DNA of 64,000 nucleotides. Source: a virus. The notes beneath the pieces were generated by a model. The model did not search any database and was not told the DNA's origin. It saw only the letters and a list, made by a program, of their open reading frames with translations. The stretch is from IMG/VR virus record IMGVR_UViG_3300012206_000007, positions 4,724 to 68,723 of that record; one strand, 5' to 3'. Positions 1-64,000 of this stretch are shown in pieces; the first letter of the stretch is position 1, and the number at the start of each line of letters is the position of its first letter. The position numbers and the translations under genes were made by a program.

Positions 1-3000
1 CGACCGTCACAGACTTCGTTTGACCGAAGGTGTCGACTTCAAAGAGGAACGCCTTGAACCACTTATCCGCTAGCGTGCCCTGGGAGCTGAAGGTGGCATT
101 GAAGTTCGCCTGCTCGGACGGTTCAGGCGTCAACTGCCAGCGGTGCGCGTAGAGCAGCCCTGGATTCTCATCGATGGCCTCGAAGTGGTAGACGTGCCCG
201 CGCCCCCACGGCAGCGTGAGGTGCACCACCTGCCGCGCCGTCGTCGTGATGGGCCAGTAGGTCAGCCCGCCCGCCAAGTCGTTCGTCAGGAAGACGCCAT
301 CGACCGACACCCGAATGCGCTTCTCCACCCCGAACGTATTCACGTGCAGGTCGAGCCCCGTGTGGTAGTTGTCCCAGCCGTTCTCGAAGCCGGCGTCCCA
401 CCGGGCGATGCGCGGCGGCTCCGGCGTGAAGATCCAGTCAGCCCGGTAGAGGATCCAGAAGAGGCACGCATCCGACGACGGGTGGACGCGCACTTGATTC
501 GCCGCGACCGACGGCCACGAGAACTTCAGCTTGTGCCGCCCGTTGGCGTTCACAGTCAGCGTCGTGACGGTAGACTTCACGCCCGCGAGGTCCGCCTCGA
601 TGAGGACCGTCTTGTCGACGCCCCCGGTGTCGCAGTCGAAGGTCACACCCGACAGCCAGACCTCGTCGGGCGCGCCAAGGTCATCCCAGTTGGTGACGCG
701 CCGCGTCGTGATGTCCGGCTGGAGGGTAATCGCGTAGCCGAACTGGTAGAGGACGGGGCGGGCAGTGGCACTCGACCACGAGACCTCGGTCGAAATCGAA
801 TGCGCCAACTGCGGGGAGTCGCCAAAGGCGTCCAGCAGGTAGCGGTTGCGGCCTGCACCTGCCGTCAGCGTCTGCGCGAGGTTGGTGACGGTTTCCTCGT
901 TCAGGAAGTGTTGCACGCTGAGGTCCACACCTTGACGGTCGGCGTCGAGGAAGGCGTCGCCGAGGAGCTTTTCCTCGCGCGTGCCACCGGAGAACGCGCC
1001 GGTGCGGAGGGTGCACGGGATGGCGAGGTCGCCATCGCTCAGGCCGTCATGCGTGTAGGTCGTGCCGGTTTGCCCGCCCAAGAGGAGCGTCGCTTCGTCC
1101 TCGCCTTGCAGCCCCGCGAGTGGCTGGCCAAACGCGTAGTGCGCCCAGAACTTCTGCAGCAGGTGGTAGACGAGCACCTGCGTGGCACCTCCCGTATCCT
1201 GGTAGGCGAAGTAGACGCGGTTGGCGTGAATGGTGACGGCGGCACGCTGCGTCGTGTCGATCGGCAACAGACCCCGCAGGCTCTTGCCCTCGTAGAGGGG
1301 TTGGATGTCCCGCCCGATCCATTCCTCCGGCCCGCCGGTGGTGCGGAAGAAGCCGTCCTCGGCGGAGAAGTAGATGCCGCCAGGCCCCACGGCAAAGGCC
1401 CAGCGGCTGTGCGAGAGGCCGCGCTTGCAGAGCGTCGGCGCGGTCGTCACGCCAGAGCCACCAGCCAAGTTCGGGTAGACCGCATAAAGCCGCTCCCGGC
1501 TGAAGACGAACGCTTGATGCCCGAGGAGGCCCCCGTGCTGCAAGGCTTCCGAGGGGGGGCACACTTCCGTGTTGCCTGACGCCGACCAGTGGTCCGGCGA
1601 GTTCGCGAGCGAAAAGTAGAGATGCCCCGGCCGGTAGGGATCGCCGCATGCGAAGAGCATCCCTTCCAGCGGCCCCCAGAGCGCGGGCACCGGCTGCGCC
1701 AAGACGGTCGCACCGGCGTCATTGACCGTGGGCACCGGCTGGAAGTGGTCGGTCGGGAGCATGCCCGCAGCGGAAATCGCATCGTCGGTCAGCGTGTCGG
1801 TGAAGGCGCCACCATCCGCCGTGTTGACGCCCTCGAAGAACCAATCGTCGACCAGCGAGCCCCCCCGCCGATAGATGCGCTGGCGCACGGCGCTGTCACC
1901 AGAGGCTGGGGGCGTGACGACAATCGCGCGGCGCACGCTGTCGAGCGCGAGCGTCGTGGCCTGCTCGGGTGAGCCATTGCTCTCCACGCCCGTGCGCGGG
2001 TCGTAGTGCGTCACGCGGTAGTCATACTTCTGGGCGCCGGGCTCCACGGTGTCGGGACCAAAGCCACCCGTGAGGTAGATGTCGCCGAGGCCGAAGGCGA
2101 CCGGCCCAAAGCCGTTGAGGGGATCCGCGTCGGCGGACACGTAGACGATCAGGCCGGTAATGGTCGCCCAGTTCGCCGTCGCGAGTTTCCCGATGCGGTG
2201 GAAATCGCCCCGACGCAACGGCAAGCCCACCGTGCCGAGCTCGAACCATTCGTGTGCCCCAGAGGCCAGCTGCTCGGCGAGAAACGTCGTCGGATTGGCG
2301 AGCGTGTCCCGGAGGCCGCGGTGCGTCAGATCGTAATCGCGCAACGCGGCGATGCGGGCCTCCTCGGAGGCGGCCGTCTGCGTCTGCGACGATTGGATGA
2401 ACCCCCCGAAATCCGCACGCCGGAAGCTCTTCACATAGGCCTGGTCGTTGCCCCCCGGTGCCACGGGGGGATCGGGCTCGGCGTCAAGCTGGAGGTTCCG
2501 ATTCGTCCCCGGCAGGATGGACGGGTCAAACACCGACGAGACCACGACGTAGATCCGCAGCTCCCGAATGAGTTGCGGGTGCGAGGTCTTCAGCCAGAGG
2601 TGGAAGAGGTCGTCATCGCTCGCGGGAATGTCCCCCGGCGCACCCGTGGTCGGCGAGAGCGTCGTGAGATCGCCGGTCAGCGGGATCCCAATCCACGCAT
2701 CGACATAGTCCGAGGGCCCCAAGCCAAAGCCCGTGAACTGCGGATGGATGACCGTGTAGATGTCGGGCAGGCCCCCTGGGATGCTCGCATCATCGATGGT
2801 GTCCGGGGCGGCGGCCGAGTCCCGATCGTTGGAGGTGATCATCACCCAGTTTGCCGCCTGTGTGCCGTCGCTGCTGCTGCAGGTGGCGAGGCGGCGGCGA
2901 TACTCGCGGTCGAGCGCGGTGGTCGGCGCCGCCCCCGGCGCGGGGAGACCGATGGGGAGCACGAGCCCATCGGCGCGCACCTTCCGCATCCGGCTGCGAT

Positions 3001-3412
3001 CGGCGACGAACATCCACGGGTCGCCCGAGAGCGGTGGGCGATGCGGCACCAAGGTGAGCGGGTCGCCCGAGTAGCCTGCGTCAATGGCCGTGAGCGCGCC
3101 CGAGGCGCCGATGCGCAGACTGCCATCGGTGCCCCAGAGGCGCGTATCAATGCCGGTCTGTGGGTCGGTCAGCTTGCGCACCGAATGGTGCGATGTGCCG
3201 CCCGTAGCAAAGGCGGTCTGGCCGGGACGGGCGGTGACTTCGCCGGTGTTGTCGTGATCGAGATTGGTGTGGACGCTCCAGCCCTCGAGGGCGTCGAGGC
3301 TGTCCTTGAGGTTGAGGCCGTTGACGCCGCAGCGGACGAGATGCGACTGAAACGGGGCCTGGAACGGTGCGGAGGTGACCGTCTCGCCGCGCCGCGAAAG
3401 GGGATCAGGCAT
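1..3412 (-). CDS. Large tail nozzle/tail tubular B-like virion protein (partial, runs off left edge)
   Basis: Not in the ORF track. Read manually from ATG at 3412, which overlaps the upstream TGA: MPDPLSRRGETVTSAPFQ..., open to base 1. It has podovirus nozzle-like beta-rich segments (HLYFSLANSPDHW, GIYFSAEDGFF, VLVYHLLQKFWAHY) and lies downstream of adaptor genes. Confidence 0.7.
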   Translation of the reverse strand, partial: MPDPLSRRGETVTSAPFQAPFQSHLVRCGVNGLNLKDSLDALEGWSVHTNLDHDNTGEVTARPGQTAFATGGTSHHSVRKLTDPQTGIDTRLWGTDGSLRIGASGALTAIDAGYSGDPLTLVPHRPPLSGDPWMFVADRSRMRKVRADGLVLPIGLPAPGAAPTTALDREYRRRLATCSSSDGTQAANWVMITSNDRDSAAAPDTIDDASIPGGLPDIYTVIHPQFTGFGLGPSDYVDAWIGIPLTGDLTTLSPTTGAPGDIPASDDDLFHLWLKTSHPQLIRELRIYVVVSSVFDPSILPGTNRNLQLDAEPDPPVAPGGNDQAYVKSFRRADFGGFIQSSQTQTAASEEARIAALRDYDLTHRGLRDTLANPTTFLAEQLASGAHEWFELGTVGLPLRRGDFHRIGKLATANWATITGLIVYVSADADPLNGFGPVAFGLGDIYLTGGFGPDTVEPGAQKYDYRVTHYDPRTGVESNGSPEQATTLALDSVRRAIVVTPPASGDSAVRQRIYRRGGSLVDDWFFEGVNTADGGAFTDTLTDDAISAAGMLPTDHFQPVPTVNDAGATVLAQPVPALWGPLEGMLFACGDPYRPGHLYFSLANSPDHWSASGNTEVCPPSEALQHGGLLGHQAFVFSRERLYAVYPNLAGGSGVTTAPTLCKRGLSHSRWAFAVGPGGIYFSAEDGFFRTTGGPEEWIGRDIQPLYEGKSLRGLLPIDTTQRAAVTIHANRVYFAYQDTGGATQVLVYHLLQKFWAHYAFGQPLAGLQGEDEATLLLGGQTGTTYTHDGLSDGDLAIPCTLRTGAFSGGTREEKLLGDAFLDADRQGVDLSVQHFLNEETVTNLAQTLTAGAGRNRYLLDAFGDSPQLAHSISTEVSWSSATARPVLYQFGYAITLQPDITTRRVTNWDDLGAPDEVWLSGVTFDCDTGGVDKTVLIEADLAGVKSTVTTLTVNANGRHKLKFSWPSVAANQVRVHPSSDACLFWILYRADWIFTPEPPRIARWDAGFENGWDNYHTGLDLHVNTFGVEKRIRVSVDGVFLTNDLAGGLTYWPITTTARQVVHLTLPWGRGHVYHFEAIDENPGLLYAHRWQLTPEPSEQANFNATFSSQGTLADKWFKAFLFEVDTFGQTKSVTV

Positions 3413-3617
3413 CAGGCGCCTTGTCTGGGAGGAGGTGGCCAAGGTCTTTCGTGCGGAACACCTGCTGGCGACACGTCCGGCACCGGTATGTCACCTGCCA
3501 GATGTCGCGCGTCACCCGCCGACCGCGAATCCGCTGCCACTCCATGAGGAGCGGCGTGCCACAGCAGGGGCAGGGCACGGGACGACTACTCGACAGTGGG
3601 CGACGCACGTCAGGCAT
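3405..3617 (-). CDS. Small Cys-rich (Zn-finger-like) protein
   Basis: MPDVRRP...CPCCG...CRTC; start and stop overlap both neighbours. Confidence 0.55.
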   Translation of the reverse strand: MPDVRRPLSSSRPVPCPCCGTPLLMEWQRIRGRRVTRDIWQVTYRCRTCRQQVFRTKDLGHLLPDKAPDA

Positions 3618-3807
3618 CGCCGTGCTCGTCCTGCAGGTGGTCGGCGAAGCACGGCAGGCAGAACCACGCCTCGCAGTCGAGGCAGGCGTGCCCTGCCGCA
3701 CGCGGGACCCACCCCTCGCACCCGTCGCATTGGCGCATCGGGTCGTCGCTATCGCCTAGCGCGTCGAGGTCCGGGTCGATGTCGTGGCCGTTGGGGTCGT
3801 CCGTCAT
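3610..3807 (-). CDS. Small acidic Zn-finger (B-box-like) protein
   Basis: MTDDPNG...CDGC...CLDC...CLPC..DH; TGATG coupling with the upstream gene. Confidence 0.55.
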   Translation of the reverse strand: MTDDPNGHDIDPDLDALGDSDDPMRQCDGCEGWVPRAAGHACLDCEAWFCLPCFADHLQDEHGDA

Positions 3808-4436
3808 CACGCGAAGCCTTTCAGCAGCAGGTTCGCTGCGAGTTGCGTCAGTTGGGCGCGCTGCTCGCAGTAGGTCGAGCGCTCCGGGTCCTGGAGGCGC
3901 CCCACTTTCGAGAGGAGCCAGCCGAGGGCGTCGTACTTGACGCCACTGGCGAACTCGTCGGACACCGGCAAGGTCAAGGCCGCACCCGTCATCGAGGTCG
4001 GGCGGGCGATATAGAGCAACTCGATGGTGCCATTCGCCAGGGGCGTCGGGACCAAGCGGAGGGTCAGCGTGGAGGCGTCGAGCGCGGCGTAGCCGAGTGG
4101 CGTGCCACCCGTCACTTCCCACGACGGCAGGCCAAGGTCGGCCTCGAAGCTATCGACCGGCGAGAGCGGTGTCCGCACGCCCGCGAGGCTGCGCCAGACG
4201 AGGTGCGCGGTGGCGAGGTGGTCGGTCGGCAGGGCGACGGAAGTCGCCGCCGCGAGGACGGCGAGTTCGGTGCGCGTTACCACGAGGTGGGTGGCGCGGA
4301 GGAGCTCGCGTAGCCCCCCGTTGACGCCGTCGAGGACTTCCTCGCGCGTCCAGACCTCGGAGGGCCACGACGCGCCGCCATCGGGCGGCTCCAGCAGCGC
4401 GAACTGCAGCTCCTCCAGCAACGCCTGGTCGGTCAC
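3807..4436 (-). CDS. Head-tail adaptor / tail ring protein
   Basis: N-terminal helix WTREEVLDGVNGGLRELL, then VALP.D, LRLVPTP...LLY and a C-terminal helix; pattern typical of podoviral adaptors. Confidence 0.65.
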   Translation of the reverse strand: MTDQALLEELQFALLEPPDGGASWPSEVWTREEVLDGVNGGLRELLRATHLVVTRTELAVLAAATSVALPTDHLATAHLVWRSLAGVRTPLSPVDSFEADLGLPSWEVTGGTPLGYAALDASTLTLRLVPTPLANGTIELLYIARPTSMTGAALTLPVSDEFASGVKYDALGWLLSKVGRLQDPERSTYCEQRAQLTQLAANLLLKGFA

Positions 4437-5191
4437 GGGCCGCCTCCACCGCCTTGGCCAAAGGACGCCGCCACCGCCGTGAGTTGGTTCGGCGCCCCCT
4501 GTGACGGTTGCAGGTCACGGCGCCGGTCGAGCCCTGCCCACTTGCGGAACTTCTGATTCGTCTTGAGCAGGCCATTCTCGTCGGCCGCCGCTTGGAGGAA
4601 GGTCTGGAAGGCGGGCAAGGTGGCGCGCCAGCGCGGCCCCGCCTCCTTGAAGGCGAGGATGTGAATCGCTTGGTCGGTGAGGAGGTCGACGATTTCCTCG
4701 CCGCAGTCGATGGTGTCGCCATCCTCGACGAGCACCGGCGTGTTGGAGACGCCATCGACGAGCAGGTAGTTGGCGACAGCCGCAGCAGTGGCAGGCCAGA
4801 TAGAAATCGTTTGCAGCGAGAGTGGCGCCCACAGGGTGGGGACGGTCGGAACCGCCCCACCTGAGGCGGTCGTTTCCGACCGCCACGTGGGACGCCCAAG
4901 GTCCAGCTCGAGGTGCGAGGTCGGAACGAGCGGCTGTCCGGTCGAGAGCGCCACGCGCATCCCGTAGGTGAGGGTCGCACCCAGCGCGTACTCGACGACG
5001 GGCACGCCCGCGATGGGCGCGAGCGTCGAGAGCGTCAGGCGGCGGCGCCATGTGCCGGTGAGGAGGTTCCAGTCGCGCAGGGCTTCGTTGAGGGCGAGGC
5101 GTGCCTCGGTGGACGTATAGAAGAGGGAGTGATCCGCGCGCTGGTCGACCGAGGCCACCAAGTCGGCGAGCGTCAGAACCGTAAACGGCAT
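4433..5191 (-). CDS. Head-tail adaptor / tail ring protein (paralogue)
   Basis: EARLALNEALRDWNLLTG, EYAL, ISIWPA; same layout as the neighbouring adaptor. Confidence 0.6.
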   Translation of the reverse strand: MPFTVLTLADLVASVDQRADHSLFYTSTEARLALNEALRDWNLLTGTWRRRLTLSTLAPIAGVPVVEYALGATLTYGMRVALSTGQPLVPTSHLELDLGRPTWRSETTASGGAVPTVPTLWAPLSLQTISIWPATAAAVANYLLVDGVSNTPVLVEDGDTIDCGEEIVDLLTDQAIHILAFKEAGPRWRATLPAFQTFLQAAADENGLLKTNQKFRKWAGLDRRRDLQPSQGAPNQLTAVAASFGQGGGGGP

Positions 5192-5203
5192 CCTGCCGCC
5201 ATT

Positions 5204-6595
5204 CTACGGGAAGACGGGCGCCGCCCCCGTCGAGGGCAGGCTCGACGGCGATGACGGCGTCGGCACAGGGCACGCGCCCAGCAGCGGCGTCACTGGCGCC
5301 TCATCCTGCGTCAGCAGAAAGAACGGGCACGAAATCGAGCAGCCAAAGCGGGCGAGTGGCGTCAGTGGGTCCGGGTCGAAGTAGCCACCGTCCTCATACT
5401 CGGCGTGGGTGACTTCAGCGACGAGTACCCCGTCGCTGACGCGGAGGCACTGGAAGACGGAGCGCAGACACGCATCATCCGCACCGGGCGGGTGGATCCA
5501 CGCCCAGAAGGTCGTCGAGTCCAGCCCGTAGGCGATGTGTCCCCAGCCCGACAGTCGGGAGGAGTGACCGAGCGTGTAGGTGCGCAGCACCGTGCCACTC
5601 GGGTCGTAGTGCCGCACGAAGAAGGCGTGTGGCGCGACATCGTTGTCGAAGTAGGCGGCGAGAATCGTGTCGTCATCGAGGACGAGGAGGTCGTCGACGG
5701 TGTAGATGCCTGCCACCGGCGGGGCGAGGGCCGCGAGTGGGGCATCCGTCAGCAGGCTCCAGCGGCTGATGGAGCTGTCGCCAGCCGCGTTGCCGTAGAG
5801 GAGGGTCTCAGCCGCATTCGCCGCCAGCGCCGCTCCCGAGGTGATGGCGTGGGTGGCGGTGATGACCCCCAGCGCGGAGACGACCGAGACCGTCCCGCCG
5901 CTAGCGACGTAGAAGTTGTTCGCCGCACGATTCGACCGGATCCCGCCCGCCGCCAACGCCGGGGTCGCAATGGCCGTGAACGTCTTGTCGAAGCAGTACA
6001 CCGTCTGGTCGAAGGCGTTATCGGCGAGGAGCATCGTGCCATCGGGCAGGATGTCACCCACCTCACCGGCCGGAAAGCCGTACCCGGGCGAATGCGTGAG
6101 GACATCGGGGCCAAACCCCGAGACGAAGCGCCGCACCTGATAGTCGGTCGTTGGCGACAGGATGACAGCCGGGAACCAGCGCGCGTCGTCGATGACGCAG
6201 AGGTCGCCACGCCGTGCCGCGTCGATCGGCGCCCGTCGCACATCGAGCGTCAGGACAGCGGGCGTCGCCGCCGGATCCAGCGCCACCAGCTTGAAGTAGT
6301 AGGCGTCAAAGACGCCCACTTCGACGGGAAACTGCACCGGCCGGTTGGTCGCCGTGAGGGCCTGCGGAATCGCCGTGCCAAAGGCGTCCTGGTAGACCTC
6401 CAGCCGGGGCGTGTAGAGGACGGCATCGCCTGAGGCGAACGCGCCGAGCACGAGGTCGCTGGCCACCGGCGTGTACTTGTACCAGACCGTGTAGGCAGTG
6501 GCGGTGCCGACGTCGTAGACGTCCTGCACCACATGGGCGGGCAGGGGGCCGAGGTCAATCGCAGTGGCGGCGTCGAGGTTGGTGGGAATCGCCAC
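5204..6595 (-). CDS. Beta-propeller-containing virion protein (possible receptor-binding spike)
   Basis: 463 aa with propeller-like repeats (LPDGTMLLAD, NNFYVAS, VRHYDPSGTVLRTY), located in the tail region. Confidence 0.5.
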   Translation of the reverse strand: MAIPTNLDAATAIDLGPLPAHVVQDVYDVGTATAYTVWYKYTPVASDLVLGAFASGDAVLYTPRLEVYQDAFGTAIPQALTATNRPVQFPVEVGVFDAYYFKLVALDPAATPAVLTLDVRRAPIDAARRGDLCVIDDARWFPAVILSPTTDYQVRRFVSGFGPDVLTHSPGYGFPAGEVGDILPDGTMLLADNAFDQTVYCFDKTFTAIATPALAAGGIRSNRAANNFYVASGGTVSVVSALGVITATHAITSGAALAANAAETLLYGNAAGDSSISRWSLLTDAPLAALAPPVAGIYTVDDLLVLDDDTILAAYFDNDVAPHAFFVRHYDPSGTVLRTYTLGHSSRLSGWGHIAYGLDSTTFWAWIHPPGADDACLRSVFQCLRVSDGVLVAEVTHAEYEDGGYFDPDPLTPLARFGCSISCPFFLLTQDEAPVTPLLGACPVPTPSSPSSLPSTGAAPVFP

Positions 6596-6717
6596 CTAGG
6601 AGTGCCCCACCATCGACGGCCTATGACCTCCGAGGCCGGGGTAGCCTCGGTTCCCAGCGGCCACGGCGCGTGAGTAGCGGGGCCTCGCCAGTATAGCCGA
6701 AGGCTGGTGCATCAAAC

Positions 6718-7089
6718 TCAGCTCACGCGGTGCAGGTTCCGCACCACGAGGATGACTTCGTGCTTCCCCGCGCCGGCAGGCCACGTCCACTCGAACAGCG
6801 CGATGTGCCGCTCAAACGGCAGCGCCTCCACCAGCGTCGTGTCGCCCACTTGGATCGTCCACGTCAGGAGGCCACCAGCGGAGACCGTGACGTTGTTCGC
6901 GTTGAGGACGTTCTGCACGTTCCGGCTGTTGACGATGCCGTCGGTGCCGTCGGCCTTGATGACGTAGAGCGTCAGGACGAGCGTCGAGAGGGTGCCCGCC
7001 GGGAGGGGCGTGACGCCGTCGTTCGCGACGAGTGTCGCCGTGTATTGGCCGGTGGCTTTCTCGTCAATGTCGAACGTCTGCGGCAGCAT
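6718..7089 (-). CDS. BppU-N-like fibre-anchoring/adaptor domain protein
   Basis: 123 aa beta-sandwich pattern (YTATLV..DG, GLLTWTIQVGDT, ALFEWTW). Confidence 0.5.
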   Translation of the reverse strand: MLPQTFDIDEKATGQYTATLVANDGVTPLPAGTLSTLVLTLYVIKADGTDGIVNSRNVQNVLNANNVTVSAGGLLTWTIQVGDTTLVEALPFERHIALFEWTWPAGAGKHEVILVVRNLHRVS

Positions 7090-7655
7090 CAGCAGAGGGC
7101 CTCATCGACGAGAGTCGAGGACGCGAAGGCTTCAGCCGTGAGGTCGGAGGCCGTGACCGCCTCGCTTGACAGGTCGGTGGTCGTCACCGCATCGTCCACC
7201 AACTCGGTGCAGTAGACGCCGAGCGCGATGAGCGCGGGCGGCGTGACGTAGACCGCCTCGGTCGGACGCAGGCGGCGGCGCATCAGGCGGTCGAGCAGGG
7301 TGGGGGTCCACCCGAGCGCCTGCGCCACCACCACCTGCACCGACGGCGGCGGGTCGAAGGTCTCGCCCCCCAGACGACCCCGCGCGAGGCGGCGCAGGGG
7401 TAGGCGCGGACGCAGGACAGGTAGCCACGTCGCAGGCCGCACACCATCCATGAAGGGGCCGACCCACTCGCGCACATTGAGTTGGCGTCGGCGACGAGGC
7501 GCAGCAGGCTGCGCCGCGAGGAAGGTCAGGCTCATGAGGACATCGGGGACGGCGATAGAGGCTGCGGAGGACGGCGCGACGGTGTCCGCCTTCGACCGCA
7601 GGCGGCAGCGCGGCGGCTGGAGCGGATCAATCGGGAGCCAGTCGAGCGCCATCAC
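7089..7655 (-). CDS. Hypothetical protein
   Basis: Coupled ORF in the late operon. Confidence 0.5.
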   Translation of the reverse strand: MMALDWLPIDPLQPPRCRLRSKADTVAPSSAASIAVPDVLMSLTFLAAQPAAPRRRRQLNVREWVGPFMDGVRPATWLPVLRPRLPLRRLARGRLGGETFDPPPSVQVVVAQALGWTPTLLDRLMRRRLRPTEAVYVTPPALIALGVYCTELVDDAVTTTDLSSEAVTASDLTAEAFASSTLVDEALC

Positions 7656-7784
7656 TCACCAGCCGAAGCGCACCCAGAGGAGCAGCAGCCCGGCGATGAC
7701 TAGCGCAATGGCGAGGTCGCGCACGAGTGGCGGCTGTGGACTGGGATCGGGACGGGGCGTGGGCGGGGGGACAGCCGTGAGCAT
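7656..7784 (-). CDS. Small membrane protein
   Basis: MLTAVPPP...LAIALVIAGLLLLWVRFGW, single TM segment. Confidence 0.45.
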   Translation of the reverse strand: MLTAVPPPTPRPDPSPQPPLVRDLAIALVIAGLLLLWVRFGW

Positions 7785-7785
7785 A

Positions 7786-8091
7786 TCAGACGCCTGCCGA
7801 GCGACGCAACCGGTCCCGCGCTTCGCTTGCCTCCAAGGTCTTCTCCCACGGCAGACATCTGCCGAGGTCACAGCAGGGCAGGCAAATCGGCCGCATACAG
7901 ACGCGGCAGAACGCCCCCGCTTCTTCCTTCCATGTCCATGACTGGCGGTCGAAGGTCAGGTAGACCGTCGAGGCCGTACCCGGCTTCACGACGATGACGC
8001 GTTGACAGTGCCCGCAGGACACTGTGTCCCGCACGAAGGGCGACCCCTCGGCGTCGAGAATCGTGAAGCTGCCCGCGTGGTCGAGCCGCAC
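7786..8091 (-). CDS. Cys-rich hypothetical protein
   Basis: CGHC, FCRVCMRPICLPCC motifs. Confidence 0.6.
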   Translation of the reverse strand: MRLDHAGSFTILDAEGSPFVRDTVSCGHCQRVIVVKPGTASTVYLTFDRQSWTWKEEAGAFCRVCMRPICLPCCDLGRCLPWEKTLEASEARDRLRRSAGV

Positions 8092-8094
8092 GAC

Positions 8095-8541
8095 TCAACT
8101 TTCAAACACATGCACGGTGGCGGTGATCACGACGGCTGAAGACGTCGGCGTCTGAATGCCAATCCCGTTGGCGGCGGTGGCGGGTGTGATCAAGGCGCGC
8201 GTGTCATCCACCTCCCACCGGAAGGTCGCCCGCTGATTGAGCGGCACGTCCATCAGGACCTGATTGGCCGTGTAGGTCGGCTCAACCGTGTGGTTCTGGC
8301 CGCAGTCCTGCTCGGTGGCGGCATCGGCGGGGTTGAGCGGCTGGAGCGTCACGGCCGTCGAGGTCCCGGCCGCCGTGCACCGCTGGAGGACGTAGAGGAA
8401 CGGGTTGTCGGCAGCGGCAGCTTCCGAGCCGAGGACGATGAGGTACCAGCCCATGCGGCGCGGACGCGTGGCATCAGCGGTGATAGTGCCGAGGGAGGCG
8501 GCAGCGGAGGCGGTGCGTCGGAGTAGCGCCGCAAGATTCAT
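8095..8541 (-). CDS. Putative virion structural protein
   Basis: ATG at 8541 after a GAGGAG SD; Ala/Thr-rich beta protein. Confidence 0.55.
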   Translation of the reverse strand: MNLAALLRRTASAAASLGTITADATRPRRMGWYLIVLGSEAAAADNPFLYVLQRCTAAGTSTAVTLQPLNPADAATEQDCGQNHTVEPTYTANQVLMDVPLNQRATFRWEVDDTRALITPATAANGIGIQTPTSSAVVITATVHVFES

Positions 8542-8551
8542 CGTCTCCTCC

Positions 8552-9439
8552 TCAGAAAGCCGTGCACCCGCCGATGAGCGTATCGTTCGCCGTCCACGCA
8601 ATGGTGGATGTAATGCCGACCGACGCTGTCGTCGACGAGGTCTGCCGCGTGATGTCGAGGGGCGTCGTCTGGTCAATGAGCCAGCAGTTCCAGCCGGTGG
8701 TCGCGGTCGGCAGGTTGATGGTGCCCGTGGTGCCGGGAGCTGTGCCGCCTACGGTGATGCGGAAGGCGGCCGTCGTCGAGCCAGCGACGACCGCCGCAGC
8801 CGGGGATGAGCCGGCAAAGCTGGCAATCGTCGGCGCCGTCGCCGTCAGCGCAATCGCGCCGTTCAGTTGTAGCGAAGTCGTCGCGTTGACCGCTGGTGTA
8901 ATCACGGACGTGCCGATGTAGGCGGTGCGTGGGCGCGTGGCGCCGCTGGCTCCGATGTCGTAGGTGTTGTCGAGGCCGGCGACAAACATGCCGGTCCCAT
9001 CGACCTGCCAGCGCACGAGATTGTTCGTCGCCAAGGCAATCGGGACCGCCGATGTGCCCCCGATGAGGAACGTCCCGGCATTGACGGGACGCAGCCAGAT
9101 CAGATTGGCATACAGGGCCCCGGTCATGGGGCCCCCCACCATCCCGGAGGAATAGGCGTCGAGGACCACTTGCGCCGTATCGCTGCGCGCGATGAAGCCC
9201 GCCGAGGCAAGGTTCGCGCTGCTCGTATTAGCGATGTCGATGCGGGGCCCGCCAGGCGCCACCGAGGTGGAGGCTTTGAGGAAGTTCGTGTCGGGCACGG
9301 TGCCGATGCCGAGATTCCCCAGCGGCGCACGGAGGGCGCGCTGCACCTGCGCCGACAGTGGTCCCTGCCCACTGACCGAGACGGTCAGGAGTCCAAGGAG
9401 CAACACGCCAACCGGCGCCAACAGCCAGAGACGCCGCAT
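8552..9439 (-). CDS. Fibre-like protein with N-terminal signal peptide
   Basis: GNLGIGT and DNTYDIGASGATRPRTAYIGTS fibre-shaft motifs; leader MRRLWLLAPVGVLLLGLLTVSVSG-Q. Confidence 0.6.
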   Translation of the reverse strand: MRRLWLLAPVGVLLLGLLTVSVSGQGPLSAQVQRALRAPLGNLGIGTVPDTNFLKASTSVAPGGPRIDIANTSSANLASAGFIARSDTAQVVLDAYSSGMVGGPMTGALYANLIWLRPVNAGTFLIGGTSAVPIALATNNLVRWQVDGTGMFVAGLDNTYDIGASGATRPRTAYIGTSVITPAVNATTSLQLNGAIALTATAPTIASFAGSSPAAAVVAGSTTAAFRITVGGTAPGTTGTINLPTATTGWNCWLIDQTTPLDITRQTSSTTASVGITSTIAWTANDTLIGGCTAF

Positions 9440-9927
9440 CAGCTGCCTCCCATGGTCGGCTCCAGATGCGCTGTCAGCCGGAAATGCCCCCCGACGCCGT
9501 ACGCGGTCTTCGCCGATGCCGAGCGATTCACCAACCGCAGGTGGAGCTGCGGCACGTTGACCCCTGCCCCCGTATGCTGCGCGAGGTCGGTGTCGCGGTA
9601 CGGAATGTCCAGCCCATCGATGTAGTAGTACCAGAGGCTGCCAATTTGCACCGCGTCGGTTGTGGCGAAGCTCCAGCGTCCCCGGAAGGTGTCCTGGTTC
9701 GGGTCGACGTTCGGGCCGTCATGGCTCCCGAACACTTGGATCTCCCACGCGAGGTTGTCGCTGCTGACGAGCGCCATCGAGCGCAGGCGCGCAACGGTGA
9801 CGCCCCCGGCGCCAAGCGCCCCGCCGAGCGTGAGGTCCTCGGCAATGGCGGCGTTCTGCGCCAGCGACCCGGTGAAGTTGACCCCGTCGACCGAGACGAC
9901 GGGGAAGACATGCCCAGCCTGCGACAT
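9439..9927 (-). CDS. Putative virion structural protein
   Basis: 162 aa beta-rich ORF coupled to the fibre gene. Confidence 0.5.
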   Translation of the reverse strand: MSQAGHVFPVVSVDGVNFTGSLAQNAAIAEDLTLGGALGAGGVTVARLRSMALVSSDNLAWEIQVFGSHDGPNVDPNQDTFRGRWSFATTDAVQIGSLWYYYIDGLDIPYRDTDLAQHTGAGVNVPQLHLRLVNRSASAKTAYGVGGHFRLTAHLEPTMGGS

Positions 9928-9933
9928 CGCCGG

Positions 9934-10236
9934 CTACTGCTTGTCGACCGTGCCCGGCGAGCGGCGCGTCAGGTCGGGCGGGTCGGGTGGCGTCTCCGAT
10001 GGCGCGAAGCGATTCGGCAGGCTCGGGAGCCCCGAGACGCTGTTCGACGACTCTGCGGTTGAGGGTGAGGGGACTTCGGGCAGGGCCTTCTTGTCCCAGA
10101 AGGTCTGGAGGGCGGCGGGGCCATCGCCACCGTCAGCGTTAGGGTCGCTGCCTCGACTGGTGATGGTCGTGCCGCCGAGGTCGAAGCTGCTGACGGGTTG
10201 CTTATCGTCAGGCCAAAAGGTCTTCAGGTCGCCCAT
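9934..10236 (-). CDS. Hypothetical Pro/Asp-rich protein
   Basis: AGGAG SD; internal repeat LKTFWPDD / LQTFWDKK. Confidence 0.55.
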   Translation of the reverse strand: MGDLKTFWPDDKQPVSSFDLGGTTITSRGSDPNADGGDGPAALQTFWDKKALPEVPSPSTAESSNSVSGLPSLPNRFAPSETPPDPPDLTRRSPGTVDKQ

Positions 10237-10296
10237 AGAAGTCTCTCCTCTCGCAGTTGCGCGGCACCACTCACATTCTGTAAGCTAGGCGCCCCC

Positions 10297-10830
10297 ATGC
10301 GACAGTGCACGATTGACGGGTGCGAACAACCGTTCGTCGCCCGTGGCTGCTGCAACAAGCACTACAAGCGACTGCGCCGACACGGTACCACAGCCCCTCG
10401 GAAAGGTGAATGGGGTTCGGGCCACGTCGATCGCGCCGGGTACCGCTACCACTGCAGGCAGCGGAGAAAACGAGCCGAGCATCGGGAGGTGATGGAGTGC
10501 GTACTTGGCCGTCCACTACAGCGTGCAGAGGTCGTACACCACCGCAACGGCGACCGATTAGATAATCGCCCAGAGAACCTCTGCATCGTCTCACCGACAG
10601 AGCACCGCCGCCTCCACACGCGATACTTCCGTGACGCGACACATAAGCAATGCTCACGCCGCCACTGCCTTCTTCCACGGACGATGTTCACACGAGTGAA
10701 GCTGCGAGCGACACGACCGAATGACGACCCGCATTTCTCCATGTGCCGCCCCTGCGCCAGTCAGTACACGATCGCATGGCGGCATCAGTACAAGTCCAAG
10801 ACAGTCGCGTCCGAGGCGCGGAGCGACTGA
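10297..10830 (+). CDS. HNH homing endonuclease (antisense to late operon)
   Basis: CTIDGC...CNKHY Zn motif; EHREVME...VHHRNGDRLDNRPENL HNH_3 core. Confidence 0.85.
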   Translation: MRQCTIDGCEQPFVARGCCNKHYKRLRRHGTTAPRKGEWGSGHVDRAGYRYHCRQRRKRAEHREVMECVLGRPLQRAEVVHHRNGDRLDNRPENLCIVSPTEHRRLHTRYFRDATHKQCSRRHCLLPRTMFTRVKLRATRPNDDPHFSMCRPCASQYTIAWRHQYKSKTVASEARSD

Positions 10831-11732
10831 TCACTGAAACTAATTTCGGCTAAGGGCCACCGCTCCCAGTGCACGGTCGCCAAGTCGTCCGGCGCTTGGT
10901 CATCGTCGCGCAGACTGAGCCGCTGCACGCCCTCCAAGAAGGCCGCCTGTTTCGCCTGCGCCGTGCCTTGGTCGAAGTAGGGGTTCTTGAGGTCACTGGT
11001 GCCGGGCCAGCGTGCGGCTTCGGCCAGCGCCCCATCCGTGAGGACTTCGGCGGCATCCGCGAGAACGCCACTGAAGACGCTGGTGTCGTCGAGCCGCGCC
11101 GCCTGCTTGTTGTAGAGCGCCGGGTAGGAGCGCGCGGCAGACGGCCGAGGCCAGTAGGTATATTGGACGCGTCCGAGCGTCGATGCCAGCGTCGACGGGG
11201 CATGTGCCACCAGTGCGCGCGGGCCGGAGTCGCCGACCTGCCGCGTCGGGTCGAGCACGTTCAACTGATCCTCGGTGATCCAGAACGGCAGGCGGCGCTG
11301 GTTGTAGGGGTCGGCGACGAGGCGGAAACTCTCGAAGTCGGCCGGGAGGGTGGCGAGCCCGTCGAAGACTTCGCCCACCGCTGTGGCGGAGGACGTCTCG
11401 CCGTAGGCGGTGTCGAGCACGATCGTGTTGACATCGGTGACCGAGGCGATGGTGTAGACGGGGAAGCTGCCGACGCGGAACTGCCGTCCGGCGTCGCCCG
11501 CGAGGAAGAGCCCAGCCGAGGTGACCGAGGTCGAGCCAGTCGTCACGACGCACGCCGTAATCGCGCGTGCCGCCGCAATCGTCAGGCGCGTCTCCCCCCG
11601 CAGGAAGGTCCAGTGCCGCAACCGCGCCAGCCGCTTGTAGGCGACGTTCACCCACTCGCGGACGAGGAAGGTCGGCGCGGCGGGGACGTAGAGCCGCACC
11701 GTCCTCCAGACATCTCCGAAATTCTGGCTCAC
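10785..11732 (-). CDS. Head-tail adaptor / ring protein with inserted beta domain
   Basis: VREWVNVAYKRL, TLPADF, YWPRPSAARSY adaptor motifs, plus insert VTTGSTSVT...YTIASVTDVNTIVLDTAY. Confidence 0.65.
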   Translation of the reverse strand: MSQNFGDVWRTVRLYVPAAPTFLVREWVNVAYKRLARLRHWTFLRGETRLTIAAARAITACVVTTGSTSVTSAGLFLAGDAGRQFRVGSFPVYTIASVTDVNTIVLDTAYGETSSATAVGEVFDGLATLPADFESFRLVADPYNQRRLPFWITEDQLNVLDPTRQVGDSGPRALVAHAPSTLASTLGRVQYTYWPRPSAARSYPALYNKQAARLDDTSVFSGVLADAAEVLTDGALAEAARWPGTSDLKNPYFDQGTAQAKQAAFLEGVQRLSLRDDDQAPDDLATVHWERWPLAEISFSDQSLRASDATVLDLY

Positions 11733-11760
11733 ACGCCTCCTGCAGTACAGAAGGTACGTA

Positions 11761-11795
11761 CGGTACCTTGTACGTACGAGACGTACAAGGTACCG
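11761..11795. repeat. Perfect 15-bp inverted repeat (possible terminator/attenuator after capsid genes)
   Basis: CGGTACCTTGTACGT-acgag-ACGTACAAGGTACCG. Confidence 0.8.
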
Positions 11796-11801
11796 ATCGG
11801 C

Positions 11802-12110
11802 TCAGGTCCCCACGACCTCGAACTGCACGCTGAAGGTCGAGAGGTTGGTGGCCGCCGCGACTTCGGCGTTGGTGTTCGGGACGAACCACTGCAAGGCTTG
11901 CGTGGTGGGGTTCCACCACACCAGCCGTGTCGTGGTCCCGTCCGAGGCGATGCCTTCGATGCCCTTCACGATCTGCCCAAGGCCAAAGGTCGCCGGGGTG
12001 CAGGGCTCGCCGCCCGTGACGTAGCTCGCTGGACCGGTCCAGCGTTCCACGCGGCGGGTGAAGCTGCCGCTGTGGTCGAAGTAGTTCCCGATGCTGCGAG
12101 TGAGCGGCAT
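11802..12110 (-). CDS. Putative capsid decoration/cement protein
   Basis: WTGPASYVTGGE...EVAAATNLS...FEVVG pattern; just downstream of the capsid gene. Confidence 0.6.
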   Translation of the reverse strand: MPLTRSIGNYFDHSGSFTRRVERWTGPASYVTGGEPCTPATFGLGQIVKGIEGIASDGTTTRLVWWNPTTQALQWFVPNTNAEVAAATNLSTFSVQFEVVGT

Positions 12111-12140
12111 CAGCGCCTCCCTTCTGTACGACGTGCGACA

Positions 12141-12167
12141 GAAGCGACGGAAGCGACGGAAGCGACA
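12141..12167. repeat. 9-bp tandem repeat (GAAGCGACG x3, last copy imperfect)
   Basis: gaagcgacg gaagcgacg gaagcgaca, intergenic. Confidence 0.75.
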
Positions 12168-12216
12168 GCAGCCCACGAAGGTGGTTGCAGGATGAGCAAC
12201 ATACGCAACCTCCTTT

Positions 12217-12771
12217 CTAGGTGGTCTCTGGCACGGCCAGATCCACCACCGCCGTCGCGCTCGGTGGGTCGGTCGAGAGCGCCGGCCCCGCGACCCAGCC
12301 CATCACGGTATGCGTCGGCGCCGTGCCCACCGCGACACGCGTGGCTTTGGCGTTGGTCGACGACGGAATGATCGCGTCGCCAATCGCCACGGCGGCCATG
12401 TCAGCGTCGAGCAGTTTGGTTGTCGCCGGTCCACCGATTTGCACACAGCCGAAGTTGCCCGGTGTGACCGCATTCTGGAACACCCCCGCGACGCGGTTGC
12501 GGTTGGTGGCGTTGGTCGTGACGAGGTACTGCGCCTTGTCCGACCACCACGCCGTCGCGCCGGGGTAGGGCGCGACCGTCATCGTGGAGTCGGTCTTGAC
12601 GAGTTGGTAGCGTTTGCTGCGGCCGGATTCGACGCCCGCTGCGGAACGCGAGGGCTGGATGACCGTGAACCGGACACCAAGCTGGCCCGGATAGGCGAGC
12701 GAGGGGACGTTCTCGGTCTCGGGGTCGCCCGACTGGAGGTAGAAGGCGGGCTGTTCAAAGCGATTCGGCAT
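12217..12771 (-). CDS. Putative capsid cement/decoration protein
   Basis: KRYQLVK...VAGVFQNAVTPGNFGCVQIGG; immediately after the MCP. Confidence 0.6.
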   Translation of the reverse strand: MPNRFEQPAFYLQSGDPETENVPSLAYPGQLGVRFTVIQPSRSAAGVESGRSKRYQLVKTDSTMTVAPYPGATAWWSDKAQYLVTTNATNRNRVAGVFQNAVTPGNFGCVQIGGPATTKLLDADMAAVAIGDAIIPSSTNAKATRVAVGTAPTHTVMGWVAGPALSTDPPSATAVVDLAVPETT

Positions 12772-12784
12772 GATCAGCTCCCTT

Positions 12785-13972
12785 CTAGGCGGTGAAGTTG
12801 TGGAGGATGCGCGAGAGGCGCAGCGCCTTCAGCGTGAGGTTGCCACCAAAGAGGAGTTGGCCGGAGACCTGGTTGTCCTCCCGTGCGCCCTTGAAGCCGG
12901 TGAACCCGAACGCGAACTTGCTCGACTGCGAGATATAGAGCCGGATGTAGGCATCATCGCCTTGCGGGCCGAAGTTGAGCCACGCGAAGGTTTCGCCACT
13001 CGCGTTGTAGTTGCCCAGGTCGGCATCGTTCGTCCCGTCCTGCCCTGGCGCATACTGCGACATCATGATGGTCGCTTTGTCGAACTTCAGGCCCGGCCAG
13101 TTGATCTCCGGCTGGGTCGTGTCGACAATCTGGTGCGGCAGGAAGTTCTCGGCGATGAACCCCATCAGGCGGTTGGTGGTGAGGCCGACGGTGGGCGACT
13201 CGTTGCCGATGATGGTCGAAAAGTAGCTGTGGCGCAGCACGCGGTAGCTCATCGTCGCGTTGCTCGCGGCGATGAGGCCCGTGGGCGGCGTTAAGGCGGG
13301 AGAGACATCGGAGCGCAGCTGCCCTCCGTAGGAGGTGAAGATGTTCCCCGCGTAGGACGCGTTCACGCCATCGTTGAAGCCTTCCTCGATGCCGTTGATT
13401 TCGGCTGAGCGGTCGTCCCCGGCGAGCGCTTGGCCGTGGTGGTAGGCGGCGATTTCGAGAATCGCCGACATGGTCAAAGCCGCCTGCTGCATGTCGGTGC
13501 GGATGACGCTGAAGGCGGCACGCGGCCCCGCCATCTCGACTTCCAAGTCCTCGAGGAACTCGGTCACGTTGACTTCGTAATAGCGCGGCGTGAAGAGCAG
13601 GCCAGAACGGGTCTGCCGCCGCGCCACGTCGAAGGTTGCGCCCTTCTTGTAGGCGCTCCCCTTCATCGGCTTGAAGAGGTAGTTCTCCTGAATTTGCGGA
13701 CCGATCCACTTACGGGTGAAGCGCGCCTTCATCATGGCGATGAGCGGACCGCCCTTGAAGTAGCCGTCCACGACGCCCGGCATGATTTCCTTCGTCGTGA
13801 CGGTGTTCACATCGTCGAGCTGAATCGCCAGCGCGATGGGCAGGAAGGGCAGGCTCTCGGGGCGCACGTAGAGCGCCACGAGCGCAACGACGACAGCGAG
13901 CAGGCGTGGGTGCGCGCCGAGCCAGAGACAGACTCTGCGCGTCGTGGCGGTGAGCCACCGAATGGACTGCAT
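12785..13972 (-). CDS. Major capsid protein (with ~49-aa hydrophobic N-terminal leader)
   Basis: 395 aa; VVDGYFKGGPL, YYEVNVT...EDLE, INGIEE, GLKFDKATIM, QLLFGGNL motifs of an HK97-fold MCP; follows the scaffold gene; AAGGAG SD. Confidence 0.85.
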   Translation of the reverse strand: MQSIRWLTATTRRVCLWLGAHPRLLAVVVALVALYVRPESLPFLPIALAIQLDDVNTVTTKEIMPGVVDGYFKGGPLIAMMKARFTRKWIGPQIQENYLFKPMKGSAYKKGATFDVARRQTRSGLLFTPRYYEVNVTEFLEDLEVEMAGPRAAFSVIRTDMQQAALTMSAILEIAAYHHGQALAGDDRSAEINGIEEGFNDGVNASYAGNIFTSYGGQLRSDVSPALTPPTGLIAASNATMSYRVLRHSYFSTIIGNESPTVGLTTNRLMGFIAENFLPHQIVDTTQPEINWPGLKFDKATIMMSQYAPGQDGTNDADLGNYNASGETFAWLNFGPQGDDAYIRLYISQSSKFAFGFTGFKGAREDNQVSGQLLFGGNLTLKALRLSRILHNFTA

Positions 13973-14018
13973 GAGTGAACTCCTTCGGCGGCGCCCGGCG
14001 GGGGCGATCGCCTAACTG

Positions 14019-14867
14019 CTAGAGGCCCCGCCCCGCTTGCAGTTGCTCGTAGGCCGCGACGGCGGCGTCAAGCGTGTGCGCGGCGGAGCCCTCTTTGGTG
14101 TCGAGGACATCGAGGACCGACGGGCCCGGCCCGCCGCGGAGCGGGAACGGCTGGTCGATGAGCTTCTTGCGCTCCTCGACCAGGCGCTTCTGGACCTCGT
14201 CCTCGATCTGCTTGTCGTGCACTTCCTTCTGTTTGGCGACGAGTTGCTCGCCGTACTTTTCCTGGTAGGCGTCTTGGAGGCTGAAGACCCGGCCCGGCTG
14301 GCCGAGAATGGGTTTGCCGAGTTTCGGGTTCGCCACCAGCTCCCGCATGTTGAGCGGGGAGCCGAAGGTCTGGTGGTGCGTGAAGCCAGTATCCTGCATG
14401 AAGGCGACGACATCGACATAGCCGCGCTCGCGTTCGGCGAGGCTCGTGTCGAGGAGGCTGGCGATGGTCTCTTCGATCGTCTTGCGATCGAGGGGCGCGG
14501 AGCGGTGGTCGCCGCCACCGTCGCCGTTCCCATCGCCGGTGCCGCCGCCCGCCTTGAGGCGGTCCAGCTCACTCTTCAACGTCGGATACTCCTTGAGCGC
14601 CGCTTCGTTGGTGCGATACCAGGTCTGGTTGCGGTCGTAGAGGTCGGTCGCGGCGACCAGCTTGTCCTTGAGGTCCTTGTCCTGCGCGGAGAGCTGATCC
14701 ATCCGTTTCGAGTAGTCCGAGCGAGCCAGCACGCCATCGCCCAGGAGGGTCACGGCGTCCTTCGCGTCTGGGGTCTCGAATGCGGCCTTCACCTGTGCGC
14801 GCAAGGCTTCGGGCACCTTCGCGAGCACGCCAGCGAGGAACGAACTGCCTTCTTCAAATGCGCCCAT
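14019..14867 (-). CDS. Scaffolding protein
   Basis: Charged coiled-coil protein (RSDYSKRMD, SLQDAY) between portal and MCP. Confidence 0.65.
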   Translation of the reverse strand: MGAFEEGSSFLAGVLAKVPEALRAQVKAAFETPDAKDAVTLLGDGVLARSDYSKRMDQLSAQDKDLKDKLVAATDLYDRNQTWYRTNEAALKEYPTLKSELDRLKAGGGTGDGNGDGGGDHRSAPLDRKTIEETIASLLDTSLAERERGYVDVVAFMQDTGFTHHQTFGSPLNMRELVANPKLGKPILGQPGRVFSLQDAYQEKYGEQLVAKQKEVHDKQIEDEVQKRLVEERKKLIDQPFPLRGGPGPSVLDVLDTKEGSAAHTLDAAVAAYEQLQAGRGL

Positions 14868-14912
14868 CGGCGCCTCCTCTCATGCGGCCAGTGCACGGCG
14901 CACCTCGCATGA

Positions 14913-15317
14913 TCAAGGAACGGATCCTGGTCCAGAGATGCCACGGTCGACGCCACCACCAGGAAAGGCGGGACCAGGAGCGGTGGGCGACACAGGGCCG
15001 GCGCCAGCGGCCATGAGGTCGGCGAGATATTGCTGCAGCAGCTCCTTGATGAGGGCGAGCTGCGTCGCTTTGTCCGGGGTCACTTGGGCGAAGCTGTCGA
15101 GCATCTGGCTGATGGTCTGCGCTGATTGCGTGAGGCCGGTGAGGACTTCGGGCGGCATCTGGCCAGAGGGCACGGGTGCTGGGCCACCGAGGCCCTTCAT
15201 CGAGAAGGGCGAGTTCGGCGCTGGGCCGCCCATCGGGGTCGGGGAGGGCGGCGGGCCATCGAGCGGGGAGGCGGTGGCGCCGCCTGCGAGCGCCGTCGCG
15301 CCATAGGGGCCTGCCAT
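14913..15317 (-). CDS. Pro/Gly-rich hypothetical protein
   Basis: Coupled ORF in the head module. Confidence 0.55.
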   Translation of the reverse strand: MAGPYGATALAGGATASPLDGPPPSPTPMGGPAPNSPFSMKGLGGPAPVPSGQMPPEVLTGLTQSAQTISQMLDSFAQVTPDKATQLALIKELLQQYLADLMAAGAGPVSPTAPGPAFPGGGVDRGISGPGSVP

Positions 15318-15497
15318 CTAGCGCTTCCCTGACATGGTGCGGTGGCCTTTGAGCGACTTTCCGGAGGCAGCGGCTTTCTGGAACGCCGCCTTTCCGTACT
15401 TGGCGCGTCCCACGGAGGCCGCGACAGCCCCAGGGTCGCGCACGTTGCCCTTGGCGGCGATCTGGCCCTTCAGCTTGGAGAAGCCGACGTAGGCCAT
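15318..15497 (-). CDS. Small basic protein
   Basis: Read manually: MAYVGFSKLKGQIAAKGNVRDPGAVAASVGRAKYGKAAFQK...; abuts or overlaps both neighbours. Confidence 0.65.
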   Translation of the reverse strand: MAYVGFSKLKGQIAAKGNVRDPGAVAASVGRAKYGKAAFQKAAASGKSLKGHRTMSGKR

Positions 15498-15673
15498 CAG
15501 CGCCTGCCTTTACTCATCGATCGGGCCGGGAGGCCCGTCCGCCTGGTCGCGGCGAAGTCGTGCAACTGGCTATGCGAGAGCTTGAGGAGGCCGCGATTCT
15601 TGGCGTGGAGCTTCTCGGGGGCGTGCTCTGCAACAGCGAACAGCCGCTGCTGCGCTTGGCTCTGCGCTGGCAT
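15497..15673 (-). CDS. DUF3008-like small basic protein
   Basis: Read manually: MPAQSQAQQRLF...QLHDFAATRRTGLP, matching the DUF3008 pattern as I recall it. Confidence 0.65.
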   Translation of the reverse strand: MPAQSQAQQRLFAVAEHAPEKLHAKNRGLLKLSHSQLHDFAATRRTGLPARSMSKGRR

Positions 15674-15888
15674 CAGGAACTCCGCCGCCGCCCGCTCAGG
15701 CTCTTGCCGACTGAAGCGAGCGATTTCTTCGCGAGGGCGTGGTGCTTGAGGACGGAGGCCATGCGGGCGGGGTCCTGCCGGATGTCCGCCGCTCGACTCA
15801 GCGTCTGGTGATCCTCAGATGCGCGCCAATCCGTCTTGGCGTCCGCGTCGGCGGTGGGGGAGGAGCCCAAGCCCTGACACATGGGCAT
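15673..15888 (-). CDS. Hypothetical protein
   Basis: 71 aa, preceded by a TTGACA-N17-GATAGT promoter. Confidence 0.55.
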   Translation of the reverse strand: MPMCQGLGSSPTADADAKTDWRASEDHQTLSRAADIRQDPARMASVLKHHALAKKSLASVGKSLSGRRRSS

Positions 15889-16026
15889 CGACTATCGGGC
15901 GTACCACTCGGAATGTCAAGGGGTAGTGTGTTGCTACACAGGCAGTAGCAGGGGTAGAGTAGGCGGGAACTTGGACGCGAGCTAACGCGGCCAAGTCCCC
16001 TTGAACATCGGAATTGGAGGTTCCTG

Positions 16027-16593
16027 ATGTCCCACAGTCGATTCTGCCGCAGGTGCGGCGAACCTACCAAGGACTACCGGAATCAGTACTGCTCTCGTGC
16101 CTGCTTCGACTGTGCAAAGCGCGATGCGGCTGTCGTCGGCATCCCCCGACGCTTCTGGACCTGCGTGCAGAAGACGGAGACGTGCTGGCTGTGGACCGGA
16201 GGGCGAGATCAAAAGGGCTATGGAACATTTGCCCTGCCGAATAGGCGCGCTCATTTTGTGCGCGTGCATCGGTACGCCTACGAACTGGAAGTCGGTCCCA
16301 TTCCAGCAGGACTGAGCGTGCTGCATCACTGCGATGTCAGGAATTGCCTCAATCCGGCCCACCTGTTCCTCGGCACACAAGGCGACAACGTGCGGGATGC
16401 GGCGATGAAGGGACGCTACCCTCGGGGAGAACAGCATCCTTGGGCGCGGCTCACCGTCGATGACGTGCGCTACATCAGAGCGGCCTATGCCGATACGGAC
16501 TGTCGGCTGAAGGACCTTGCCGAACGCTTCGGGATCACGGAGAGCGCCGCCGCACGAATCGTGAAACGGCGCCGCTGGAGCCATGTCCCCTGA
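16027..16593 (+). CDS. HNH homing endonuclease with C-terminal HTH
   Basis: RFW..VQKTETCWLWTG...GYG...VHRYAY...VLHHCDVRNCLNPAHLFLGT..DN; C-terminal LAERFGIT. Confidence 0.9.
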   Translation: MSHSRFCRRCGEPTKDYRNQYCSRACFDCAKRDAAVVGIPRRFWTCVQKTETCWLWTGGRDQKGYGTFALPNRRAHFVRVHRYAYELEVGPIPAGLSVLHHCDVRNCLNPAHLFLGTQGDNVRDAAMKGRYPRGEQHPWARLTVDDVRYIRAAYADTDCRLKDLAERFGITESAAARIVKRRRWSHVP

Positions 16594-16845
16594 TCACTTG
16601 CGGCTTTGTGACACCGTGCTTCGCCCGCCCGGCTGATCGTGCTTGAGTTCTTGGTGGGTGGGGAGCGGAGGCGGCGGCAGGTCGAGCGCAAACAACTCCG
16701 GCACCTCCTCGGGGATGACCAACCCGAAGTAGCCCCGGTTATCAGGCCAGACCATGTAGAAGGCGACGCGGTCGGGATGGCAGGGGACACACCACTGAAT
16801 CAGGCGGCGGCGCAGGGCGCGGTGGAGGCGGACGCGCAGGGTCAT
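16594..16845 (-). CDS. Small protein ending in a copy of the portal C-terminus
   Basis: 83 aa; own TTGACC-N18-TAGTCT promoter; ends HQELKHDQPGGRSTVSQSRK. Confidence 0.45.
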   Translation of the reverse strand: MTLRVRLHRALRRRLIQWCVPCHPDRVAFYMVWPDNRGYFGLVIPEEVPELFALDLPPPPLPTHQELKHDQPGGRSTVSQSRK

Positions 16846-16990
16846 CGGTCGGAGTAGACTAGCGAGGTCCGGCGTCTGCGGTCAACAGGCGCCGGTCCCC
16901 TTGAACACCGTGGAATCGGAGGTTCCCGATGCCCTACCACCATCCTACACGAGCGCCCCATCTCACGTCAGCTACCCACAGGAGGACGCG

Positions 16991-17683
16991 ATGCGCCTCC
17001 TAGACTTGACCGGCCAACGCTTCGGTCGCCTCGTCGTCATCAGCCAGTGGGGCCATGACAAGTTCGACCGCGTCACATGGCTGTGTCGCTGCGACTGTGG
17101 ACGTGCGACGAGCCCGACGAGCAACAAACTGATGCGAGGCGAAACGCGAAGTTGCGGATGCCTACGTGAGGAATACCTGCATGATCGCACCTATCTGGAA
17201 GGCAGCCGGAACACGCGTGTCTACGAAATCTGGGCTGGCGCAAAAGATCGTTGCTTTCGTTCCGGTAGCCCTGCCTACAAGAACTACGGCGGTAGAGGCA
17301 TCACGATGTGCGACGCGTGGCGCGACGACTTCGCGCAATTCCAGAAGGATATGGGACCACGCCCACCGGGTGCCACACTCGATCGGATCGATAACAATGG
17401 CAACTACTGCCCCGAGAACTGCCGGTGGACGAGCCGACTAGCGCAAATGCGGAACCAGCGTAAGACACGACGGTACGACTTCGCGGGAGAATCGCGCACG
17501 TTGCAAGACTGGTCGGATATTACGGGCTTGGCGTTGTCGGCGCTCTATTACAGAATCAACGAAGGACACTGGTCAGTCGAGCGTGCGCTGACTACACCGA
17601 GCGTGACAGGAGGAAACAAGCCGAAACGGATCAGTGTCGAGACTCCGAGATCGTCGAACGTCCCCCCGGCTGATCATGCTTGA
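16991..17683 (+). CDS. HNH-type homing endonuclease
   Basis: LDLTGQRFGRLVV, WLCRCDCG, SCGC, YKNYGGRGITMC, TLDRIDNNGNYCPENCRW; GGAGG SD. Confidence 0.9.
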   Translation: MRLLDLTGQRFGRLVVISQWGHDKFDRVTWLCRCDCGRATSPTSNKLMRGETRSCGCLREEYLHDRTYLEGSRNTRVYEIWAGAKDRCFRSGSPAYKNYGGRGITMCDAWRDDFAQFQKDMGPRPPGATLDRIDNNGNYCPENCRWTSRLAQMRNQRKTRRYDFAGESRTLQDWSDITGLALSALYYRINEGHWSVERALTTPSVTGGNKPKRISVETPRSSNVPPADHA

Positions 17684-19778
17684 TCTCTTGATGGGGAGGG
17701 ACAGCAGCTGTTGGAGGCCGTCCAGCAGCGGACTCAGGCTGACCTACACCGATCAGTTTCTGTGCAGCCAGCCGCTCGGTCACGGTATGTGGCAGTCGGA
17801 TCTCTAGAATCTGCCCTGACGTGAGATCAGTCGTGTAAACGCGCCCTGTTAATGGATCGGTATATTGCGGCGGGGGCATCGCGCCAGACGCGAGGAGTGC
17901 AAGTCCTCCAGGCACCTGCTGCACTTTCGCGAGCAGTTGTTGCAGGACATCCGGTGGGGGTGGTTCTATTGGCGGGAGTGGGATCGTCGGGGGCGCCCCG
18001 ATATTCGGCGTCTGTAACGACTCGTGCAGACTCCACATATCCATAATCCCGAGTCTGAACAGCTGGAGGTTCATGAGCTTCTTCTCCGTCGCATCGATCG
18101 CGAGCACAGAGTTAGGCGCCACAATGAACTGGAGCTGGTTCGCGATGAAGAGCGCGCGTTCATCTCTGGAGGTGTTATCGACGTCTAACTCGGGCGTGTA
18201 CCCCTTGGCACCGGGGCGGAGGCCGGGCACTAAGGTGTTCGGGTCAAAGTCGAAATCCAAGAGTGACTGACCGGCGGAGCCGAGCACTTGGATGCGCTTC
18301 GCCTTGCTCAGAAACTGAAAGTAGTTGCACTTAACGAGATCCGAAAGATCGCGTAAGAAGGCTTCCACAGTCCGCGCTTCGTTCCGTATCTCTGGGGTGA
18401 GGGCCTCGAAGTACTTACTGATGGTGTCGGCGGAGGGCATCTGGCGGAGTTGGAGTAAGGCAGTGAGATTCGCCGTGCCGGCTAAGTCGGAGAACTTCGT
18501 GGTGAGCTGCTGCCAGAGCTCGAGGCCCATGGAGAGGATCTGCGGGTTGGGGCCGTCTTCCTTCTTCCACGGCGTGCCATAGCCGGGATTCACTTTGACG
18601 CGCTTGCCGGGACGGCGCGGGTCCATGAGGCGCATGGTGGCTTCGGAGACGGCGTTGCGGTTGTAGGTAATGTCGGCATCGGTCCACTGGCGCATGCCGA
18701 GGCGCACGTCATGCACGGTGTCGTTGATGGCGTCCTGAATCGGCAGGAGGTCGTTGAAGAGCGGCACGCCGAGGAACTGCCACGGCACCGACCAGAGACG
18801 CAGGCGGCAGAAGGGGTAGAGCCCGTGGAAGTAGGTGTTGGGGCCATCGTAGACGAGGGCGTCGTCGGTGGCGACGAGGAGACGGCCACGCGGGTAGAGC
18901 GGCTGGTGTGGCAGCACGGTGTAGGCCCAGTTGGCGCCGGGCGTGCCCATCGGGAGGGGCTTGTCCGTCAGGTTGTGCGTGCGGTCGCGGAAGTAGGCGC
19001 GATACAAGGCGACGCCGCCGCGACGCGGGCGGCGGGCCGAGGCGGCACTGCCCCCGAGGGAATCGAGCGGGTCGGCGGGCGTGAGGAGCCGATTGAGGCC
19101 GCTGCGGAAGCGGCCCATGATCTTGCCCAGCGAGGTGTCGGTGGCGGGGCGGAAGAGATTGGCCTTGGTCGGATACATGCCGCGCAGGACGTTGACGCTG
19201 TGCTCTTCGCGGAAGCAGACGCCTTCCCAGGTCTGGACGCTGCGGCCGTAGGAGGGCCGCAAGGGGAGCGTGTCGCGGGGGTCGCGCGCCGTGAACTGAT
19301 GCCCCCCGCCCAGGGGGAGGTGCGGGTCCCAGTCGACTACGAGGTCGCCCGTGCCCCCCGCGAGGGAGTACTTCACGCAGTCCCCGAGGTCGATGTCGAG
19401 CATCAGCGTGATCCACTCGGCGAGGAGGTACTGGTTGAGGAGGTCGGCTTGGAGCTGCGTCTCGGGCGGCCCTTTCCACCCGACCACAGGTTGGAAATCG
19501 GTGATGGCGGAGACGTGCGCCTGCATCGCTTTCCGGGTCTCGTTGATGACGACCTGCGGCAGGTACTTGAGTTTGCGCGTCTCGGGCGAGAGCTGTTCGC
19601 CCACGACGTATTGGAAGGCGCGCTCAATGCCGTCGTAGGAGGGGTCGGAGCGGTTGAGGAGGTCGCCTTCCTGCTGCCACTCTTTGAGCCAGCCGAGGAC
19701 GCGGGGGTCGCCGCGGGCGAGGGTGTCGGCCGTGGCTCTTGGGAGGTCGACGACTCCAGACGCGCTCAGATCGGCGAT
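17631..19778 (-). CDS. Portal protein (probable ATC start at 19778)
   Basis: P22-like portal features (VVINETRK, YPRGRLLV...YDGPN, GVPLFNDLLPIQDAIN); the frame stays open upstream to an ATC following GGAGGT. Confidence 0.85.
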   Translation of the reverse strand: MADLSASGVVDLPRATADTLARGDPRVLGWLKEWQQEGDLLNRSDPSYDGIERAFQYVVGEQLSPETRKLKYLPQVVINETRKAMQAHVSAITDFQPVVGWKGPPETQLQADLLNQYLLAEWITLMLDIDLGDCVKYSLAGGTGDLVVDWDPHLPLGGGHQFTARDPRDTLPLRPSYGRSVQTWEGVCFREEHSVNVLRGMYPTKANLFRPATDTSLGKIMGRFRSGLNRLLTPADPLDSLGGSAASARRPRRGGVALYRAYFRDRTHNLTDKPLPMGTPGANWAYTVLPHQPLYPRGRLLVATDDALVYDGPNTYFHGLYPFCRLRLWSVPWQFLGVPLFNDLLPIQDAINDTVHDVRLGMRQWTDADITYNRNAVSEATMRLMDPRRPGKRVKVNPGYGTPWKKEDGPNPQILSMGLELWQQLTTKFSDLAGTANLTALLQLRQMPSADTISKYFEALTPEIRNEARTVEAFLRDLSDLVKCNYFQFLSKAKRIQVLGSAGQSLLDFDFDPNTLVPGLRPGAKGYTPELDVDNTSRDERALFIANQLQFIVAPNSVLAIDATEKKLMNLQLFRLGIMDMWSLHESLQTPNIGAPPTIPLPPIEPPPPDVLQQLLAKVQQVPGGLALLASGAMPPPQYTDPLTGRVYTTDLTSGQILEIRLPHTVTERLAAQKLIGVGQPESAAGRPPTAAVPPHQEIKHDQPGGRSTISESRH

Positions 19779-19823
19779 AGCACACCTCCAGCAACTGCGG
19801 TGCGAGCGAGTGTAGCAGACCCT

Positions 19824-20162
19824 CTAGGCGACAAGCGCCGACACGAGCACGCCGTCAGAGGCGACGTCCGCGTCGAAGCGGAGCTGGGCGAGGTTCAAGG
19901 CGTTGGCGGCCTGCGTGAGCGAGACCGAAAAGGTGGGGAGGCTGCTGGCGGTCGGGACGGGCAGGACGACAAGAACCGAGTCGAGCGTGACCCGGTCAAG
20001 GCCGTCGAGGCCGACGTAGACCTTCCCGGTGTTGGTCGCGAGGGCTTCGACGAGGAAGGCGTGGACGGAGGTCGGATTGAGGGTGGCGGGCAGCGTCAAG
20101 GCGACTGGCGTACCGGGGGCGGGCACCGTCAGCTTGCCGAGGCCGTAAAAGAGGGCCGCCAT
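19824..20162 (-). CDS. Putative virion protein
   Basis: MAALFYGLGKLTVPAPGTPVAL...NTGKVYVG beta protein. Confidence 0.55.
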   Translation of the reverse strand: MAALFYGLGKLTVPAPGTPVALTLPATLNPTSVHAFLVEALATNTGKVYVGLDGLDRVTLDSVLVVLPVPTASSLPTFSVSLTQAANALNLAQLRFDADVASDGVLVSALVA

Positions 20163-20635
20163 TAGAGGAGCGCCACGGTCAGGAAGAAGACAGTGATGGC
20201 GAGCTGGTTGGCTGGGTCGCCCCCGGTGAGGTCGCCGGGATTCCCACTCAGCTTGAGCACGATGGGGGCGGCGACATCGCCCGCACCATACTCGAAGGTG
20301 GCGAGGTTCGTGTGGAGGCCGGGGAGGAGTTCCGCTTGGGGCAGGGGCGAGAGGAAATGGAGGGCCTGCCCCGCCGTCAGCCAATTCGTCAAGTCGGTGC
20401 GTCCAGTCGCCGACACATTGAGCAGCAGGTCGAGCACATCCCAGTTGGACTGTGTCACCACTTCGAGGTAGGCGTCGGCGCCAATGTTCGTGTAGGAGGC
20501 CGCAAAGGCTTTGGACAGAACGCCCTGCGTGGGGACCACGATCCGATTGACGACGCCAGCGACGAGCGCCACCGGCGTGGTGGGGAGGGCTTTGATCTGG
20601 GCGTCGGTCAGCGTGACGGTGGCGGACTGGAGCAT
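20162..20635 (-). CDS. Putative virion protein
   Basis: VTLTDAQIKALPTTPVALVA motif seen in phage structural proteins; GGAGG SD. Confidence 0.55.
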   Translation of the reverse strand: MLQSATVTLTDAQIKALPTTPVALVAGVVNRIVVPTQGVLSKAFAASYTNIGADAYLEVVTQSNWDVLDLLLNVSATGRTDLTNWLTAGQALHFLSPLPQAELLPGLHTNLATFEYGAGDVAAPIVLKLSGNPGDLTGGDPANQLAITVFFLTVALL

Positions 20636-20899
20636 ATCGCCTCCCAGATCGAGTCCGCCGAAGAGGCGGGCGACGAAGCCATCACCCCCCAACATCGGTG
20701 GGCGTCTGCCCCAGCCACCACGCCCAGAGGCGACCGAGTCCCCGGCGGAGGGATCGGAGGCCGTGTGTGACCCCGCGCAGGAGCCGCGCCCGCCACGACA
20801 GCGGCCTCGGCGGTGGCCCCACCTCGAAGAGGGGCGCGCCGAGGGTGGGTGCGCCCATGCGGTAGACGGTGGTGGGGGCGGGCCAGGGGTCGAGCGGCA

Positions 20900-21361
20900 T
20901 CAGCCCCTCAGCAGCAGACGGTGGCGCTGGAGGCCCCGGACGACTGCAGATAGGAGGCCACCGAGCGCGCGGCAGAAGTCTTCTTCGTCTGCTGGCACGA
21001 CAGAGTGACCTGCGACGCGCGCGGGCTGCAGGCGCTGGCGTTCAGCCCACCCGAACGTACTGTGCGTGCACTCATGGCTGAGGAGGCCAACGCCGAGATG
21101 CGACCGGCAGAGGAGGATCTCACCGTGGTCCGGCGTGAGACGGAAGCCGTAGCGGGTTGGACGGTGCCGGGTCCATGTGACACTGAGCGCCCAATAGTTG
21201 CGCCCGATGCTGGAGGTCATATCGTGCGTGGCAGCGTAGGCGCGGAGGGCGTCAAGGGTATCGAAGATGCGGACGGTGACGAAGGCTTTGCGACGGGCAT
21301 AGAAGCGGGCGCGGAAGGTGGCGAGCTGGCCGGGCGGCGCATCGTGTGCAGCAGTCGGCAT
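20900..21361 (-). CDS. Hypothetical protein with HExxH zincin-like motif
   Basis: LLSHECTH...EE.FC. Confidence 0.55.
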   Translation of the reverse strand: MPTAAHDAPPGQLATFRARFYARRKAFVTVRIFDTLDALRAYAATHDMTSSIGRNYWALSVTWTRHRPTRYGFRLTPDHGEILLCRSHLGVGLLSHECTHSTFGWAERQRLQPARVAGHSVVPADEEDFCRALGGLLSAVVRGLQRHRLLLRG

Positions 21362-21365
21362 GGCG

Positions 21366-21530
21366 TCAGCGGGGCTGCACTTTGCTCGCCAGCCAGAAGC
21401 AGGGGAGCGCCATCCAGCAGAGCGCGGCCCCGATCAGAATCGTGCGGAGGTCATCGGCAGGCAGTGCGATGACGACGCCCGCTAGCAGCAACAGCACCCC
21501 CGCGACGATCGCCGACAGGAAGCCCCGCAT
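21366..21530 (-). CDS. Small two-TM membrane protein
   Basis: Read manually: MRGFLSAIVAGVLLLAGVVIALP...ILIGAALCWMALP. Confidence 0.5.
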   Translation of the reverse strand: MRGFLSAIVAGVLLLLAGVVIALPADDLRTILIGAALCWMALPCFWLASKVQPR

Positions 21531-22030
21531 CAGCGTGTCGGCTCGAGCGGCAGGGCGGAGGCGGTCGCGTCGCTGACGCCGGGACCGAAGGCGGTATCCG
21601 GCGCCTCGGTCGAGCGGCGCAGGGCGGCGCCGAAGCGATGCTTCGCCTCGGGCGAGGGGTAGGTGCCCCCATCGTACGATTTCGAGAGCGTTGGCGCGTC
21701 CCGATTGGAGCCATCTTGCGCCCAGCGCCGGAAGACCATCGGCTGGCCTTCACCGTTTCTGTAGGCGGTTTCGGCCTCGCGCTCGACTTGGCGCAGCTTG
21801 TGGAGCGAGTCGACGACGACGCGCTGGCCCCGGCCATCGGTGGTGGTAAAGCCGCGAAACGCCGCCGTCTTCACCGCGCCGATGTCCATCGCGATCGTCG
21901 CGGCCGGAATCCACGCCATCGGCTGGCCGCAGTGCTGCGGCCCACCGGCGCGGGCGCCGATGGCGGCGGGGATCACCACATCGGGCAGGAGTTGGCCGCA
22001 GACCGTGCACCAAAAGTCGTGGAGCGCCAT
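21530..22030 (-). CDS. FmdB-like zinc-ribbon protein
   Basis: MALHDFWCTVCG...HCGQPM. Confidence 0.6.
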   Translation of the reverse strand: MALHDFWCTVCGQLLPDVVIPAAIGARAGGPQHCGQPMAWIPAATIAMDIGAVKTAAFRGFTTTDGRGQRVVVDSLHKLRQVEREAETAYRNGEGQPMVFRRWAQDGSNRDAPTLSKSYDGGTYPSPEAKHRFGAALRRSTEAPDTAFGPGVSDATASALPLEPTR

Positions 22031-22035
22031 CGGCG

Positions 22036-22593
22036 TCAGCCTTTCCAGAACAGTTCATCTTTGATGCGGTCGACCACCGCCTCGACCGCCTGCGCGACGG
22101 TCTGGCCGCGCTTCCCCGCGCGGTAGTGCAGCTCTTCGAGTTGGCCCGGCGTGAAGGGAAGGTCGACCTCGCCGATGGAGAGGCGGGCGAGGCGGCGGGC
22201 AGCGGCGACGAGCGCGTCGGCGGACTGCGATGCGCCGAGGCCGAGCAGGCCGTCGAGGTCCTCACGGTCGAGGCGCGAGAGGGTGAGGCTGCCCTCCTCG
22301 ACGAGTTCGTAGGGGGCGGGGAATGCAGTGGACGAGACGACGCTGATCGGCACATGACCGACCTGCACGATCCAGTCACCGGGCCGCGCCACGACGGTCA
22401 CGTCATCAGGCAGTGTGACGGCTTGGGACTCGCCGATGCGCACGCCGAGGAAGGTCGCTCCGGGGCGGCGCAGTCCTACGCGCGCGGGCAGGGGAGGGCG
22501 TGGCCGTGGCGCGGGCGGTGCGGGGATCTTTTCCTCCTGGCGCGGCAGCGCCCCTGTGAGCCTGTCGGCAGGCTCACTCGTGCTGGCGGGCAT
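22036..22593 (-). CDS. Hypothetical protein
   Basis: ORF overlapping the TerL stop. Confidence 0.55.
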   Translation of the reverse strand: MPASTSEPADRLTGALPRQEEKIPAPPAPRPRPPLPARVGLRRPGATFLGVRIGESQAVTLPDDVTVVARPGDWIVQVGHVPISVVSSTAFPAPYELVEEGSLTLSRLDREDLDGLLGLGASQSADALVAAARRLARLSIGEVDLPFTPGQLEELHYRAGKRGQTVAQAVEAVVDRIKDELFWKG

Positions 22594-24892
22594 CGAAATA
22601 GAGGGAAAGGGGGTCGGCTCCGGCGTCGGCGAACTCGTCATCTTCTTGATGACCGGCATCGGCTTCCTCCGCCGTCAGCGCCTGGCAGCGGGCGTTCGGC
22701 GGGGCGCTCGGCGTGAGCGCTGCCTGCCGGTCGCGCGCGGCTTTGCGGTGGCGCTTCTCGCTGAGCGGCTCGGCTTCGCCACCGGCGAGGCGCCACGCGA
22801 CATAGTAGCCGATCGCGGCGGCGAGGATGGCGTCGTCGTGCTGGCCCCGCGCGGCCTGGGCCTCGGCGAGCGGTCCCGGCGTGATGAAGTGCCGCAACTC
22901 GGCGCGCGTAATCGGCGAGTTGAGGATGAAGTCGGGTTGCCCCGTGATCGGATCAACGTTGGTGATCGCGTCGCGGAAGCTCGCGAGCAGAATCGGGCGC
23001 GTCCGCGTCGTCGTCACCCACCCGATGCGCGTCGAGTAGCGCCGGTCGGGGCTGGCGGCATCGGCATATTCCCAGACGTAGAAGTGCGAGTACCCGAGGT
23101 GGAGCTGCAAGGTGTCCTGCGTCGCGAGGCCATGGCCGTTGGTCTCGATGGCGGCGAGCGCTTCGACGCCGTCCTCGTCGGGGTAGAGGCGGCCGATGGC
23201 ATCGCACACGAAGGCGAGCTGCTGCGTGTCGACGGTCTTGCTGACGTATTGGGCGACCTGCTCGGCGGGCTCATCGAAGGTCGGGAGGCGGATGAGGTCG
23301 ATGACCGAGCAGTCCTGGCCGAGGCCGTCGGAAACGTCGACGCTCATGACGTAGCGGCGGCGGCCACGCGGACGTGGGTATTCCCAGATCGCGAGGACGC
23401 TCTCACGGAGGGAGGGCAGGGCCGCGACTTCGGTGGGCGTCAGGCGCTGGAAGCCGTAGCCGGGCGGGATGGGGAAGGTTTCGGCAGCGAGCTTCGAGGT
23501 CGGCTGCGGGATGCGCATCGAGAGGGGCGGCAGGGGGCGAGCGGGCGGGCGCCCCGGCGGAGCGGGGGCGAGCGCCTCGCGGGACGCCCCCGCACCGGGA
23601 GCGGTGTCGTCTTCGGGCAACCGGCGCAACGCCGCGATGTCGCGGGCGGGCTCGACCTTCCAGACGTCGAGGAGCGGGCGTTTGGCGCCCGCCGCGTCAA
23701 TCGCGTCGAGCTGCGCGAAGGTGAAGATCGAGCGGCCCGCATACTGGAAACACTCGATGTCGTCGGCACAAAACTCCTTGGCGAAGGTGCCATAGTCGCC
23801 TTTCTGCTCGTAGAAGGCGCGGGTCGTCTCATACCAGTAGAGCTGATCGCGGCTGAGGGTGACGGCCCGTGGGAGCCACTGGGTCGAGGTGCGCTCGCAC
23901 CTGGTGGCCCACGCGAGGGTCGAGGAGGACGGCACCCAGTGGGGGGGCGGCGGCAGCGCGTATTTGGAGGGCTCGGCGTAGACGGGCACGAAGATGTTGG
24001 TGAAGCGGCCGACGCCGGAGGCGCTGGTCTGCCAGTGCTGATGCCACCAATCCCCCGCGTGCTCCGCCGTGGACTCGAAGAGGACCAGTGTGTCGTGATG
24101 CACGGGGATGGCGGGCAGGAGCGCGGCATCCAGTTGCTGCGGGTTCGCCCACGTGGCGAGTTCGCTGATGTGGATCGTCGAGAAGGTCATGCCCCGCCCG
24201 ATCGCGCCTTTGCTGCCCTCCGTGCCGGAGACGGCTTGCAGCGCGCCACGGGTCGACTGGCCCCACGCCGTCTTGAGGAAGCTGCCGTTCTCGAAGCTCG
24301 TCTCGCGGTTCTTGACGAAGGTCAGTCGCGCCGGCTTGAGGAAGTAGGGGAGGTGGTCGACGAGGCGCACGACCATGCGGAACAAGTAGCCGGCCTGGTC
24401 TTCGACGTCGGCGCCGCTCAAGCCGCGCGTGTGTGGCTGGAACAGGATGCGGTGCGCGACGAGGGCTTCGCTGAGCGTCGAGATGTACAGCTGCCGGGCC
24501 TTCAACACGTTGACGAGGAGGCCATCGGGATGGACGCCCCACCGCGCCGCTTCGAGGGCGGCGAGCCGTCCGAGGACGTAGGTTTGCGACTCGGAGAGCG
24601 GGGAGAGGCGACGCAGGCCGTGGCCCTGGTCATCAATCCACACGAAGCGCGTCACGAAGTACTCGAAGTCGATCGCGCACTTGAGCGGCGTCGTGTGCAG
24701 GAAGAGCGCCTCCTCGGGCGCGAGGCGGCGCGTGTAGCGGCCCTCGGGCGTGCGCGCGGCGACCAGCGCGTCAGTCAGGGCGGCGGTGTCCGCGAGCGAG
24801 TAGGTCGGCAGGCCCGTGTCGCGCAGCGCCTGCCAGCGGGGCGTGGCGAGGAGGGTCTGCTCGCGGGCGGCGACCGTGGCCGGCGAATACAT
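22574..24892 (-). CDS. Terminase large subunit
   Basis: LKARQLYIST (Walker A), IHISE (Walker B), FESTA coupling motif, nuclease MSVDVSDG...IETN...HDD. Confidence 0.9.
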   Translation of the reverse strand: MYSPATVAAREQTLLATPRWQALRDTGLPTYSLADTAALTDALVAARTPEGRYTRRLAPEEALFLHTTPLKCAIDFEYFVTRFVWIDDQGHGLRRLSPLSESQTYVLGRLAALEAARWGVHPDGLLVNVLKARQLYISTLSEALVAHRILFQPHTRGLSGADVEDQAGYLFRMVVRLVDHLPYFLKPARLTFVKNRETSFENGSFLKTAWGQSTRGALQAVSGTEGSKGAIGRGMTFSTIHISELATWANPQQLDAALLPAIPVHHDTLVLFESTAEHAGDWWHQHWQTSASGVGRFTNIFVPVYAEPSKYALPPPPHWVPSSSTLAWATRCERTSTQWLPRAVTLSRDQLYWYETTRAFYEQKGDYGTFAKEFCADDIECFQYAGRSIFTFAQLDAIDAAGAKRPLLDVWKVEPARDIAALRRLPEDDTAPGAGASREALAPAPPGRPPARPLPPLSMRIPQPTSKLAAETFPIPPGYGFQRLTPTEVAALPSLRESVLAIWEYPRPRGRRRYVMSVDVSDGLGQDCSVIDLIRLPTFDEPAEQVAQYVSKTVDTQQLAFVCDAIGRLYPDEDGVEALAAIETNGHGLATQDTLQLHLGYSHFYVWEYADAASPDRRYSTRIGWVTTTRTRPILLASFRDAITNVDPITGQPDFILNSPITRAELRHFITPGPLAEAQAARGQHDDAILAAAIGYYVAWRLAGGEAEPLSEKRHRKAARDRQAALTPSAPPNARCQALTAEEADAGHQEDDEFADAGADPLSLYFDARQHE

Positions 24893-24978
24893 CGCTGCAT
24901 CCTATCGCGTGCATCGCCTCCGTACCTACCGGTACGGACCCTCCGTACCCTCCGTACACGGTACTGATCGGGCGTCGC

Positions 24979-25374
24979 TCAGTTGCCGGAGTCTTGTCCA
25001 GACGGCGCGGCATCGGTCGCGCGCCCCAGGCGGCGTTGCGTCTGCAGGCCCTGCACCATGCCCTGGAGGCGGCCGATTTCAATCGATTGGGCGACGACGG
25101 TTTTCTGCATGCGGTCGAGGCTGCCGTTGGTCTGCTGCTTGACGTCCCCGACGAGGGAGACGACTTCGTGGGAGGCGTCGACGGTCTGCTGCTTCACGTC
25201 GGCGAGTTGGGCGGTGAGGTCGGAGGAGGTGTCCGCGAGGAGCGAGACGACCTGCTGGTGTTCGGCGTTGCGGCGGGGGCGGCGGGAGAACCCATCGAAG
25301 AGTTCGCGCAGGACGACGACGACGGCGCCCGTGTAGAGCGGGATGAGGATGACCAGATCGGAGGTGGGCATCAT
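24979..25374 (-). CDS. Holin-like membrane protein
   Basis: N-terminal TM, then coiled coil with duplicated DVKQQT. Confidence 0.45.
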   Translation of the reverse strand: MMPTSDLVILIPLYTGAVVVVLRELFDGFSRRPRRNAEHQQVVSLLADTSSDLTAQLADVKQQTVDASHEVVSLVGDVKQQTNGSLDRMQKTVVAQSIEIGRLQGMVQGLQTQRRLGRATDAAPSGQDSGN

Positions 25375-25568
25375 GGCGTCGCGGGGCTTGGGAGGGGCCG
25401 CGCGCTGGGAGGCGGGAGGGCCAAGCGCGTCTGGAGCAGGTGCCAGAGGGCATCGAGACGCGCGTGGAGGTCCGCGATGTCCGCGCGCAGGTCGGTGACG
25501 GCGGTCTCGATCTCGTCGAGCGCCGTGAGGATCTGGTCGTGCTCGCTCACGGGTGCCACGCGTTGCAC
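25371..25568 (-). CDS. Small coiled-coil protein
   Basis: Heptad pattern; coupled to neighbours. Confidence 0.5.
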   Translation of the reverse strand: MQRVAPVSEHDQILTALDEIETAVTDLRADIADLHARLDALWHLLQTRLALPPPSARPLPSPATP

Positions 25569-25912
25569 GGAATGACTTCGAGAAATTCTACGGGATGTAC
25601 TTCTATCCAGCCGTGGCCCGCTTCGGTATCGACGCGGCGGATGCCCCGGATGCGGACACAGTCCCCGGGCTTCGGCGGCAGAATTGGCCCCTCCGGCGGC
25701 ACGAGCGTCGGGATGATCTCGGCCACGATGAAGCGGTGCCCATCACTCAGGCGGACGTGCCAGTCGCCATCGGCTTCGTGCCGGACGACCGTGACGTGCC
25801 CTTCGACCTCGACATGCGTGTGCCGGGAGGTGACGAGCGACGCAATCGTCTCGCGGTGGGCGAGTCGCCCCTCGCCGAGCGCCAGCAGGAGCAGGAGCCA
25901 AGCCGTCGGCAT
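25547..25912 (-). CDS. Secreted OB-fold-like protein
   Basis: Signal-like N-terminus; V.G.V...EADGDWH...GDCVRIRG...WIEVHPV. Confidence 0.55.
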   Translation of the reverse strand: MPTAWLLLLLALGEGRLAHRETIASLVTSRHTHVEVEGHVTVVRHEADGDWHVRLSDGHRFIVAEIIPTLVPPEGPILPPKPGDCVRIRGIRRVDTEAGHGWIEVHPVEFLEVIPCNAWHP

Positions 25913-25914
25913 GC

Positions 25915-26205
25915 TTACCAGCGTAGCAAAAGTCTGGTGCCGATCGAGTTGGCCCCGTCCCAGTCATGCCGAGCGGCGGCTTGCAGCTCCCAGTGGAGGC
26001 CTCCCACCTGGGCTGCGCGGTTCTTGAAGGAGGCGACCACTTGGGCGCCGTGCTTGTCGAGCGTGCCAACGACGACCTTTTCGCCGGGCTGCGCGTCGGC
26101 CGGCAGGGTCTCGGTGACGAGCCGCTGGAGCTGCTCGGCACTGAAGATCGTCGGGGCGGCGTTCGGTACGGGCAGGCCCATCAGGTGGTCCAGCGGTCGC
26201 GCCAC
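25915..26205 (-). CDS. Hypothetical protein
   Basis: 96 aa coupled ORF. Confidence 0.5.
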   Translation of the reverse strand: MARPLDHLMGLPVPNAAPTIFSAEQLQRLVTETLPADAQPGEKVVVGTLDKHGAQVVASFKNRAAQVGGLHWELQAAARHDWDGANSIGTRLLLRW

Positions 26206-26735
26206 ATCCGCGCGAGTTGCTGCTCGAGGTGTGTCAGGCGTTGCTCGATGCGGTCCAGCGCGGTGGTGGCGGTGTGGCCAGCCGTGCGGAGCGACGCGTC
26301 GAGGGAGGCGACCTGCTCGGCGAGGTGCGTGAGGCTGGTCTGGAGGTCGACGAGCAGTTGCGCGGGACTCGGGGTCAGCGGCAGCGGCGGGGCGGGCGCA
26401 TCAGGCGCCTCCGGATCGTCCACGAGCGGTGTGGTCCAGCCACCGGGAGGCCCGCCGTTGGGCGGCACGGCATAGGGGCCGTAGGGCGGGATATCCGTGC
26501 CACCGGCTTGCCAGCCAATGAGGCGCAGCCATGCGTAGTGGTCGACGTGGATTTCGACGCCACGCGCGACGAGGTTCGGCCACTCCGCCCGCCAGTAGAC
26601 ATAGTCGCCGAGGACAGCTTCACGATCGGTGCTATCGGTGAGGCCCGCGCGAATCGTGCGGTCGATGACGGCGGGATCGGTCTGGTCGCCGAGCGGCGGC
26701 TGAAAGCGGGCACGCATGGGGCGCCTAGGCCGCAC
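26181..26735 (-). CDS. Hypothetical protein with C-terminal coiled coil
   Basis: ORF in operon orientation; start uncertain. Confidence 0.5.
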   Translation of the reverse strand: MRPRRPMRARFQPPLGDQTDPAVIDRTIRAGLTDSTDREAVLGDYVYWRAEWPNLVARGVEIHVDHYAWLRLIGWQAGGTDIPPYGPYAVPPNGGPPGGWTTPLVDDPEAPDAPAPPLPLTPSPAQLLVDLQTSLTHLAEQVASLDASLRTAGHTATTALDRIEQRLTHLEQQLARMWRDRWTT

Positions 26736-27003
26736 ACCAGGGGACGGGTGTACGATCCCGCCCGAACGGAATAGAAGTCGCGCACATTTCTTTTCCTCCG
26801 TTTCGTGTCAATTCAGCCGGTCGAGGGGCTGAAATCCTGTCGAATGGGCGACGCGTGGGGCCAGCGCCTCGACGAAGATCGCGCGCCCCCACAGCCGATG
26901 ACGTACACAGATTGGGCGGCGCAGTCGTTCACACTGGCCGCCCGGACACGGACTAGATAGGGATCGAAATCCTCCACACTGTAGCCGACCTATCCTGCGG
27001 AGT

Positions 27004-27840
27004 CTACTCAGGCGGCGCGACCGGCGCTGTCTCAGAGGAGACAGGCGTCGGCGTGACATCGACCACGGGCGCCAGCGGGGCACGGGTACGCAGGGCGGCG
27101 GCCACCGCCTGCTGGAGGTCGACGAGGCTTGCGCTCGGTTGGGCCACGATCGTCTGCTGCTGCTGGACGAGTAGTGGGGTGCGTGAGAGGAGGTGGCCGA
27201 GTTCGAGCGCGAGTTTCTGGTGCGCGAGGCTGGGGAGCTGGAGGACCTGCCCTTTGCCGCGGCAGGTCCGGCAGATCTTGGGCCGCGGCGCGGCCCCTGT
27301 GGCGTGGTCTCCCACGCCACCGCAGGCGGCGCAGGGGATGGGATAGGGGGCCGCCCGCATCATGACATCCTTGACGACGGCGACGAGCCGCTCGGCAATC
27401 TCGTGGTAGGCCAGCAGATGCGCGCGGGCGAGCGCGGCGTTCCGGTAGGCGGCGAAGAGGTCGAGAATCGTGACGCCAGCGAGGCGGCAGACATCGCGCA
27501 GCGGGAGGTGGTCATAGGTGGGGTCGGCGAGGGTGGCGAGGACGGCTTCGAGGTCGGGCGGCGCGGCTTCAAGCGTGTGGGCGAGGCGGGACCGGCCCCC
27601 GAGGGCCTCGACGACGGGGCCCAGACTGTCGTCGACGGCGGCGGCTTCCTCAGGCGTGAGGAAGGTGGTGCCGCCGGGGCGGTGGAGCTGGTGTTCGGGC
27701 GGGGTAGATGGGACGTCGGTCAGGATGTGCTGGATGTCATGAATGGGCGGCAGGACGGGCTTGGGGCGCGGGGCCAAGCGCGTGGCCGACCGGATGCGCA
27801 GCGCCGGGGGGGCGTTCGGGTCGCCGTGGCGTCGGTTCAT
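27004..27840 (-). CDS. Candidate terminase small subunit (HTH plus DnaJ-type Zn finger)
   Basis: LRDVCRLAGVT HTH-like segment; CAACGGVG...CRTCRGKG; upstream of TerL. Confidence 0.45.
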   Translation of the reverse strand: MNRRHGDPNAPPALRIRSATRLAPRPKPVLPPIHDIQHILTDVPSTPPEHQLHRPGGTTFLTPEEAAAVDDSLGPVVEALGGRSRLAHTLEAAPPDLEAVLATLADPTYDHLPLRDVCRLAGVTILDLFAAYRNAALARAHLLAYHEIAERLVAVVKDVMMRAAPYPIPCAACGGVGDHATGAAPRPKICRTCRGKGQVLQLPSLAHQKLALELGHLLSRTPLLVQQQQTIVAQPSASLVDLQQAVAAALRTRAPLAPVVDVTPTPVSSETAPVAPPE

Positions 27841-27890
27841 GGAGCCGCAGCTTGGGTGGCAGTGCCACCCCTCGGCGCGGTCCGCCGCGC

Positions 27891-28142
27891 CTAGCGTCGG
27901 ATGATACCGCCCAAGAGGCTGAGCGCAAGCAGGCCCGCTTGCTGGGTCGGCTGGTGGGGGGCGCGGGTCGGGACCACCGCCCAGTCGATATCGAGGCTCT
28001 TGCAGGCGGGGCAGCGGGGGAGGCGGCGTTGGGCGGCGGAATCGCACCGGGTGGGGCGATAGACCTGCGTGCCGCACCACGCGCACGTCCCGACCGGTCG
28101 CCCGGTCGCGCGAGGGATCCGGCCGGTGGGGGTGCGCCCCAT
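27891..28142 (-). CDS. Small Zn-ribbon protein
   Basis: CAWCG...CPACKS. Confidence 0.5.
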   Translation of the reverse strand: MGRTPTGRIPRATGRPVGTCAWCGTQVYRPTRCDSAAQRRLPRCPACKSLDIDWAVVPTRAPHQPTQQAGLLALSLLGGIIRR

Positions 28143-28146
28143 CAGC

Positions 28147-28665
28147 TCAGCCCCTCCGCATGCCTCGTCCTCCGCCGCTGCCTGCTGGCGTCGCGCATAG
28201 ACGCTCTGTCCCGAGTGTCGTCTGGTGGGCCGGTCTCCCGTAGGGGTCAGCGCACGCCCCGCTGTGTGTGCGCGCGAGGTGTGCCAGAGTCTCCCGCTCT
28301 CGGAGCCGCTGGTGCAGGTCGACCGTCTTCTCATCCGCCAAGTAGGTCAGAATCTCCTCCTCGTCGGGCGTATGTCCGGTCGCCTCCTGCATCTGCGCGA
28401 TAAAGTCCGCGACCAGCCCCGCTTCGACCTGATCGAGGTAACTCACGGCGGGTGGGGTCGCGCCAAGACCGACGCCTCCCGTCTGTAGCGCACCAATGGC
28501 CTCCGGGACCTCACCGTCCTGATCTGCACCTGTCACGTGCGCGACCAGATGCTCCAGCGCGTCCGCCTGCCGCTCCTCCGCCTGCCGAATCCCGGCCAGT
28601 TCGTGCACCAGCGTCCGCAGCAGCCGCCCGCTCCCCTGTCGCCGGAAGGCGTCGGCCCAGCCCAT
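28147..28665 (-). CDS. Hypothetical protein
   Basis: 172 aa; TAGGCT-N6-ATG upstream. Confidence 0.55.
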   Translation of the reverse strand: MGWADAFRRQGSGRLLRTLVHELAGIRQAEERQADALEHLVAHVTGADQDGEVPEAIGALQTGGVGLGATPPAVSYLDQVEAGLVADFIAQMQEATGHTPDEEEILTYLADEKTVDLHQRLRERETLAHLARTHSGACADPYGRPAHQTTLGTERLCATPAGSGGGRGMRRG

Positions 28666-28674
28666 CGCCTCAGC

Positions 28675-28965
28675 CTACACCGACTCGGGCCCGTCTGCGT
28701 CTACAGTGCCCGTTGCGTCGTCTCCCGCAGGCAGATCCAGCCGATCTAGCAGCACCACGACCATCGAGGACCACCCGACAGGCTTCAGCACTTTCTGCGA
28801 TTCTTTCACCGCCCGCGTGACACACGTCTGCGCTCGACCGCCCTCCACGATCCCGCGATGCGTCTGCGGGGGCCGCATCGCATACTCAAACGAACAGCTG
28901 AATCGACAGCGCATGCCTCCCCCCTCCGCCGTAGAGCCTACCACCTCAGCAGTCGATTTAGACAA
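28675..28965 (-). CDS. Hypothetical protein
   Basis: ORF in operon orientation; start uncertain. Confidence 0.45.
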   Translation of the reverse strand: MSKSTAEVVGSTAEGGGMRCRFSCSFEYAMRPPQTHRGIVEGGRAQTCVTRAVKESQKVLKPVGWSSMVVVLLDRLDLPAGDDATGTVDADGPESV

Positions 28966-29139
28966 CTCCCCCTCCGTGCAGAAAAATACTGAGCTGAGCC
29001 CTAGTCCGGCCGCGAGCCTCTCCGGCCGGGGCGGCCCTTGCGGACAATGGTGCGGCCTGGTCGGAGGCGTGCGCAGGATGCCCCGTGCGTCCGTGTGGAA
29101 GGCACAGGACGCGTCTGGCGCGACGGGGAAGGGTCTGGC

Positions 29140-29322
29140 CTAGGGTACGTCGCCTGACGCGCCGTCGCTAGCGGAGACGACGGTATAGGCTACGTCGGCG
29201 CCCCAGCGTCCGGCATCGTCGCGTTCCGCCAGCGTGCAGGCTTCGTCGGGCGATGTGGCGCGATAGGTCCGGTCCCGAACCGTGCCGTCGGCGTCTGTCG
29301 CACGGATGAGGTAGTCAGTCAT
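29140..29322 (-). CDS. Small hypothetical protein
   Basis: MTDYLIRATDADG...; TTGACC-N17-TAGGAT-N7-ATG. Confidence 0.55.
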   Translation of the reverse strand: MTDYLIRATDADGTVRDRTYRATSPDEACTLAERDDAGRWGADVAYTVVSASDGASGDVP

Positions 29323-29416
29323 ACCGCGGATCCTACCCGAACGGCTGAGCTGGGTCAAGTGTGGCATGCTCCCCACATGTAGGGCGAGTGCCCCTACCGA
29401 CCACCTCAGCCGCACA

Positions 29417-29554
29417 TCAGCGAAGCATCAGGTAGAAGCACAGCAGCGACAGGCCGCACGCACTCAGCCAGAACCCGACGACGAACAGCCGCGCCAGCAC
29501 ACCCGCTCCGCCACACAACGCGAACAGGATGAGCCCTAGCAGGATAGCGACCAT
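29417..29554 (-). CDS. Small two-TM membrane protein
   Basis: Read manually: MVAILLGLILFALCGGAGVLARLFVVGFWLSACGLSLLCFYLMLR; TTGCGC-N17-TAAGCT-N6-ATG. Confidence 0.55.
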   Translation of the reverse strand: MVAILLGLILFALCGGAGVLARLFVVGFWLSACGLSLLCFYLMLR

Positions 29555-29651
29555 TGGCTGAGCTTAGCACAGGACGGGCTCCGGCGCAAGGGCGCGATGC
29601 TACAGGTATGAACGATACAGGGCTGAATAGTGCATAGCGCGATAGAGACGG

Positions 29652-29700
29652 TATGAACAGTTCATAGCTGCACTATAACTGACTGAACAGTTCATAGCTG
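29652..29700. repeat. 17-bp direct repeat with palindromic core
   Basis: TGAACAGTTCATAGCTG at 29654 and 29684; palindrome TATGAAC-A-GTTCATA at 29652-29666. Confidence 0.85.
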
Positions 29701-29743
29701 TAGGGCTTTGCTAAGCTTATCAAGCTTGCAGTTCACTGAGTGC

Positions 29744-29779
29744 TTGACAAGCTCAGCCGTGCTGAAGTAAGCTCTGCAC
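29744..29779 (+). promoter_or_regulatory. Sigma70-type early promoter, leaderless
   Basis: TTGACA-N18-TAAGCT-N6-ATG(29780). Confidence 0.75.
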
Positions 29780-30106
29780 ATGGCCACTGACTACGTCGAC
29801 TTAGGACCCACGCCGGCAGAAGAATCGTGTCAGCAAGTGGGCACGGCAGCGTATGACGAAGGAGAAGCGCGGCGGGAGTCGCGGATCTACCTTGAGCAGA
29901 TTCGGCGCGTCTGCGGAGTGGAACCCCTTGGGGCTCGCCTGGTGATCAAGGGGTTTGCGCATGACTTCGGGACGTACCACGAAGTGGTGTGTCGCTTCAA
30001 TGATGAGTCGGAAACAGCGACCGCGTACGCCTATCGGCTTGAGGCGGAGTCACCGCAATGCTGGGATAGCGAAGCGCGAGCGCAACTGGGCAGAGATGCC
30101 GTATGA
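29780..30106 (+). CDS. Early hypothetical protein
   Basis: LGPTPAEESCQQVG...HDFGTYHEV motif, which I recall from other phage/mobile-element early genes. Confidence 0.7.
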   Translation: MATDYVDLGPTPAEESCQQVGTAAYDEGEARRESRIYLEQIRRVCGVEPLGARLVIKGFAHDFGTYHEVVCRFNDESETATAYAYRLEAESPQCWDSEARAQLGRDAV

Positions 30107-31484
30107 AGCGCACGCGGGCGGAACTTGAGGCGGAGCTCGCCTACCAGCAAGGCCAGGCGACGATCTACCAAGTCGCACTCTCAGCCATCGTCGACGCACC
30201 GGCGGCCGTGGAGCGGTTCTCGATTGATGGCGGGCGGTACACGCTGCGGCTGTACCGACCGACGGCCGCGCACGGAGGACTGGTGACGACCACATATGCG
30301 TGCAAGGGGCAGGCGACGGTCGTCCTAGCTGACTACCTCGACAGTCTAGCGAACGTCTACTGGGCAGGACATGCGGGGGCGACGGCTCTGCCGTTCTGCA
30401 GGGCCGTTGAGCGGCTGACCCGAGTGCGGAACAAGGCGAACGAAGCACCACGCCGAACGGAAGGGGCCGCATGAGCTGCACGCTCCGTCGACTCTCCACT
30501 GGCGAGTCCCGCTGGCACCTCTCGACGGACCTACCGGGCACAGGACGCTCGAGTCGGATCGATCGGCAGGCAATCGGCGTGCTGTACCTGACGATCCACG
30601 CGTTCGGCTGCTACCTCGACTGGACCGCAACGTGCCCGAAAGGCTGGCGCGCATGACGTTCCAGTCCTTCGACACATGGGCGGCCATCCTTGAGCACGTG
30701 CGAGCGGAGCAGCCCATCTATTACCAAGCGCCCTTGGATTACCGGCCTGTGCACGTGCTGGCGCGTTGCGGGCGCGGCACGTTGCCAGACGTCGTCCACG
30801 TGACGCCGCTTCCGTTTGGGACTGCCGATCCGTTCTGGGCGGACGCCGGGCACTTGTCCCGCTTCCGCCAGCAGGTGCGCGCATGAGGCCCTATTGCGTG
30901 ACGTGTGGGCGACCGTTCGCGGTCGCAAAGGTAGCCAAGCCAGTCGATACGGCTCAGCTGTCGGTGAAGGCCCTGTACGCCCACTTCAGGGCGTCTGCAC
31001 CGCTCGAGGATGTGCGCTTCTTCCTAGCGACTGCAGTGTTGTCGTCAGCGACGCGAGCAGCGGTCAAAGCGTTACTGGCAACAGGCTGCACGAACCGAGC
31101 AGAGACCTATCGCCAGCTGGGGGCGCTTCAAGATCGCTGGCGCGCTGAGGATTACTGGCATCGGATCGTCGTGCCGCGCAAGCGGCTCGCACGGCGCCGC
31201 GCTCGCGCGCAACGACGGACTCACGCCCAACAGGAAAGGGCCGCATGAACAAGACACAGCAGACCCAGCTCCGCGAGCGTCTCCGCCAGCAGGGGTTTGA
31301 CGCCTCGTATCTGACACGAGACGGGGCGGAGCGAGCCGTACGCGTGCGGTGCTCGGCGTGCGAGGCCCATGTCATCCAAGGCGTCGCCTGCCATGAGACG
31401 GGCTGTCCACACCAAGTCTATGAGTGCCGGGGCTGCAATGCGGCCGTCCCGCGACGGGGCGCCTACTGCGAGGACTGCGCATGA
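30103..31484 (+). CDS. Run of five small coupled early genes (30103-30474, 30471-30656, 30653-30886, 30883-31248, 31245-31484)
   Basis: Successive ATGA overlaps; the last is Cys-rich. Confidence 0.6.
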
Positions 31485-31801
31485 CGCACTTTCGCGTGAC
31501 TTATGACGTCGTGACCGAAGAATCCGCCGAGCAAGGCGATATCGCAGAGTCTGGCTTTTACTCGCGTGGCGGGTGGAAACACGACGATCCGAGCGATTGG
31601 ACGTTGCATGAAGTCGTACGCGAATTCGGGCGCAACGGCCTCGAGGACGGCGGGCGTGGGTTTTACACCTGCGACTCGGAGATTGACTACCGAACGGGCG
31701 ATCACACGTCGTATGGGGTGCATCCGCCGGCCTCGGTCACGGGCGCCAGCTACGCGCGCCTGCAACGGATCCTCAGCTACCGACACGGCAAGCGGACGTG
31801 A
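31481..31801 (+). CDS. Early hypothetical protein
   Basis: VTYDVVTEESAEQGDIAESGF motif typical of phage early genes. Confidence 0.65.
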   Translation: MTHFRVTYDVVTEESAEQGDIAESGFYSRGGWKHDDPSDWTLHEVVREFGRNGLEDGGRGFYTCDSEIDYRTGDHTSYGVHPPASVTGASYARLQRILSYRHGKRT

Positions 31802-32027
31802 AGGCGCCGCTCGCCTTCCCAGTGCCTGCTCCGCCCTGCTACGACTGCGGCACACCGACCCGTTCGGAGGTCAAAGTGTGCGCTGCCTGCATCCGTCGCC
31901 GCTGGCGGGCGGGCGAATTGGAGTGGTTTGGGCGGTGCTACCCCGCTGACCAGCACGCCCGTTGCGATCACCCGCTGCCAGCGGGCTATCCCACCCGCCC
32001 ACGGGAGAGCGCATGATGCCGCCAACG

Positions 32028-32119
32028 CGTACGTCCCGTACGTCCTTCAGCCGGTACGTACCTTCAGTCGGTACGTACCCTCCGTACCCTCCGTACCTTC
32101 CGTACCTTCCGTACCTTCA
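32028..32119. repeat. GTAC-rich island with 9-bp tandem repeat CGTACC(C/T)TC x5
   Basis: 10 GTAC in about 90 bp, directly upstream of the SD of 32132. Confidence 0.85.
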
Positions 32120-32131
32120 GAGGAGCACCAG

Positions 32132-32581
32132 ATGAGCCGTTCCCCCGCCTGGCGTGATGAGTTCGTCGCCCAACTGACGCGTGAACTCCCGACGCAATCG
32201 CCCTATGCCGTGGCCGAACTGGCGGAGCAGCTCATGCGCGCCAGCCGACGCTTGCAGCGGCTGGCGGAGCTCGCCTGCAGCTCGGAAGCGGCCGACCGCG
32301 ACCGCGTGCTCTGTCCCGCCGCGACGAAGAAACGCGCCGTCTGCCTGTGCGACTACGACGCCCAAGATCCGATCAACGGCCATCAGACGATCCCGCGCAT
32401 TGCCCTGCAGGACTGGCAGACCGAGCAGCGGGTCAAAGCCCTCTGTAAGCCGTACGGCCTCGAGGTGCTGACGCAAGGCGACCCACGCGGAGCCGTCCTG
32501 CGGGTCATCCCGCCCAGCTACGCGAAGCGGAACGAAGGGAAGGACCGCTTCAACCTGGAAGGAATCGCGGTGCCGTCATGA
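32132..32581 (+). CDS. Hypothetical protein
   Basis: GAGGAG SD; QGDPRG motif. Confidence 0.65.
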   Translation: MSRSPAWRDEFVAQLTRELPTQSPYAVAELAEQLMRASRRLQRLAELACSSEAADRDRVLCPAATKKRAVCLCDYDAQDPINGHQTIPRIALQDWQTEQRVKALCKPYGLEVLTQGDPRGAVLRVIPPSYAKRNEGKDRFNLEGIAVPS

Positions 32582-32978
32582 CCGCTCGCTACGATCAAGC
32601 CGCCTATCGCCAGTTCAAGGCGTCGCTGACGCGTGCCGTGAACCGGCAGGATGACGCCGCTATCCTGCGTGCATGCGCGGCTTTCGATGCCTTCTACGAG
32701 GGGTACTCGCCGCCAGATGACTGGCACCGCTGGCGTGTCGCACGGGAAGAGGCCGAAGGCCGGATTAGACGGAGGCAGCCATGACCATCACCATCCGCCT
32801 GAAGACCGATAACGCCGCCTTCAACGACAACCTCCGCGCGCCGCAGATCGCGAGCATCGTCTCGCACGTCGCCGCACTCCTCCTCCAGGGGAAGGTCGCC
32901 GCAGGGCGCCTCGAAGCCAAGCCACTCTACGACGCCAACGGGAATCGCGTCGGTTCGGTCACTGTTACCGGGCGCTGA
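32578..32978 (+). CDS. Two small early genes (32578-32784; 32781-32978)
   Basis: Coupled ORFs; the second has the TDNAAF...YDANGNRVG phage motif. Confidence 0.6.
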
Positions 32979-33056
32979 GCCGCTCCCTCCGGTACCGTCC
33001 CTTCAGAAGGTACGTACCCCTCAGTACCGATCCACGCACGCGCGAGCAGACACCCA

Positions 33057-33377
33057 CTAGCCCCACCGCTGAAGGATCCGCCCGTCACGCACCAGGGGAA
33101 TCCGCGTGTTCGGCTGGCCTAAATCTTCGAGGACATGCAGGAGATCAATGGAGGGGCCGTCTGTACAGCGGCAGGTCGCGTTGCTATTCCCCAGTGAGAG
33201 CGGGCAATGGTCGTCATGCTGGTTCTCAAGGTAGTAGATAGCGCCTTGCTGGATGAAGGGCTGGGCCAATGGCAGGGCGCGCTCCATGAGTTGGAGCCGG
33301 TTGAGGCCGAACCAAGGCTGCTTAGAGGAGGCACGTGCGGTAGTTGCCCGACGCGGCGTGAAGCGCGGGATCTTCAT
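33057..33377 (-). CDS. Hypothetical protein (HDDHCP...CRC motif)
   Basis: AAGGAG SD upstream of the ATG. Confidence 0.55.
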   Translation of the reverse strand: MKIPRFTPRRATTARASSKQPWFGLNRLQLMERALPLAQPFIQQGAIYYLENQHDDHCPLSLGNSNATCRCTDGPSIDLLHVLEDLGQPNTRIPLVRDGRILQRWG

Positions 33378-33399
33378 CGGACACGCTCCTTTTCAGGCG

Positions 33400-33689
33400 A
33401 GGTGTACGTACCTTATGGTACATCTAGGTCTCATGGTAGGGCACAAGCTGCGTAAACTCGGATAACTCCTGTACCGACAGTACGTTAGGTCGCCGCATAC
33501 GCCCGACTTTTGTACTGCGTGATCGATTGCGCAATGCGTAATGGGTGCGCAATCGATCTTTAGTACCTATGTACCTGTACCAGTAGGTACTTAGCGCCAG
33601 TTACGCAATCACGCACCGTTTCTAGGAAAACGCGGCCGGCCATAAGGAAGTCGTATCCAGACATGCTCCGTACTAAGTGCGTAAGTGCG
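33400..33689. other. Candidate replication origin
   Basis: Lower-GC intergenic region downstream of the helicase; 13-bp IR at 33521-33558, AGTACCTA/TAGGTACT IR, repeated TGCGTAA and many GTAC. Confidence 0.5.
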
Positions 33690-34697
33690 CTAGGTCGCTC
33701 GGACGAACATCGTCTTGACGTAGCGCCCTCGACTGACCCGTGTGATGTACAGCCGTTGCTGGAGATCCCAGATCAGTTGGTCGGCTCGGCGCTCTTTGAC
33801 AGCACAGGCCAACTCAATCGCCGTCTTCAGTTGCTTCCGCGTCCAGCCGGGGGGGTCACTCGGCATCTGGTCAACAACCGCCTCAAGGCGCTGTTGATCG
33901 GCCTCGCTCGGCTCCTCGCCACCCTCCGCAGCGGCATCTGTGGAGTAGGGGACGAACAGCCCCAAGTCATTCCGACCAAAGTTGAATGTTCCGCTCGGCG
34001 CATGGGTCGGTTGCCAGCCCACCTCGTAGTACGGCTGGCTGATCTCCTTCGGCCCGAGCAGGTAGAACATCGTGTCCGAGAATCCGATCTGCGCGCCTGA
34101 CCCCATGATGCGTTCGTAGGGGTCCTTGTACTGGTCGCGTGTGTCACCCTTCTGCTTGCTCATGTGGCTGAGCCCGAGCAGCGTGAGCTGGCGGCGATCC
34201 ATGAACTGGCTGATCGTCCCGAGTCCCCCGACGACCTCGGCGTAGTCATTCAACCGGCTCGTGAGAAATGGTCCCATGACGTCGATTCCGAGGAAGCCCC
34301 CAGGTGGCAGGGCCAAGGCATCTAGTGCCCGATTCACGAGCATGTCTGCATAGGCGGGTGTCTTCAGCTTACGCCAGAGGATGTCGGGCTGATCGCGGAG
34401 GGCGTAGTAACGCACGTCTGGGAAGCCTGCTTTGGCGAACCAGCCAGCTTGGTTCAGGTGCCACTTGTGATCGGTGGTGAGGAGGCCCAAGGCTGTGGGG
34501 CGATTGGTCGGGAGCCCGCAAATGGGACGCCCATCGCGGAGCCGCGCGAACCAGTCGGCGAGGAGGGCCGTCTTCCCGCGCTTGGGCGGCCCCATGAAGA
34601 TGCACAGGGAGCCGAACGGAATGACGCCAGGAATCGGATCGGGATAGGGGGCTTGACTGGATGAGCTTCCGAATGGTAGTGTGGTCATGTCGGCCAC
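33690..34697 (-). CDS. RepA/AAA_25 family replicative helicase with C-terminal winged helix
   Basis: GPPKRGKT Walker A, LGIDV Walker B, SHMSK, IMGSGA; C-terminal ITRVSRGRY. Confidence 0.8.
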   Translation of the reverse strand: MADMTTLPFGSSSSQAPYPDPIPGVIPFGSLCIFMGPPKRGKTALLADWFARLRDGRPICGLPTNRPTALGLLTTDHKWHLNQAGWFAKAGFPDVRYYALRDQPDILWRKLKTPAYADMLVNRALDALALPPGGFLGIDVMGPFLTSRLNDYAEVVGGLGTISQFMDRRQLTLLGLSHMSKQKGDTRDQYKDPYERIMGSGAQIGFSDTMFYLLGPKEISQPYYEVGWQPTHAPSGTFNFGRNDLGLFVPYSTDAAAEGGEEPSEADQQRLEAVVDQMPSDPPGWTRKQLKTAIELACAVKERRADQLIWDLQQRLYITRVSRGRYVKTMFVRAT

Positions 34698-34931
34698 TCC
34701 TTTGGCAGATTCGGCTGGGCCTGCATCGCTTCCTTTCCAGAGGGCACGCTGACCTGGCCGACTTTCCGCAGTCTAAACCCCGCAGTTCTACACCCGTCCT
34801 GCCTCGGCCGCAACCGCTAGACCTTGTGACGCCTACCTCGGCCGTCTACTACTTCGGGTATTCGCCTACAGTCTGCGACTGGCTACTGAAGAGCAGCTCA
34901 GCCATTCCTTAGCATCGGCAAAACTGCGTGC

Positions 34932-34968
34932 TTGACAACCTCGACCATTCCGATCTAGGCTTCTGCCC
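34932..34968 (+). promoter_or_regulatory. Sigma70-type promoter, leaderless
   Basis: TTGACA-N18-TAGGCT-N7-ATG(34969); shares TGCTTGACAA with the 29741 promoter. Confidence 0.75.
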
Positions 34969-35256
34969 ATGGACCTCTTCATCAGCGGCGACCCCTCTCG
35001 CATCGATGGCCCCGTCGAACTCGCCGCCAGCGAACGCCTCGAGGGCGAACCGATTCGCGTCCGCCTCCAGCCTTCCCTGTTCCGCCGCGGCCTCGGGCAG
35101 CACCGCTACTGGGCCGGCGTCAGCTGGACCGTGGACTGTCGGAGCGTCGAGGAAGCGGTCGGGCTCAGAGAGGCGCTCCAAGCGTTCTTCCGGGCGCTGG
35201 AGCGGGCGGGGACGCGCGCCTTGGTCGTGGCGCTGGATGCGGTCGGACCCCACTGA
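34969..35256 (+). CDS. Hypothetical protein
   Basis: 95 aa directly behind the promoter. Confidence 0.6.
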   Translation: MDLFISGDPSRIDGPVELAASERLEGEPIRVRLQPSLFRRGLGQHRYWAGVSWTVDCRSVEEAVGLREALQAFFRALERAGTRALVVALDAVGPH

Positions 35257-35308
35257 CGCGCGTGGAGACGTCTACAGAAGGCTCACCCGAAAGGGGCCAC
35301 CCCCTCAG

Positions 35309-36736
35309 ATGCTACCGAACATTGCGCCTACTGACTCTCAGCCCGTACCACAGCCCCTCTGGCTCTGGCCCACCGACCGCACGCGCTTCAAGGTTGGCGT
35401 CGGTCGCTGCGCCCGGGCCCGCTACCTCGGCTACCACTTCGACGGCGTGGGGCTGGCGCCTAAGGCCGAGAGCCTCCCGCTCGCGACGGGCCTCTACACC
35501 CACCAAGGGGTCGAAGCCTTCGGGCGCATCCTCGCGGAGCAGGACCGCCTCCCGACGCTCGAAGAGACACGCGAGATTGTCGCTAGGGTGCGCGCCGCCT
35601 ACGTCGCCAAAGTCGAAGCCCGTGGCTTCCTCGGCATCCTTGGCGGCGAGCAGACCACCGAGACCATCCTCGAGCAGTCGGCCCTGATTTCTGGCCTCCT
35701 CTGGGCCTTGCGCCTGAAGCTGCTGCCGTGGCTGCACCAGACCTACCGCCTGCTCTCGGTCGAGCAAGAGCGGCTGCACTTCCTCTCGTGCACCTGCGGC
35801 GCGGGCCCCTTGGACGCCGACGAACATGTCCGCCGCGAATGCCAGGGTGTCGTCCTGATGCTCCGCAGCGACCTCCTCGCCCAACGCCGTGGCGCCACCA
35901 CGCTGGCCTACTTCGAGGTCAAGACCACCGGCTGGGAATCCTCCGCGTGGGCGGAGCAGTGGGAAATCGACCCGCAACTCGGCCTCGGCACGCTGGATGT
36001 CGACCGCCTGTTCGGGGCCGAAGTTGCCGAACTCTACATCGTCGGCCTCAACAAAGGCCCCCGCCGACGTGAGAAGGACGAGCCCGAGGGCCGCCGCAAG
36101 CAGCTGAGCGCGCTCTGCTACGGCTATCGCCGTCCGGGCAATCCGCCGCTGCTGGCTGAGGAGTGGCTTCCGAGCTATGAGTGGACGACGGATGACGGCG
36201 AGACCAAACGAGCCAGCCGTGCGCATCGCCGCGCCGGTGTTTGGGAAATCCCCACGGGCGACTCGACCACATGGCGGGCCTACAGCAGTCAGGATCCCAG
36301 CCTCTCACCGGAAGAGTTCTGGGTGCGCCTTCTGCCGGCCTCCGTGCTCGACAAGGTCTGCTTCCTGCTCGGCCCCATGAACCGCCAAGACCAGCAAATT
36401 GCCTCGGTGCGCCGCGCCATGCTCGGCGAGGAGGCGCGTTGGCAGCAGGTCCTGTGGGACCTCTACGCGCTGCAGCAGACGCACCCCTGGGCCTCCGATG
36501 CCTACCAGGCGCGGCTCGATACGCTGGTGCCCCAGAGCTGGCAGTGCCGCCCCTTTGGGAAGGAGCACCAGTGCGCCTTTGTGCCGATTTGCTGTCGGGA
36601 AGCCGGGTGGGATGACCCACTCGCCAGTGACCGGTACGAAGCGCGGCGCCCCCACCATGTGCTGGAGGCCGACCAGTGGCGGGCACGCGGCATTGTCGTT
36701 GACGGAACCGGCAGCGCGGAAGGAGACGAGGCATGA
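35309..36736 (+). CDS. PD-(D/E)XK exonuclease (RecB/Cas4-like)
   Basis: CARARY, GLYTH, RSDLL...FEVKT, QL, and C-terminal C...CAFVPIC Fe-S-like cysteines. Confidence 0.75.
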   Translation: MLPNIAPTDSQPVPQPLWLWPTDRTRFKVGVGRCARARYLGYHFDGVGLAPKAESLPLATGLYTHQGVEAFGRILAEQDRLPTLEETREIVARVRAAYVAKVEARGFLGILGGEQTTETILEQSALISGLLWALRLKLLPWLHQTYRLLSVEQERLHFLSCTCGAGPLDADEHVRRECQGVVLMLRSDLLAQRRGATTLAYFEVKTTGWESSAWAEQWEIDPQLGLGTLDVDRLFGAEVAELYIVGLNKGPRRREKDEPEGRRKQLSALCYGYRRPGNPPLLAEEWLPSYEWTTDDGETKRASRAHRRAGVWEIPTGDSTTWRAYSSQDPSLSPEEFWVRLLPASVLDKVCFLLGPMNRQDQQIASVRRAMLGEEARWQQVLWDLYALQQTHPWASDAYQARLDTLVPQSWQCRPFGKEHQCAFVPICCREAGWDDPLASDRYEARRPHHVLEADQWRARGIVVDGTGSAEGDEA

Positions 36737-37968
36737 CCCATATCACCTGTAACACCTGCGGCAAAGCGGTCTCGCCCACGCCCTACGGCGTGTCACCCGA
36801 TGGGTGGCTCTCCGTCAGCCTGCGCGGCACCCCGTATGTGCCGCCCGCCGACTACTGCTCGGTGGCGTGCGCGATGAAAGGGCTGGAGGACCACGAGGCA
36901 TCGGAACGAGCGCTGGCTGGGCAAGCGCTCCTGCAGGACGCCCTCACCAGCGTGCCAGAGGACGACGTTGCCTGACCGCCTCGCGCTCGACGCGCACGCG
37001 CCCACCCGCCACTACCACGGCCCTGAGGCCGAGGCCGTAGCACCGTGGTCGTGCCCTGCGTGCGGCGTCCTGAATGTGGGGCGTATCGTGCTCGGCTGCT
37101 CGGCGTGTGGCGCAGGCGCACCGGGACGGCATGTGGACACGCCACCGCCAGACCCGCAGCGGCTGGACCGACGGCGGGATCCGCTCCCGCTTCGGCCAGA
37201 TCAGGCCGTCGCGTGGGCGCTCTATGGAGAGGCGCAGGACTGGGCCGCTCGGCACGCGACCGCCTCCTTGGCCGATGCCTTCGTCGCAGGCTACACGACG
37301 GCGACGCAGGGGATGAATCACTCGCGCGCTCCCGTCGCGATCGAGGCGCTCGCTCCTGAAGGCAAGGCACGCCGTACGATCATGGCGGCGCTCGACCTCT
37401 TCAAAGACCAGATCCTCAGCCAGCAGCCCGAGGAGATTGCGTCGGGCGAGTGGTGCTCGGTCGAGGAGACGGAGGCGTTGCTCGCCACGCTGCGTGCGGA
37501 GGACGGTGCCTAATGAAGAAGTGGCACGCCTCCACCTACAAGGGCCTCCCGCTCATCGATGCCGACGAGGACCTCAAGATTGAGGTCCTCACAGCGGACG
37601 TGGCCAAGTCTCGACGTAACGACCCGAGCAATTGTGCGGCGACCGTGGCATCGAAGCGCATCTTGAAGACAGACGTCGAGGTGCACCTCTCCCGCACCTA
37701 TGTGAAGGCTCCTGACGGGCAGGCGTGGATTCGGTTCCTCACGCCACAGTCCATCAGCCGGGAGATTACCGCATTCGACCGGCACGCAGCCTTCGAGCCG
37801 GGTGACTATGTGCTGAAAGCGCCCGCGGAGACGCAACGGCTCGGTCAGTGGGCGAAAAAGGCCCGCGTGCGAACGGTCACCAGCAAGAAGCGCGTGAAGC
37901 ACCATATGACCGCGAATGTGCGCGAGTCCGCGAAGCTGCCTGGCCAGATGAGGAGACGTGCGATATGA
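36733..37968 (+). CDS. Three hypothetical genes (36733-36975, 36968-37513, 37513-37968)
   Basis: Coupled ORFs; the first two carry CxxC pairs. Confidence 0.55.
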
Positions 37969-39491
37969 CCGAGCCGACCACCGCCACTGCCCCCGCGCCG
38001 ATGCACCGCATCTTCACCGCCACCCTCATCATGGGCGTCAGCGGCTCCGGTAAGACCTCCCTCTACAAAGGCTTCGCCGAATACCTCTGGGAGACCTATG
38101 GGAAGGTCCTCCTCCTCTACTCGTGGGATGGCGGCGCCATCCCGACCGATGTCCAGAAGCGGATGCGCCAAGGCCTGATCCGCTACTGGCGGGCCCGCAC
38201 GCGCTCGGCCCCCGGCCTCGCGCTCGAAACGCTCTACCTCGCCACCAAAGGCTACTGGCCCCGGCGCATCAACGCCGAGACCGGCGAAACGGCGCCCGCC
38301 ATCGAACTCGTCCCCCCCGTCACGGCCACCTACACGGTGACCTGCCCGAAGGGCCATGGCCTCAGCGTCGTGCCGACGCGCAGCCTGATTACGCCGACCT
38401 ACTGCACGCCCTGCCACGAGCTGATTGGCCCTGCCGCCCTACGCGTCGCTGAAAGCGTGCGCCCCACGAAGGGCTTTGAGTTGGTCGGCGGCGTGGGCTT
38501 CGATGGCCTCACCTCGATGACCCACATGGTGCTCGACCACATGGACCTCCAGCGCGGCGACGGCCTCATTGGCGGCGAGAAATCAGCCTTTGGCGGCATC
38601 GTCAGCAGTGGCGCGATCCGATTCGGGGGGAACAACCGCGCCGATATCGGCTTCGGCCAAAGCCGGGGACACCAGTTCGTCAATAACTCGCTGAGCATCC
38701 CAAACCTCGTGGAAGGGCCGGTCTGGACTGCGCTCACGACCGAAGTCACCGACGAAGGGGGCATGCCCATCGTCGGCGCCAAACTCCCCGGCCGCGCCGC
38801 GACGGAAGACGCGAGCAGTTGGTTCGGGAATGTGCTGGAAACCGGGAAACTCCTGAACGGCGAAGGCAAGAGTTGCTTCGCGTTGTGGTTGCAGCCCTTC
38901 ATCGACGCCCAGAACCGCCGCCACCTCCTCAAGTCCTCCGCGAGTCCGACGGGGGTGCCGGACAAGTTCGTCGACCCCCCCGAGGAGACTCATCAGCCCT
39001 ACACCGGCGTGAACCTCGGGCGCTTCTTCCGCCTGCTCGACCAGGATTTGCAGCGGGGGCCGCAGGAGGAGTTGCCCGGCGCGCCCGGCATCCCGTCCGC
39101 GATGATGGATTATGGTGAGCCGCTGACCGTGGCTGCTGCACCGGGTGCCGCACCTGTCTCGGGGGTCATCCAGCCCTTGCGCGTGGCGTCTCCTGCCCCG
39201 CCGGCCACATCCGCCTCGGTGGCGCCTCCCCCCACCTCACTGGTGGCCCCGGCGCCTGCCGCTGAGGGGCCACGGGTGAGCACGGGGATGCCGAAGGCGG
39301 GCGCGGCTGCACCGACGACGCAGGCACCATTGATGGTCGCCAAGCCGCGCCGGAAAGGGTCGCAGACCATCCCGTTGCCCGATCTGACGCCGCCCGCCCA
39401 AGCGCCGGTCGTAGCGGCGGCCCCTCCGGTTGGCGTGCCGCCCCCTGGTAAGCCACCCATGAAGGCCCCCGTGGGCGAGGTCCCGTTCTAA
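37965..39491 (+). CDS. AAA_24/Sak4-like ATPase (recombinase) with Zn-finger insert and Pro/Ala tail
   Basis: GVSGSGKT, FDGLTSM, KLPGRA; CPKGH...CTPC insert. Confidence 0.7.
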   Translation: MTEPTTATAPAPMHRIFTATLIMGVSGSGKTSLYKGFAEYLWETYGKVLLLYSWDGGAIPTDVQKRMRQGLIRYWRARTRSAPGLALETLYLATKGYWPRRINAETGETAPAIELVPPVTATYTVTCPKGHGLSVVPTRSLITPTYCTPCHELIGPAALRVAESVRPTKGFELVGGVGFDGLTSMTHMVLDHMDLQRGDGLIGGEKSAFGGIVSSGAIRFGGNNRADIGFGQSRGHQFVNNSLSIPNLVEGPVWTALTTEVTDEGGMPIVGAKLPGRAATEDASSWFGNVLETGKLLNGEGKSCFALWLQPFIDAQNRRHLLKSSASPTGVPDKFVDPPEETHQPYTGVNLGRFFRLLDQDLQRGPQEELPGAPGIPSAMMDYGEPLTVAAAPGAAPVSGVIQPLRVASPAPPATSASVAPPPTSLVAPAPAAEGPRVSTGMPKAGAAAPTTQAPLMVAKPRRKGSQTIPLPDLTPPAQAPVVAAAPPVGVPPPGKPPMKAPVGEVPF

Positions 39492-39501
39492 GGAGACGGC
39501 T

Positions 39502-39918
39502 GTGCCGACCTTCTACCAGTCGCAAGCCGACCGTCCTGAGCGCCCACGCGACCTCCCGGCCCGCGCCCCGAGTGCCGTCGCCGAGGAAGGCCCCAGTCGC
39601 ATCCGCGACCAGATCGCGCTGGGCGAGAAACTCTTGACCGCCGTGGCGGACGCCATCGCTCAACTCGAGCAGCGCCTCGATGCGGTGCTGGCACCGGTGG
39701 CGATCCTGACGAGCGCACCCCATCCGGGAGCCGTGGCGACGACCGTGTTGGAAGAACTCCCGCGTGCGGAAGGGCCTGAGGAGCCGATCGGTGGAGCCAC
39801 CGTCACAGTCGCCGCGCCCGTTGTGTCGCCTATTGCTGCGCGCCTCGGCCTCCTCAACGGGAGCATCACCCTGGTCGAGCAGCGCCTGCGCGACCTCGGG
39901 CGGCGTGTGGACATCTAG
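39502..39918 (+). CDS. Hypothetical coiled-coil protein
   Basis: AAGGAG SD. Confidence 0.55.
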   Translation: MPTFYQSQADRPERPRDLPARAPSAVAEEGPSRIRDQIALGEKLLTAVADAIAQLEQRLDAVLAPVAILTSAPHPGAVATTVLEELPRAEGPEEPIGGATVTVAAPVVSPIAARLGLLNGSITLVEQRLRDLGRRVDI

Positions 39919-40367
39919 CCATGAGACGAAACGCAGGACATCGCACGCATCGTTGCGGGTACGCCGGTGCGGATTGTCGACCCGGCGCATCCGCACTTTC
40001 GAGAGACCGGCATCTGGACGGGCAAGCTGATTCGGTTCACGTTCCCACCGTACGACCAGCTGGCTCACATCACGTTGGATCACTGTCGCCACGGCGTGGA
40101 GAGCTGTTACGTGTCACCGGGGCAGATCGAGCAGGACTGACAGGACAGGCCTCCAGACGGGGGTGCGGGCGAACCCGGACCATGGGTGTGTGGCACCGCC
40201 ACCGTAAGTCCCGTGATATGGCACCGAGCGTCCCAAGATCGCCGGGCCGCTCAGGACCAGGCGGTCGAATGGCTTCCACGTTGGGGGCACCGACAGCAGG
40301 CAGCGCAGCAGACAGCAGGGAGCCGCAGAAACCGTCAACGCACCACCAGCCGCAGAAGGAGTCTCAG

Positions 40368-41027
40368 ATGGGCAAATCGCTTCACGACCTCGGCCTCGCC
40401 GATGACCCCCTCCCCACCGCAGGCCAATCGCTGGCTGATCTCCCCGACTTTGGGGGCTTCCGCGAACCGCCTCAGCCAGGCAGCTACCGCTTCCAGCTCC
40501 CCGACGACCTCTCGACCATTTGGGACGTCTACGACACGCCCAGCAAAACGCCGCCGCAACGCGTGCGCGCGATTTTCGACCGCGAGCATCCGCTCCAGAT
40601 CGTGCAGAGCGCCAGCGGGCGCTACAACGGGGAGCCCTTCGAGGCGCGCCTCTCCAATGAGGAGCGCAACCGGGGCAAAGACCGCATCGCCAGCGACTTG
40701 GACTTCCTGCTGCGCGCGCTGGGCATCACCACCAAGCCGCGCAGCAATAGTGACTACATCCGCACCGTCCAGACGCAGGCCAAGAAGCAGTTTGGCGCTG
40801 ACATCCGCTTCTCCTGGAAGTGCGCGACGAATCGCAACATTCGGGTGCGTGACGCCAACGGGGCCATCCAGGAAGTTGAGGGGCACAAAGGCTGCGGCAC
40901 CGCCTACTACCAGGAGGACCTCCCCAATGGCGGGAAGCAGGCCGATGGGCAGGTGCCGACGCAGATCCAGTGCACCTGTGGGGCGCTCCTGCGGGCGTTC
41001 GCAAATTTGGACAACCTCCGGGCCTAG
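40368..41027 (+). CDS. Putative ssDNA-binding protein (DUF669-like) with Zn ribbon
   Basis: AAGGAG SD; F..P.PGSY motif; follows the Sak4-like ATPase. Confidence 0.5.
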   Translation: MGKSLHDLGLADDPLPTAGQSLADLPDFGGFREPPQPGSYRFQLPDDLSTIWDVYDTPSKTPPQRVRAIFDREHPLQIVQSASGRYNGEPFEARLSNEERNRGKDRIASDLDFLLRALGITTKPRSNSDYIRTVQTQAKKQFGADIRFSWKCATNRNIRVRDANGAIQEVEGHKGCGTAYYQEDLPNGGKQADGQVPTQIQCTCGALLRAFANLDNLRA

Positions 41028-41052
41028 GCAGGGGTACGCGTAGACTGGCGCA

Positions 41053-42270
41053 GTGCCCGCCTACTACAACGAGAACGACGCCTTCTGCGTCGCGTGGCTG
41101 AAGGCGCTGATTGCAGACGGGCTGATTGCGCCGGGTGATGTCGACGACCGCAGCATTGAGGCTGTGCAGCCGGAGGACCTCCGAGGCTATGACCAAGGCC
41201 ACTTCTTCGCCGGGATCGGGGGCTGGAGCTACGCCCTCCGCCTCGCCGACTGGCCAGACGACCGATTTGCTTGGACGGGCAGTTGCCCCTGCCAGCCCTT
41301 CTCGGTCGCGGGCAAAGGTGGCGGCCCAGCCGATCCCCGCCATCTTTGGCCAGCGTGGTTCCGCCTCATCGCAGAGTGCCGCCCTCCAGTCCTCTTTGCG
41401 GAGCAGGTTGGAGGACCGGCTGGCCTTGCGTGGCTCGACGCTGTTTACGCTGACTTGGAAGGAATTGGTTACGCCATCGGGGCGGTCGATCTCCCGGCTG
41501 CGAGCGTCGGCGCGCCGCATCGACGACAGCGCCTGTGGGTCGTGGCCGACACCGACGAAGGACGAAGTGGGTGGGACACCCGAGCAGTTCCTTGCGCGGA
41601 AAGTGGCACTCGGGGGGAGGTGCGGCGTGTCGCTGACGGCGCTGAATCTGGTCGCGGAGCTGGTGGCGTGGCCGACGCCCTGCCAGCAGGACGGCCCGAA
41701 CGGCGGACCGGCGCAGGGCACGGATCGTCTGCCAGCAGCAGCGATGGCGTCGTGGCCAAGTCCGAAGGCGAGCAATACGACAGGGGCAGGGACGCGTGGC
41801 GAGGGAGGCGAGAACCTCCAGACGATGGCGGGCTGGGCCACCCCGACCCGCCGCGATCACAAGGACGGCGCCTCGGACGGGACAGTACCGGTGAACGCCC
41901 TGCTCGGGCGGCAGGCGTGGCTAGCGGGCTGGCCCACCCCGGTGGGCCAAGATGCAGGAAACAGTACCCACTGCTACACCCACGGGAACCACGACCAGAT
42001 CGCGCTGAAGCTGCCGGGAGTGGTGCTTCTGACTTCTGGACCGACTGCGTCTGGCTCCCCTGCCGCGACGGCAGGTGGCGACCGACTCAACCCGGCCTTC
42101 AGCCTCTGGCTCATGGGATACCCCACCGGGTGGGCACGTTGCGCGGCGCAGGCAACAGCATCGTCGCACCGCTTGCGGCGGAATTCATCCGTGCCTACAG
42201 GGAAACCTGTGATGAAAGTCTGCACGGGATGCAAGCAGTCGAAACAATCGACGGAGTTCTTCCGAGATAA
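41053..42270 (+). CDS. C5 cytosine DNA methyltransferase, alpha chain
   Basis: HFFAGIGG (I), GSCPCQPFS (IV), EQV (VI), APHRRQRLW (VIII), GAGNSIV (X). Confidence 0.85.
   Translation: MPAYYNENDAFCVAWLKALIADGLIAPGDVDDRSIEAVQPEDLRGYDQGHFFAGIGGWSYALRLADWPDDRFAWTGSCPCQPFSVAGKGGGPADPRHLWPAWFRLIAECRPPVLFAEQVGGPAGLAWLDAVYADLEGIGYAIGAVDLPAASVGAPHRRQRLWVVADTDEGRSGWDTRAVPCAESGTRGEVRRVADGAESGRGAGGVADALPAGRPERRTGAGHGSSASSSDGVVAKSEGEQYDRGRDAWRGRREPPDDGGLGHPDPPRSQGRRLGRDSTGERPARAAGVASGLAHPGGPRCRKQYPLLHPREPRPDRAEAAGSGASDFWTDCVWLPCRDGRWRPTQPGLQPLAHGIPHRVGTLRGAGNSIVAPLAAEFIRAYRETCDESLHGMQAVETIDGVLPR
41189..42211 (+). CDS. C5 MTase beta chain in alternative frame (no stop; continues into EndoVII)
   Basis: Repeated WPTP units and the motif IX-like LNPAFSLWLMGYPTGW. 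Confidence 0.65.
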
Positions 42271-42676
42271 GCGACGGCCCCAAGGACGATTGGCTCGGTG
42301 CAAGCAGTGCAAGCGTGCCGCCTATCACCGTTGGCGAGTTGCGCATCCAGACATGGATAGGAACCGGTACTGGACACATCGGGATGCTGAACGGGAACGT
42401 CACTTGGTGAAGAAGTACGGAGTCACGTTCGCACGGTATGACGAACTGCTGGCACTGCAGGGCGGTAGGTGTGCCGTGTGCCACCACCTTGCGCCAAAGG
42501 GCCGCTTACTAGACGTGGACCACGATCATGCGACAGGGACAGTACGTGGCCTGCTCTGTACCGCCTGTAATCAGCTTCTTGGACACGCCCAGGATTCTGC
42601 TGCGCGCCTTCTAGAGGCAGCGCAGTATCTGTCCACGAGCACATCGCGGGTCCAGCCTGCACAAAAGGAGCGCCCG
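42212..42676 (+). CDS. Endonuclease VII-like homing endonuclease (no own stop)
   Basis: KYGVT..YDELLALQGGRCAVC, VDHDHATGTVRGLLCTACN. Confidence 0.85.
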
Positions 42677-42976
42677 ATGCCGAAGCGCCGTGAGACCACC
42701 TTGGCCGATGTCCTCGACTTCCTCCAAGGCGCCCATGTGGACGTGCAGAAGGCCGTACTCGGCCTTCTGAAGACGCGCGTGGCGGCAGCGGCTCCGCCGA
42801 AGCGGAAGATGCCGTCCGGCAGCCGACTGTCGCTCAGCGACGCGGCGCGTGAGTCGCTGGATGCCGCCGCACGGAAGCCGGCGAAGCCTGCGGCTAAGCC
42901 GCCCCAGACGGCGAAGCGCTCTGCCGCACCGGATGTGCCGCTGCCGTCCCTCAGTGGATTCCCCCCTACGTCCTGA
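42677..42976 (+). CDS. Small basic protein
   Basis: AAGGAG SD plus ATG, in frame with EndoVII. Confidence 0.5.
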   Translation: MPKRRETTLADVLDFLQGAHVDVQKAVLGLLKTRVAAAAPPKRKMPSGSRLSLSDAARESLDAAARKPAKPAAKPPQTAKRSAAPDVPLPSLSGFPPTS

Positions 42977-42979
42977 GCG

Positions 42980-44146
42980 ATGACGAAGACGCCTCTCCTC
43001 CTCGTCGGCGATGGCCCCGCCGAACCCACCGGTCTGGGTCGCATCTTGCGCGACCTCGGCACGCTCCTCGTCCAGAGTGACCTCCCGATCGACCTCGCCT
43101 CGGTCGGCGGGCCCGTCCCGCCCGTCTGGCGCGCGTGGCCGCACTACCCACTCGACGAGCGCCTGCACCGCGGCGAGGACTGGGGCGCAAGCTACGTCGA
43201 GCAGCTCTGGGCCAGCCACTTCGGCAGCCGCCCCGGCATCCTCTGGGTCATCTGGGACCCGAGTCGCTTGGTCTACTACCAGCACCTACAGGCCCCAGTC
43301 GTGAAGTGGGCCTATCCGGCGATTGATGCCGCCAACGGCGTGGGGACCATCGGCGGGCCAGCAGGTGAGGCACTCGCCTCGTGGGACCGCGTCATCGCCT
43401 ATGGCCGGTGGGCGAGCCAGATCATCAAGACGGTGCGGACTGAAGCCGTGCCCTACCTGCCGCACGGCCTCCACAGTGAGACCTATGATCCGGCGGCGAA
43501 CTATCTGTACCAGTCAGGGTGGGCGCACGACCAGCTCGGTCCCCACTGCAAAGGGAGCGACCTCGTCGTCGGCTGCGTCGCGACCAACCAGGCGCGCAAA
43601 GACCTCGGCCTCTACTTCCAGACGCTGGGCAAACTGAAGGACCGTGGCCTCCCCGTCTACGGCTGGCTCCACACCGACACACTGGTCAAGGCGTGGGCGA
43701 TTCCGCAACTGGTCGAGGACTGCGGCCTCGCGAAGCGGGTGACGGTCTCAACGCGCGCCTACACCGATGCCGAACTCGCCGCCTTGTATCGCGCGTGCGA
43801 CGTGACGATTGCTCCTGGGCTCGGCGAAGGGTTCGCGTACCCCATCGCCGAATCGTTGGCGAGTGGCACGCTGGTCGTGCACGGCGACTACGCCGGCGGA
43901 CGCGAACTCGTGCCGAAGCGCGAGTGGCGCTTCCCGGTGCGGGAGCTGCGACTGGAGGGCCTCTACGCCGTCCAGCGGCCGGTGTTCCGGGCCGAGGATG
44001 TCGCCAATGCGGTCGAGCGGGCGCTCGCGTGGCGCGACGCGGTGGGGCGGGAGACGGCGTCGTCGTATTGCACAGGCGCTGTCGCCCATCTCGACTGGCA
44101 GGCGCTGGCGGGGCGCTGGCTTGCCTGGGTGAAGGCGGGGCTGTGA
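42980..44146 (+). CDS. Glycosyltransferase (GT4, GT-B)
   Basis: TGLGRI, LPHGL, VATNQARKD, LYRACD...GEGFAYPIAESLASG. Confidence 0.85.
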   Translation: MTKTPLLLVGDGPAEPTGLGRILRDLGTLLVQSDLPIDLASVGGPVPPVWRAWPHYPLDERLHRGEDWGASYVEQLWASHFGSRPGILWVIWDPSRLVYYQHLQAPVVKWAYPAIDAANGVGTIGGPAGEALASWDRVIAYGRWASQIIKTVRTEAVPYLPHGLHSETYDPAANYLYQSGWAHDQLGPHCKGSDLVVGCVATNQARKDLGLYFQTLGKLKDRGLPVYGWLHTDTLVKAWAIPQLVEDCGLAKRVTVSTRAYTDAELAALYRACDVTIAPGLGEGFAYPIAESLASGTLVVHGDYAGGRELVPKREWRFPVRELRLEGLYAVQRPVFRAEDVANAVERALAWRDAVGRETASSYCTGAVAHLDWQALAGRWLAWVKAGL

Positions 44147-44568
44147 TGGCGTTCCATGTGCCCGAAGCCTCACGTGTGACCGACCATCCGGTCCTAGGGT
44201 CCACAGCGGACGCGGGGAATAACGGCGCCTTCGTCCTCGCCTCCCCAGAGCCGGGATGGCGCCTCATGCTGATCTGCAGCGATAGCGGGGAGGTGCCTGG
44301 CCTCCCCGCGTGGGAGCACGTCAGCGTCCACGCTGTGCGCGGTGGCACAGGGTCTCGTCTGCAGCAGCGCACGCCCTCGTGGAAGGAGATGGCCTTCGTC
44401 AAAGACCTCTGCTGGGACGACGACGATGTCGTCATGCAGCTCCACCCACGGAAGGCCGATTACGTCAACGACCATCCGCACACGCTGCATTTATGGCGCC
44501 CGATCGACCGGGAGATTCCTACGCCGCCTACGATCTTCATCGGGGTGGGACGGAAGGCGCCGCTGTGA
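44146..44568 (+). CDS. Conserved phage hypothetical protein
   Basis: WEHVSV...RTPSWKEM..VKDL...QLHP...YVN.H...LHLW. Confidence 0.7.
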   Translation: MAFHVPEASRVTDHPVLGSTADAGNNGAFVLASPEPGWRLMLICSDSGEVPGLPAWEHVSVHAVRGGTGSRLQQRTPSWKEMAFVKDLCWDDDDVVMQLHPRKADYVNDHPHTLHLWRPIDREIPTPPTIFIGVGRKAPL

Positions 44569-45257
44569 CGAACGAGAAGGCGCAGGCCCACACGACCAGC
44601 CGCATCTACGTCGTGCAGCCCGTCGAGGGTCCGTCCTTCCTCCTCGTCGAGGTCAGTATCGACTGCCCCGTGTGCGGCCAGCAGACGCTTCAGCTCGCGG
44701 GGCACCACCTGCGGCTGGTGCGCGATGTCATCCTCGAGGCGATGGACCGCCACCCCGAGCTGACATGCAGCGGGGAGTCGCAGATCGTGGAGCGATGGGA
44801 ACTGAAGGGAGTCGGCAATGACCCGACCACGAGCTAAGCCGGTGCAGCGATTGCCCGCGACGTGCGTGTGGACCGCCGATGACGAGGGCACCTGGGAGAC
44901 GGCCTGCGGGGAACGCTTCATCTTCACGACCGGCGGGCCCATTGAGAATCGCGCGAGTTTTTGCCCCTATTGTGGTCGGGGGATTCGGACGGCTGCGGTC
45001 CTCCGGGAAGGCAGGCGGCTATGACTCGAGCACGAGTTGAGAGCGAAGCGGGAGAGCGGCTGATGCTCATGCTGACGCCTGCTGAAGCCAAGCACCTCAT
45101 CGCGATCATCACGTTCGCGGAGGGGGCAGCCCTCGCCTATCCCACGGGCCTGTCGGAGGCGGTCACGTATCTCCTGCCGCTACGCCGCCGCCTGCTGGAA
45201 GCCTATCAGCCGCACTGGGCGCACGACCTCGCCAAGACGCTGGAGGAGGAAGGATGA
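44565..45257 (+). CDS. Three small genes (44565-44837, 44818-45024, 45021-45257)
   Basis: Coupled ORFs; CPVCG and FCPYCG Zn ribbons. Confidence 0.55.
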
Positions 45258-46108
45258 CGCTCGCCATCGTGACGGCCTCGACCAATGTGGAGCGGGCGCG
45301 GCCCTGCCTCGAAAGCTGGGTCCGTTGCGCGACGACGCCACCGCCGATCTTCATCGTCCTCAACGGCTGCGCGAATGTGTCGAAGGTCGAAGTCGCGGGT
45401 GTGCAAGCGGCGTGGATTCACCGCGACGCCTACCTCGGCACCGTCCCCGCATTCCGGCGTGGTATCGATCTTGCGCTGGCGTCTGGCGACTTCGGGATTC
45501 TGGCAGCCCTGCATGACGACTTCGAGATCAAGGAGCCGGGCTGGGACGAGAAGGTCCTGCGCTACTTCGCCCGGAATCCTGCCATGGGCCTCGCCGGCTT
45601 CGGCGGCGCCACAGGCCTCGGCGATCTCGACCTCTATGAGAAGCCCTATGACCCCATGAGCCTCGCGCGCGTGGGCTTCCGGAGCGACTTGGAAGACGCC
45701 GAGGCGCATGGGATGCGGAGCCTCCTCGCGGAGAAGGTCGCCGTGCTTGACGGCTTCAGTCAGTGCGGTCGGCGGGAGTTCTGGGAAGGCTATCCTGCGC
45801 CGAGCACACCGCACGATCAGCGATTCGAGCACTCGCCCTATGCACGTCCGTGGACTGTGCTGGAGGGCTTGGGGATCCACCATCATGCTTACGACGCCGG
45901 TCTTGGAGCACTCGCCGCACGTTACGGGTGGGAATGCTGGTATTTACCCCTGAGATGTCGCCACTACGGTGGCCAGACAGCAGTCGGCGATGTCGGCTAC
46001 CAAGCATGGGCGAAGACGCAAGATGTCAACGGCGACCAAGGCTTCTGGCAGCGCGCCCACGCTGCGATTTACGAGGCGTTCCGAGATCAACTTCCACTGC
46101 GTACCTGA
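45254..46108 (+). CDS. Glycosyltransferase (GT2-like, GT-A)
   Basis: CLESW, IVLNG, LHDD (DxD-like), VLDG, HAYD, HYGG. Confidence 0.75.
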   Translation: MTLAIVTASTNVERARPCLESWVRCATTPPPIFIVLNGCANVSKVEVAGVQAAWIHRDAYLGTVPAFRRGIDLALASGDFGILAALHDDFEIKEPGWDEKVLRYFARNPAMGLAGFGGATGLGDLDLYEKPYDPMSLARVGFRSDLEDAEAHGMRSLLAEKVAVLDGFSQCGRREFWEGYPAPSTPHDQRFEHSPYARPWTVLEGLGIHHHAYDAGLGALAARYGWECWYLPLRCRHYGGQTAVGDVGYQAWAKTQDVNGDQGFWQRAHAAIYEAFRDQLPLRT

Positions 46109-46109
46109 G

Positions 46110-47603
46110 ATGAAGCACGCCTTCGGTGTCACGTCGGACTTGCAGCTCCCGTTTCCAACGGAGGCGGAGCCAGAGGTGTCGGATGGCGTGGGTCGGCGGG
46201 TGGCTGGTGCTCCTTGTGCTGCTGTGGGTGTGCGGACCGAAGCCCCTGCGCCCGAACTGGCACCGCCCGCCGAAGCCACCACCGAGGAAGAAGCCCTCTG
46301 GCCCGATCCCGCGCCGCCCTACACCTACCTCGCAGGACCGGCTGGCAGTGGGAAGACCTTCGCCGTGAAAGCGTGGCAGGAGCGCGTCGGCGGCATCGAA
46401 CTCTGCGCAACGACCGGTATTTCAGCGATCAACTGTGGCGGCACGACTATCCATGCACTGGCGGGGTACTTTGATACGAAGAGCCTGCAGGAGAGCTACA
46501 CCAACGGCTTCCTCACGGCGCGCCTCGGCAGGCTCTGGCGCGCCGGGATCCGCCGCCTCGTGCTCGACGAAGTCTCCATGCTCGACGCCGACCAACTGAC
46601 CTACATCGTGCGGGCGATTGAAGAAGTGAACGGACGCGGCTATGTGCTCGACGGCTGGACGCAGGAGGACGACGAAGAGCCGCCCGCGCTGGGCCTGACG
46701 CTCGTCGGCGATTTTGCCCAGCTCCCTCCCGTGAAAGCGCCCTTTGCGTTCGAGTCCCCCGAGTGGCTGCGCTTCGCCGAGCACACGAAGACCCTCATAC
46801 GTATCCACCGCCAAGCCGACGCGCCCTTCATTGAAGCCCTCCGCCAGGCACGCCTCGGCAACGGCCGCGCGGTCGTCGACGCCTTCCGCAGCCAGCTCCA
46901 CGCCGAGACTGACGACACCTTCGACGGCCCGACCCTCTTCGCGAAGAACGACGCCGTCGACCGCTACAACTGGATCCGCCTCGGGCGCGTGAAGGGGAAG
47001 GACCTGCTCTACGAGTCGGCGCGCGAGGGAAAGCAGCGCAGCGAGTGGGGCGACCCCAAGAAGCTGCCCGCCTCGTGGGGCATCCCGCTCCGCCTCCACC
47101 TCAAGATCGGCACGCTGGTGATGGTGCTCGCCAATAAGCGCGTCGAGGGCGAGCCACCGCAGCCCTTCGTCTATGTCAATGGTGACCTCGGCGAAGTCGT
47201 TGATGGTGATGCGACCGCGTGCTCCATCAAACTGCAGCGCACCGGCGCCGTCGTGAAGGTGCTCTATGTGAAGCGTACCGTGCTGCAGCCCTGCGACGGC
47301 GCCCGTCGCAAGGAGCTCCGCGCCCTCGGGCAGGCAGATCGCATCGAAGGGAAGTTCGAGATCGTCGGCTGGGTGCAGTACATGCCGTTGCGCATTGCCT
47401 ACGCCTCAACCGTCCATAAGTCGCAGGGCCTCTCGCTCGATCAGGTGCAGATCAATTGTCGCGACGCGTTCTTTTGTACGCCGGCGATGTTGTATGTCGG
47501 CTTGTCGCGGTGCCGCACGCAGGAAGGACTTCGCTTAGTAGGTTCCGAAGCTGCTCTCTTGGAACGCTGCGTCGCTGACCCGAGGCTCCGCGCATGGCTC
47601 TAG
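46110..47603 (+). CDS. Pif1/RecD-like SF1 helicase
   Basis: GPAGSGKT, TTGISA, DEVSM, GDFAQLPPV, HRQ, YVNGDLG, AYASTVHKSQGLS, YVGLSR. Confidence 0.9.
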   Translation: MKHAFGVTSDLQLPFPTEAEPEVSDGVGRRVAGAPCAAVGVRTEAPAPELAPPAEATTEEEALWPDPAPPYTYLAGPAGSGKTFAVKAWQERVGGIELCATTGISAINCGGTTIHALAGYFDTKSLQESYTNGFLTARLGRLWRAGIRRLVLDEVSMLDADQLTYIVRAIEEVNGRGYVLDGWTQEDDEEPPALGLTLVGDFAQLPPVKAPFAFESPEWLRFAEHTKTLIRIHRQADAPFIEALRQARLGNGRAVVDAFRSQLHAETDDTFDGPTLFAKNDAVDRYNWIRLGRVKGKDLLYESAREGKQRSEWGDPKKLPASWGIPLRLHLKIGTLVMVLANKRVEGEPPQPFVYVNGDLGEVVDGDATACSIKLQRTGAVVKVLYVKRTVLQPCDGARRKELRALGQADRIEGKFEIVGWVQYMPLRIAYASTVHKSQGLSLDQVQINCRDAFFCTPAMLYVGLSRCRTQEGLRLVGSEAALLERCVADPRLRAWL

Positions 47604-47620
47604 ATGAGGCCTGGCCTTGG

Positions 47621-47842
47621 ATGACCATCTCAGATGACCCCGACTGGAACACGGTCGAGGCGATGATCTGCTACGGCGGGGGCTTTGTCGCGGCTCTTGG
47701 CCAGCTCTATCGCCGGGCCGACCCGCAGAACCAGGCGCGGCTCAAAGGCGCCTTCCCCGAATACTGGCGCAGCTACACCGAGATCGCCCGGCAGCAGCAG
47801 GCCGCCCAAGCGGAAGAGACCAAGCGGAAGGGCACGCTGTGA
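47621..47842 (+). CDS. Small conserved phage protein
   Basis: GGGFVAALG.LY.RAD..N..RLK.AFPEYW. Confidence 0.6.
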   Translation: MTISDDPDWNTVEAMICYGGGFVAALGQLYRRADPQNQARLKGAFPEYWRSYTEIARQQQAAQAEETKRKGTL

Positions 47843-48486
47843 CACCGATCCTGGTGCCTGGGACGGGCAGTTGGGCCGACGACAATCGCGTCGACTGGTA
47901 TTGCCCCGGCTCGCCCTTCGTTGACTTCCTCGGCCGGCAGCATCTCGCCCCGGCCTTCGGGCGCCGCTACGACCTCGGCTACGACATCGGTCTGGCACCC
48001 TTCATCTGGTCGACGGACCTCGCGGGCGTGCCGATTCTCAGCCGCCTTGCGACGTGGGCGGCCGGTGGCGCGGCGCTCGCCTACTTTGTGGAAGCGACCG
48101 CGAACCTGCGGGGGAAGGACACCGCCGTCATCGCGCACAGCCACGGCTTGCAGCCCGTGCTCTACAGCTGCGCCGAGCAGAACCTCCGCGTGGCGCAGCT
48201 CATCTCGGTCGGCTCGCCCGTGCGCCACGACATGCTGGCCATTGCCAAGCGGGCCCGGCCACGCATCGGGTTCTGGCGGCACCTCCACTCGGACGCCTCC
48301 GACCGCTGGCAGTGGCTCGGCGAGCTGTTCGACAGTCACTTCAGCATCGTGCGCGCCCACCCCTTGGCCGATGAGAACGTCGGCGTGCCCAAGGTGGGAC
48401 ATTCGGAGTTGCTGCGCGACGCAAGCCTGTTCCACCTGTGGGTGGATGAGGGGTGGTTGCAGCCCCTGCAACGGAGGCCCGCATGA
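47839..48486 (+). CDS. Alpha/beta hydrolase-fold protein
   Basis: LVPGT, IAHSHG nucleophile elbow, ISVGSP, GHS. Confidence 0.7.
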   Translation: MTPILVPGTGSWADDNRVDWYCPGSPFVDFLGRQHLAPAFGRRYDLGYDIGLAPFIWSTDLAGVPILSRLATWAAGGAALAYFVEATANLRGKDTAVIAHSHGLQPVLYSCAEQNLRVAQLISVGSPVRHDMLAIAKRARPRIGFWRHLHSDASDRWQWLGELFDSHFSIVRAHPLADENVGVPKVGHSELLRDASLFHLWVDEGWLQPLQRRPA

Positions 48487-48914
48487 GCCTCGCCCCACTC
48501 GATGTCATCGCGATCACCATTTGGGCTGAAGCGAGAAACCAGCCCGTCGAGGGTCGAATTGCCGTGGCAGCTGTCATCCGTAACCGCGTGCGCGCCCACC
48601 ATTGGGGTGCGACCTACGAGGCGGTGTGTCTCGCCCCCAAGCAGTTCTCCTGCTGGCAGGCGGTGGGGGGCACGGCGAATTACGAAGCGGTGCGGGCGCT
48701 CAAGGAACGCATTGAGCAGGGGCAGCGCCCCTCCGATGTTGTGCTGACCGAGTGCTACGCCATCGCGCAGGAGATTGTCTCGGGCCGACTCCAAGACAAT
48801 ACGAAAGGCGCGACGCATTACGTGGTGACGACGGTGCCCCCGCCGCTCTGGGCGGTGGACCACACGCCGGTGTGCGTCATCGGGGACCACGCGTTCTATG
48901 CGGGAGTGGCGTGA
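48483..48914 (+). CDS. Cell wall hydrolase (SleB/Hydrolase_2)
   Basis: TIWAEARNQ..EGRIAVAAVIRNRV, KQFSCW, GATHY, IGDHAFY. Confidence 0.9.
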   Translation: MSLAPLDVIAITIWAEARNQPVEGRIAVAAVIRNRVRAHHWGATYEAVCLAPKQFSCWQAVGGTANYEAVRALKERIEQGQRPSDVVLTECYAIAQEIVSGRLQDNTKGATHYVVTTVPPPLWAVDHTPVCVIGDHAFYAGVA

Positions 48915-49228
48915 TGCGGCAGCCCATGATTCCTGAACGACTTGGCGATCTGCCGACACCGTCTGGTGTCTCGCGCCGGGCCTTCCTGCGCGCCCTCGTC
49001 GCGGCCCCTGCACTGGCCTCCTCGACGCTGGCCGTCGACTGGGAGCGCCTCCTGTGGACGCCCACGCCGATTATCCTGGTCCCGGCGATGCCCCAGCCTG
49101 CGTGGCTGGATGCGCTCGCCGAGGGGCAGTTCTCCCATATCGTGACCCGTCTGGCGCTGGCGGTAGGGGCGGAGGACCCCAGCCGTCCCTTCACGGCGAC
49201 GTGGATTCCGGTGACGGGCCATGAGTAG
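48914..49228 (+). CDS. Small protein with twin-arginine-like motif
   Basis: VSRRAFLRALVAAPALA. Confidence 0.55.
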   Translation: MRQPMIPERLGDLPTPSGVSRRAFLRALVAAPALASSTLAVDWERLLWTPTPIILVPAMPQPAWLDALAEGQFSHIVTRLALAVGAEDPSRPFTATWIPVTGHE

Positions 49229-50081
49229 GCTGCTGACGACCTTCCCGGGGCGCTTCGGGGACATCGGATGGGCCCTACCGACCATTCGCGCCATTGCGGA
49301 GGCGAACGAGCCTGTCGACCTCGTCATTGGCGCCGAGTTCGCCTCGATTGTGCCGCTCCTCCAGCAGCAGCCCTACCTGCGCCACGTCTGGAGCGACCCT
49401 GCGTGGCACCTCGTGCCGCCAGATGAGTGGCGGGCGCCCTACGCCGGTAAGGAAGGTGTCGCCCCACCCGACCTGCCGGACGTGCCCTACGACCAGATCA
49501 TCCACCTTGGGCACCGGAAGTGGCCCGATGAATCACTGCCCAAGCGGATCTACACGCAGCTCGGTGAGCAGTATCCCGGCCTGAAGAAGGCGCCGCTCGA
49601 TCTCGACCGGCCGTGGATCGCCGTCATCCCCAAGCTCTGGACAGGGCCGTCGCTCGATGTGGCTGTCTGCTGGTCTGAAGAATGGATCGAGTTGAAGATG
49701 GGCACCGTCCTCGCGGTCGCAGAAGCCCTCCGGAGGAAACGCTTTACCCTCGTCGGCCCCGACCGTATGGGACGCCGCGCGGAGTGGGAGCATAGCTGGC
49801 TCCGTCTCGATAACACGCTGGCCTGGCCGAGCGACTGGATTCTCGCCACGTATGCGCTCTGTGAAGCGCGCGTGGTGCTGACCTGCTGCTCCGGCCTCTG
49901 GGTCCTCGCCAACGCCCTCAACAAGCCGGTCGTGCTCTACGAGCCGAGCGCCGCACGGCAGAACCCCGTCTTCTGGCTGGAACACCCGAGGAATCGGAAG
50001 GTGCTCGGTGGCGACGGCCTCCCGACCATCGATGCACGGGCGACAGCAGCAGCGATTGAGGCGGTGCTGAATGGCCACTGA
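49221..50081 (+). CDS. Glycosyltransferase (GT9/heptosyltransferase-like)
   Basis: GRFGDIGWALPTIRAI, LLQQQPYL, CCSGLWVLANALNKPVVLY. Confidence 0.75.
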   Translation: MSRLLTTFPGRFGDIGWALPTIRAIAEANEPVDLVIGAEFASIVPLLQQQPYLRHVWSDPAWHLVPPDEWRAPYAGKEGVAPPDLPDVPYDQIIHLGHRKWPDESLPKRIYTQLGEQYPGLKKAPLDLDRPWIAVIPKLWTGPSLDVAVCWSEEWIELKMGTVLAVAEALRRKRFTLVGPDRMGRRAEWEHSWLRLDNTLAWPSDWILATYALCEARVVLTCCSGLWVLANALNKPVVLYEPSAARQNPVFWLEHPRNRKVLGGDGLPTIDARATAAAIEAVLNGH

Positions 50082-50626
50082 TGCCGATCCGATTGACGAC
50101 CTCGTGCTCCCGATCACGAAATCGGAACGACAGCGCCTCGTTCATGAAGCGGCGCAGCTTGGCATCAGCCTGCATAACTACGTGCGATCCGCCTTGGGGT
50201 TACCGCTCTGGGCGACTGACCAACGCGGATCACAGGAGCGTGTCGCTCAGTGCATGTCGCTGATCGGCAAGACGTATGGATACCTCGGGGGGATGCGGCG
50301 TGCCGAACGCTTGACCGCGAGACGACGGCGTGAAATTGCTCGACATGCAGCGCAGGTACGCTGGGCCAAGCATCAGCAGGAGGCGGTGCTCGATGGCCGC
50401 TGACGTGCGCTCAGGCGACCTCATCGTGGCGGAGATCAGTAAGAACTGGATCGACTCGACTGAAGTCGTCCCGACGCCGCCACTCTGCCAACTCTTCGAG
50501 CAGGTCATCGCGCGCAATCGCTCGCGCGGCTATCACCTGCACTCGTTCCAACTCCATCGCCTCATGGTGTCGTTGAACCAGATGAACGAGACGATCATCG
50601 CAGTCTTCGAGTGGGACGGGCGATGA
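50071..50626 (+). CDS. Two small genes (50071-50403 putative DNA-binding; 50393-50626)
   Basis: RHH-like N-terminus plus GG..RA..LT..RRREIA..AA..RW motif. Confidence 0.55.
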
Positions 50627-50641
50627 AGGAGGCGGTGCTCG

Positions 50642-51421
50642 ATGGCCTTTGATCAACGGCGCATGTACGAGGCAATGTCGAACGCCTATGCGCCAGCACC
50701 CACGACGCCACCTGCTGAGGAAGTGGTCGAAACTCCCTTCGGCAAGTTTCTGGTCGACTCGCGCGACGTGATCGACGCCACCCTCGAGGCGGGCACCCTC
50801 TGGGACGGTCCCGGCTTCCTCCAGCCGCTCGCCGTCGAGTATGGCCGTCTCGGCGAGCGCGGCGTGACCATCCTCGATGTCGGTGCACACCATGGCGCCT
50901 TCAGCGTCTGGCTCGCGCGGCAGGGCGCGTGGCGTGTGGTCGCGGTCGAGCCCGTGCCCCAGACGATGCAGCGGCTGAAGGCCAACCTGGACCTCAATCG
51001 CGAGGCGACGGCGTCCTGCGTCATCCCGATCGAGGTGGCGGCCTACGATGCCCGCCGCCTGCTCTGGGTGCCCCCTGTGGAGGCAGGCAACACCGGCGGC
51101 GTCGCGCTGCGGCCGGAGGGCGAGGTCGGTGCGCCCACCGTGGCGGCACGTCCGCTCGACGAGTACCGCTGGCTCTGCCCGCAGGTGAGCCTGATCAAAG
51201 TCGACGCCCAAGGCTGCGATGGGCGGGCGTTGCGCGGGGCGCAGGCCCTCATCGAGGTGCACCACCCGGCGATTGTCTTCGAGTGGGAGGCCGATCTCGC
51301 TGCCGCGCACGGCGACAGTCTCACGGGTCCCGCTGGCATCTGGGAGTGGCTCGTCGCGCGCGGCTATCATGTGCACGCGTGGCCGAGTCAGCCGAACAAC
51401 TACGTCGCGCGCTGGCGGTGA
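50642..51421 (+). CDS. FkbM-family methyltransferase
   Basis: ILDVGAHHG, VAVEP, NTGG, LIKVDAQGCD..L.GA, IVFE. Confidence 0.85.
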   Translation: MAFDQRRMYEAMSNAYAPAPTTPPAEEVVETPFGKFLVDSRDVIDATLEAGTLWDGPGFLQPLAVEYGRLGERGVTILDVGAHHGAFSVWLARQGAWRVVAVEPVPQTMQRLKANLDLNREATASCVIPIEVAAYDARRLLWVPPVEAGNTGGVALRPEGEVGAPTVAARPLDEYRWLCPQVSLIKVDAQGCDGRALRGAQALIEVHHPAIVFEWEADLAAAHGDSLTGPAGIWEWLVARGYHVHAWPSQPNNYVARWR

Positions 51422-51428
51422 GGACGCG

Positions 51429-51914
51429 ATGCCTGTGGTCTGGCAGCAGGTGACGAAGTTCGATGGCCGGGCGTGCGCGCTGGCCGACCGGCACTACAGC
51501 CGCCGGAAGATTGGCGCACCGCAGTTCATGCCGCCTGGCGAGACGGTCATTCTGCTCACACCGGCTGCCGACGCGGTCTTCGGCTGGTGGCGTCCGCATC
51601 CGGCGTCGGGATTGAGGGCCATGAACGGGCGGGATGGCTGGACGTGCTCGATCTTCCGCAACGAAGGTGGGCAGCGGTCCTCTGCCCTGATCCTCGCCGC
51701 TGAGGAGAGGCTGGCACGACTTGGCGTCACCTGCGGTGTGGACGGCTTACTGACCTACATCTGGCGGGCGAAGGTGCGGAGCGTGAATCCCGGCTATTGC
51801 TTTAAGTGCGCAGGCTATCGACGGATCGGCGTGAGCGCCGATGGGCGGAAAGACTTGCTCCAGAAGGCGTGGGCATCTGTCGGACAGGCGGGCGGCGTGC
51901 ATGGCCGCTGCTGA
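51429..51914 (+). CDS. Mom-like (GNAT-fold) DNA modification protein
   Basis: DRHYSRR, FRNEG..SSALI, LLTY...NPGYCFKCAGY resembles Mom-family motifs. Confidence 0.5.
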   Translation: MPVVWQQVTKFDGRACALADRHYSRRKIGAPQFMPPGETVILLTPAADAVFGWWRPHPASGLRAMNGRDGWTCSIFRNEGGQRSSALILAAEERLARLGVTCGVDGLLTYIWRAKVRSVNPGYCFKCAGYRRIGVSADGRKDLLQKAWASVGQAGGVHGRC

Positions 51915-52371
51915 TGTCGCAGGAGGCTCTACGAAACTTGTGAACGCTGGCCTTGGCGATGTGTCCGACCGCCTCACGATTCTGGCGCTGAAGATCCTCG
52001 TCGGCCAGGAGCAGGGCAGGGACGTGACCCACTTCAGCAACGAGCACGCCGCTCTGCTGACGCAGATCCGCAGCCGCACGCTGAACGCGAAGTGGTTCGA
52101 GGCGGTGCTGAGCCTCGCCGCCGTGAACGGCCTGCTGTGGCACGCCGAGGACGACCTGAAAGCCCTCCGCCTCGAATGGATGGTGCAGCAGACACCGTCT
52201 GCGGCGGAGGTGACCATCACCGCCGTGGGCGACGGCGTCAAGCGGCGCGTCGCGGACCTCGTGTTACCGCTCGCCTTCCGGATCCAAGGATTGAACGAGC
52301 AGCGCGCCGAACTCGTCGCGCAGATCAACCGCGAGGCCGGCGACGGGGCTGGTGCTGAGAAGCTCTCATGA
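51901..52371 (+). CDS. DUF6165-like helical protein
   Basis: GDVSDRLTILALK...VNGLLWHAED...LNEQRAELVAQIN. Confidence 0.6.
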   Translation: MAAADVAGGSTKLVNAGLGDVSDRLTILALKILVGQEQGRDVTHFSNEHAALLTQIRSRTLNAKWFEAVLSLAAVNGLLWHAEDDLKALRLEWMVQQTPSAAEVTITAVGDGVKRRVADLVLPLAFRIQGLNEQRAELVAQINREAGDGAGAEKLS

Positions 52372-52601
52372 CGTCACGGACATCACTGGATGCGTACTGG
52401 CAGGACTACTACGCCAACAAGCAGGGCGTCGCGGACCAGCAGTTGCTGAAACAACTCGAGTCCGCCTTTGAGGCGGTCTTCTATGCGGGGGCCACCGCCG
52501 CCCTGCTGGGAATCGGTGCTGTGGCGCCAACCTGCCGAGAGAACCGCCGACGCGAGTTGCTGGACGAGGTCGATATGAAGCTGATGGCGCAGGGTGGCTG
52601 A
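52368..52601 (+). CDS. Hypothetical protein
   Basis: FYAGA motif; coupled ORF. Confidence 0.5.
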   Translation: MTSRTSLDAYWQDYYANKQGVADQQLLKQLESAFEAVFYAGATAALLGIGAVAPTCRENRRRELLDEVDMKLMAQGG

Positions 52602-52613
52602 CGGGCGGCACCG

Positions 52614-53585
52614 ATGAACGTCGCCCTTGTTTCGACGTGGGATATCCCATGCGGGATTGCTGAAATGGCCGCCTACCTGAAGGCGGCGGTTGAAGCGGCT
52701 GACCCGACGATCACGCTCGTGCCGATCACGAATCTTCATCCGGCGGCGATTCTCGCGCCCGAAGCGATCGGTGCGCCGCAAGGCTGGGACGTGATTCTGC
52801 TCAACTATCAGGCCGCCCTCCTCAGTCAATGGCACCCAGAGGACATCCGAGCCGTGCAAGTGCACGGGATGAAAGTGCTAGTCGTCTGGCATGACAGTGG
52901 CGTCCCGAACTCCGATCAGGCCAAAGGCATCTGCGCGGCGGCAGACAGTTTCGTCGTGCACGAGCCGTACGACGACCTCGACGGCAACGGCCGCTACTGG
53001 CGCATGGGCGTGCCGGACTGGCAACTCGCGCAGCCTGTCGACATCCACCCACGGAGTTGGTGTGGCCCTCGGCCGATCCTCGGCTCGATCGGCTTCCCCT
53101 ATCCGTGGAAATGCCTCGACGAGCTCGCGCGCGTGACAGCAAAGGCTGGGTGGGCGCTCCTGCTCATCGCGCCGACGGCGACGCCCACACAGGTGGCGAC
53201 GTGGACAAGCCTAAATCCCCACCTCTGCGTATATAACCGCTTCCTCGATCGGGAGGAAGCGTTGCAGCTCTTAGGCGGTTGTGACGCGACTGCCTTCTGC
53301 TTTTCATGTGCAAATACGGGACAGTCAGGATCCATCCTGCAGGGCATCGCGGCGCGCAAGCCCGTCATCGCCTTCAGTCATTGCCGCCAAATGAAATCGC
53401 TCTGGGAGGACCCGCTCGGCCGCGAGGTCATCTACTGGACGGACAGCTTCGACGGCGTCGCGGAGCACCTCCGTACGCTGCCGATTCAGCGCGTCGACCC
53501 TGGCACGGTGGCGTTGGCGACGCAGGATTCGTGGGAACAGCTCGGACGGAAGTACGCTGCCCTCCTGCACGAGTTGGTGCGATGA
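52614..53585 (+). CDS. Glycosyltransferase (GT-B)
   Basis: VSTWDIPCGIAE, VWHD, GSIGFPYPWK, QSGS...AARKPVI, SWEQLGRKY. Confidence 0.8.
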   Translation: MNVALVSTWDIPCGIAEMAAYLKAAVEAADPTITLVPITNLHPAAILAPEAIGAPQGWDVILLNYQAALLSQWHPEDIRAVQVHGMKVLVVWHDSGVPNSDQAKGICAAADSFVVHEPYDDLDGNGRYWRMGVPDWQLAQPVDIHPRSWCGPRPILGSIGFPYPWKCLDELARVTAKAGWALLLIAPTATPTQVATWTSLNPHLCVYNRFLDREEALQLLGGCDATAFCFSCANTGQSGSILQGIAARKPVIAFSHCRQMKSLWEDPLGREVIYWTDSFDGVAEHLRTLPIQRVDPGTVALATQDSWEQLGRKYAALLHELVR

Positions 53586-54337
53586 CGGCCGCCTACCCCT
53601 TGAGCAAGTGCGTAGATCCGGTGCCAGACTATGCCGAGCTCACCCCTGAACTTGCCACCGTCGACCGCTTCTTTACCGCCGCGAGCGAGCAGCATAGCGG
53701 GCGTCGGTGGGAGTACGCACTCGCGTTACGCGCCCTCACGGCCTGGACGTCCACTCGCGCCCCGCACGAGCATCTGCACCTCATCGATGTCGGCGGTGCG
53801 GGCTCGCCCTTCGCGCTGATGGCCGACCACCAGCTCCGCCAAGTCGCCGTCGAGCACCACATCAGGCACCTGCAGGTGACGATCATCGACCCCGCATGGA
53901 GCGGGCTGCTGCTCGGCCCGGCCGCAGAGGCTGGCGCGACCATCCAGCCGGTGCCGCTCGACCTCGCCACCTACCTCACGGGCGATGCGCCCGCGACGCT
54001 CGCGCACATCTGTACCGTTCTCTCTGTCGTCGAGCATGTCCCTGACCTCGAGCGTTTCCTCTTCCACCTCAGTTGCCTCGTGCTGCCGGGCGGGCTGCTC
54101 TTCCTGACGATGGACTGCTGCGAGGCCGACGCACCCGACCCTGGGGGCTGGCCCACCGACCGCTATCACTTCCACTGGATGCGCCAGCGGATTTTCGACC
54201 GGCCGCAGTGGCAGCGGCTGCGCGACGTGTTCGCGCGGTACCAGTTCCGCCTGTCTGGTGAGGCGGACTGGGCATGGAAAGGCGCGCACGTCGCGGACTA
54301 CAGCTTTTGTTCGCTTGCTCTGGTGAAGCGGGTATGA
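53582..54337 (+). CDS. Class I SAM-dependent methyltransferase
   Basis: RRWEY, IDVGGAGS, LSVVEHVPD, LPGGLLFLT. Confidence 0.8.
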   Translation: MTAAYPLSKCVDPVPDYAELTPELATVDRFFTAASEQHSGRRWEYALALRALTAWTSTRAPHEHLHLIDVGGAGSPFALMADHQLRQVAVEHHIRHLQVTIIDPAWSGLLLGPAAEAGATIQPVPLDLATYLTGDAPATLAHICTVLSVVEHVPDLERFLFHLSCLVLPGGLLFLTMDCCEADAPDPGGWPTDRYHFHWMRQRIFDRPQWQRLRDVFARYQFRLSGEADWAWKGAHVADYSFCSLALVKRV

Positions 54338-55614
54338 CCTTCACGGTAACGCTCCACGACCGCTGCCGCCTCTGCCAAGGCGTGCTCGACCCGGTGCTCG
54401 ACCTCGGACACCTCGCGCTCCCGACCTTCCCGCGCCCAGAGGACGATCCGGCGCCACGCGTGCCGCTCGACCTCACGACCTGCCGCACCTGCGGCCTCGT
54501 GCAGCTGCGCCACACCGTCTCGCCGGACGCCTTGTTCCGTACGTACTGGTACCGATCGTCCACCAATGAGGCGATGCAGGCGGAGCTGACGGACATCGTG
54601 CGCGCGGCGCTGGCGGCGGTCGACGTGGAGGCGAACGATCCCGTCATCGACATCGGCGCGAACGATGGCTTCCTCCTCAGTCAGTACCCGCTGTGCCTCC
54701 CCCATCGGAGGCCGGAGCGCATCGCCTTCGAGCCCGCGCACAACCTCAAGGACGCGTGCCGCCGCCATGCCGAGCAGCACTGGGCCGAATACTTCCCCCC
54801 CACAGGCGAGACCCGCGCGACGCATGTCCTCCCGGTGGCGTGGCGCCGGAAGGTCAAAGTGCTGACATCCATCGCCTGCTTCTACGATGTCGAGGACCCG
54901 ACCGCGTTCGTGCAGGCGGTGGATGTCCTGCTGGCCGAGGACGGCGTGTGGATCGTGCAGCTCCAGGACCTCGCCCAGACCGTTGAGGCGACCGCCTTCG
55001 ATTGCGTCTGTGCGGAACATCTGACTTACTGGTCACTGGCCAGCTTTGAATTCCTGCTCGCTCGCACAGACGTGGACTTGCACATCGTCCACGCCGAGCG
55101 GCGCCCCATCAACGGCGGCAGCCTCCGCCTCCTGATCCGGCGGCGGCACCACACGGTCGACGAGACCGTCCACACGCTCGCGGAGCAGGAAGCTGCCTCG
55201 ATCACATGGCAGGCGCTGGAGCGCTTCGCGTGGTCGGCGGTGGTGGCCAGGACGCAGATCGAAGCGGCGGTCCACGCGGCGACGCGTGCGGGCTTGACGG
55301 TCGACTTGTATGGGCCAAGCACGAAAGCAGAGACGCTCACACAGTGGGTTGGCCTTGGGCCACCGCGCATCCGGCAGGCGTGGGAGCGGCACCCAGACAA
55401 GATCGGGCGGCTGACGGCAATGGGCATCCCGATTGTCGACGAGGAGACGGGGCGTGCGGACCCCCCGGACCTTCTTCTCGTCGGCATTTGGCAATTCAGA
55501 GAGGGCATCCTGCGGCGTGAGGCGGACTACTTGGCCGGTGGCGGTCGGCTACTTTTTCCGCTGCCAGTCGTCGACGTGGTGAGCTATGGCCTTGTCCTCC
55601 CCACCGTCATGTAG
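54334..55614 (+). CDS. NDP-hexose C3-methyltransferase-like protein
   Basis: CRLC...LDLG...CRTCGLVQL, YWYRSS, IDIGANDG, EHLTYWS, NGGSLR, YGPSTKA, W.F. Confidence 0.85.
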   Translation: MTFTVTLHDRCRLCQGVLDPVLDLGHLALPTFPRPEDDPAPRVPLDLTTCRTCGLVQLRHTVSPDALFRTYWYRSSTNEAMQAELTDIVRAALAAVDVEANDPVIDIGANDGFLLSQYPLCLPHRRPERIAFEPAHNLKDACRRHAEQHWAEYFPPTGETRATHVLPVAWRRKVKVLTSIACFYDVEDPTAFVQAVDVLLAEDGVWIVQLQDLAQTVEATAFDCVCAEHLTYWSLASFEFLLARTDVDLHIVHAERRPINGGSLRLLIRRRHHTVDETVHTLAEQEAASITWQALERFAWSAVVARTQIEAAVHAATRAGLTVDLYGPSTKAETLTQWVGLGPPRIRQAWERHPDKIGRLTAMGIPIVDEETGRADPPDLLLVGIWQFREGILRREADYLAGGGRLLFPLPVVDVVSYGLVLPTVM

Positions 55615-55882
55615 GCACTGCGGCAACGCCGACCCAACGATGCTCATCGGGCTGACGGGCGGAGGACTCTACTGTGAAGTGTGCAGCCGGGTGACGGAGG
55701 CGAGGACGACCGATGGCAATGCGGAACGCCGTGATTCTGTGGCTGACGCTGACCGGCGTGGTCCTGCTGGCCTTCGCCACCAGCGCCGACCGACGCGTGA
55801 GTGAGGCGGTGGCGAGTGGTGGCTGCTGGCTGCTCGCGTGGGTCTACGCGCAACTGACAAGAGGCGGGCGAGGAGGACAGCG

Positions 55883-56412
55883 ATGAAGCGGTATGCGGAC
55901 CTCCCCGAGGCCGACCGGATGACCGAGGCGCATGTGCGCCAGTGGGAGGTGCTCACCCGGAAGAGCGGCGGCTGTGGCGGCGAAGACTGGATTCAGGAGA
56001 CCCTCCAGCGGATGGCTGAGGCACGGTGTGAGGCGGCCGTGCCGTGGTTTGGCGAGATCGATGGCCACGTCTACTACCGACGCTGCCAACGGCCCATCCT
56101 GAAGACGCAAGCCTACTGCCGCATCCATGCGCCGCTGGAAGGAGACACCGCATGATCGACTACGTCGAAGTCGACGGTCCCGACGGCCTCGTTCGCATCA
56201 AGCCCGAATGGATGATTGCGCTCGGCGCCCCGCTGGACTGGTTCCGCCCAGGCGACGACCTCACGGAAGACCAGAAAGTGCGCGTGCGCGCCGTCTACCT
56301 GCACGGGGGCGCCCAGATCATGGTGCTCGATACGCCGGAGAACCTGCGGCGGTTGCTCCAGCGCGTGTGGCCTGATGCGGCGGCGTGGGCCAAGCGGGAG
56401 AGCGAGCGATGA
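55883..56412 (+). CDS. Two small genes (55883-56155, 56152-56412)
   Basis: SD motifs and ATGA coupling. Confidence 0.5.
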
Positions 56413-57251
56413 CGCCGACGTGGATCATCCTGCCGGTGATGACGGGGATGGAGATGACCCGCGCCGCCATCAGCGATGCCCTTGCGCAGTCGGTGCCGAC
56501 GCGCCTGCTGCTTGTGAACCAGGGCTGCCCCGATGACATGCGGGATGAGTTCGAGCGCCTCGCGGAGGAGCAGCCCGAGCGCGTGTTCGTCCTGCATCAC
56601 ATGCCGCCGTTGCCGAGCCTCTCGGCGACGTGGAACCGGTGTCTCGATCTGGCATGGGAAACGGGCGGTGAGGCGGCGCTGGTCGTGAATTTCGACGTGC
56701 GCCTTGCGCCTGACACGGTCGAAATGCTCGCCGCCGCCCGTCGCGCCTGTGATGCGCTGTTCGTCTCAGCCGTTGGCGTGACGGGAGCCGACTTCAGGCA
56801 GACGAGCTATGAGGAGCGTGAAGTTGGTGATGTCCTTGCGAACAAGGGTGGTCCCGACTTCTCCTGCTTTCTGATCAGTAAGGCGTGCCACGACCGCTTC
56901 CGCTTCGATGAAGGCTTCATCCCGGCGTTTGCCGAAGACCTCGATATGCACCGCCGCCTGATGCTCGCTGGCGAAGGCCAGCGTATCTTCAGCGTCAATC
57001 TGCCGTTCCTGCACCATGCCAGTCAGACGCTGAAACTCCTCCCGCCGAAGGAGGCTGACCGCATCCGGCGCGAGATTGACACCATCAGCCGCGCGCACTA
57101 CCGCGCCAAGTGGGGCGGCGACGTGAACGCCGAGACGTTCCTCGTGCCCTTTGGCCACGCGTCAGATTGTGTACGGACGGATGGCTCCGCGGCCACGCCC
57201 TACTTATTCGACCAGGAGCGCCAGCAATGGGCAAGCGCCTTGAGGACCTGA
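56409..57251 (+). CDS. Glycosyltransferase (GT2, GT-A)
   Basis: IILPV, VNQGC.D, SATWN, VNFD, FDEGF.PAFAEDLD, HHASQT. Confidence 0.85.
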   Translation: MTPTWIILPVMTGMEMTRAAISDALAQSVPTRLLLVNQGCPDDMRDEFERLAEEQPERVFVLHHMPPLPSLSATWNRCLDLAWETGGEAALVVNFDVRLAPDTVEMLAAARRACDALFVSAVGVTGADFRQTSYEEREVGDVLANKGGPDFSCFLISKACHDRFRFDEGFIPAFAEDLDMHRRLMLAGEGQRIFSVNLPFLHHASQTLKLLPPKEADRIRREIDTISRAHYRAKWGGDVNAETFLVPFGHASDCVRTDGSAATPYLFDQERQQWASALRT

Positions 57252-57717
57252 ACCTCCCTGACGAGCCGCTCCAGCCGACGCCTGCGCCGCGCGAGGCCGA
57301 GGACGTACGCGCCACCGAGTGGTACCGCTTCTGCCGAGAGATTGACGACATCATTGCTACGGGCAACTTCACATGGGCGGAAGACACCCTCAGTGACATA
57401 GCCGCGACGGTGGAGAAATACCAGCGCGTCACCGAGGGCCAGCGCAAGGCGGTCGCAAACATCGAGGCCGCTCGCGCCGGACGTGGCAGTCGGCGGCATG
57501 AAGGCTTCTATCGGCGGTGGCGATGAGTACACAGCCCTGTGGGTGTGACGAAGAGGTGGGCTGGATCTGCGCGTTTCATCAGATGCTCGCTGAAACGTGG
57601 AATACGTGCCCCGACTGCGGCGTCCGGTGGAAGGACCACGTCGCCACGCTTGGTGTGATTCATCGGACGCGACTCTGCCCTGCATGCAAAGCCGCGATAG
57701 ATGCCACAACTGAGTAA
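57227..57717 (+). CDS. Two small genes (57227-57526, 57523-57717)
   Basis: Coupled ORFs; the second is Cys-rich. Confidence 0.5.
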
Positions 57718-60700
57718 GCCTGCCGCGTGTGGAGGGTGCCCATTAGCAACACGCGGCACCGGCTATGTGCCCGGCGAAGGGCCAGCGGGCTCGCCTATCG
57801 CGTTCGTCGCGGAGTCGGCGGGTGCTGTCGAGGCTCTTACTGGTCGGCCGTTAGTCGGCGACGCTGGCGGCATGTTCAGCCGCACGTTAGGACTCCTCGG
57901 CTGGAATCGCGACGCCTTCCGCTTGGATAACTGCGTCCGTTGCGCGCCCCCCAAAGGCTGGTTCGACGAACGTGCTCCCTGGTACTACGGGGCACTGGCG
58001 CATTGCCAGTACGTCGAACGCGAAACGCTCGCGCAGGGCAGCAAAGTCGTCGTCGCACTCGGCGGCACGGCGCTCAAGCGCCTGATGCACCTGGAGCACC
58101 ACAAGGACAGCATCAAGATCGGCGACTGGCACGGCGCGATCCTGCGCGACCCCACCGACAGATATTTCGTCGTGCCAACCTACCACCCGAGCTTCCTGCA
58201 GCGCGGCGCCACCAACCTGATCGGCACCGTGCTGTGGGACCTCAAGCAGGCGGAGATTGCACGCGACACCGGCAAGCCTGCCGACGCCGGCTCACTCGTC
58301 ATCGACCCGCCGCTCGACTGGTTCCGCACGTGGGTCGACACTGTGGTGGCGGCCCGCCAGCAGGACTCCGCCGCCTACCCCATCTCCTCCGACGTCGAGA
58401 CGCCCGACAAAGCCGGTGGCAAGGATGAAGGTGAGATCACCGCCGAGCACAAGAGCTTCCAGATCCTACGGGTGAATGTCGCGTGCCACCCGGATGAAGG
58501 CGTCACAGTGCCGTTCGCGGAAGGCTACATCCAGGAGCTGGCGCGGCTGCACCAGTCGCCCGGCCAGATATTCGAGTTCAATCGGGAGTACGACTTCGTA
58601 CGGCAGGTCCACGCCGGGATGCTGTGCGAGGAGGACTCGGCGAAGGTCATCGACCTGATGTGGCTCTGGCATCTGCTCCAGAGCGACGTACCGCGTGGCC
58701 TCGGCTTCGTCGCACCGTTCTACTCGACCTCTGGGCCCTGGAAGCATCTCGCTCGCAGCGAGCCCGCGCGCTACGCCGCGATTGACGCCCTGCAAACGCA
58801 CCGCGTCGGCTTTGGCCTCCTCACAGACCTGCAGGCGACGGGGCAGCTCGCCATCGCGATGCGCCACACCCATCGCCTCCTCACCGAAGTCCTGCGGCCT
58901 GCGCAGCTCGTCGGCGTCAAAGTCGACCGCATCCGCCTCGACGTCTTCAAGCAGACGCTCACCGAGAAAGCCCGCGCCAGCCTGCAGGCCCTCCAGCTGT
59001 GTGTGCCCGAGAGTGTCTGCCCGCTGACGCCTAAAGAGGGGTTGGTGCACAAGCCGCTGGAAAACGTGCTGCATGTGAAGGCGACCGCCTTCACACGGAA
59101 GGGGACAGCGCGTGCAGGCCGCCAACCCGCCGAGATCAAACAGGAGCTCTATGCTACCGCGCGGCTCGTCGAGAAGCTCGTCCTCAAAGAGGTCTGGGTC
59201 TGCCACGCCTGTAGGGGAGTGGACGTATCGCGGCGGCACACTTGCCAGCCTCAGTTACCGGTTGGACTGGGTGGTCGCCTGGATTCACCGGTTCCAGCAG
59301 ACCTACCCTCCCAGACAGAGCGTCCAACCCTGTCGCTGGCGCCTGCGTCTGTCCCTCGCTGGTTCTGGCAAGAACCGTTCAATCCCGACTCGTGGCCGCA
59401 AGTCCTCGCCTACATCAAAGCCAAGAAGCACACGCCCGGCCGCGCCGAGAAAACGGGCAAAGACTCGACCAACCGCGACACCCTCATCCGGTTAGAGCGC
59501 ACGACGCACGACCCCTTCTACCGGCACCTGCTCGACTACCGCGCGGTCGGCAAGGTGAAGGGCACGTATGTCGAGGGCACCGAGCGACTGCTCGACACGG
59601 ACGACCGGTTGCACCCGACCTTCACCTTCAAGCCCTCGACCATGCGGTTGAGCGCAGCGGCACCGAATTTAACGAATGTGATCCAGGACCGGGAGGGACC
59701 GACGAGTCTCGCGGCTGGCTTCCGCAAGACGATTGTCGCTTCTCCCGGCTGCCGCCTTCTCGAATGTGACTTCAGTTCGATCGAGGCAACGGAGGTCGCG
59801 TGGTGCGTGCGCGACCCGACCCTGCTGCGCGTCGCGCGCCTCGGCATCCACGCCTACCTCGTCGCCCACCACTTGAACGATGCGCCCGACCTCTCGGCCG
59901 CCGATGCCGACATCGCCCGTCACCTCCAGCAGGTCAAGAAAGCGGCGGGTCCGCTCCTCTATGACCAGATGAAGCACACCGTCTACGGCGTCTTCTACGG
60001 CCAGACGCCCGCCGGGCTGCAATACACGTGGCCCGACCTCTACCCCACGCGCAAGGTCGCCGAGGCGATGGTCGACTTCCTCTTCGGCCACTTCCCGAGC
60101 GTGAAGACGTTTCAGCAGGTGGTGCTCGAGACGGCGGCACGGCAGCACTTTTTGGGGGGCAGCGGCGCCTATCAGTTCACGCCACCTGCGCCCGGCATCG
60201 CCGGCAGTGTCAGTGGCCACCCCTACGCGTATTGCCACTGGTTCTGGAGTCTGTTCAGCTACAAGCGGCTCACGCGGGCGGAGGAGTTGCGCGTGCTCGC
60301 GCGGGCGCAGCAGGCGGGGCAGGCCGCGCCGGTGACCTACATCGGTGGGCAAGCCTTCCGCCTGAGTCGAGGCGCGGATGCGAACCGAGCGATTGCCTAC
60401 TATCCACAGTCCATCGCGGCGGGCGTCTTGAAAGAAGTCGAGCTGCGCCTCTTCGGCGACCGAGAGAGCGCGAGCTACATTGGCGACGCCTATTTCGGGC
60501 GAACGCCGCTGCGGGCGCCGATTCACGACTCGCTGCTGCTGGACGTGCCGCACCGCGAGTGGGATCGTGTGGTGCAGGCGGTGCTTGTCGAGATGCAGTG
60601 CCCGATTGCCGCGCAGCCACTGCCCGAGGCGTGGGGCCTCGGCACCCACTTGACGATTGGCATCGTGGCGAAGGCGGGCAGTAACTGGGCTGAAATGACC

Positions 60701-60793
60701 GACATCACCGAGGCCGCACGCACTGAGACGACCGTGCGACCCATGGAAGCCGAGGACGAAGCCGAACTCGATGATCTCGGACGGGCGGTCTAG
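57701..60793 (+). CDS. Family A DNA polymerase with N-terminal family-4 uracil-DNA glycosylase-like domain
   Basis: UDG: CGGCPL, AESAG, GRPLVGDAG, NCVRC, TYHPSF. Exo: SDVET, FNREYD, YAAID. Pol: NLTNV, DFSSIE, KHTVYGVFYG, IHDSL. Confidence 0.9.
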   Translation: MPQLSKPAACGGCPLATRGTGYVPGEGPAGSPIAFVAESAGAVEALTGRPLVGDAGGMFSRTLGLLGWNRDAFRLDNCVRCAPPKGWFDERAPWYYGALAHCQYVERETLAQGSKVVVALGGTALKRLMHLEHHKDSIKIGDWHGAILRDPTDRYFVVPTYHPSFLQRGATNLIGTVLWDLKQAEIARDTGKPADAGSLVIDPPLDWFRTWVDTVVAARQQDSAAYPISSDVETPDKAGGKDEGEITAEHKSFQILRVNVACHPDEGVTVPFAEGYIQELARLHQSPGQIFEFNREYDFVRQVHAGMLCEEDSAKVIDLMWLWHLLQSDVPRGLGFVAPFYSTSGPWKHLARSEPARYAAIDALQTHRVGFGLLTDLQATGQLAIAMRHTHRLLTEVLRPAQLVGVKVDRIRLDVFKQTLTEKARASLQALQLCVPESVCPLTPKEGLVHKPLENVLHVKATAFTRKGTARAGRQPAEIKQELYATARLVEKLVLKEVWVCHACRGVDVSRRHTCQPQLPVGLGGRLDSPVPADLPSQTERPTLSLAPASVPRWFWQEPFNPDSWPQVLAYIKAKKHTPGRAEKTGKDSTNRDTLIRLERTTHDPFYRHLLDYRAVGKVKGTYVEGTERLLDTDDRLHPTFTFKPSTMRLSAAAPNLTNVIQDREGPTSLAAGFRKTIVASPGCRLLECDFSSIEATEVAWCVRDPTLLRVARLGIHAYLVAHHLNDAPDLSAADADIARHLQQVKKAAGPLLYDQMKHTVYGVFYGQTPAGLQYTWPDLYPTRKVAEAMVDFLFGHFPSVKTFQQVVLETAARQHFLGGSGAYQFTPPAPGIAGSVSGHPYAYCHWFWSLFSYKRLTRAEELRVLARAQQAGQAAPVTYIGGQAFRLSRGADANRAIAYYPQSIAAGVLKEVELRLFGDRESASYIGDAYFGRTPLRAPIHDSLLLDVPHREWDRVVQAVLVEMQCPIAAQPLPEAWGLGTHLTIGIVAKAGSNWAEMTDITEAARTETTVRPMEAEDEAELDDLGRAV

Positions 60794-61797
60794 TGGCACT
60801 GATCCAAGCCGACGCACGACATCTGCCACTGCCGAGCGGGTACGTGCAGATGGTGATTACGTCGCCGCCGTACTGGGGGCTGAGGGATTACGGACTTGGC
60901 GCGCGGGGGATTGGATTGGAGCCAACTCCCGAGGCGTATGTCGCGACGCTGGCCGAGGTCTTTCGTGAAGTGCAGCGGGTGCTTCGCGACGATGGCACCT
61001 GCTGGCTGAATTGCGGGGACTGCTACCAATCGGGATCGCGTGGCGGCTACAACCGCGAACGCGCAGGCGTCAGTAAGAACATCGGTGCGACAGCGTCCGA
61101 CTTCAGCAACGCGCCGAATCGACTTCCCCAAGAAGGACTGAAGGATAAGGATCTGGTCGGTATGCCCTGGCGTGTCGCCTTCGCGCTCCAGGCCGATGGC
61201 TGGTATCTCCGAAGTGACATCATCTGGGCGAAGCCAAACCCGATGCCCGAGTCGGTGACTGACCGCCCGACCACCGCGCATGAGCACGTCTTCCTGTTAG
61301 CCAAGCGCGCGAGTTACTACTACGACGCGGAGGCGATCAAGGAGCGTGTAACGGGCGGCTCACATCCGCGCGGTGGAGGTGTCCACCCGAAGTCTGGGAA
61401 GAATGAGCTGCACATCGACCGACGCAAGCGTGGATTCAATGCGCGGTGGCGCGTGAAGCAGAATGCGAGCTTCTCGGCGGCAGTGAAAAACCTCGTACCC
61501 TTGCGGAATGCACGGACGGTCTGGACGATTGGCTCGCAGCCCTACCCCGGTGCTCACTTCGCCGTCTTCCCCGAGGCCCTCGTCACGCCCTGCGTCCTCG
61601 CGGGCAGCGCCCACTGGCAGGCCGACCCCCGCCGCTGCGTCGTGCTTGACCCTTTCTGCGGCTCGGGTACGGTCGGCGTGGTCGCCCGCCGCCACGGCCG
61701 CGCCTTCCTCGGCTGCGATCTGAAGTGGGACTATCTCCTCCAAGTGCGGGCGCGGCTGCGGGGCGTCCAACAGCGCCTCCACTTCGGCGCCGTCTAG
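60793..61797 (+). CDS. N4-cytosine/N6-adenine DNA methyltransferase (beta class)
   Basis: TSPPYW, IIWAKPNPMPESVTDR, HFAVFP, VLDPFCGSGT. Confidence 0.9.
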   Translation: MALIQADARHLPLPSGYVQMVITSPPYWGLRDYGLGARGIGLEPTPEAYVATLAEVFREVQRVLRDDGTCWLNCGDCYQSGSRGGYNRERAGVSKNIGATASDFSNAPNRLPQEGLKDKDLVGMPWRVAFALQADGWYLRSDIIWAKPNPMPESVTDRPTTAHEHVFLLAKRASYYYDAEAIKERVTGGSHPRGGGVHPKSGKNELHIDRRKRGFNARWRVKQNASFSAAVKNLVPLRNARTVWTIGSQPYPGAHFAVFPEALVTPCVLAGSAHWQADPRRCVVLDPFCGSGTVGVVARRHGRAFLGCDLKWDYLLQVRARLRGVQQRLHFGAV

Positions 61798-61813
61798 GCT
61801 AGACTTACCCTGC

Positions 61814-62089
61814 ATGGACACGCCCTCCTCGCTCACCGACCTCCTTGCGGCCCTCGACCACGATGCGGGCACCGTCGCCGCCAAACTGGAAGACCTCCGA
61901 CAGCGCCTCAGCGTCTCCGAGCAGGTGCGCGCAGATCTCACGGAGGAACGGGATGCCCTCCTTGAGGTGCGCGATCGGCAGGCCACCACGATCACCCAGT
62001 ACCAGCAGCAGCTCGCCGAGACTGAAGCCATCGCCGCGCGGCTGCTCGGGATTCAGGCGAAGTTGCGGGCGCTCGGGGGGGCGGACTAG
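61814..62089 (+). CDS. Small coiled-coil protein
   Basis: 91 aa with heptads; TAGACT upstream. Confidence 0.55.
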   Translation: MDTPSSLTDLLAALDHDAGTVAAKLEDLRQRLSVSEQVRADLTEERDALLEVRDRQATTITQYQQQLAETEAIAARLLGIQAKLRALGGAD

Positions 62090-64000
62090 CGAGTAGCTGG
62101 TGTGGCGGCTGGCGGAGGCTGACCGACCGCGTGCGAGACCGCCATCGGCGGCTCGGCGCCACCGTAGCGGGTGCGCACCAGATTCGCCAGCGCCTCAGCG
62201 GGCACTGGCGAGGTCAACGCCCCGACAAGCAGCTGCGTCCCCTGCGGCGAGAGTGCCGCCCAGTGCACGAGGTCATCGGCCGTCGGACCCACCAGCAACC
62301 GGCTGAGGGCGACGGCTCCATAGACACGGTGTGGGCCGTAGGCGAGCACACGCAGGGCGTCGCCTCCGGCTTGGCGGAGCGCTCCCTTGCCCGTGTAGGG
62401 ACCGAGGGTGCTCTCCTTCAGCTCCTGTCGTGCGGTGGTCGCCGCTTCCCGCCCGACGCGGAGGGCTTCCTGTGCCGGGTCGACCGCTTGAGCGGCAGAC
62501 TCGACCCACCGTGCGCCTTCTTGGCGGCGGTGCGCGACGAGCGACGCACCCGCCGTGCGTGCCGTCGCCATAGCCTGCCGCCCCTCGCGCTGCGCCGTCT
62601 CGGTGCCGAGCGTCGCCGCTTCACTGGCGACATCGGTGGCGGCACGGCCCGCCTCCTTGACAGCACCCGTGCGCTGGGCGGCGAGCGATGTCGCCGCCTC
62701 GACGCCCCCTTTGCCGGCTGTCGTCGCGGCTTCAACGCCCTGCTCGCCCGTCAGCACCGCCGTCTTGTAGGCGGTCGAGATCAGCTTCAGGTGGTCGAGC
62801 ACCGCCTGCGATTGCGCATCGCCGAGGAAGGCATCGCGAAATGCGGGTGGGATGGCGTCGAGCCGGTCGCCCAGTTTCTCGAGGCCGCCGTTGATGAGGC
62901 GCTCGCGGACCCACGAGGATTGCACGGCTTCGAGCGCGGCGCGGCCTTCGGCGCCCCCACCGCCTGCCTCCGCGCGCGTCGTCAGGAGCTCCGTCAACAT
63001 CCGGGCAGCAGTGGATTTGTCGTTGCCCTTGGTCGGGGTGAGGAGGCCCACGATGGCTTCAGGGTTGCCCTCCGCCAACTTGCGCAGCTTCGGCGCATGG
63101 CCTTCCTCGTAGAGCGTGGCGATCTTCCCGTAGTCGGCCGTCGCTTGGTCATAGGGGGCGTGGCCGCGCATGAGGCCCCGGATTTTCTGCCGGAAGCCCT
63201 TGCTGACCTGCTCGGCTTGCGTCCGCGCAGGCGAGTCCCACGACACGGCGTCATCGACGAGTCGCTTGATCTTATGCGCGTCGGCGAAGGCGATCGTGTC
63301 GGAGGGCTCGTTGGCGAGCGCCGCACGGACGCGTGACAGCGCCGCCGGCAGTGGGTGGTCAGGCGGGATGAGGAACCCGCTTAAGTCTTCGCCCGGCAGC
63401 ATCTGCGCAGCCTGTTCGGCGGTGAAGGACTTCCCACCAATCGTCACCGTGGTCGGCTCGTGCGACGCCATCGGCGTGATCTGCTGGGAGAGGCGGTCGA
63501 GTTCGGCTTCCAGCGGCGCCTTGGGAATGCGTGGCCCTTTCTGCGCGGCGGCGCCCACGGCTTCCCCGAGCCGATCTTTCTCTAGTTTGGCGCCGCCTTC
63601 CTGAATCACCGCATTGGCGGCACGACCTGCTGCGGCGGCATCAGGCGGTGGCGCCCCCACCAGCTGCTCGTAGGGGGCACGCGTAGCCGCTTCGCCTGCG
63701 GCGGCCTGCCCCTGCGCCGTGGTGAGGTCCTGCGCGGCGCGTGCCTGGGCGTGCGACACGTGCTCGCCGCCGAGGCGTGTCGCGTTCGCGAGGTCCTCGG
63801 CTGCGAAGGTTTTGGTGCCCTCCACCTGCTGCGCCCCAGCGGTGCGGGCGCCTTCGACCGTCGCGTGCACGCCGGCCGCCGTACGGGAGAGCGCCGCGCG
63901 TGTTGACGCCGCAGTGAGCCGCGTACCCTCGGTCGCCGTGGTACGGGTCGTGCGCAGCAGCGATTGCGCCGCATCCAGCGCCGACGAGAGGCGGGTGAGC
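62086..64000 (-). CDS. Large Ala-rich helical protein, probable internal virion/ejection protein (partial, starts beyond right edge)
   Basis: The frame appears open to the window end; helical, Ala-rich; converges with the replication arm. Confidence 0.55.
   Translation of the reverse strand, partial: LTRLSSALDAAQSLLRTTRTTATEGTRLTAASTRAALSRTAAGVHATVEGARTAGAQQVEGTKTFAAEDLANATRLGGEHVSHAQARAAQDLTTAQGQAAAGEAATRAPYEQLVGAPPPDAAAAGRAANAVIQEGGAKLEKDRLGEAVGAAAQKGPRIPKAPLEAELDRLSQQITPMASHEPTTVTIGGKSFTAEQAAQMLPGEDLSGFLIPPDHPLPAALSRVRAALANEPSDTIAFADAHKIKRLVDDAVSWDSPARTQAEQVSKGFRQKIRGLMRGHAPYDQATADYGKIATLYEEGHAPKLRKLAEGNPEAIVGLLTPTKGNDKSTAARMLTELLTTRAEAGGGGAEGRAALEAVQSSWVRERLINGGLEKLGDRLDAIPPAFRDAFLGDAQSQAVLDHLKLISTAYKTAVLTGEQGVEAATTAGKGGVEAATSLAAQRTGAVKEAGRAATDVASEAATLGTETAQREGRQAMATARTAGASLVAHRRQEGARWVESAAQAVDPAQEALRVGREAATTARQELKESTLGPYTGKGALRQAGGDALRVLAYGPHRVYGAVALSRLLVGPTADDLVHWAALSPQGTQLLVGALTSPVPAEALANLVRTRYGGAEPPMAVSHAVGQPPPAATPATR

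Follow-up and report, generated by a model that had tools for sequence, protein, structure and literature searches.

A translated, hydrophobic leader at the delta-domain position of an HK97-fold major capsid protein from an uncultured phage

Does the major capsid protein (MCP) of an uncultured soil-type phage carry a genuine leader ahead of its capsid fold, and if so, what might such a leader do? An earlier note on this DNA, a window of 64,000 nucleotides within a virus record of 68,723 nt (99% complete), described an extra leader resembling a signal peptide or membrane anchor and proposed that the capsid precursor may be tethered to the membrane and released by a host membrane protease. We confirm that the extra leader is real. 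The MCP gene, present as a single copy in the 68.7-kb genome (one match in its own genome), occupies 12785..13972 on the minus strand (395 codons plus stop in the list of open reading frames), and its 395-aa product begins exactly as had been quoted, MQSIRWLTATTRRVCLWLGAHPRLLAVVVALVALYVRPESLPFLPIALAIQLDDVNTVT. The ATG is located at 13970-13972 (minus strand), and the strong Shine-Dalgarno (SD) motif reported before it, AAGGAG, can be read from the sequence at 13980..13985 (minus strand), 7 nt upstream. It is also correct that no second methionine occurs until well into the core, the next one being M64.

Coordinates 13826-13972 correspond to codons 1-49. The leader proper consists of codons 1-47 (13832..13972, minus strand), the part absent from leaderless homologues according to two alignments (A2 and A3) and the N-termini of homologues, with a GC3 of 0.87 versus a GC2 of 0.52. 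It is followed by the HK97-fold core, residues 48-395 (12785..13831, minus strand), as delimited by the VIA-align ranges and by representative matches beginning at query residues 48-53. Residue 48 aligns with the initiator methionine of leaderless homologues and with residue 104 of HK97 gp5. The A-L-A motif is present just before the capsid-like sequence as claimed, but it spans the junction instead of preceding it, given that leaderless homologues start at L48 and A49 is their core residue 2.

The identification of the protein as an MCP is borne out by the AlphaFold2 (AF2) model (pLDDT 86.7) and structure alignment, in which core residues 48-395 have an HK97-type MCP fold. A Foldseek search against the PDB returned 336 matches at E<=0.001, those listed being phage capsids and encapsulins, and the best BFVD match of the model is an MCP (E 3.4e-18). 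More specifically, VIA-align superposes model residues 50-395 on the MCP of cyanophage A-1(L) (Z 21.6, rmsd 3.4, 306 residues aligned) and residues 48-394 on residues 104-383 of HK97 gp5 (Z 17.7, rmsd 3.7, 267 aligned). Neither Pfam nor PHROGs yielded a curated capsid family for the protein (0 in each), and its profile had 0 matches to PDB sequences; judging from the model, it belongs to the HK97 capsid group at the level of fold only.

The gene lies in the head module of a tailed-phage genome, as indicated by a portal homologue, an SU10 adaptor match (E 1.2e-14) and synteny with Tunturiibacter phage Tunturi_1. The portal gene, encoding 657 aa, is found at 17631..19604 (minus strand; BLASTP E 6e-35 to the annotated portal of Tunturi_1). 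The nearest cultured relatives are Tunturi_1 and Tunturi_2, which have the same gene order (terminase, portal, HNH, small genes, MCP) and homologous portals; their major head protein, at 27% identity over 61% of the query (E 7e-20), is without the leader. Directly upstream of the MCP gene, a conserved gene of 282 aa (14019..14867, minus strand) is retained in 70 of 72 loci (cluster 2). Its product, which has no Pfam or PHROG match, may be scaffold-like by position and composition only. In metagenomes the phage family is widespread, with 534 proteins at E<=0.001.

A trivial explanation would be that the extension is neutral or mis-annotated, with translation in truth beginning around residue 48, or with the insertion lacking any function. 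Chance open frames are indeed expected in 66% GC DNA, and close relatives manage without the leader. However, the codon at the canonical core start of this phage is CTG, with no ribosome-binding site before it. Across the 15 leader-bearing loci this codon is CTG or GGN with an SD match ahead of the core in none (0/15), and the upstream start is preceded in all 15 by an SD motif of 5-7 nt placed 6-9 nt before it. All 55 leaderless loci have ATG or GTG together with an SD at the core start. Two GTG codons at leader residues 32 and 36 were rejected as alternative internal starts, neither of them having an SD. The leader also bears a coding signal, with GC3 ranging from 0.66 to 0.91 across the 15 leader loci and a mean GRAVY of +0.95 in the leader frame versus -0.49 to -1.51 in the five other frames; residues H21 and P38 are kept despite saturated dS. 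Because the core has no start or SD of its own, because GC3 and hydrophobicity single out the leader frame, and because homologous leaders with SD precede an HK97-fold core, the leader is more than a chance open frame, and we give next to no credence to a neutral or mis-annotated extension. The leader is a genuine translated N-terminal pro-piece at the attachment point of the HK97 delta domain.

We also considered whether the leader exists as a separate small gene in leaderless phages. This was rejected: the gap from the stop of the upstream gene to the MCP start is short and contains only the SD. A profile of the leader (A2) had 0 matches in 5 leaderless genomes at E<=10; it recovered its own genome (1/1) and the leader-bearing genomes (5/5), which is a weak control since the profile was built from these very leaders (that of this phage and those of loci L009, L070, L011, L017 and L016). 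A stand-alone small protein related to the leader was likewise discarded, the one match among 6972 candidates of 22-98 aa being an MCP fragment at a contig end.

The leader opens with a basic helix and continues with two short hydrophobic arms. The helix (residues 2-20, with R5, R12 and R13; 13913..13969, minus strand) is predicted by AF2 with a pLDDT of about 82-87 and ends in a W-L-G-A-H-P-R-L kink motif, whose histidine, H21, is shared by at least 90% of the 15 aligned leaders. The first arm (residues 24-36; 13865..13903, minus strand) spans 13 residues flanked by R23 and R37, constitutes the longest run without charged or strongly polar residues, and falls in a predicted helix (22-36). An R-P-E turn follows (residues 37-39; 13856..13864, minus strand), whose proline P38 is conserved in at least 90% of the leaders in alignment A2. 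As read from the sequence, the second arm (residues 40-52; 13817..13855, minus strand) extends past the junction (L48, A49) to take in the first residues of the core; AF2 places a third leader helix at 38-43, and pLDDT drops below 50 at residues 44-56.

This build is conserved in a larger set of 40 leaders, in agreement with the description of the leader as membrane-anchor-like, basic and then hydrophobic. The first 22 residues carry a net positive charge in 40/40, a 19-residue Kyte-Doolittle window reaches at least 1.6 in 28/40 (core maximum 0.95), and an aromatic residue stands ahead of the proline turn in 29/40. The longest uncharged arm measures 12-16 residues in 37 leaders and 18 or more in only 3, against the roughly 18-20 residues needed to cross a bilayer; a simple 19-mer sum on the Hessa hydrophobicity scale is positive in 39 and at or below zero in 1 (median +4.5). 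These short arms and positive sums make stable membrane spanning doubtful. Furthermore, the conserved W-L-x-x-H-P-R-L motif suggests, on sequence grounds, a specific protein contact and not generic lipid binding. A protein-atlas look-up of residues 1-50 gave no feature match, its structural rows being short helices without weight.

Could the leader direct export by the Sec or Tat route, with signal peptidase I cutting behind A-L-A? In this phage that would fit with the basic n-region, the h-region of 13 residues and the A-L-A ahead of I50, and the n- and h-like features recur among the 40 leaders in the charge and run lengths given above. T-R-R-V-C-L even loosely resembles a twin-arginine motif. 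The A-x-A read by the earlier note as a cleavage site is nevertheless not conserved, a strict AxA occurring in 3/40 leaders. The -1 residue is A in 26/40 and non-permissive (P, V, I, L, E, D, T) in 14/40; 25/40 pass filters for both a small -1 and an allowed -3 residue, and the small -3 and -1 residues that signal peptidase I would call for are not conserved among homologues. The would-be n-region is unusually long (23 residues) and the would-be c-region measures 13; RR within the first 25 residues, expected of a Tat signal, is found in only 10/40. Signal peptidase acts on the outer membrane face, and a capsid protein must remain cytoplasmic: export would take the sole capsid protein away from the compartment where DNA is packaged. 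With A49 in addition being core residue 2 of the leaderless forms, we assign an export signal a very small probability.

The conservation of the leader among homologous capsid proteins, by which the earlier note proposed to judge it, is partial: a homologous leader with its own SD is present in 15 of 72 related loci, but 55 of 72 start at the core, at M-A-I-Q-L-D-D. Among the matches listed, 41 of 106 classified close homologues (about 40%) carry the leader. The nearest relatives, with cores 89-90% identical, are without it. The leader changes 6-10 times faster than the core (dN 0.5-1.4 versus 0.05-0.1), and at least 4-9 gains or losses of it have occurred, each a clean in-frame indel behind an unchanged start codon, with 9 such changes in a tree of 106 proteins. 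No core column was found to covary with leader presence, a comparison of only 4 supported independent pairs that has no power. Because close core relatives do without the leader, its function is dispensable; for the same reason head assembly that is fundamentally membrane-bound is unlikely.

The leader is not a one-off, as it recurs in close homologues, and a distant clade has unrelated leaders of similar build. Near-identical capsid genes with and without the leader constitute natural pairs for studying localisation, assembly kinetics, capsid stability and immune sensing.

N-terminal pro-pieces of HK97-fold proteins are known as hydrophilic scaffolding domains that are removed by phage proteases. 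The delta domain of HK97 gp5 is a hydrophilic coiled coil of about 100 residues that takes the place of a separate scaffold; the adjacent gp4 protease cleaves it. Like it, the leader is directly N-terminal to the N-arm, helical and extra to the mature fold; unlike it, the leader comprises 47 residues, is strongly hydrophobic and is optional among close relatives. This phage further differs from HK97 in having a separate conserved upstream gene and no match in its genome to the Peptidase_S78, ClpP, S49 or S77 families. More specifically, PF04586, PF00574, PF01343 and PF03420 gave 0 matches at E<=1 against the whole phage genome, and a Pfam scan of 34 phage proteins revealed no protease family. 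These searches agree with the earlier remark that no prohead protease is recognisable, an absence that is weak since most of the phage proteins match no family. Within ±6 kb (15 leader loci versus 57 others), no protease-like gene cluster follows the presence of the leader. Full-text literature searches found no short, transmembrane-like, fast-evolving and optional leader at the delta-domain position, and a hydrophobic, membrane-anchor-like MCP leader is unusual for tailed phages.

Two adjacent genes, 6718..7089 and 7089..7655, are present in 4/5 leader genomes and 0/5 leaderless genomes. They have no protease or membrane signature, and the larger one (7089..7655) also occurs in 2 leaderless loci; as a functional partner of the leader the pair was rejected, its distribution being read as a lineage effect.

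Other phages and shells offer partial parallels. In staphylococcal phage 80alpha, an N-terminal piece of the capsid protein is trimmed by the host protease Prp without any phage-encoded protease; this piece of 14 residues is non-hydrophobic and mimics the N-terminus of ribosomal protein L27, unlike the leader described here. Filamentous Ff phages store their major coat protein pVIII in the membrane before assembly. The pVIII of f1/M13 is made with a cleavable N-terminal signal sequence (PMC10175506). It is, however, a 50-residue single helix of an extruded filamentous virion, with no HK97 fold and no preformed shell packaged with DNA. The major capsid protein of T4, gp23, loses 65 residues from its N-terminus, and the prohead is begun on the inner membrane and released after cleavage (PMC9958956). 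In T4, however, it is the portal gp20, together with gp40 and YidC, and not the capsid protein that makes the membrane link, and cleavage is carried out by the phage protease gp21. Some encapsulins, HK97-fold shell proteins, have targeting or membrane segments, with 4-5 predicted transmembrane helices in Family 3 (PMC8346489). They differ in being cellular nanocompartments without portal, terminase or DNA, and the membrane segments of Family 3 are C-terminal.

We propose, with a probability of roughly 0.4, that the leader is an accessory that anchors the protein to the membrane from the cytoplasmic side, or else a pro-piece for clustering; membrane binding, topology and mode of removal are all putative. 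The basic helix, the H-P kink and the hairpin of two 12-16-residue hydrophobic arms with its R/H-P-D/E turn would form a reversible membrane anchor of monotopic or hairpin type on the cytoplasmic side. Such an anchor may park or concentrate new coat subunits at the inner membrane face while the folded core stays cytoplasmic. Since HK97-fold subunits have their N-termini directed towards the procapsid interior, the leader would have to come out of the membrane no later than the moment at which the subunit is incorporated into the shell, either by clipping near the junction or by being pulled out. As an accessory module it would stand apart from the mechanism of assembly proper; it would not be a Sec signal peptide, and A-L-A would be coincidental.

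Speaking for an anchor are the real start, the coding signal, the fold and position, the anchor-like build, the recurrence and the precedents among coat and shell proteins. On the other side stand the length of the arms, the lack of a nameable phage or host protease, a junction without a conserved cleavage motif, the incompatibility of a membrane-held N-terminus with a closed shell unless it is released, and the dispensability of the leader's function, the closest core relatives lacking it. If the leader does bind membrane, the capsid protein itself would be what ties tailed-phage head assembly to the cell membrane, a part that in T4 falls to the portal. We regard as unlikely a more far-reaching version, in which coat subunits are targeted to and stored at the cytoplasmic membrane through the N-terminal hairpin, head assembly is membrane-fed or membrane-nucleated, and release occurs by a host membrane protease or by extraction. 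If true, it would amount to a membrane-dependent supply route for an HK97-fold capsid that a 141-nt indel turns on or off between near-identical phages. Very unlikely is the extreme form, with lipid retained inside the shell by leaders that face inwards.

Possible, though doubtful, is a miniature counterpart of the delta domain, a membrane-independent internal pro-piece whose hydrophobic helices face the procapsid interior, cluster under capsomers or bind the scaffold-like protein, and which after aiding assembly is degraded or tolerated within the head. The exact HK97 delta-domain position (HK97 residue 104 at model residue 48) favours it, the conserved H-P-R-L and proline-turn motifs point to specific packing, and the arms fall short of the length of a canonical membrane span; moreover, genomes with and without the leader are about equal in size, both roughly 69-72 kb, so that capacity is left unchanged. 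Yet a leader of 47 residues with a GRAVY of about +0.9 is unlike hydrophilic delta domains, searches for prohead protease families came back empty, both forms already have a separate conserved gene upstream, and arm 24-36 is hydrophobic on all faces, which is unusual for a soluble bundle. Quite unlikely, in our view, is a retained N-arm extension acting as a hydrophobic staple in the mature shell and gained or lost like a decoration protein. Its patchy gain and loss among close relatives, seen in the 9 changes on the 106-protein tree, does recall accessory stabilisers, and both the unrecognised protease and the confidently predicted leader helices are in keeping with retention. Against that, the low-confidence linker at 44-56 leaves the model without a predicted docking site, core columns do not covary with the leader (in the comparison without power mentioned above), and the high dN of the leader relative to the core fits poorly with a precise structural contact.

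The leader could also be a fast-evolving mask or decoy that hides or relocates the coat N-terminus from cytosolic capsid-sensing immunity, and bacterial sensors of capsid proteins are reportedly the subject of published papers. Rapid sequence turnover with retained composition, repeated loss and gain, and unrelated leaders at the same site in the distant clade would all suit such a role; no defence-related gene, however, co-occurs with the leader, and we hold a mask or decoy to be highly improbable. A mask would be compatible with, and not exclusive of, membrane attachment.

In the distant clade (about 33% identity), 5 of 6 loci have the unrelated leaders, which show two hydrophobic arms and are preceded by an SD in every case. 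Short single-helix leaders occur at loci L072 and L076, and a single-protein query of genome contigs gave one match, on a 3.3-kb contig (L076).

The window's major capsid protein (MCP) is encoded by a single 395-codon open reading frame (12785..13972, minus strand), and its product matches exactly the N-terminal sequence quoted in an earlier note on this DNA, with codons 1-49 covering 13826-13972. As that note had also reported, the ATG (13970-13972, minus strand) is preceded by an AAGGAG Shine-Dalgarno (SD) motif (13980-13985, minus strand; 7-nt spacer), and no second methionine appears until well inside the core (residues 48-395), the next being M64. The upstream gene (14019..14867, minus strand, 282 aa) stops 46 nt before the MCP ATG, and the MCP gene is single-copy in the virus record of 68,723 nt, which is 99% complete.

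MCP homologues occur in two forms, one of 348-357 aa starting M-A-I-Q-L-D-D and one of ~383-399 aa with an N-terminal extension, the leader, which comprises residues 1-47 in the window. Among more distant representative homologues, nearly all start at query residues 48-53. Starts were surveyed at the DNA level in 73 IMG/VR loci and the window (74 sources, all matched), leaving out L059 and L062, which are N-terminally cut (n=72). The earlier note had proposed checking the leader for conservation, and this holds for part of the family only: 55 of the 72 loci begin at the core, with an ATG or GTG core-start codon, a stop a few codons upstream and, in all 55, an SD match 3-12 nt ahead, while a homologous leader is present in 15, including the window. 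In these 15 the core-start codon is CTG, CTC or GGN, none has an SD match ahead of the core start, and all have a frame open to an upstream start, 6-9 nt before which lies an SD motif of 5-7 nt; it is at this upstream start that the leader begins. Of the two odd loci, L069 has no start in view and L072 has a short leader of its own. GC3 of the leader frame is 0.66-0.91 across loci (window 0.87) against a GC2 of 0.37-0.57, and its mean GRAVY is +0.95, the five alternative frames scoring -0.49 to -1.51. The 15 leaders can be aligned, H21 and P38 being kept in at least 90%, and no separate small ORF lies upstream of MCP in leaderless loci.

A confident AlphaFold2 model of MCP, computed with an alignment of 46 homologues as input (pLDDT 86.7, pTM 0.76), predicts leader helices at residues 2-20, 22-36 and 38-43 (pLDDT ~82-87) and an uncertain linker at 44-56. 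The pattern shared by leaders runs from a basic N-terminal helix through W-L-x-x-H-P-R-L, a first hydrophobic arm (12-16 residues) and an aromatic residue with an R/H/N-P-D/E turn to a second hydrophobic stretch of ~10-16 residues, which reaches into the first core residues and is closed by D-D. Composition was counted in a set of 40 leaders, each 35 residues or longer; a number of them are near-duplicates and one is a fragment. The first 22 residues are net positive in 40/40; 28 reach 1.6 or more in a 19-residue Kyte-Doolittle window, the best such window of the MCP core being 0.95; and the best 19-mer by a simple Hessa-type sum is positive in 39, with a median of +4.5. The longest run lacking charged or strongly polar residues is 12-16 in 37 leaders and at least 18 in three, an [HN]-P kink is found in 27, and an aromatic residue precedes the Pro turn in 29. 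The leader is thus clearly hydrophobic but built of short arms. It resembles a standard membrane span less than it does a hairpin/monotopic anchor, or else a helical hairpin that is buried.

In ten of 11 compared pairs leader dN is 0.5-1.4 (0.11 in the closest pair, L008/L012), and core dN in the same pairs is 0.05-0.1. A tree built from 66 loci, of which 14 have the leader and 52 lack it, requires five or more changes of the trait. For a protein tree, a motif filter classified 106 of the 120 database proteins listed; the 14 dropped were one with leader, ten without and three N-terminally truncated. The resulting tree (41 with leader, 65 without) has nine trait changes, at least four of them forced by well-supported branches, and joins the window MCP to two leaderless proteins, 89-90% identical to it, in a group with support 97. 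In DNA alignment, a single clean indel, in frame and directly after the same SD and ATG, separates the two forms. A clade at ~33% identity to the window MCP (L111-L118) has unrelated two-arm hydrophobic leaders of ~22-37 residues, each behind its own SD, in five of six loci with a visible N-terminus, L115 being leaderless. Single hydrophobic helices with an acidic N-tail form the leaders of L072 (27 codons, 5920..6003; upstream GTG at -27 after GGAG) and L076 (19 codons, upstream of 1629; AGGAG before an upstream GTG). A hydrophobic extension at exactly the MCP core N-terminus thus recurs, is optional and evolves fast.

Searches of Pfam and PHROG with MCP and five adjoining proteins returned no family match, and a profile of MCP homologues found none among PDB sequences. 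Foldseek matched the model to tailed-phage capsids and encapsulins, the best PDB match being Pa223 (E 2.2e-11) and the best BFVD match a 'Major capsid protein' (E 3.4e-18). VIA-align placed the cyanophage A-1(L) capsid protein on model residues 50-395 (Z 21.6, rmsd 3.4, 306 residues) and residues 104-383 of the HK97 gp5 chain on residues 48-394 (Z 17.7, rmsd 3.7, 267 residues). The annotated major head protein of two Tunturiibacter phages, the nearest cultured relatives, for which our search found no paper, is 27% identical to MCP; these phages share gene order with the window phage, whose 657-aa portal homologue (17631..19604, minus strand) matches theirs at E 6e-35. Given the fold matches, the single gene copy and these relatives, the earlier assignment as major capsid protein is right at fold level, and the leader stands in place of the HK97 delta domain. 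An SU10_adaptor match (PF24175, E 1.2e-14; 3807..4436, minus strand) likens the neck to that of podophage SU10; the SU10 capsid, too, was one of the fold matches.

The A-L-A at the leader/core junction, previously taken for a signal-peptide-like cleavage motif, does not hold up among the 40 leaders: strict AxA occurs in three, and position -1 holds A in 26 and a non-permissive residue (P, V, I, L, E, D, T) in the remaining 14, with 25 passing both filters (small -1, allowed -3). The middle residue, G in 32 and L in eight, aligns to the initiator Met of leaderless forms, A49 being their residue 2. RR is present in ten of 40. A Sec/Tat signal would also place the phage's only capsid protein outside the cytoplasm; it was rejected as the main reading, and we consider true export very improbable. 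The earlier observation that no prohead protease is recognisable stands, Peptidase_S78, CLP_protease, Peptidase_S49 and Peptidase_S77 being unmatched in the genome at E<=1 and Pfam scans of 34 phage proteins giving no protease. No gene tracks the leader convincingly within ±6 kb or genome-wide, the leader profile has no match in five leaderless genomes, and the protein collection holds no free-standing small leader homologue. All of these absences carry little weight, since known families cover this phage poorly. Two adjacent genes of function unassigned by family (6718..7089 and 7089..7655, minus strand) are present in 4/5 leader and 0/5 leaderless genomes, the larger also in two leaderless loci; their association probably reflects lineage.

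HK97-fold subunits have their N-termini on the inside of the procapsid, as established for HK97, and the VIA-align placement of gp5 fits this orientation; a membrane-fixed leader is therefore incompatible with a closed shell. The data show the anatomy of the leader, its translation start, its position and its evolutionary pattern; what we infer on membrane binding, topology and removal is a tentative reading, with a probability of roughly 0.4: the leader may anchor free MCP subunits reversibly on the membrane's cytoplasmic side, where they would be parked or concentrated, and would be clipped or pulled out upon assembly. The main rival, a membrane-free internal pro-piece, would suit a buried hairpin in the delta-domain position; weighed against the hydrophobicity of the arms, we find it possible and somewhat doubtful. 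A leader retained as a staple is unlikely, and one serving as an immune mask, for all its fast evolution, decidedly more so. The least probable reading of all is that the leader is an artefact.

The known cases closest to this leader include the HK97 delta domain and the 80alpha capsid protein, which is trimmed by the host. Other close cases are the T4 gp23 propeptide, with proheads begun at the membrane (PMC9958956), f1 pVIII with its signal sequence (PMC10175506), and encapsulins with Sec-like signals or transmembrane helices (PMC8346489). Full-text literature searches listed no paper describing a tailed-phage capsid protein whose leader is transmembrane-like, and nothing relevant came from PMC11445458.

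Within the head and tail module, which lies on the minus strand, the plus-strand set 16027..16593, 10198..10830 and 16901..17683 consists of two HNH_3 endonuclease genes (E 1.4e-12, 8.7e-11) and a 260-aa ORF of no family. These look like homing-endonuclease insertions; in the Tunturiibacter phage Tunturi_1, too, the portal is followed by an HNH gene. In the plus-strand half, Pfam scans identified a DNA polymerase of family A that carries a UDG-superfamily domain at its N-terminus (57701..60793), a C-methyltransferase (54274..55614) and a group 1 glycosyltransferase (42980..44146), all on the plus strand. The tail/structural module encodes another virion-module protein whose N-terminus is hydrophobic (8552..9439, minus strand; 295 aa, no Pfam match), residues 2-28 being signal- or anchor-like (best 19-residue Kyte-Doolittle window 2.33). 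Two small minus-strand ORFs, of 54 aa (21366..21530) and 45 aa (29417..29554), are almost entirely hydrophobic (best windows 2.85 and 2.59) and are possible holin-like or membrane peptides.
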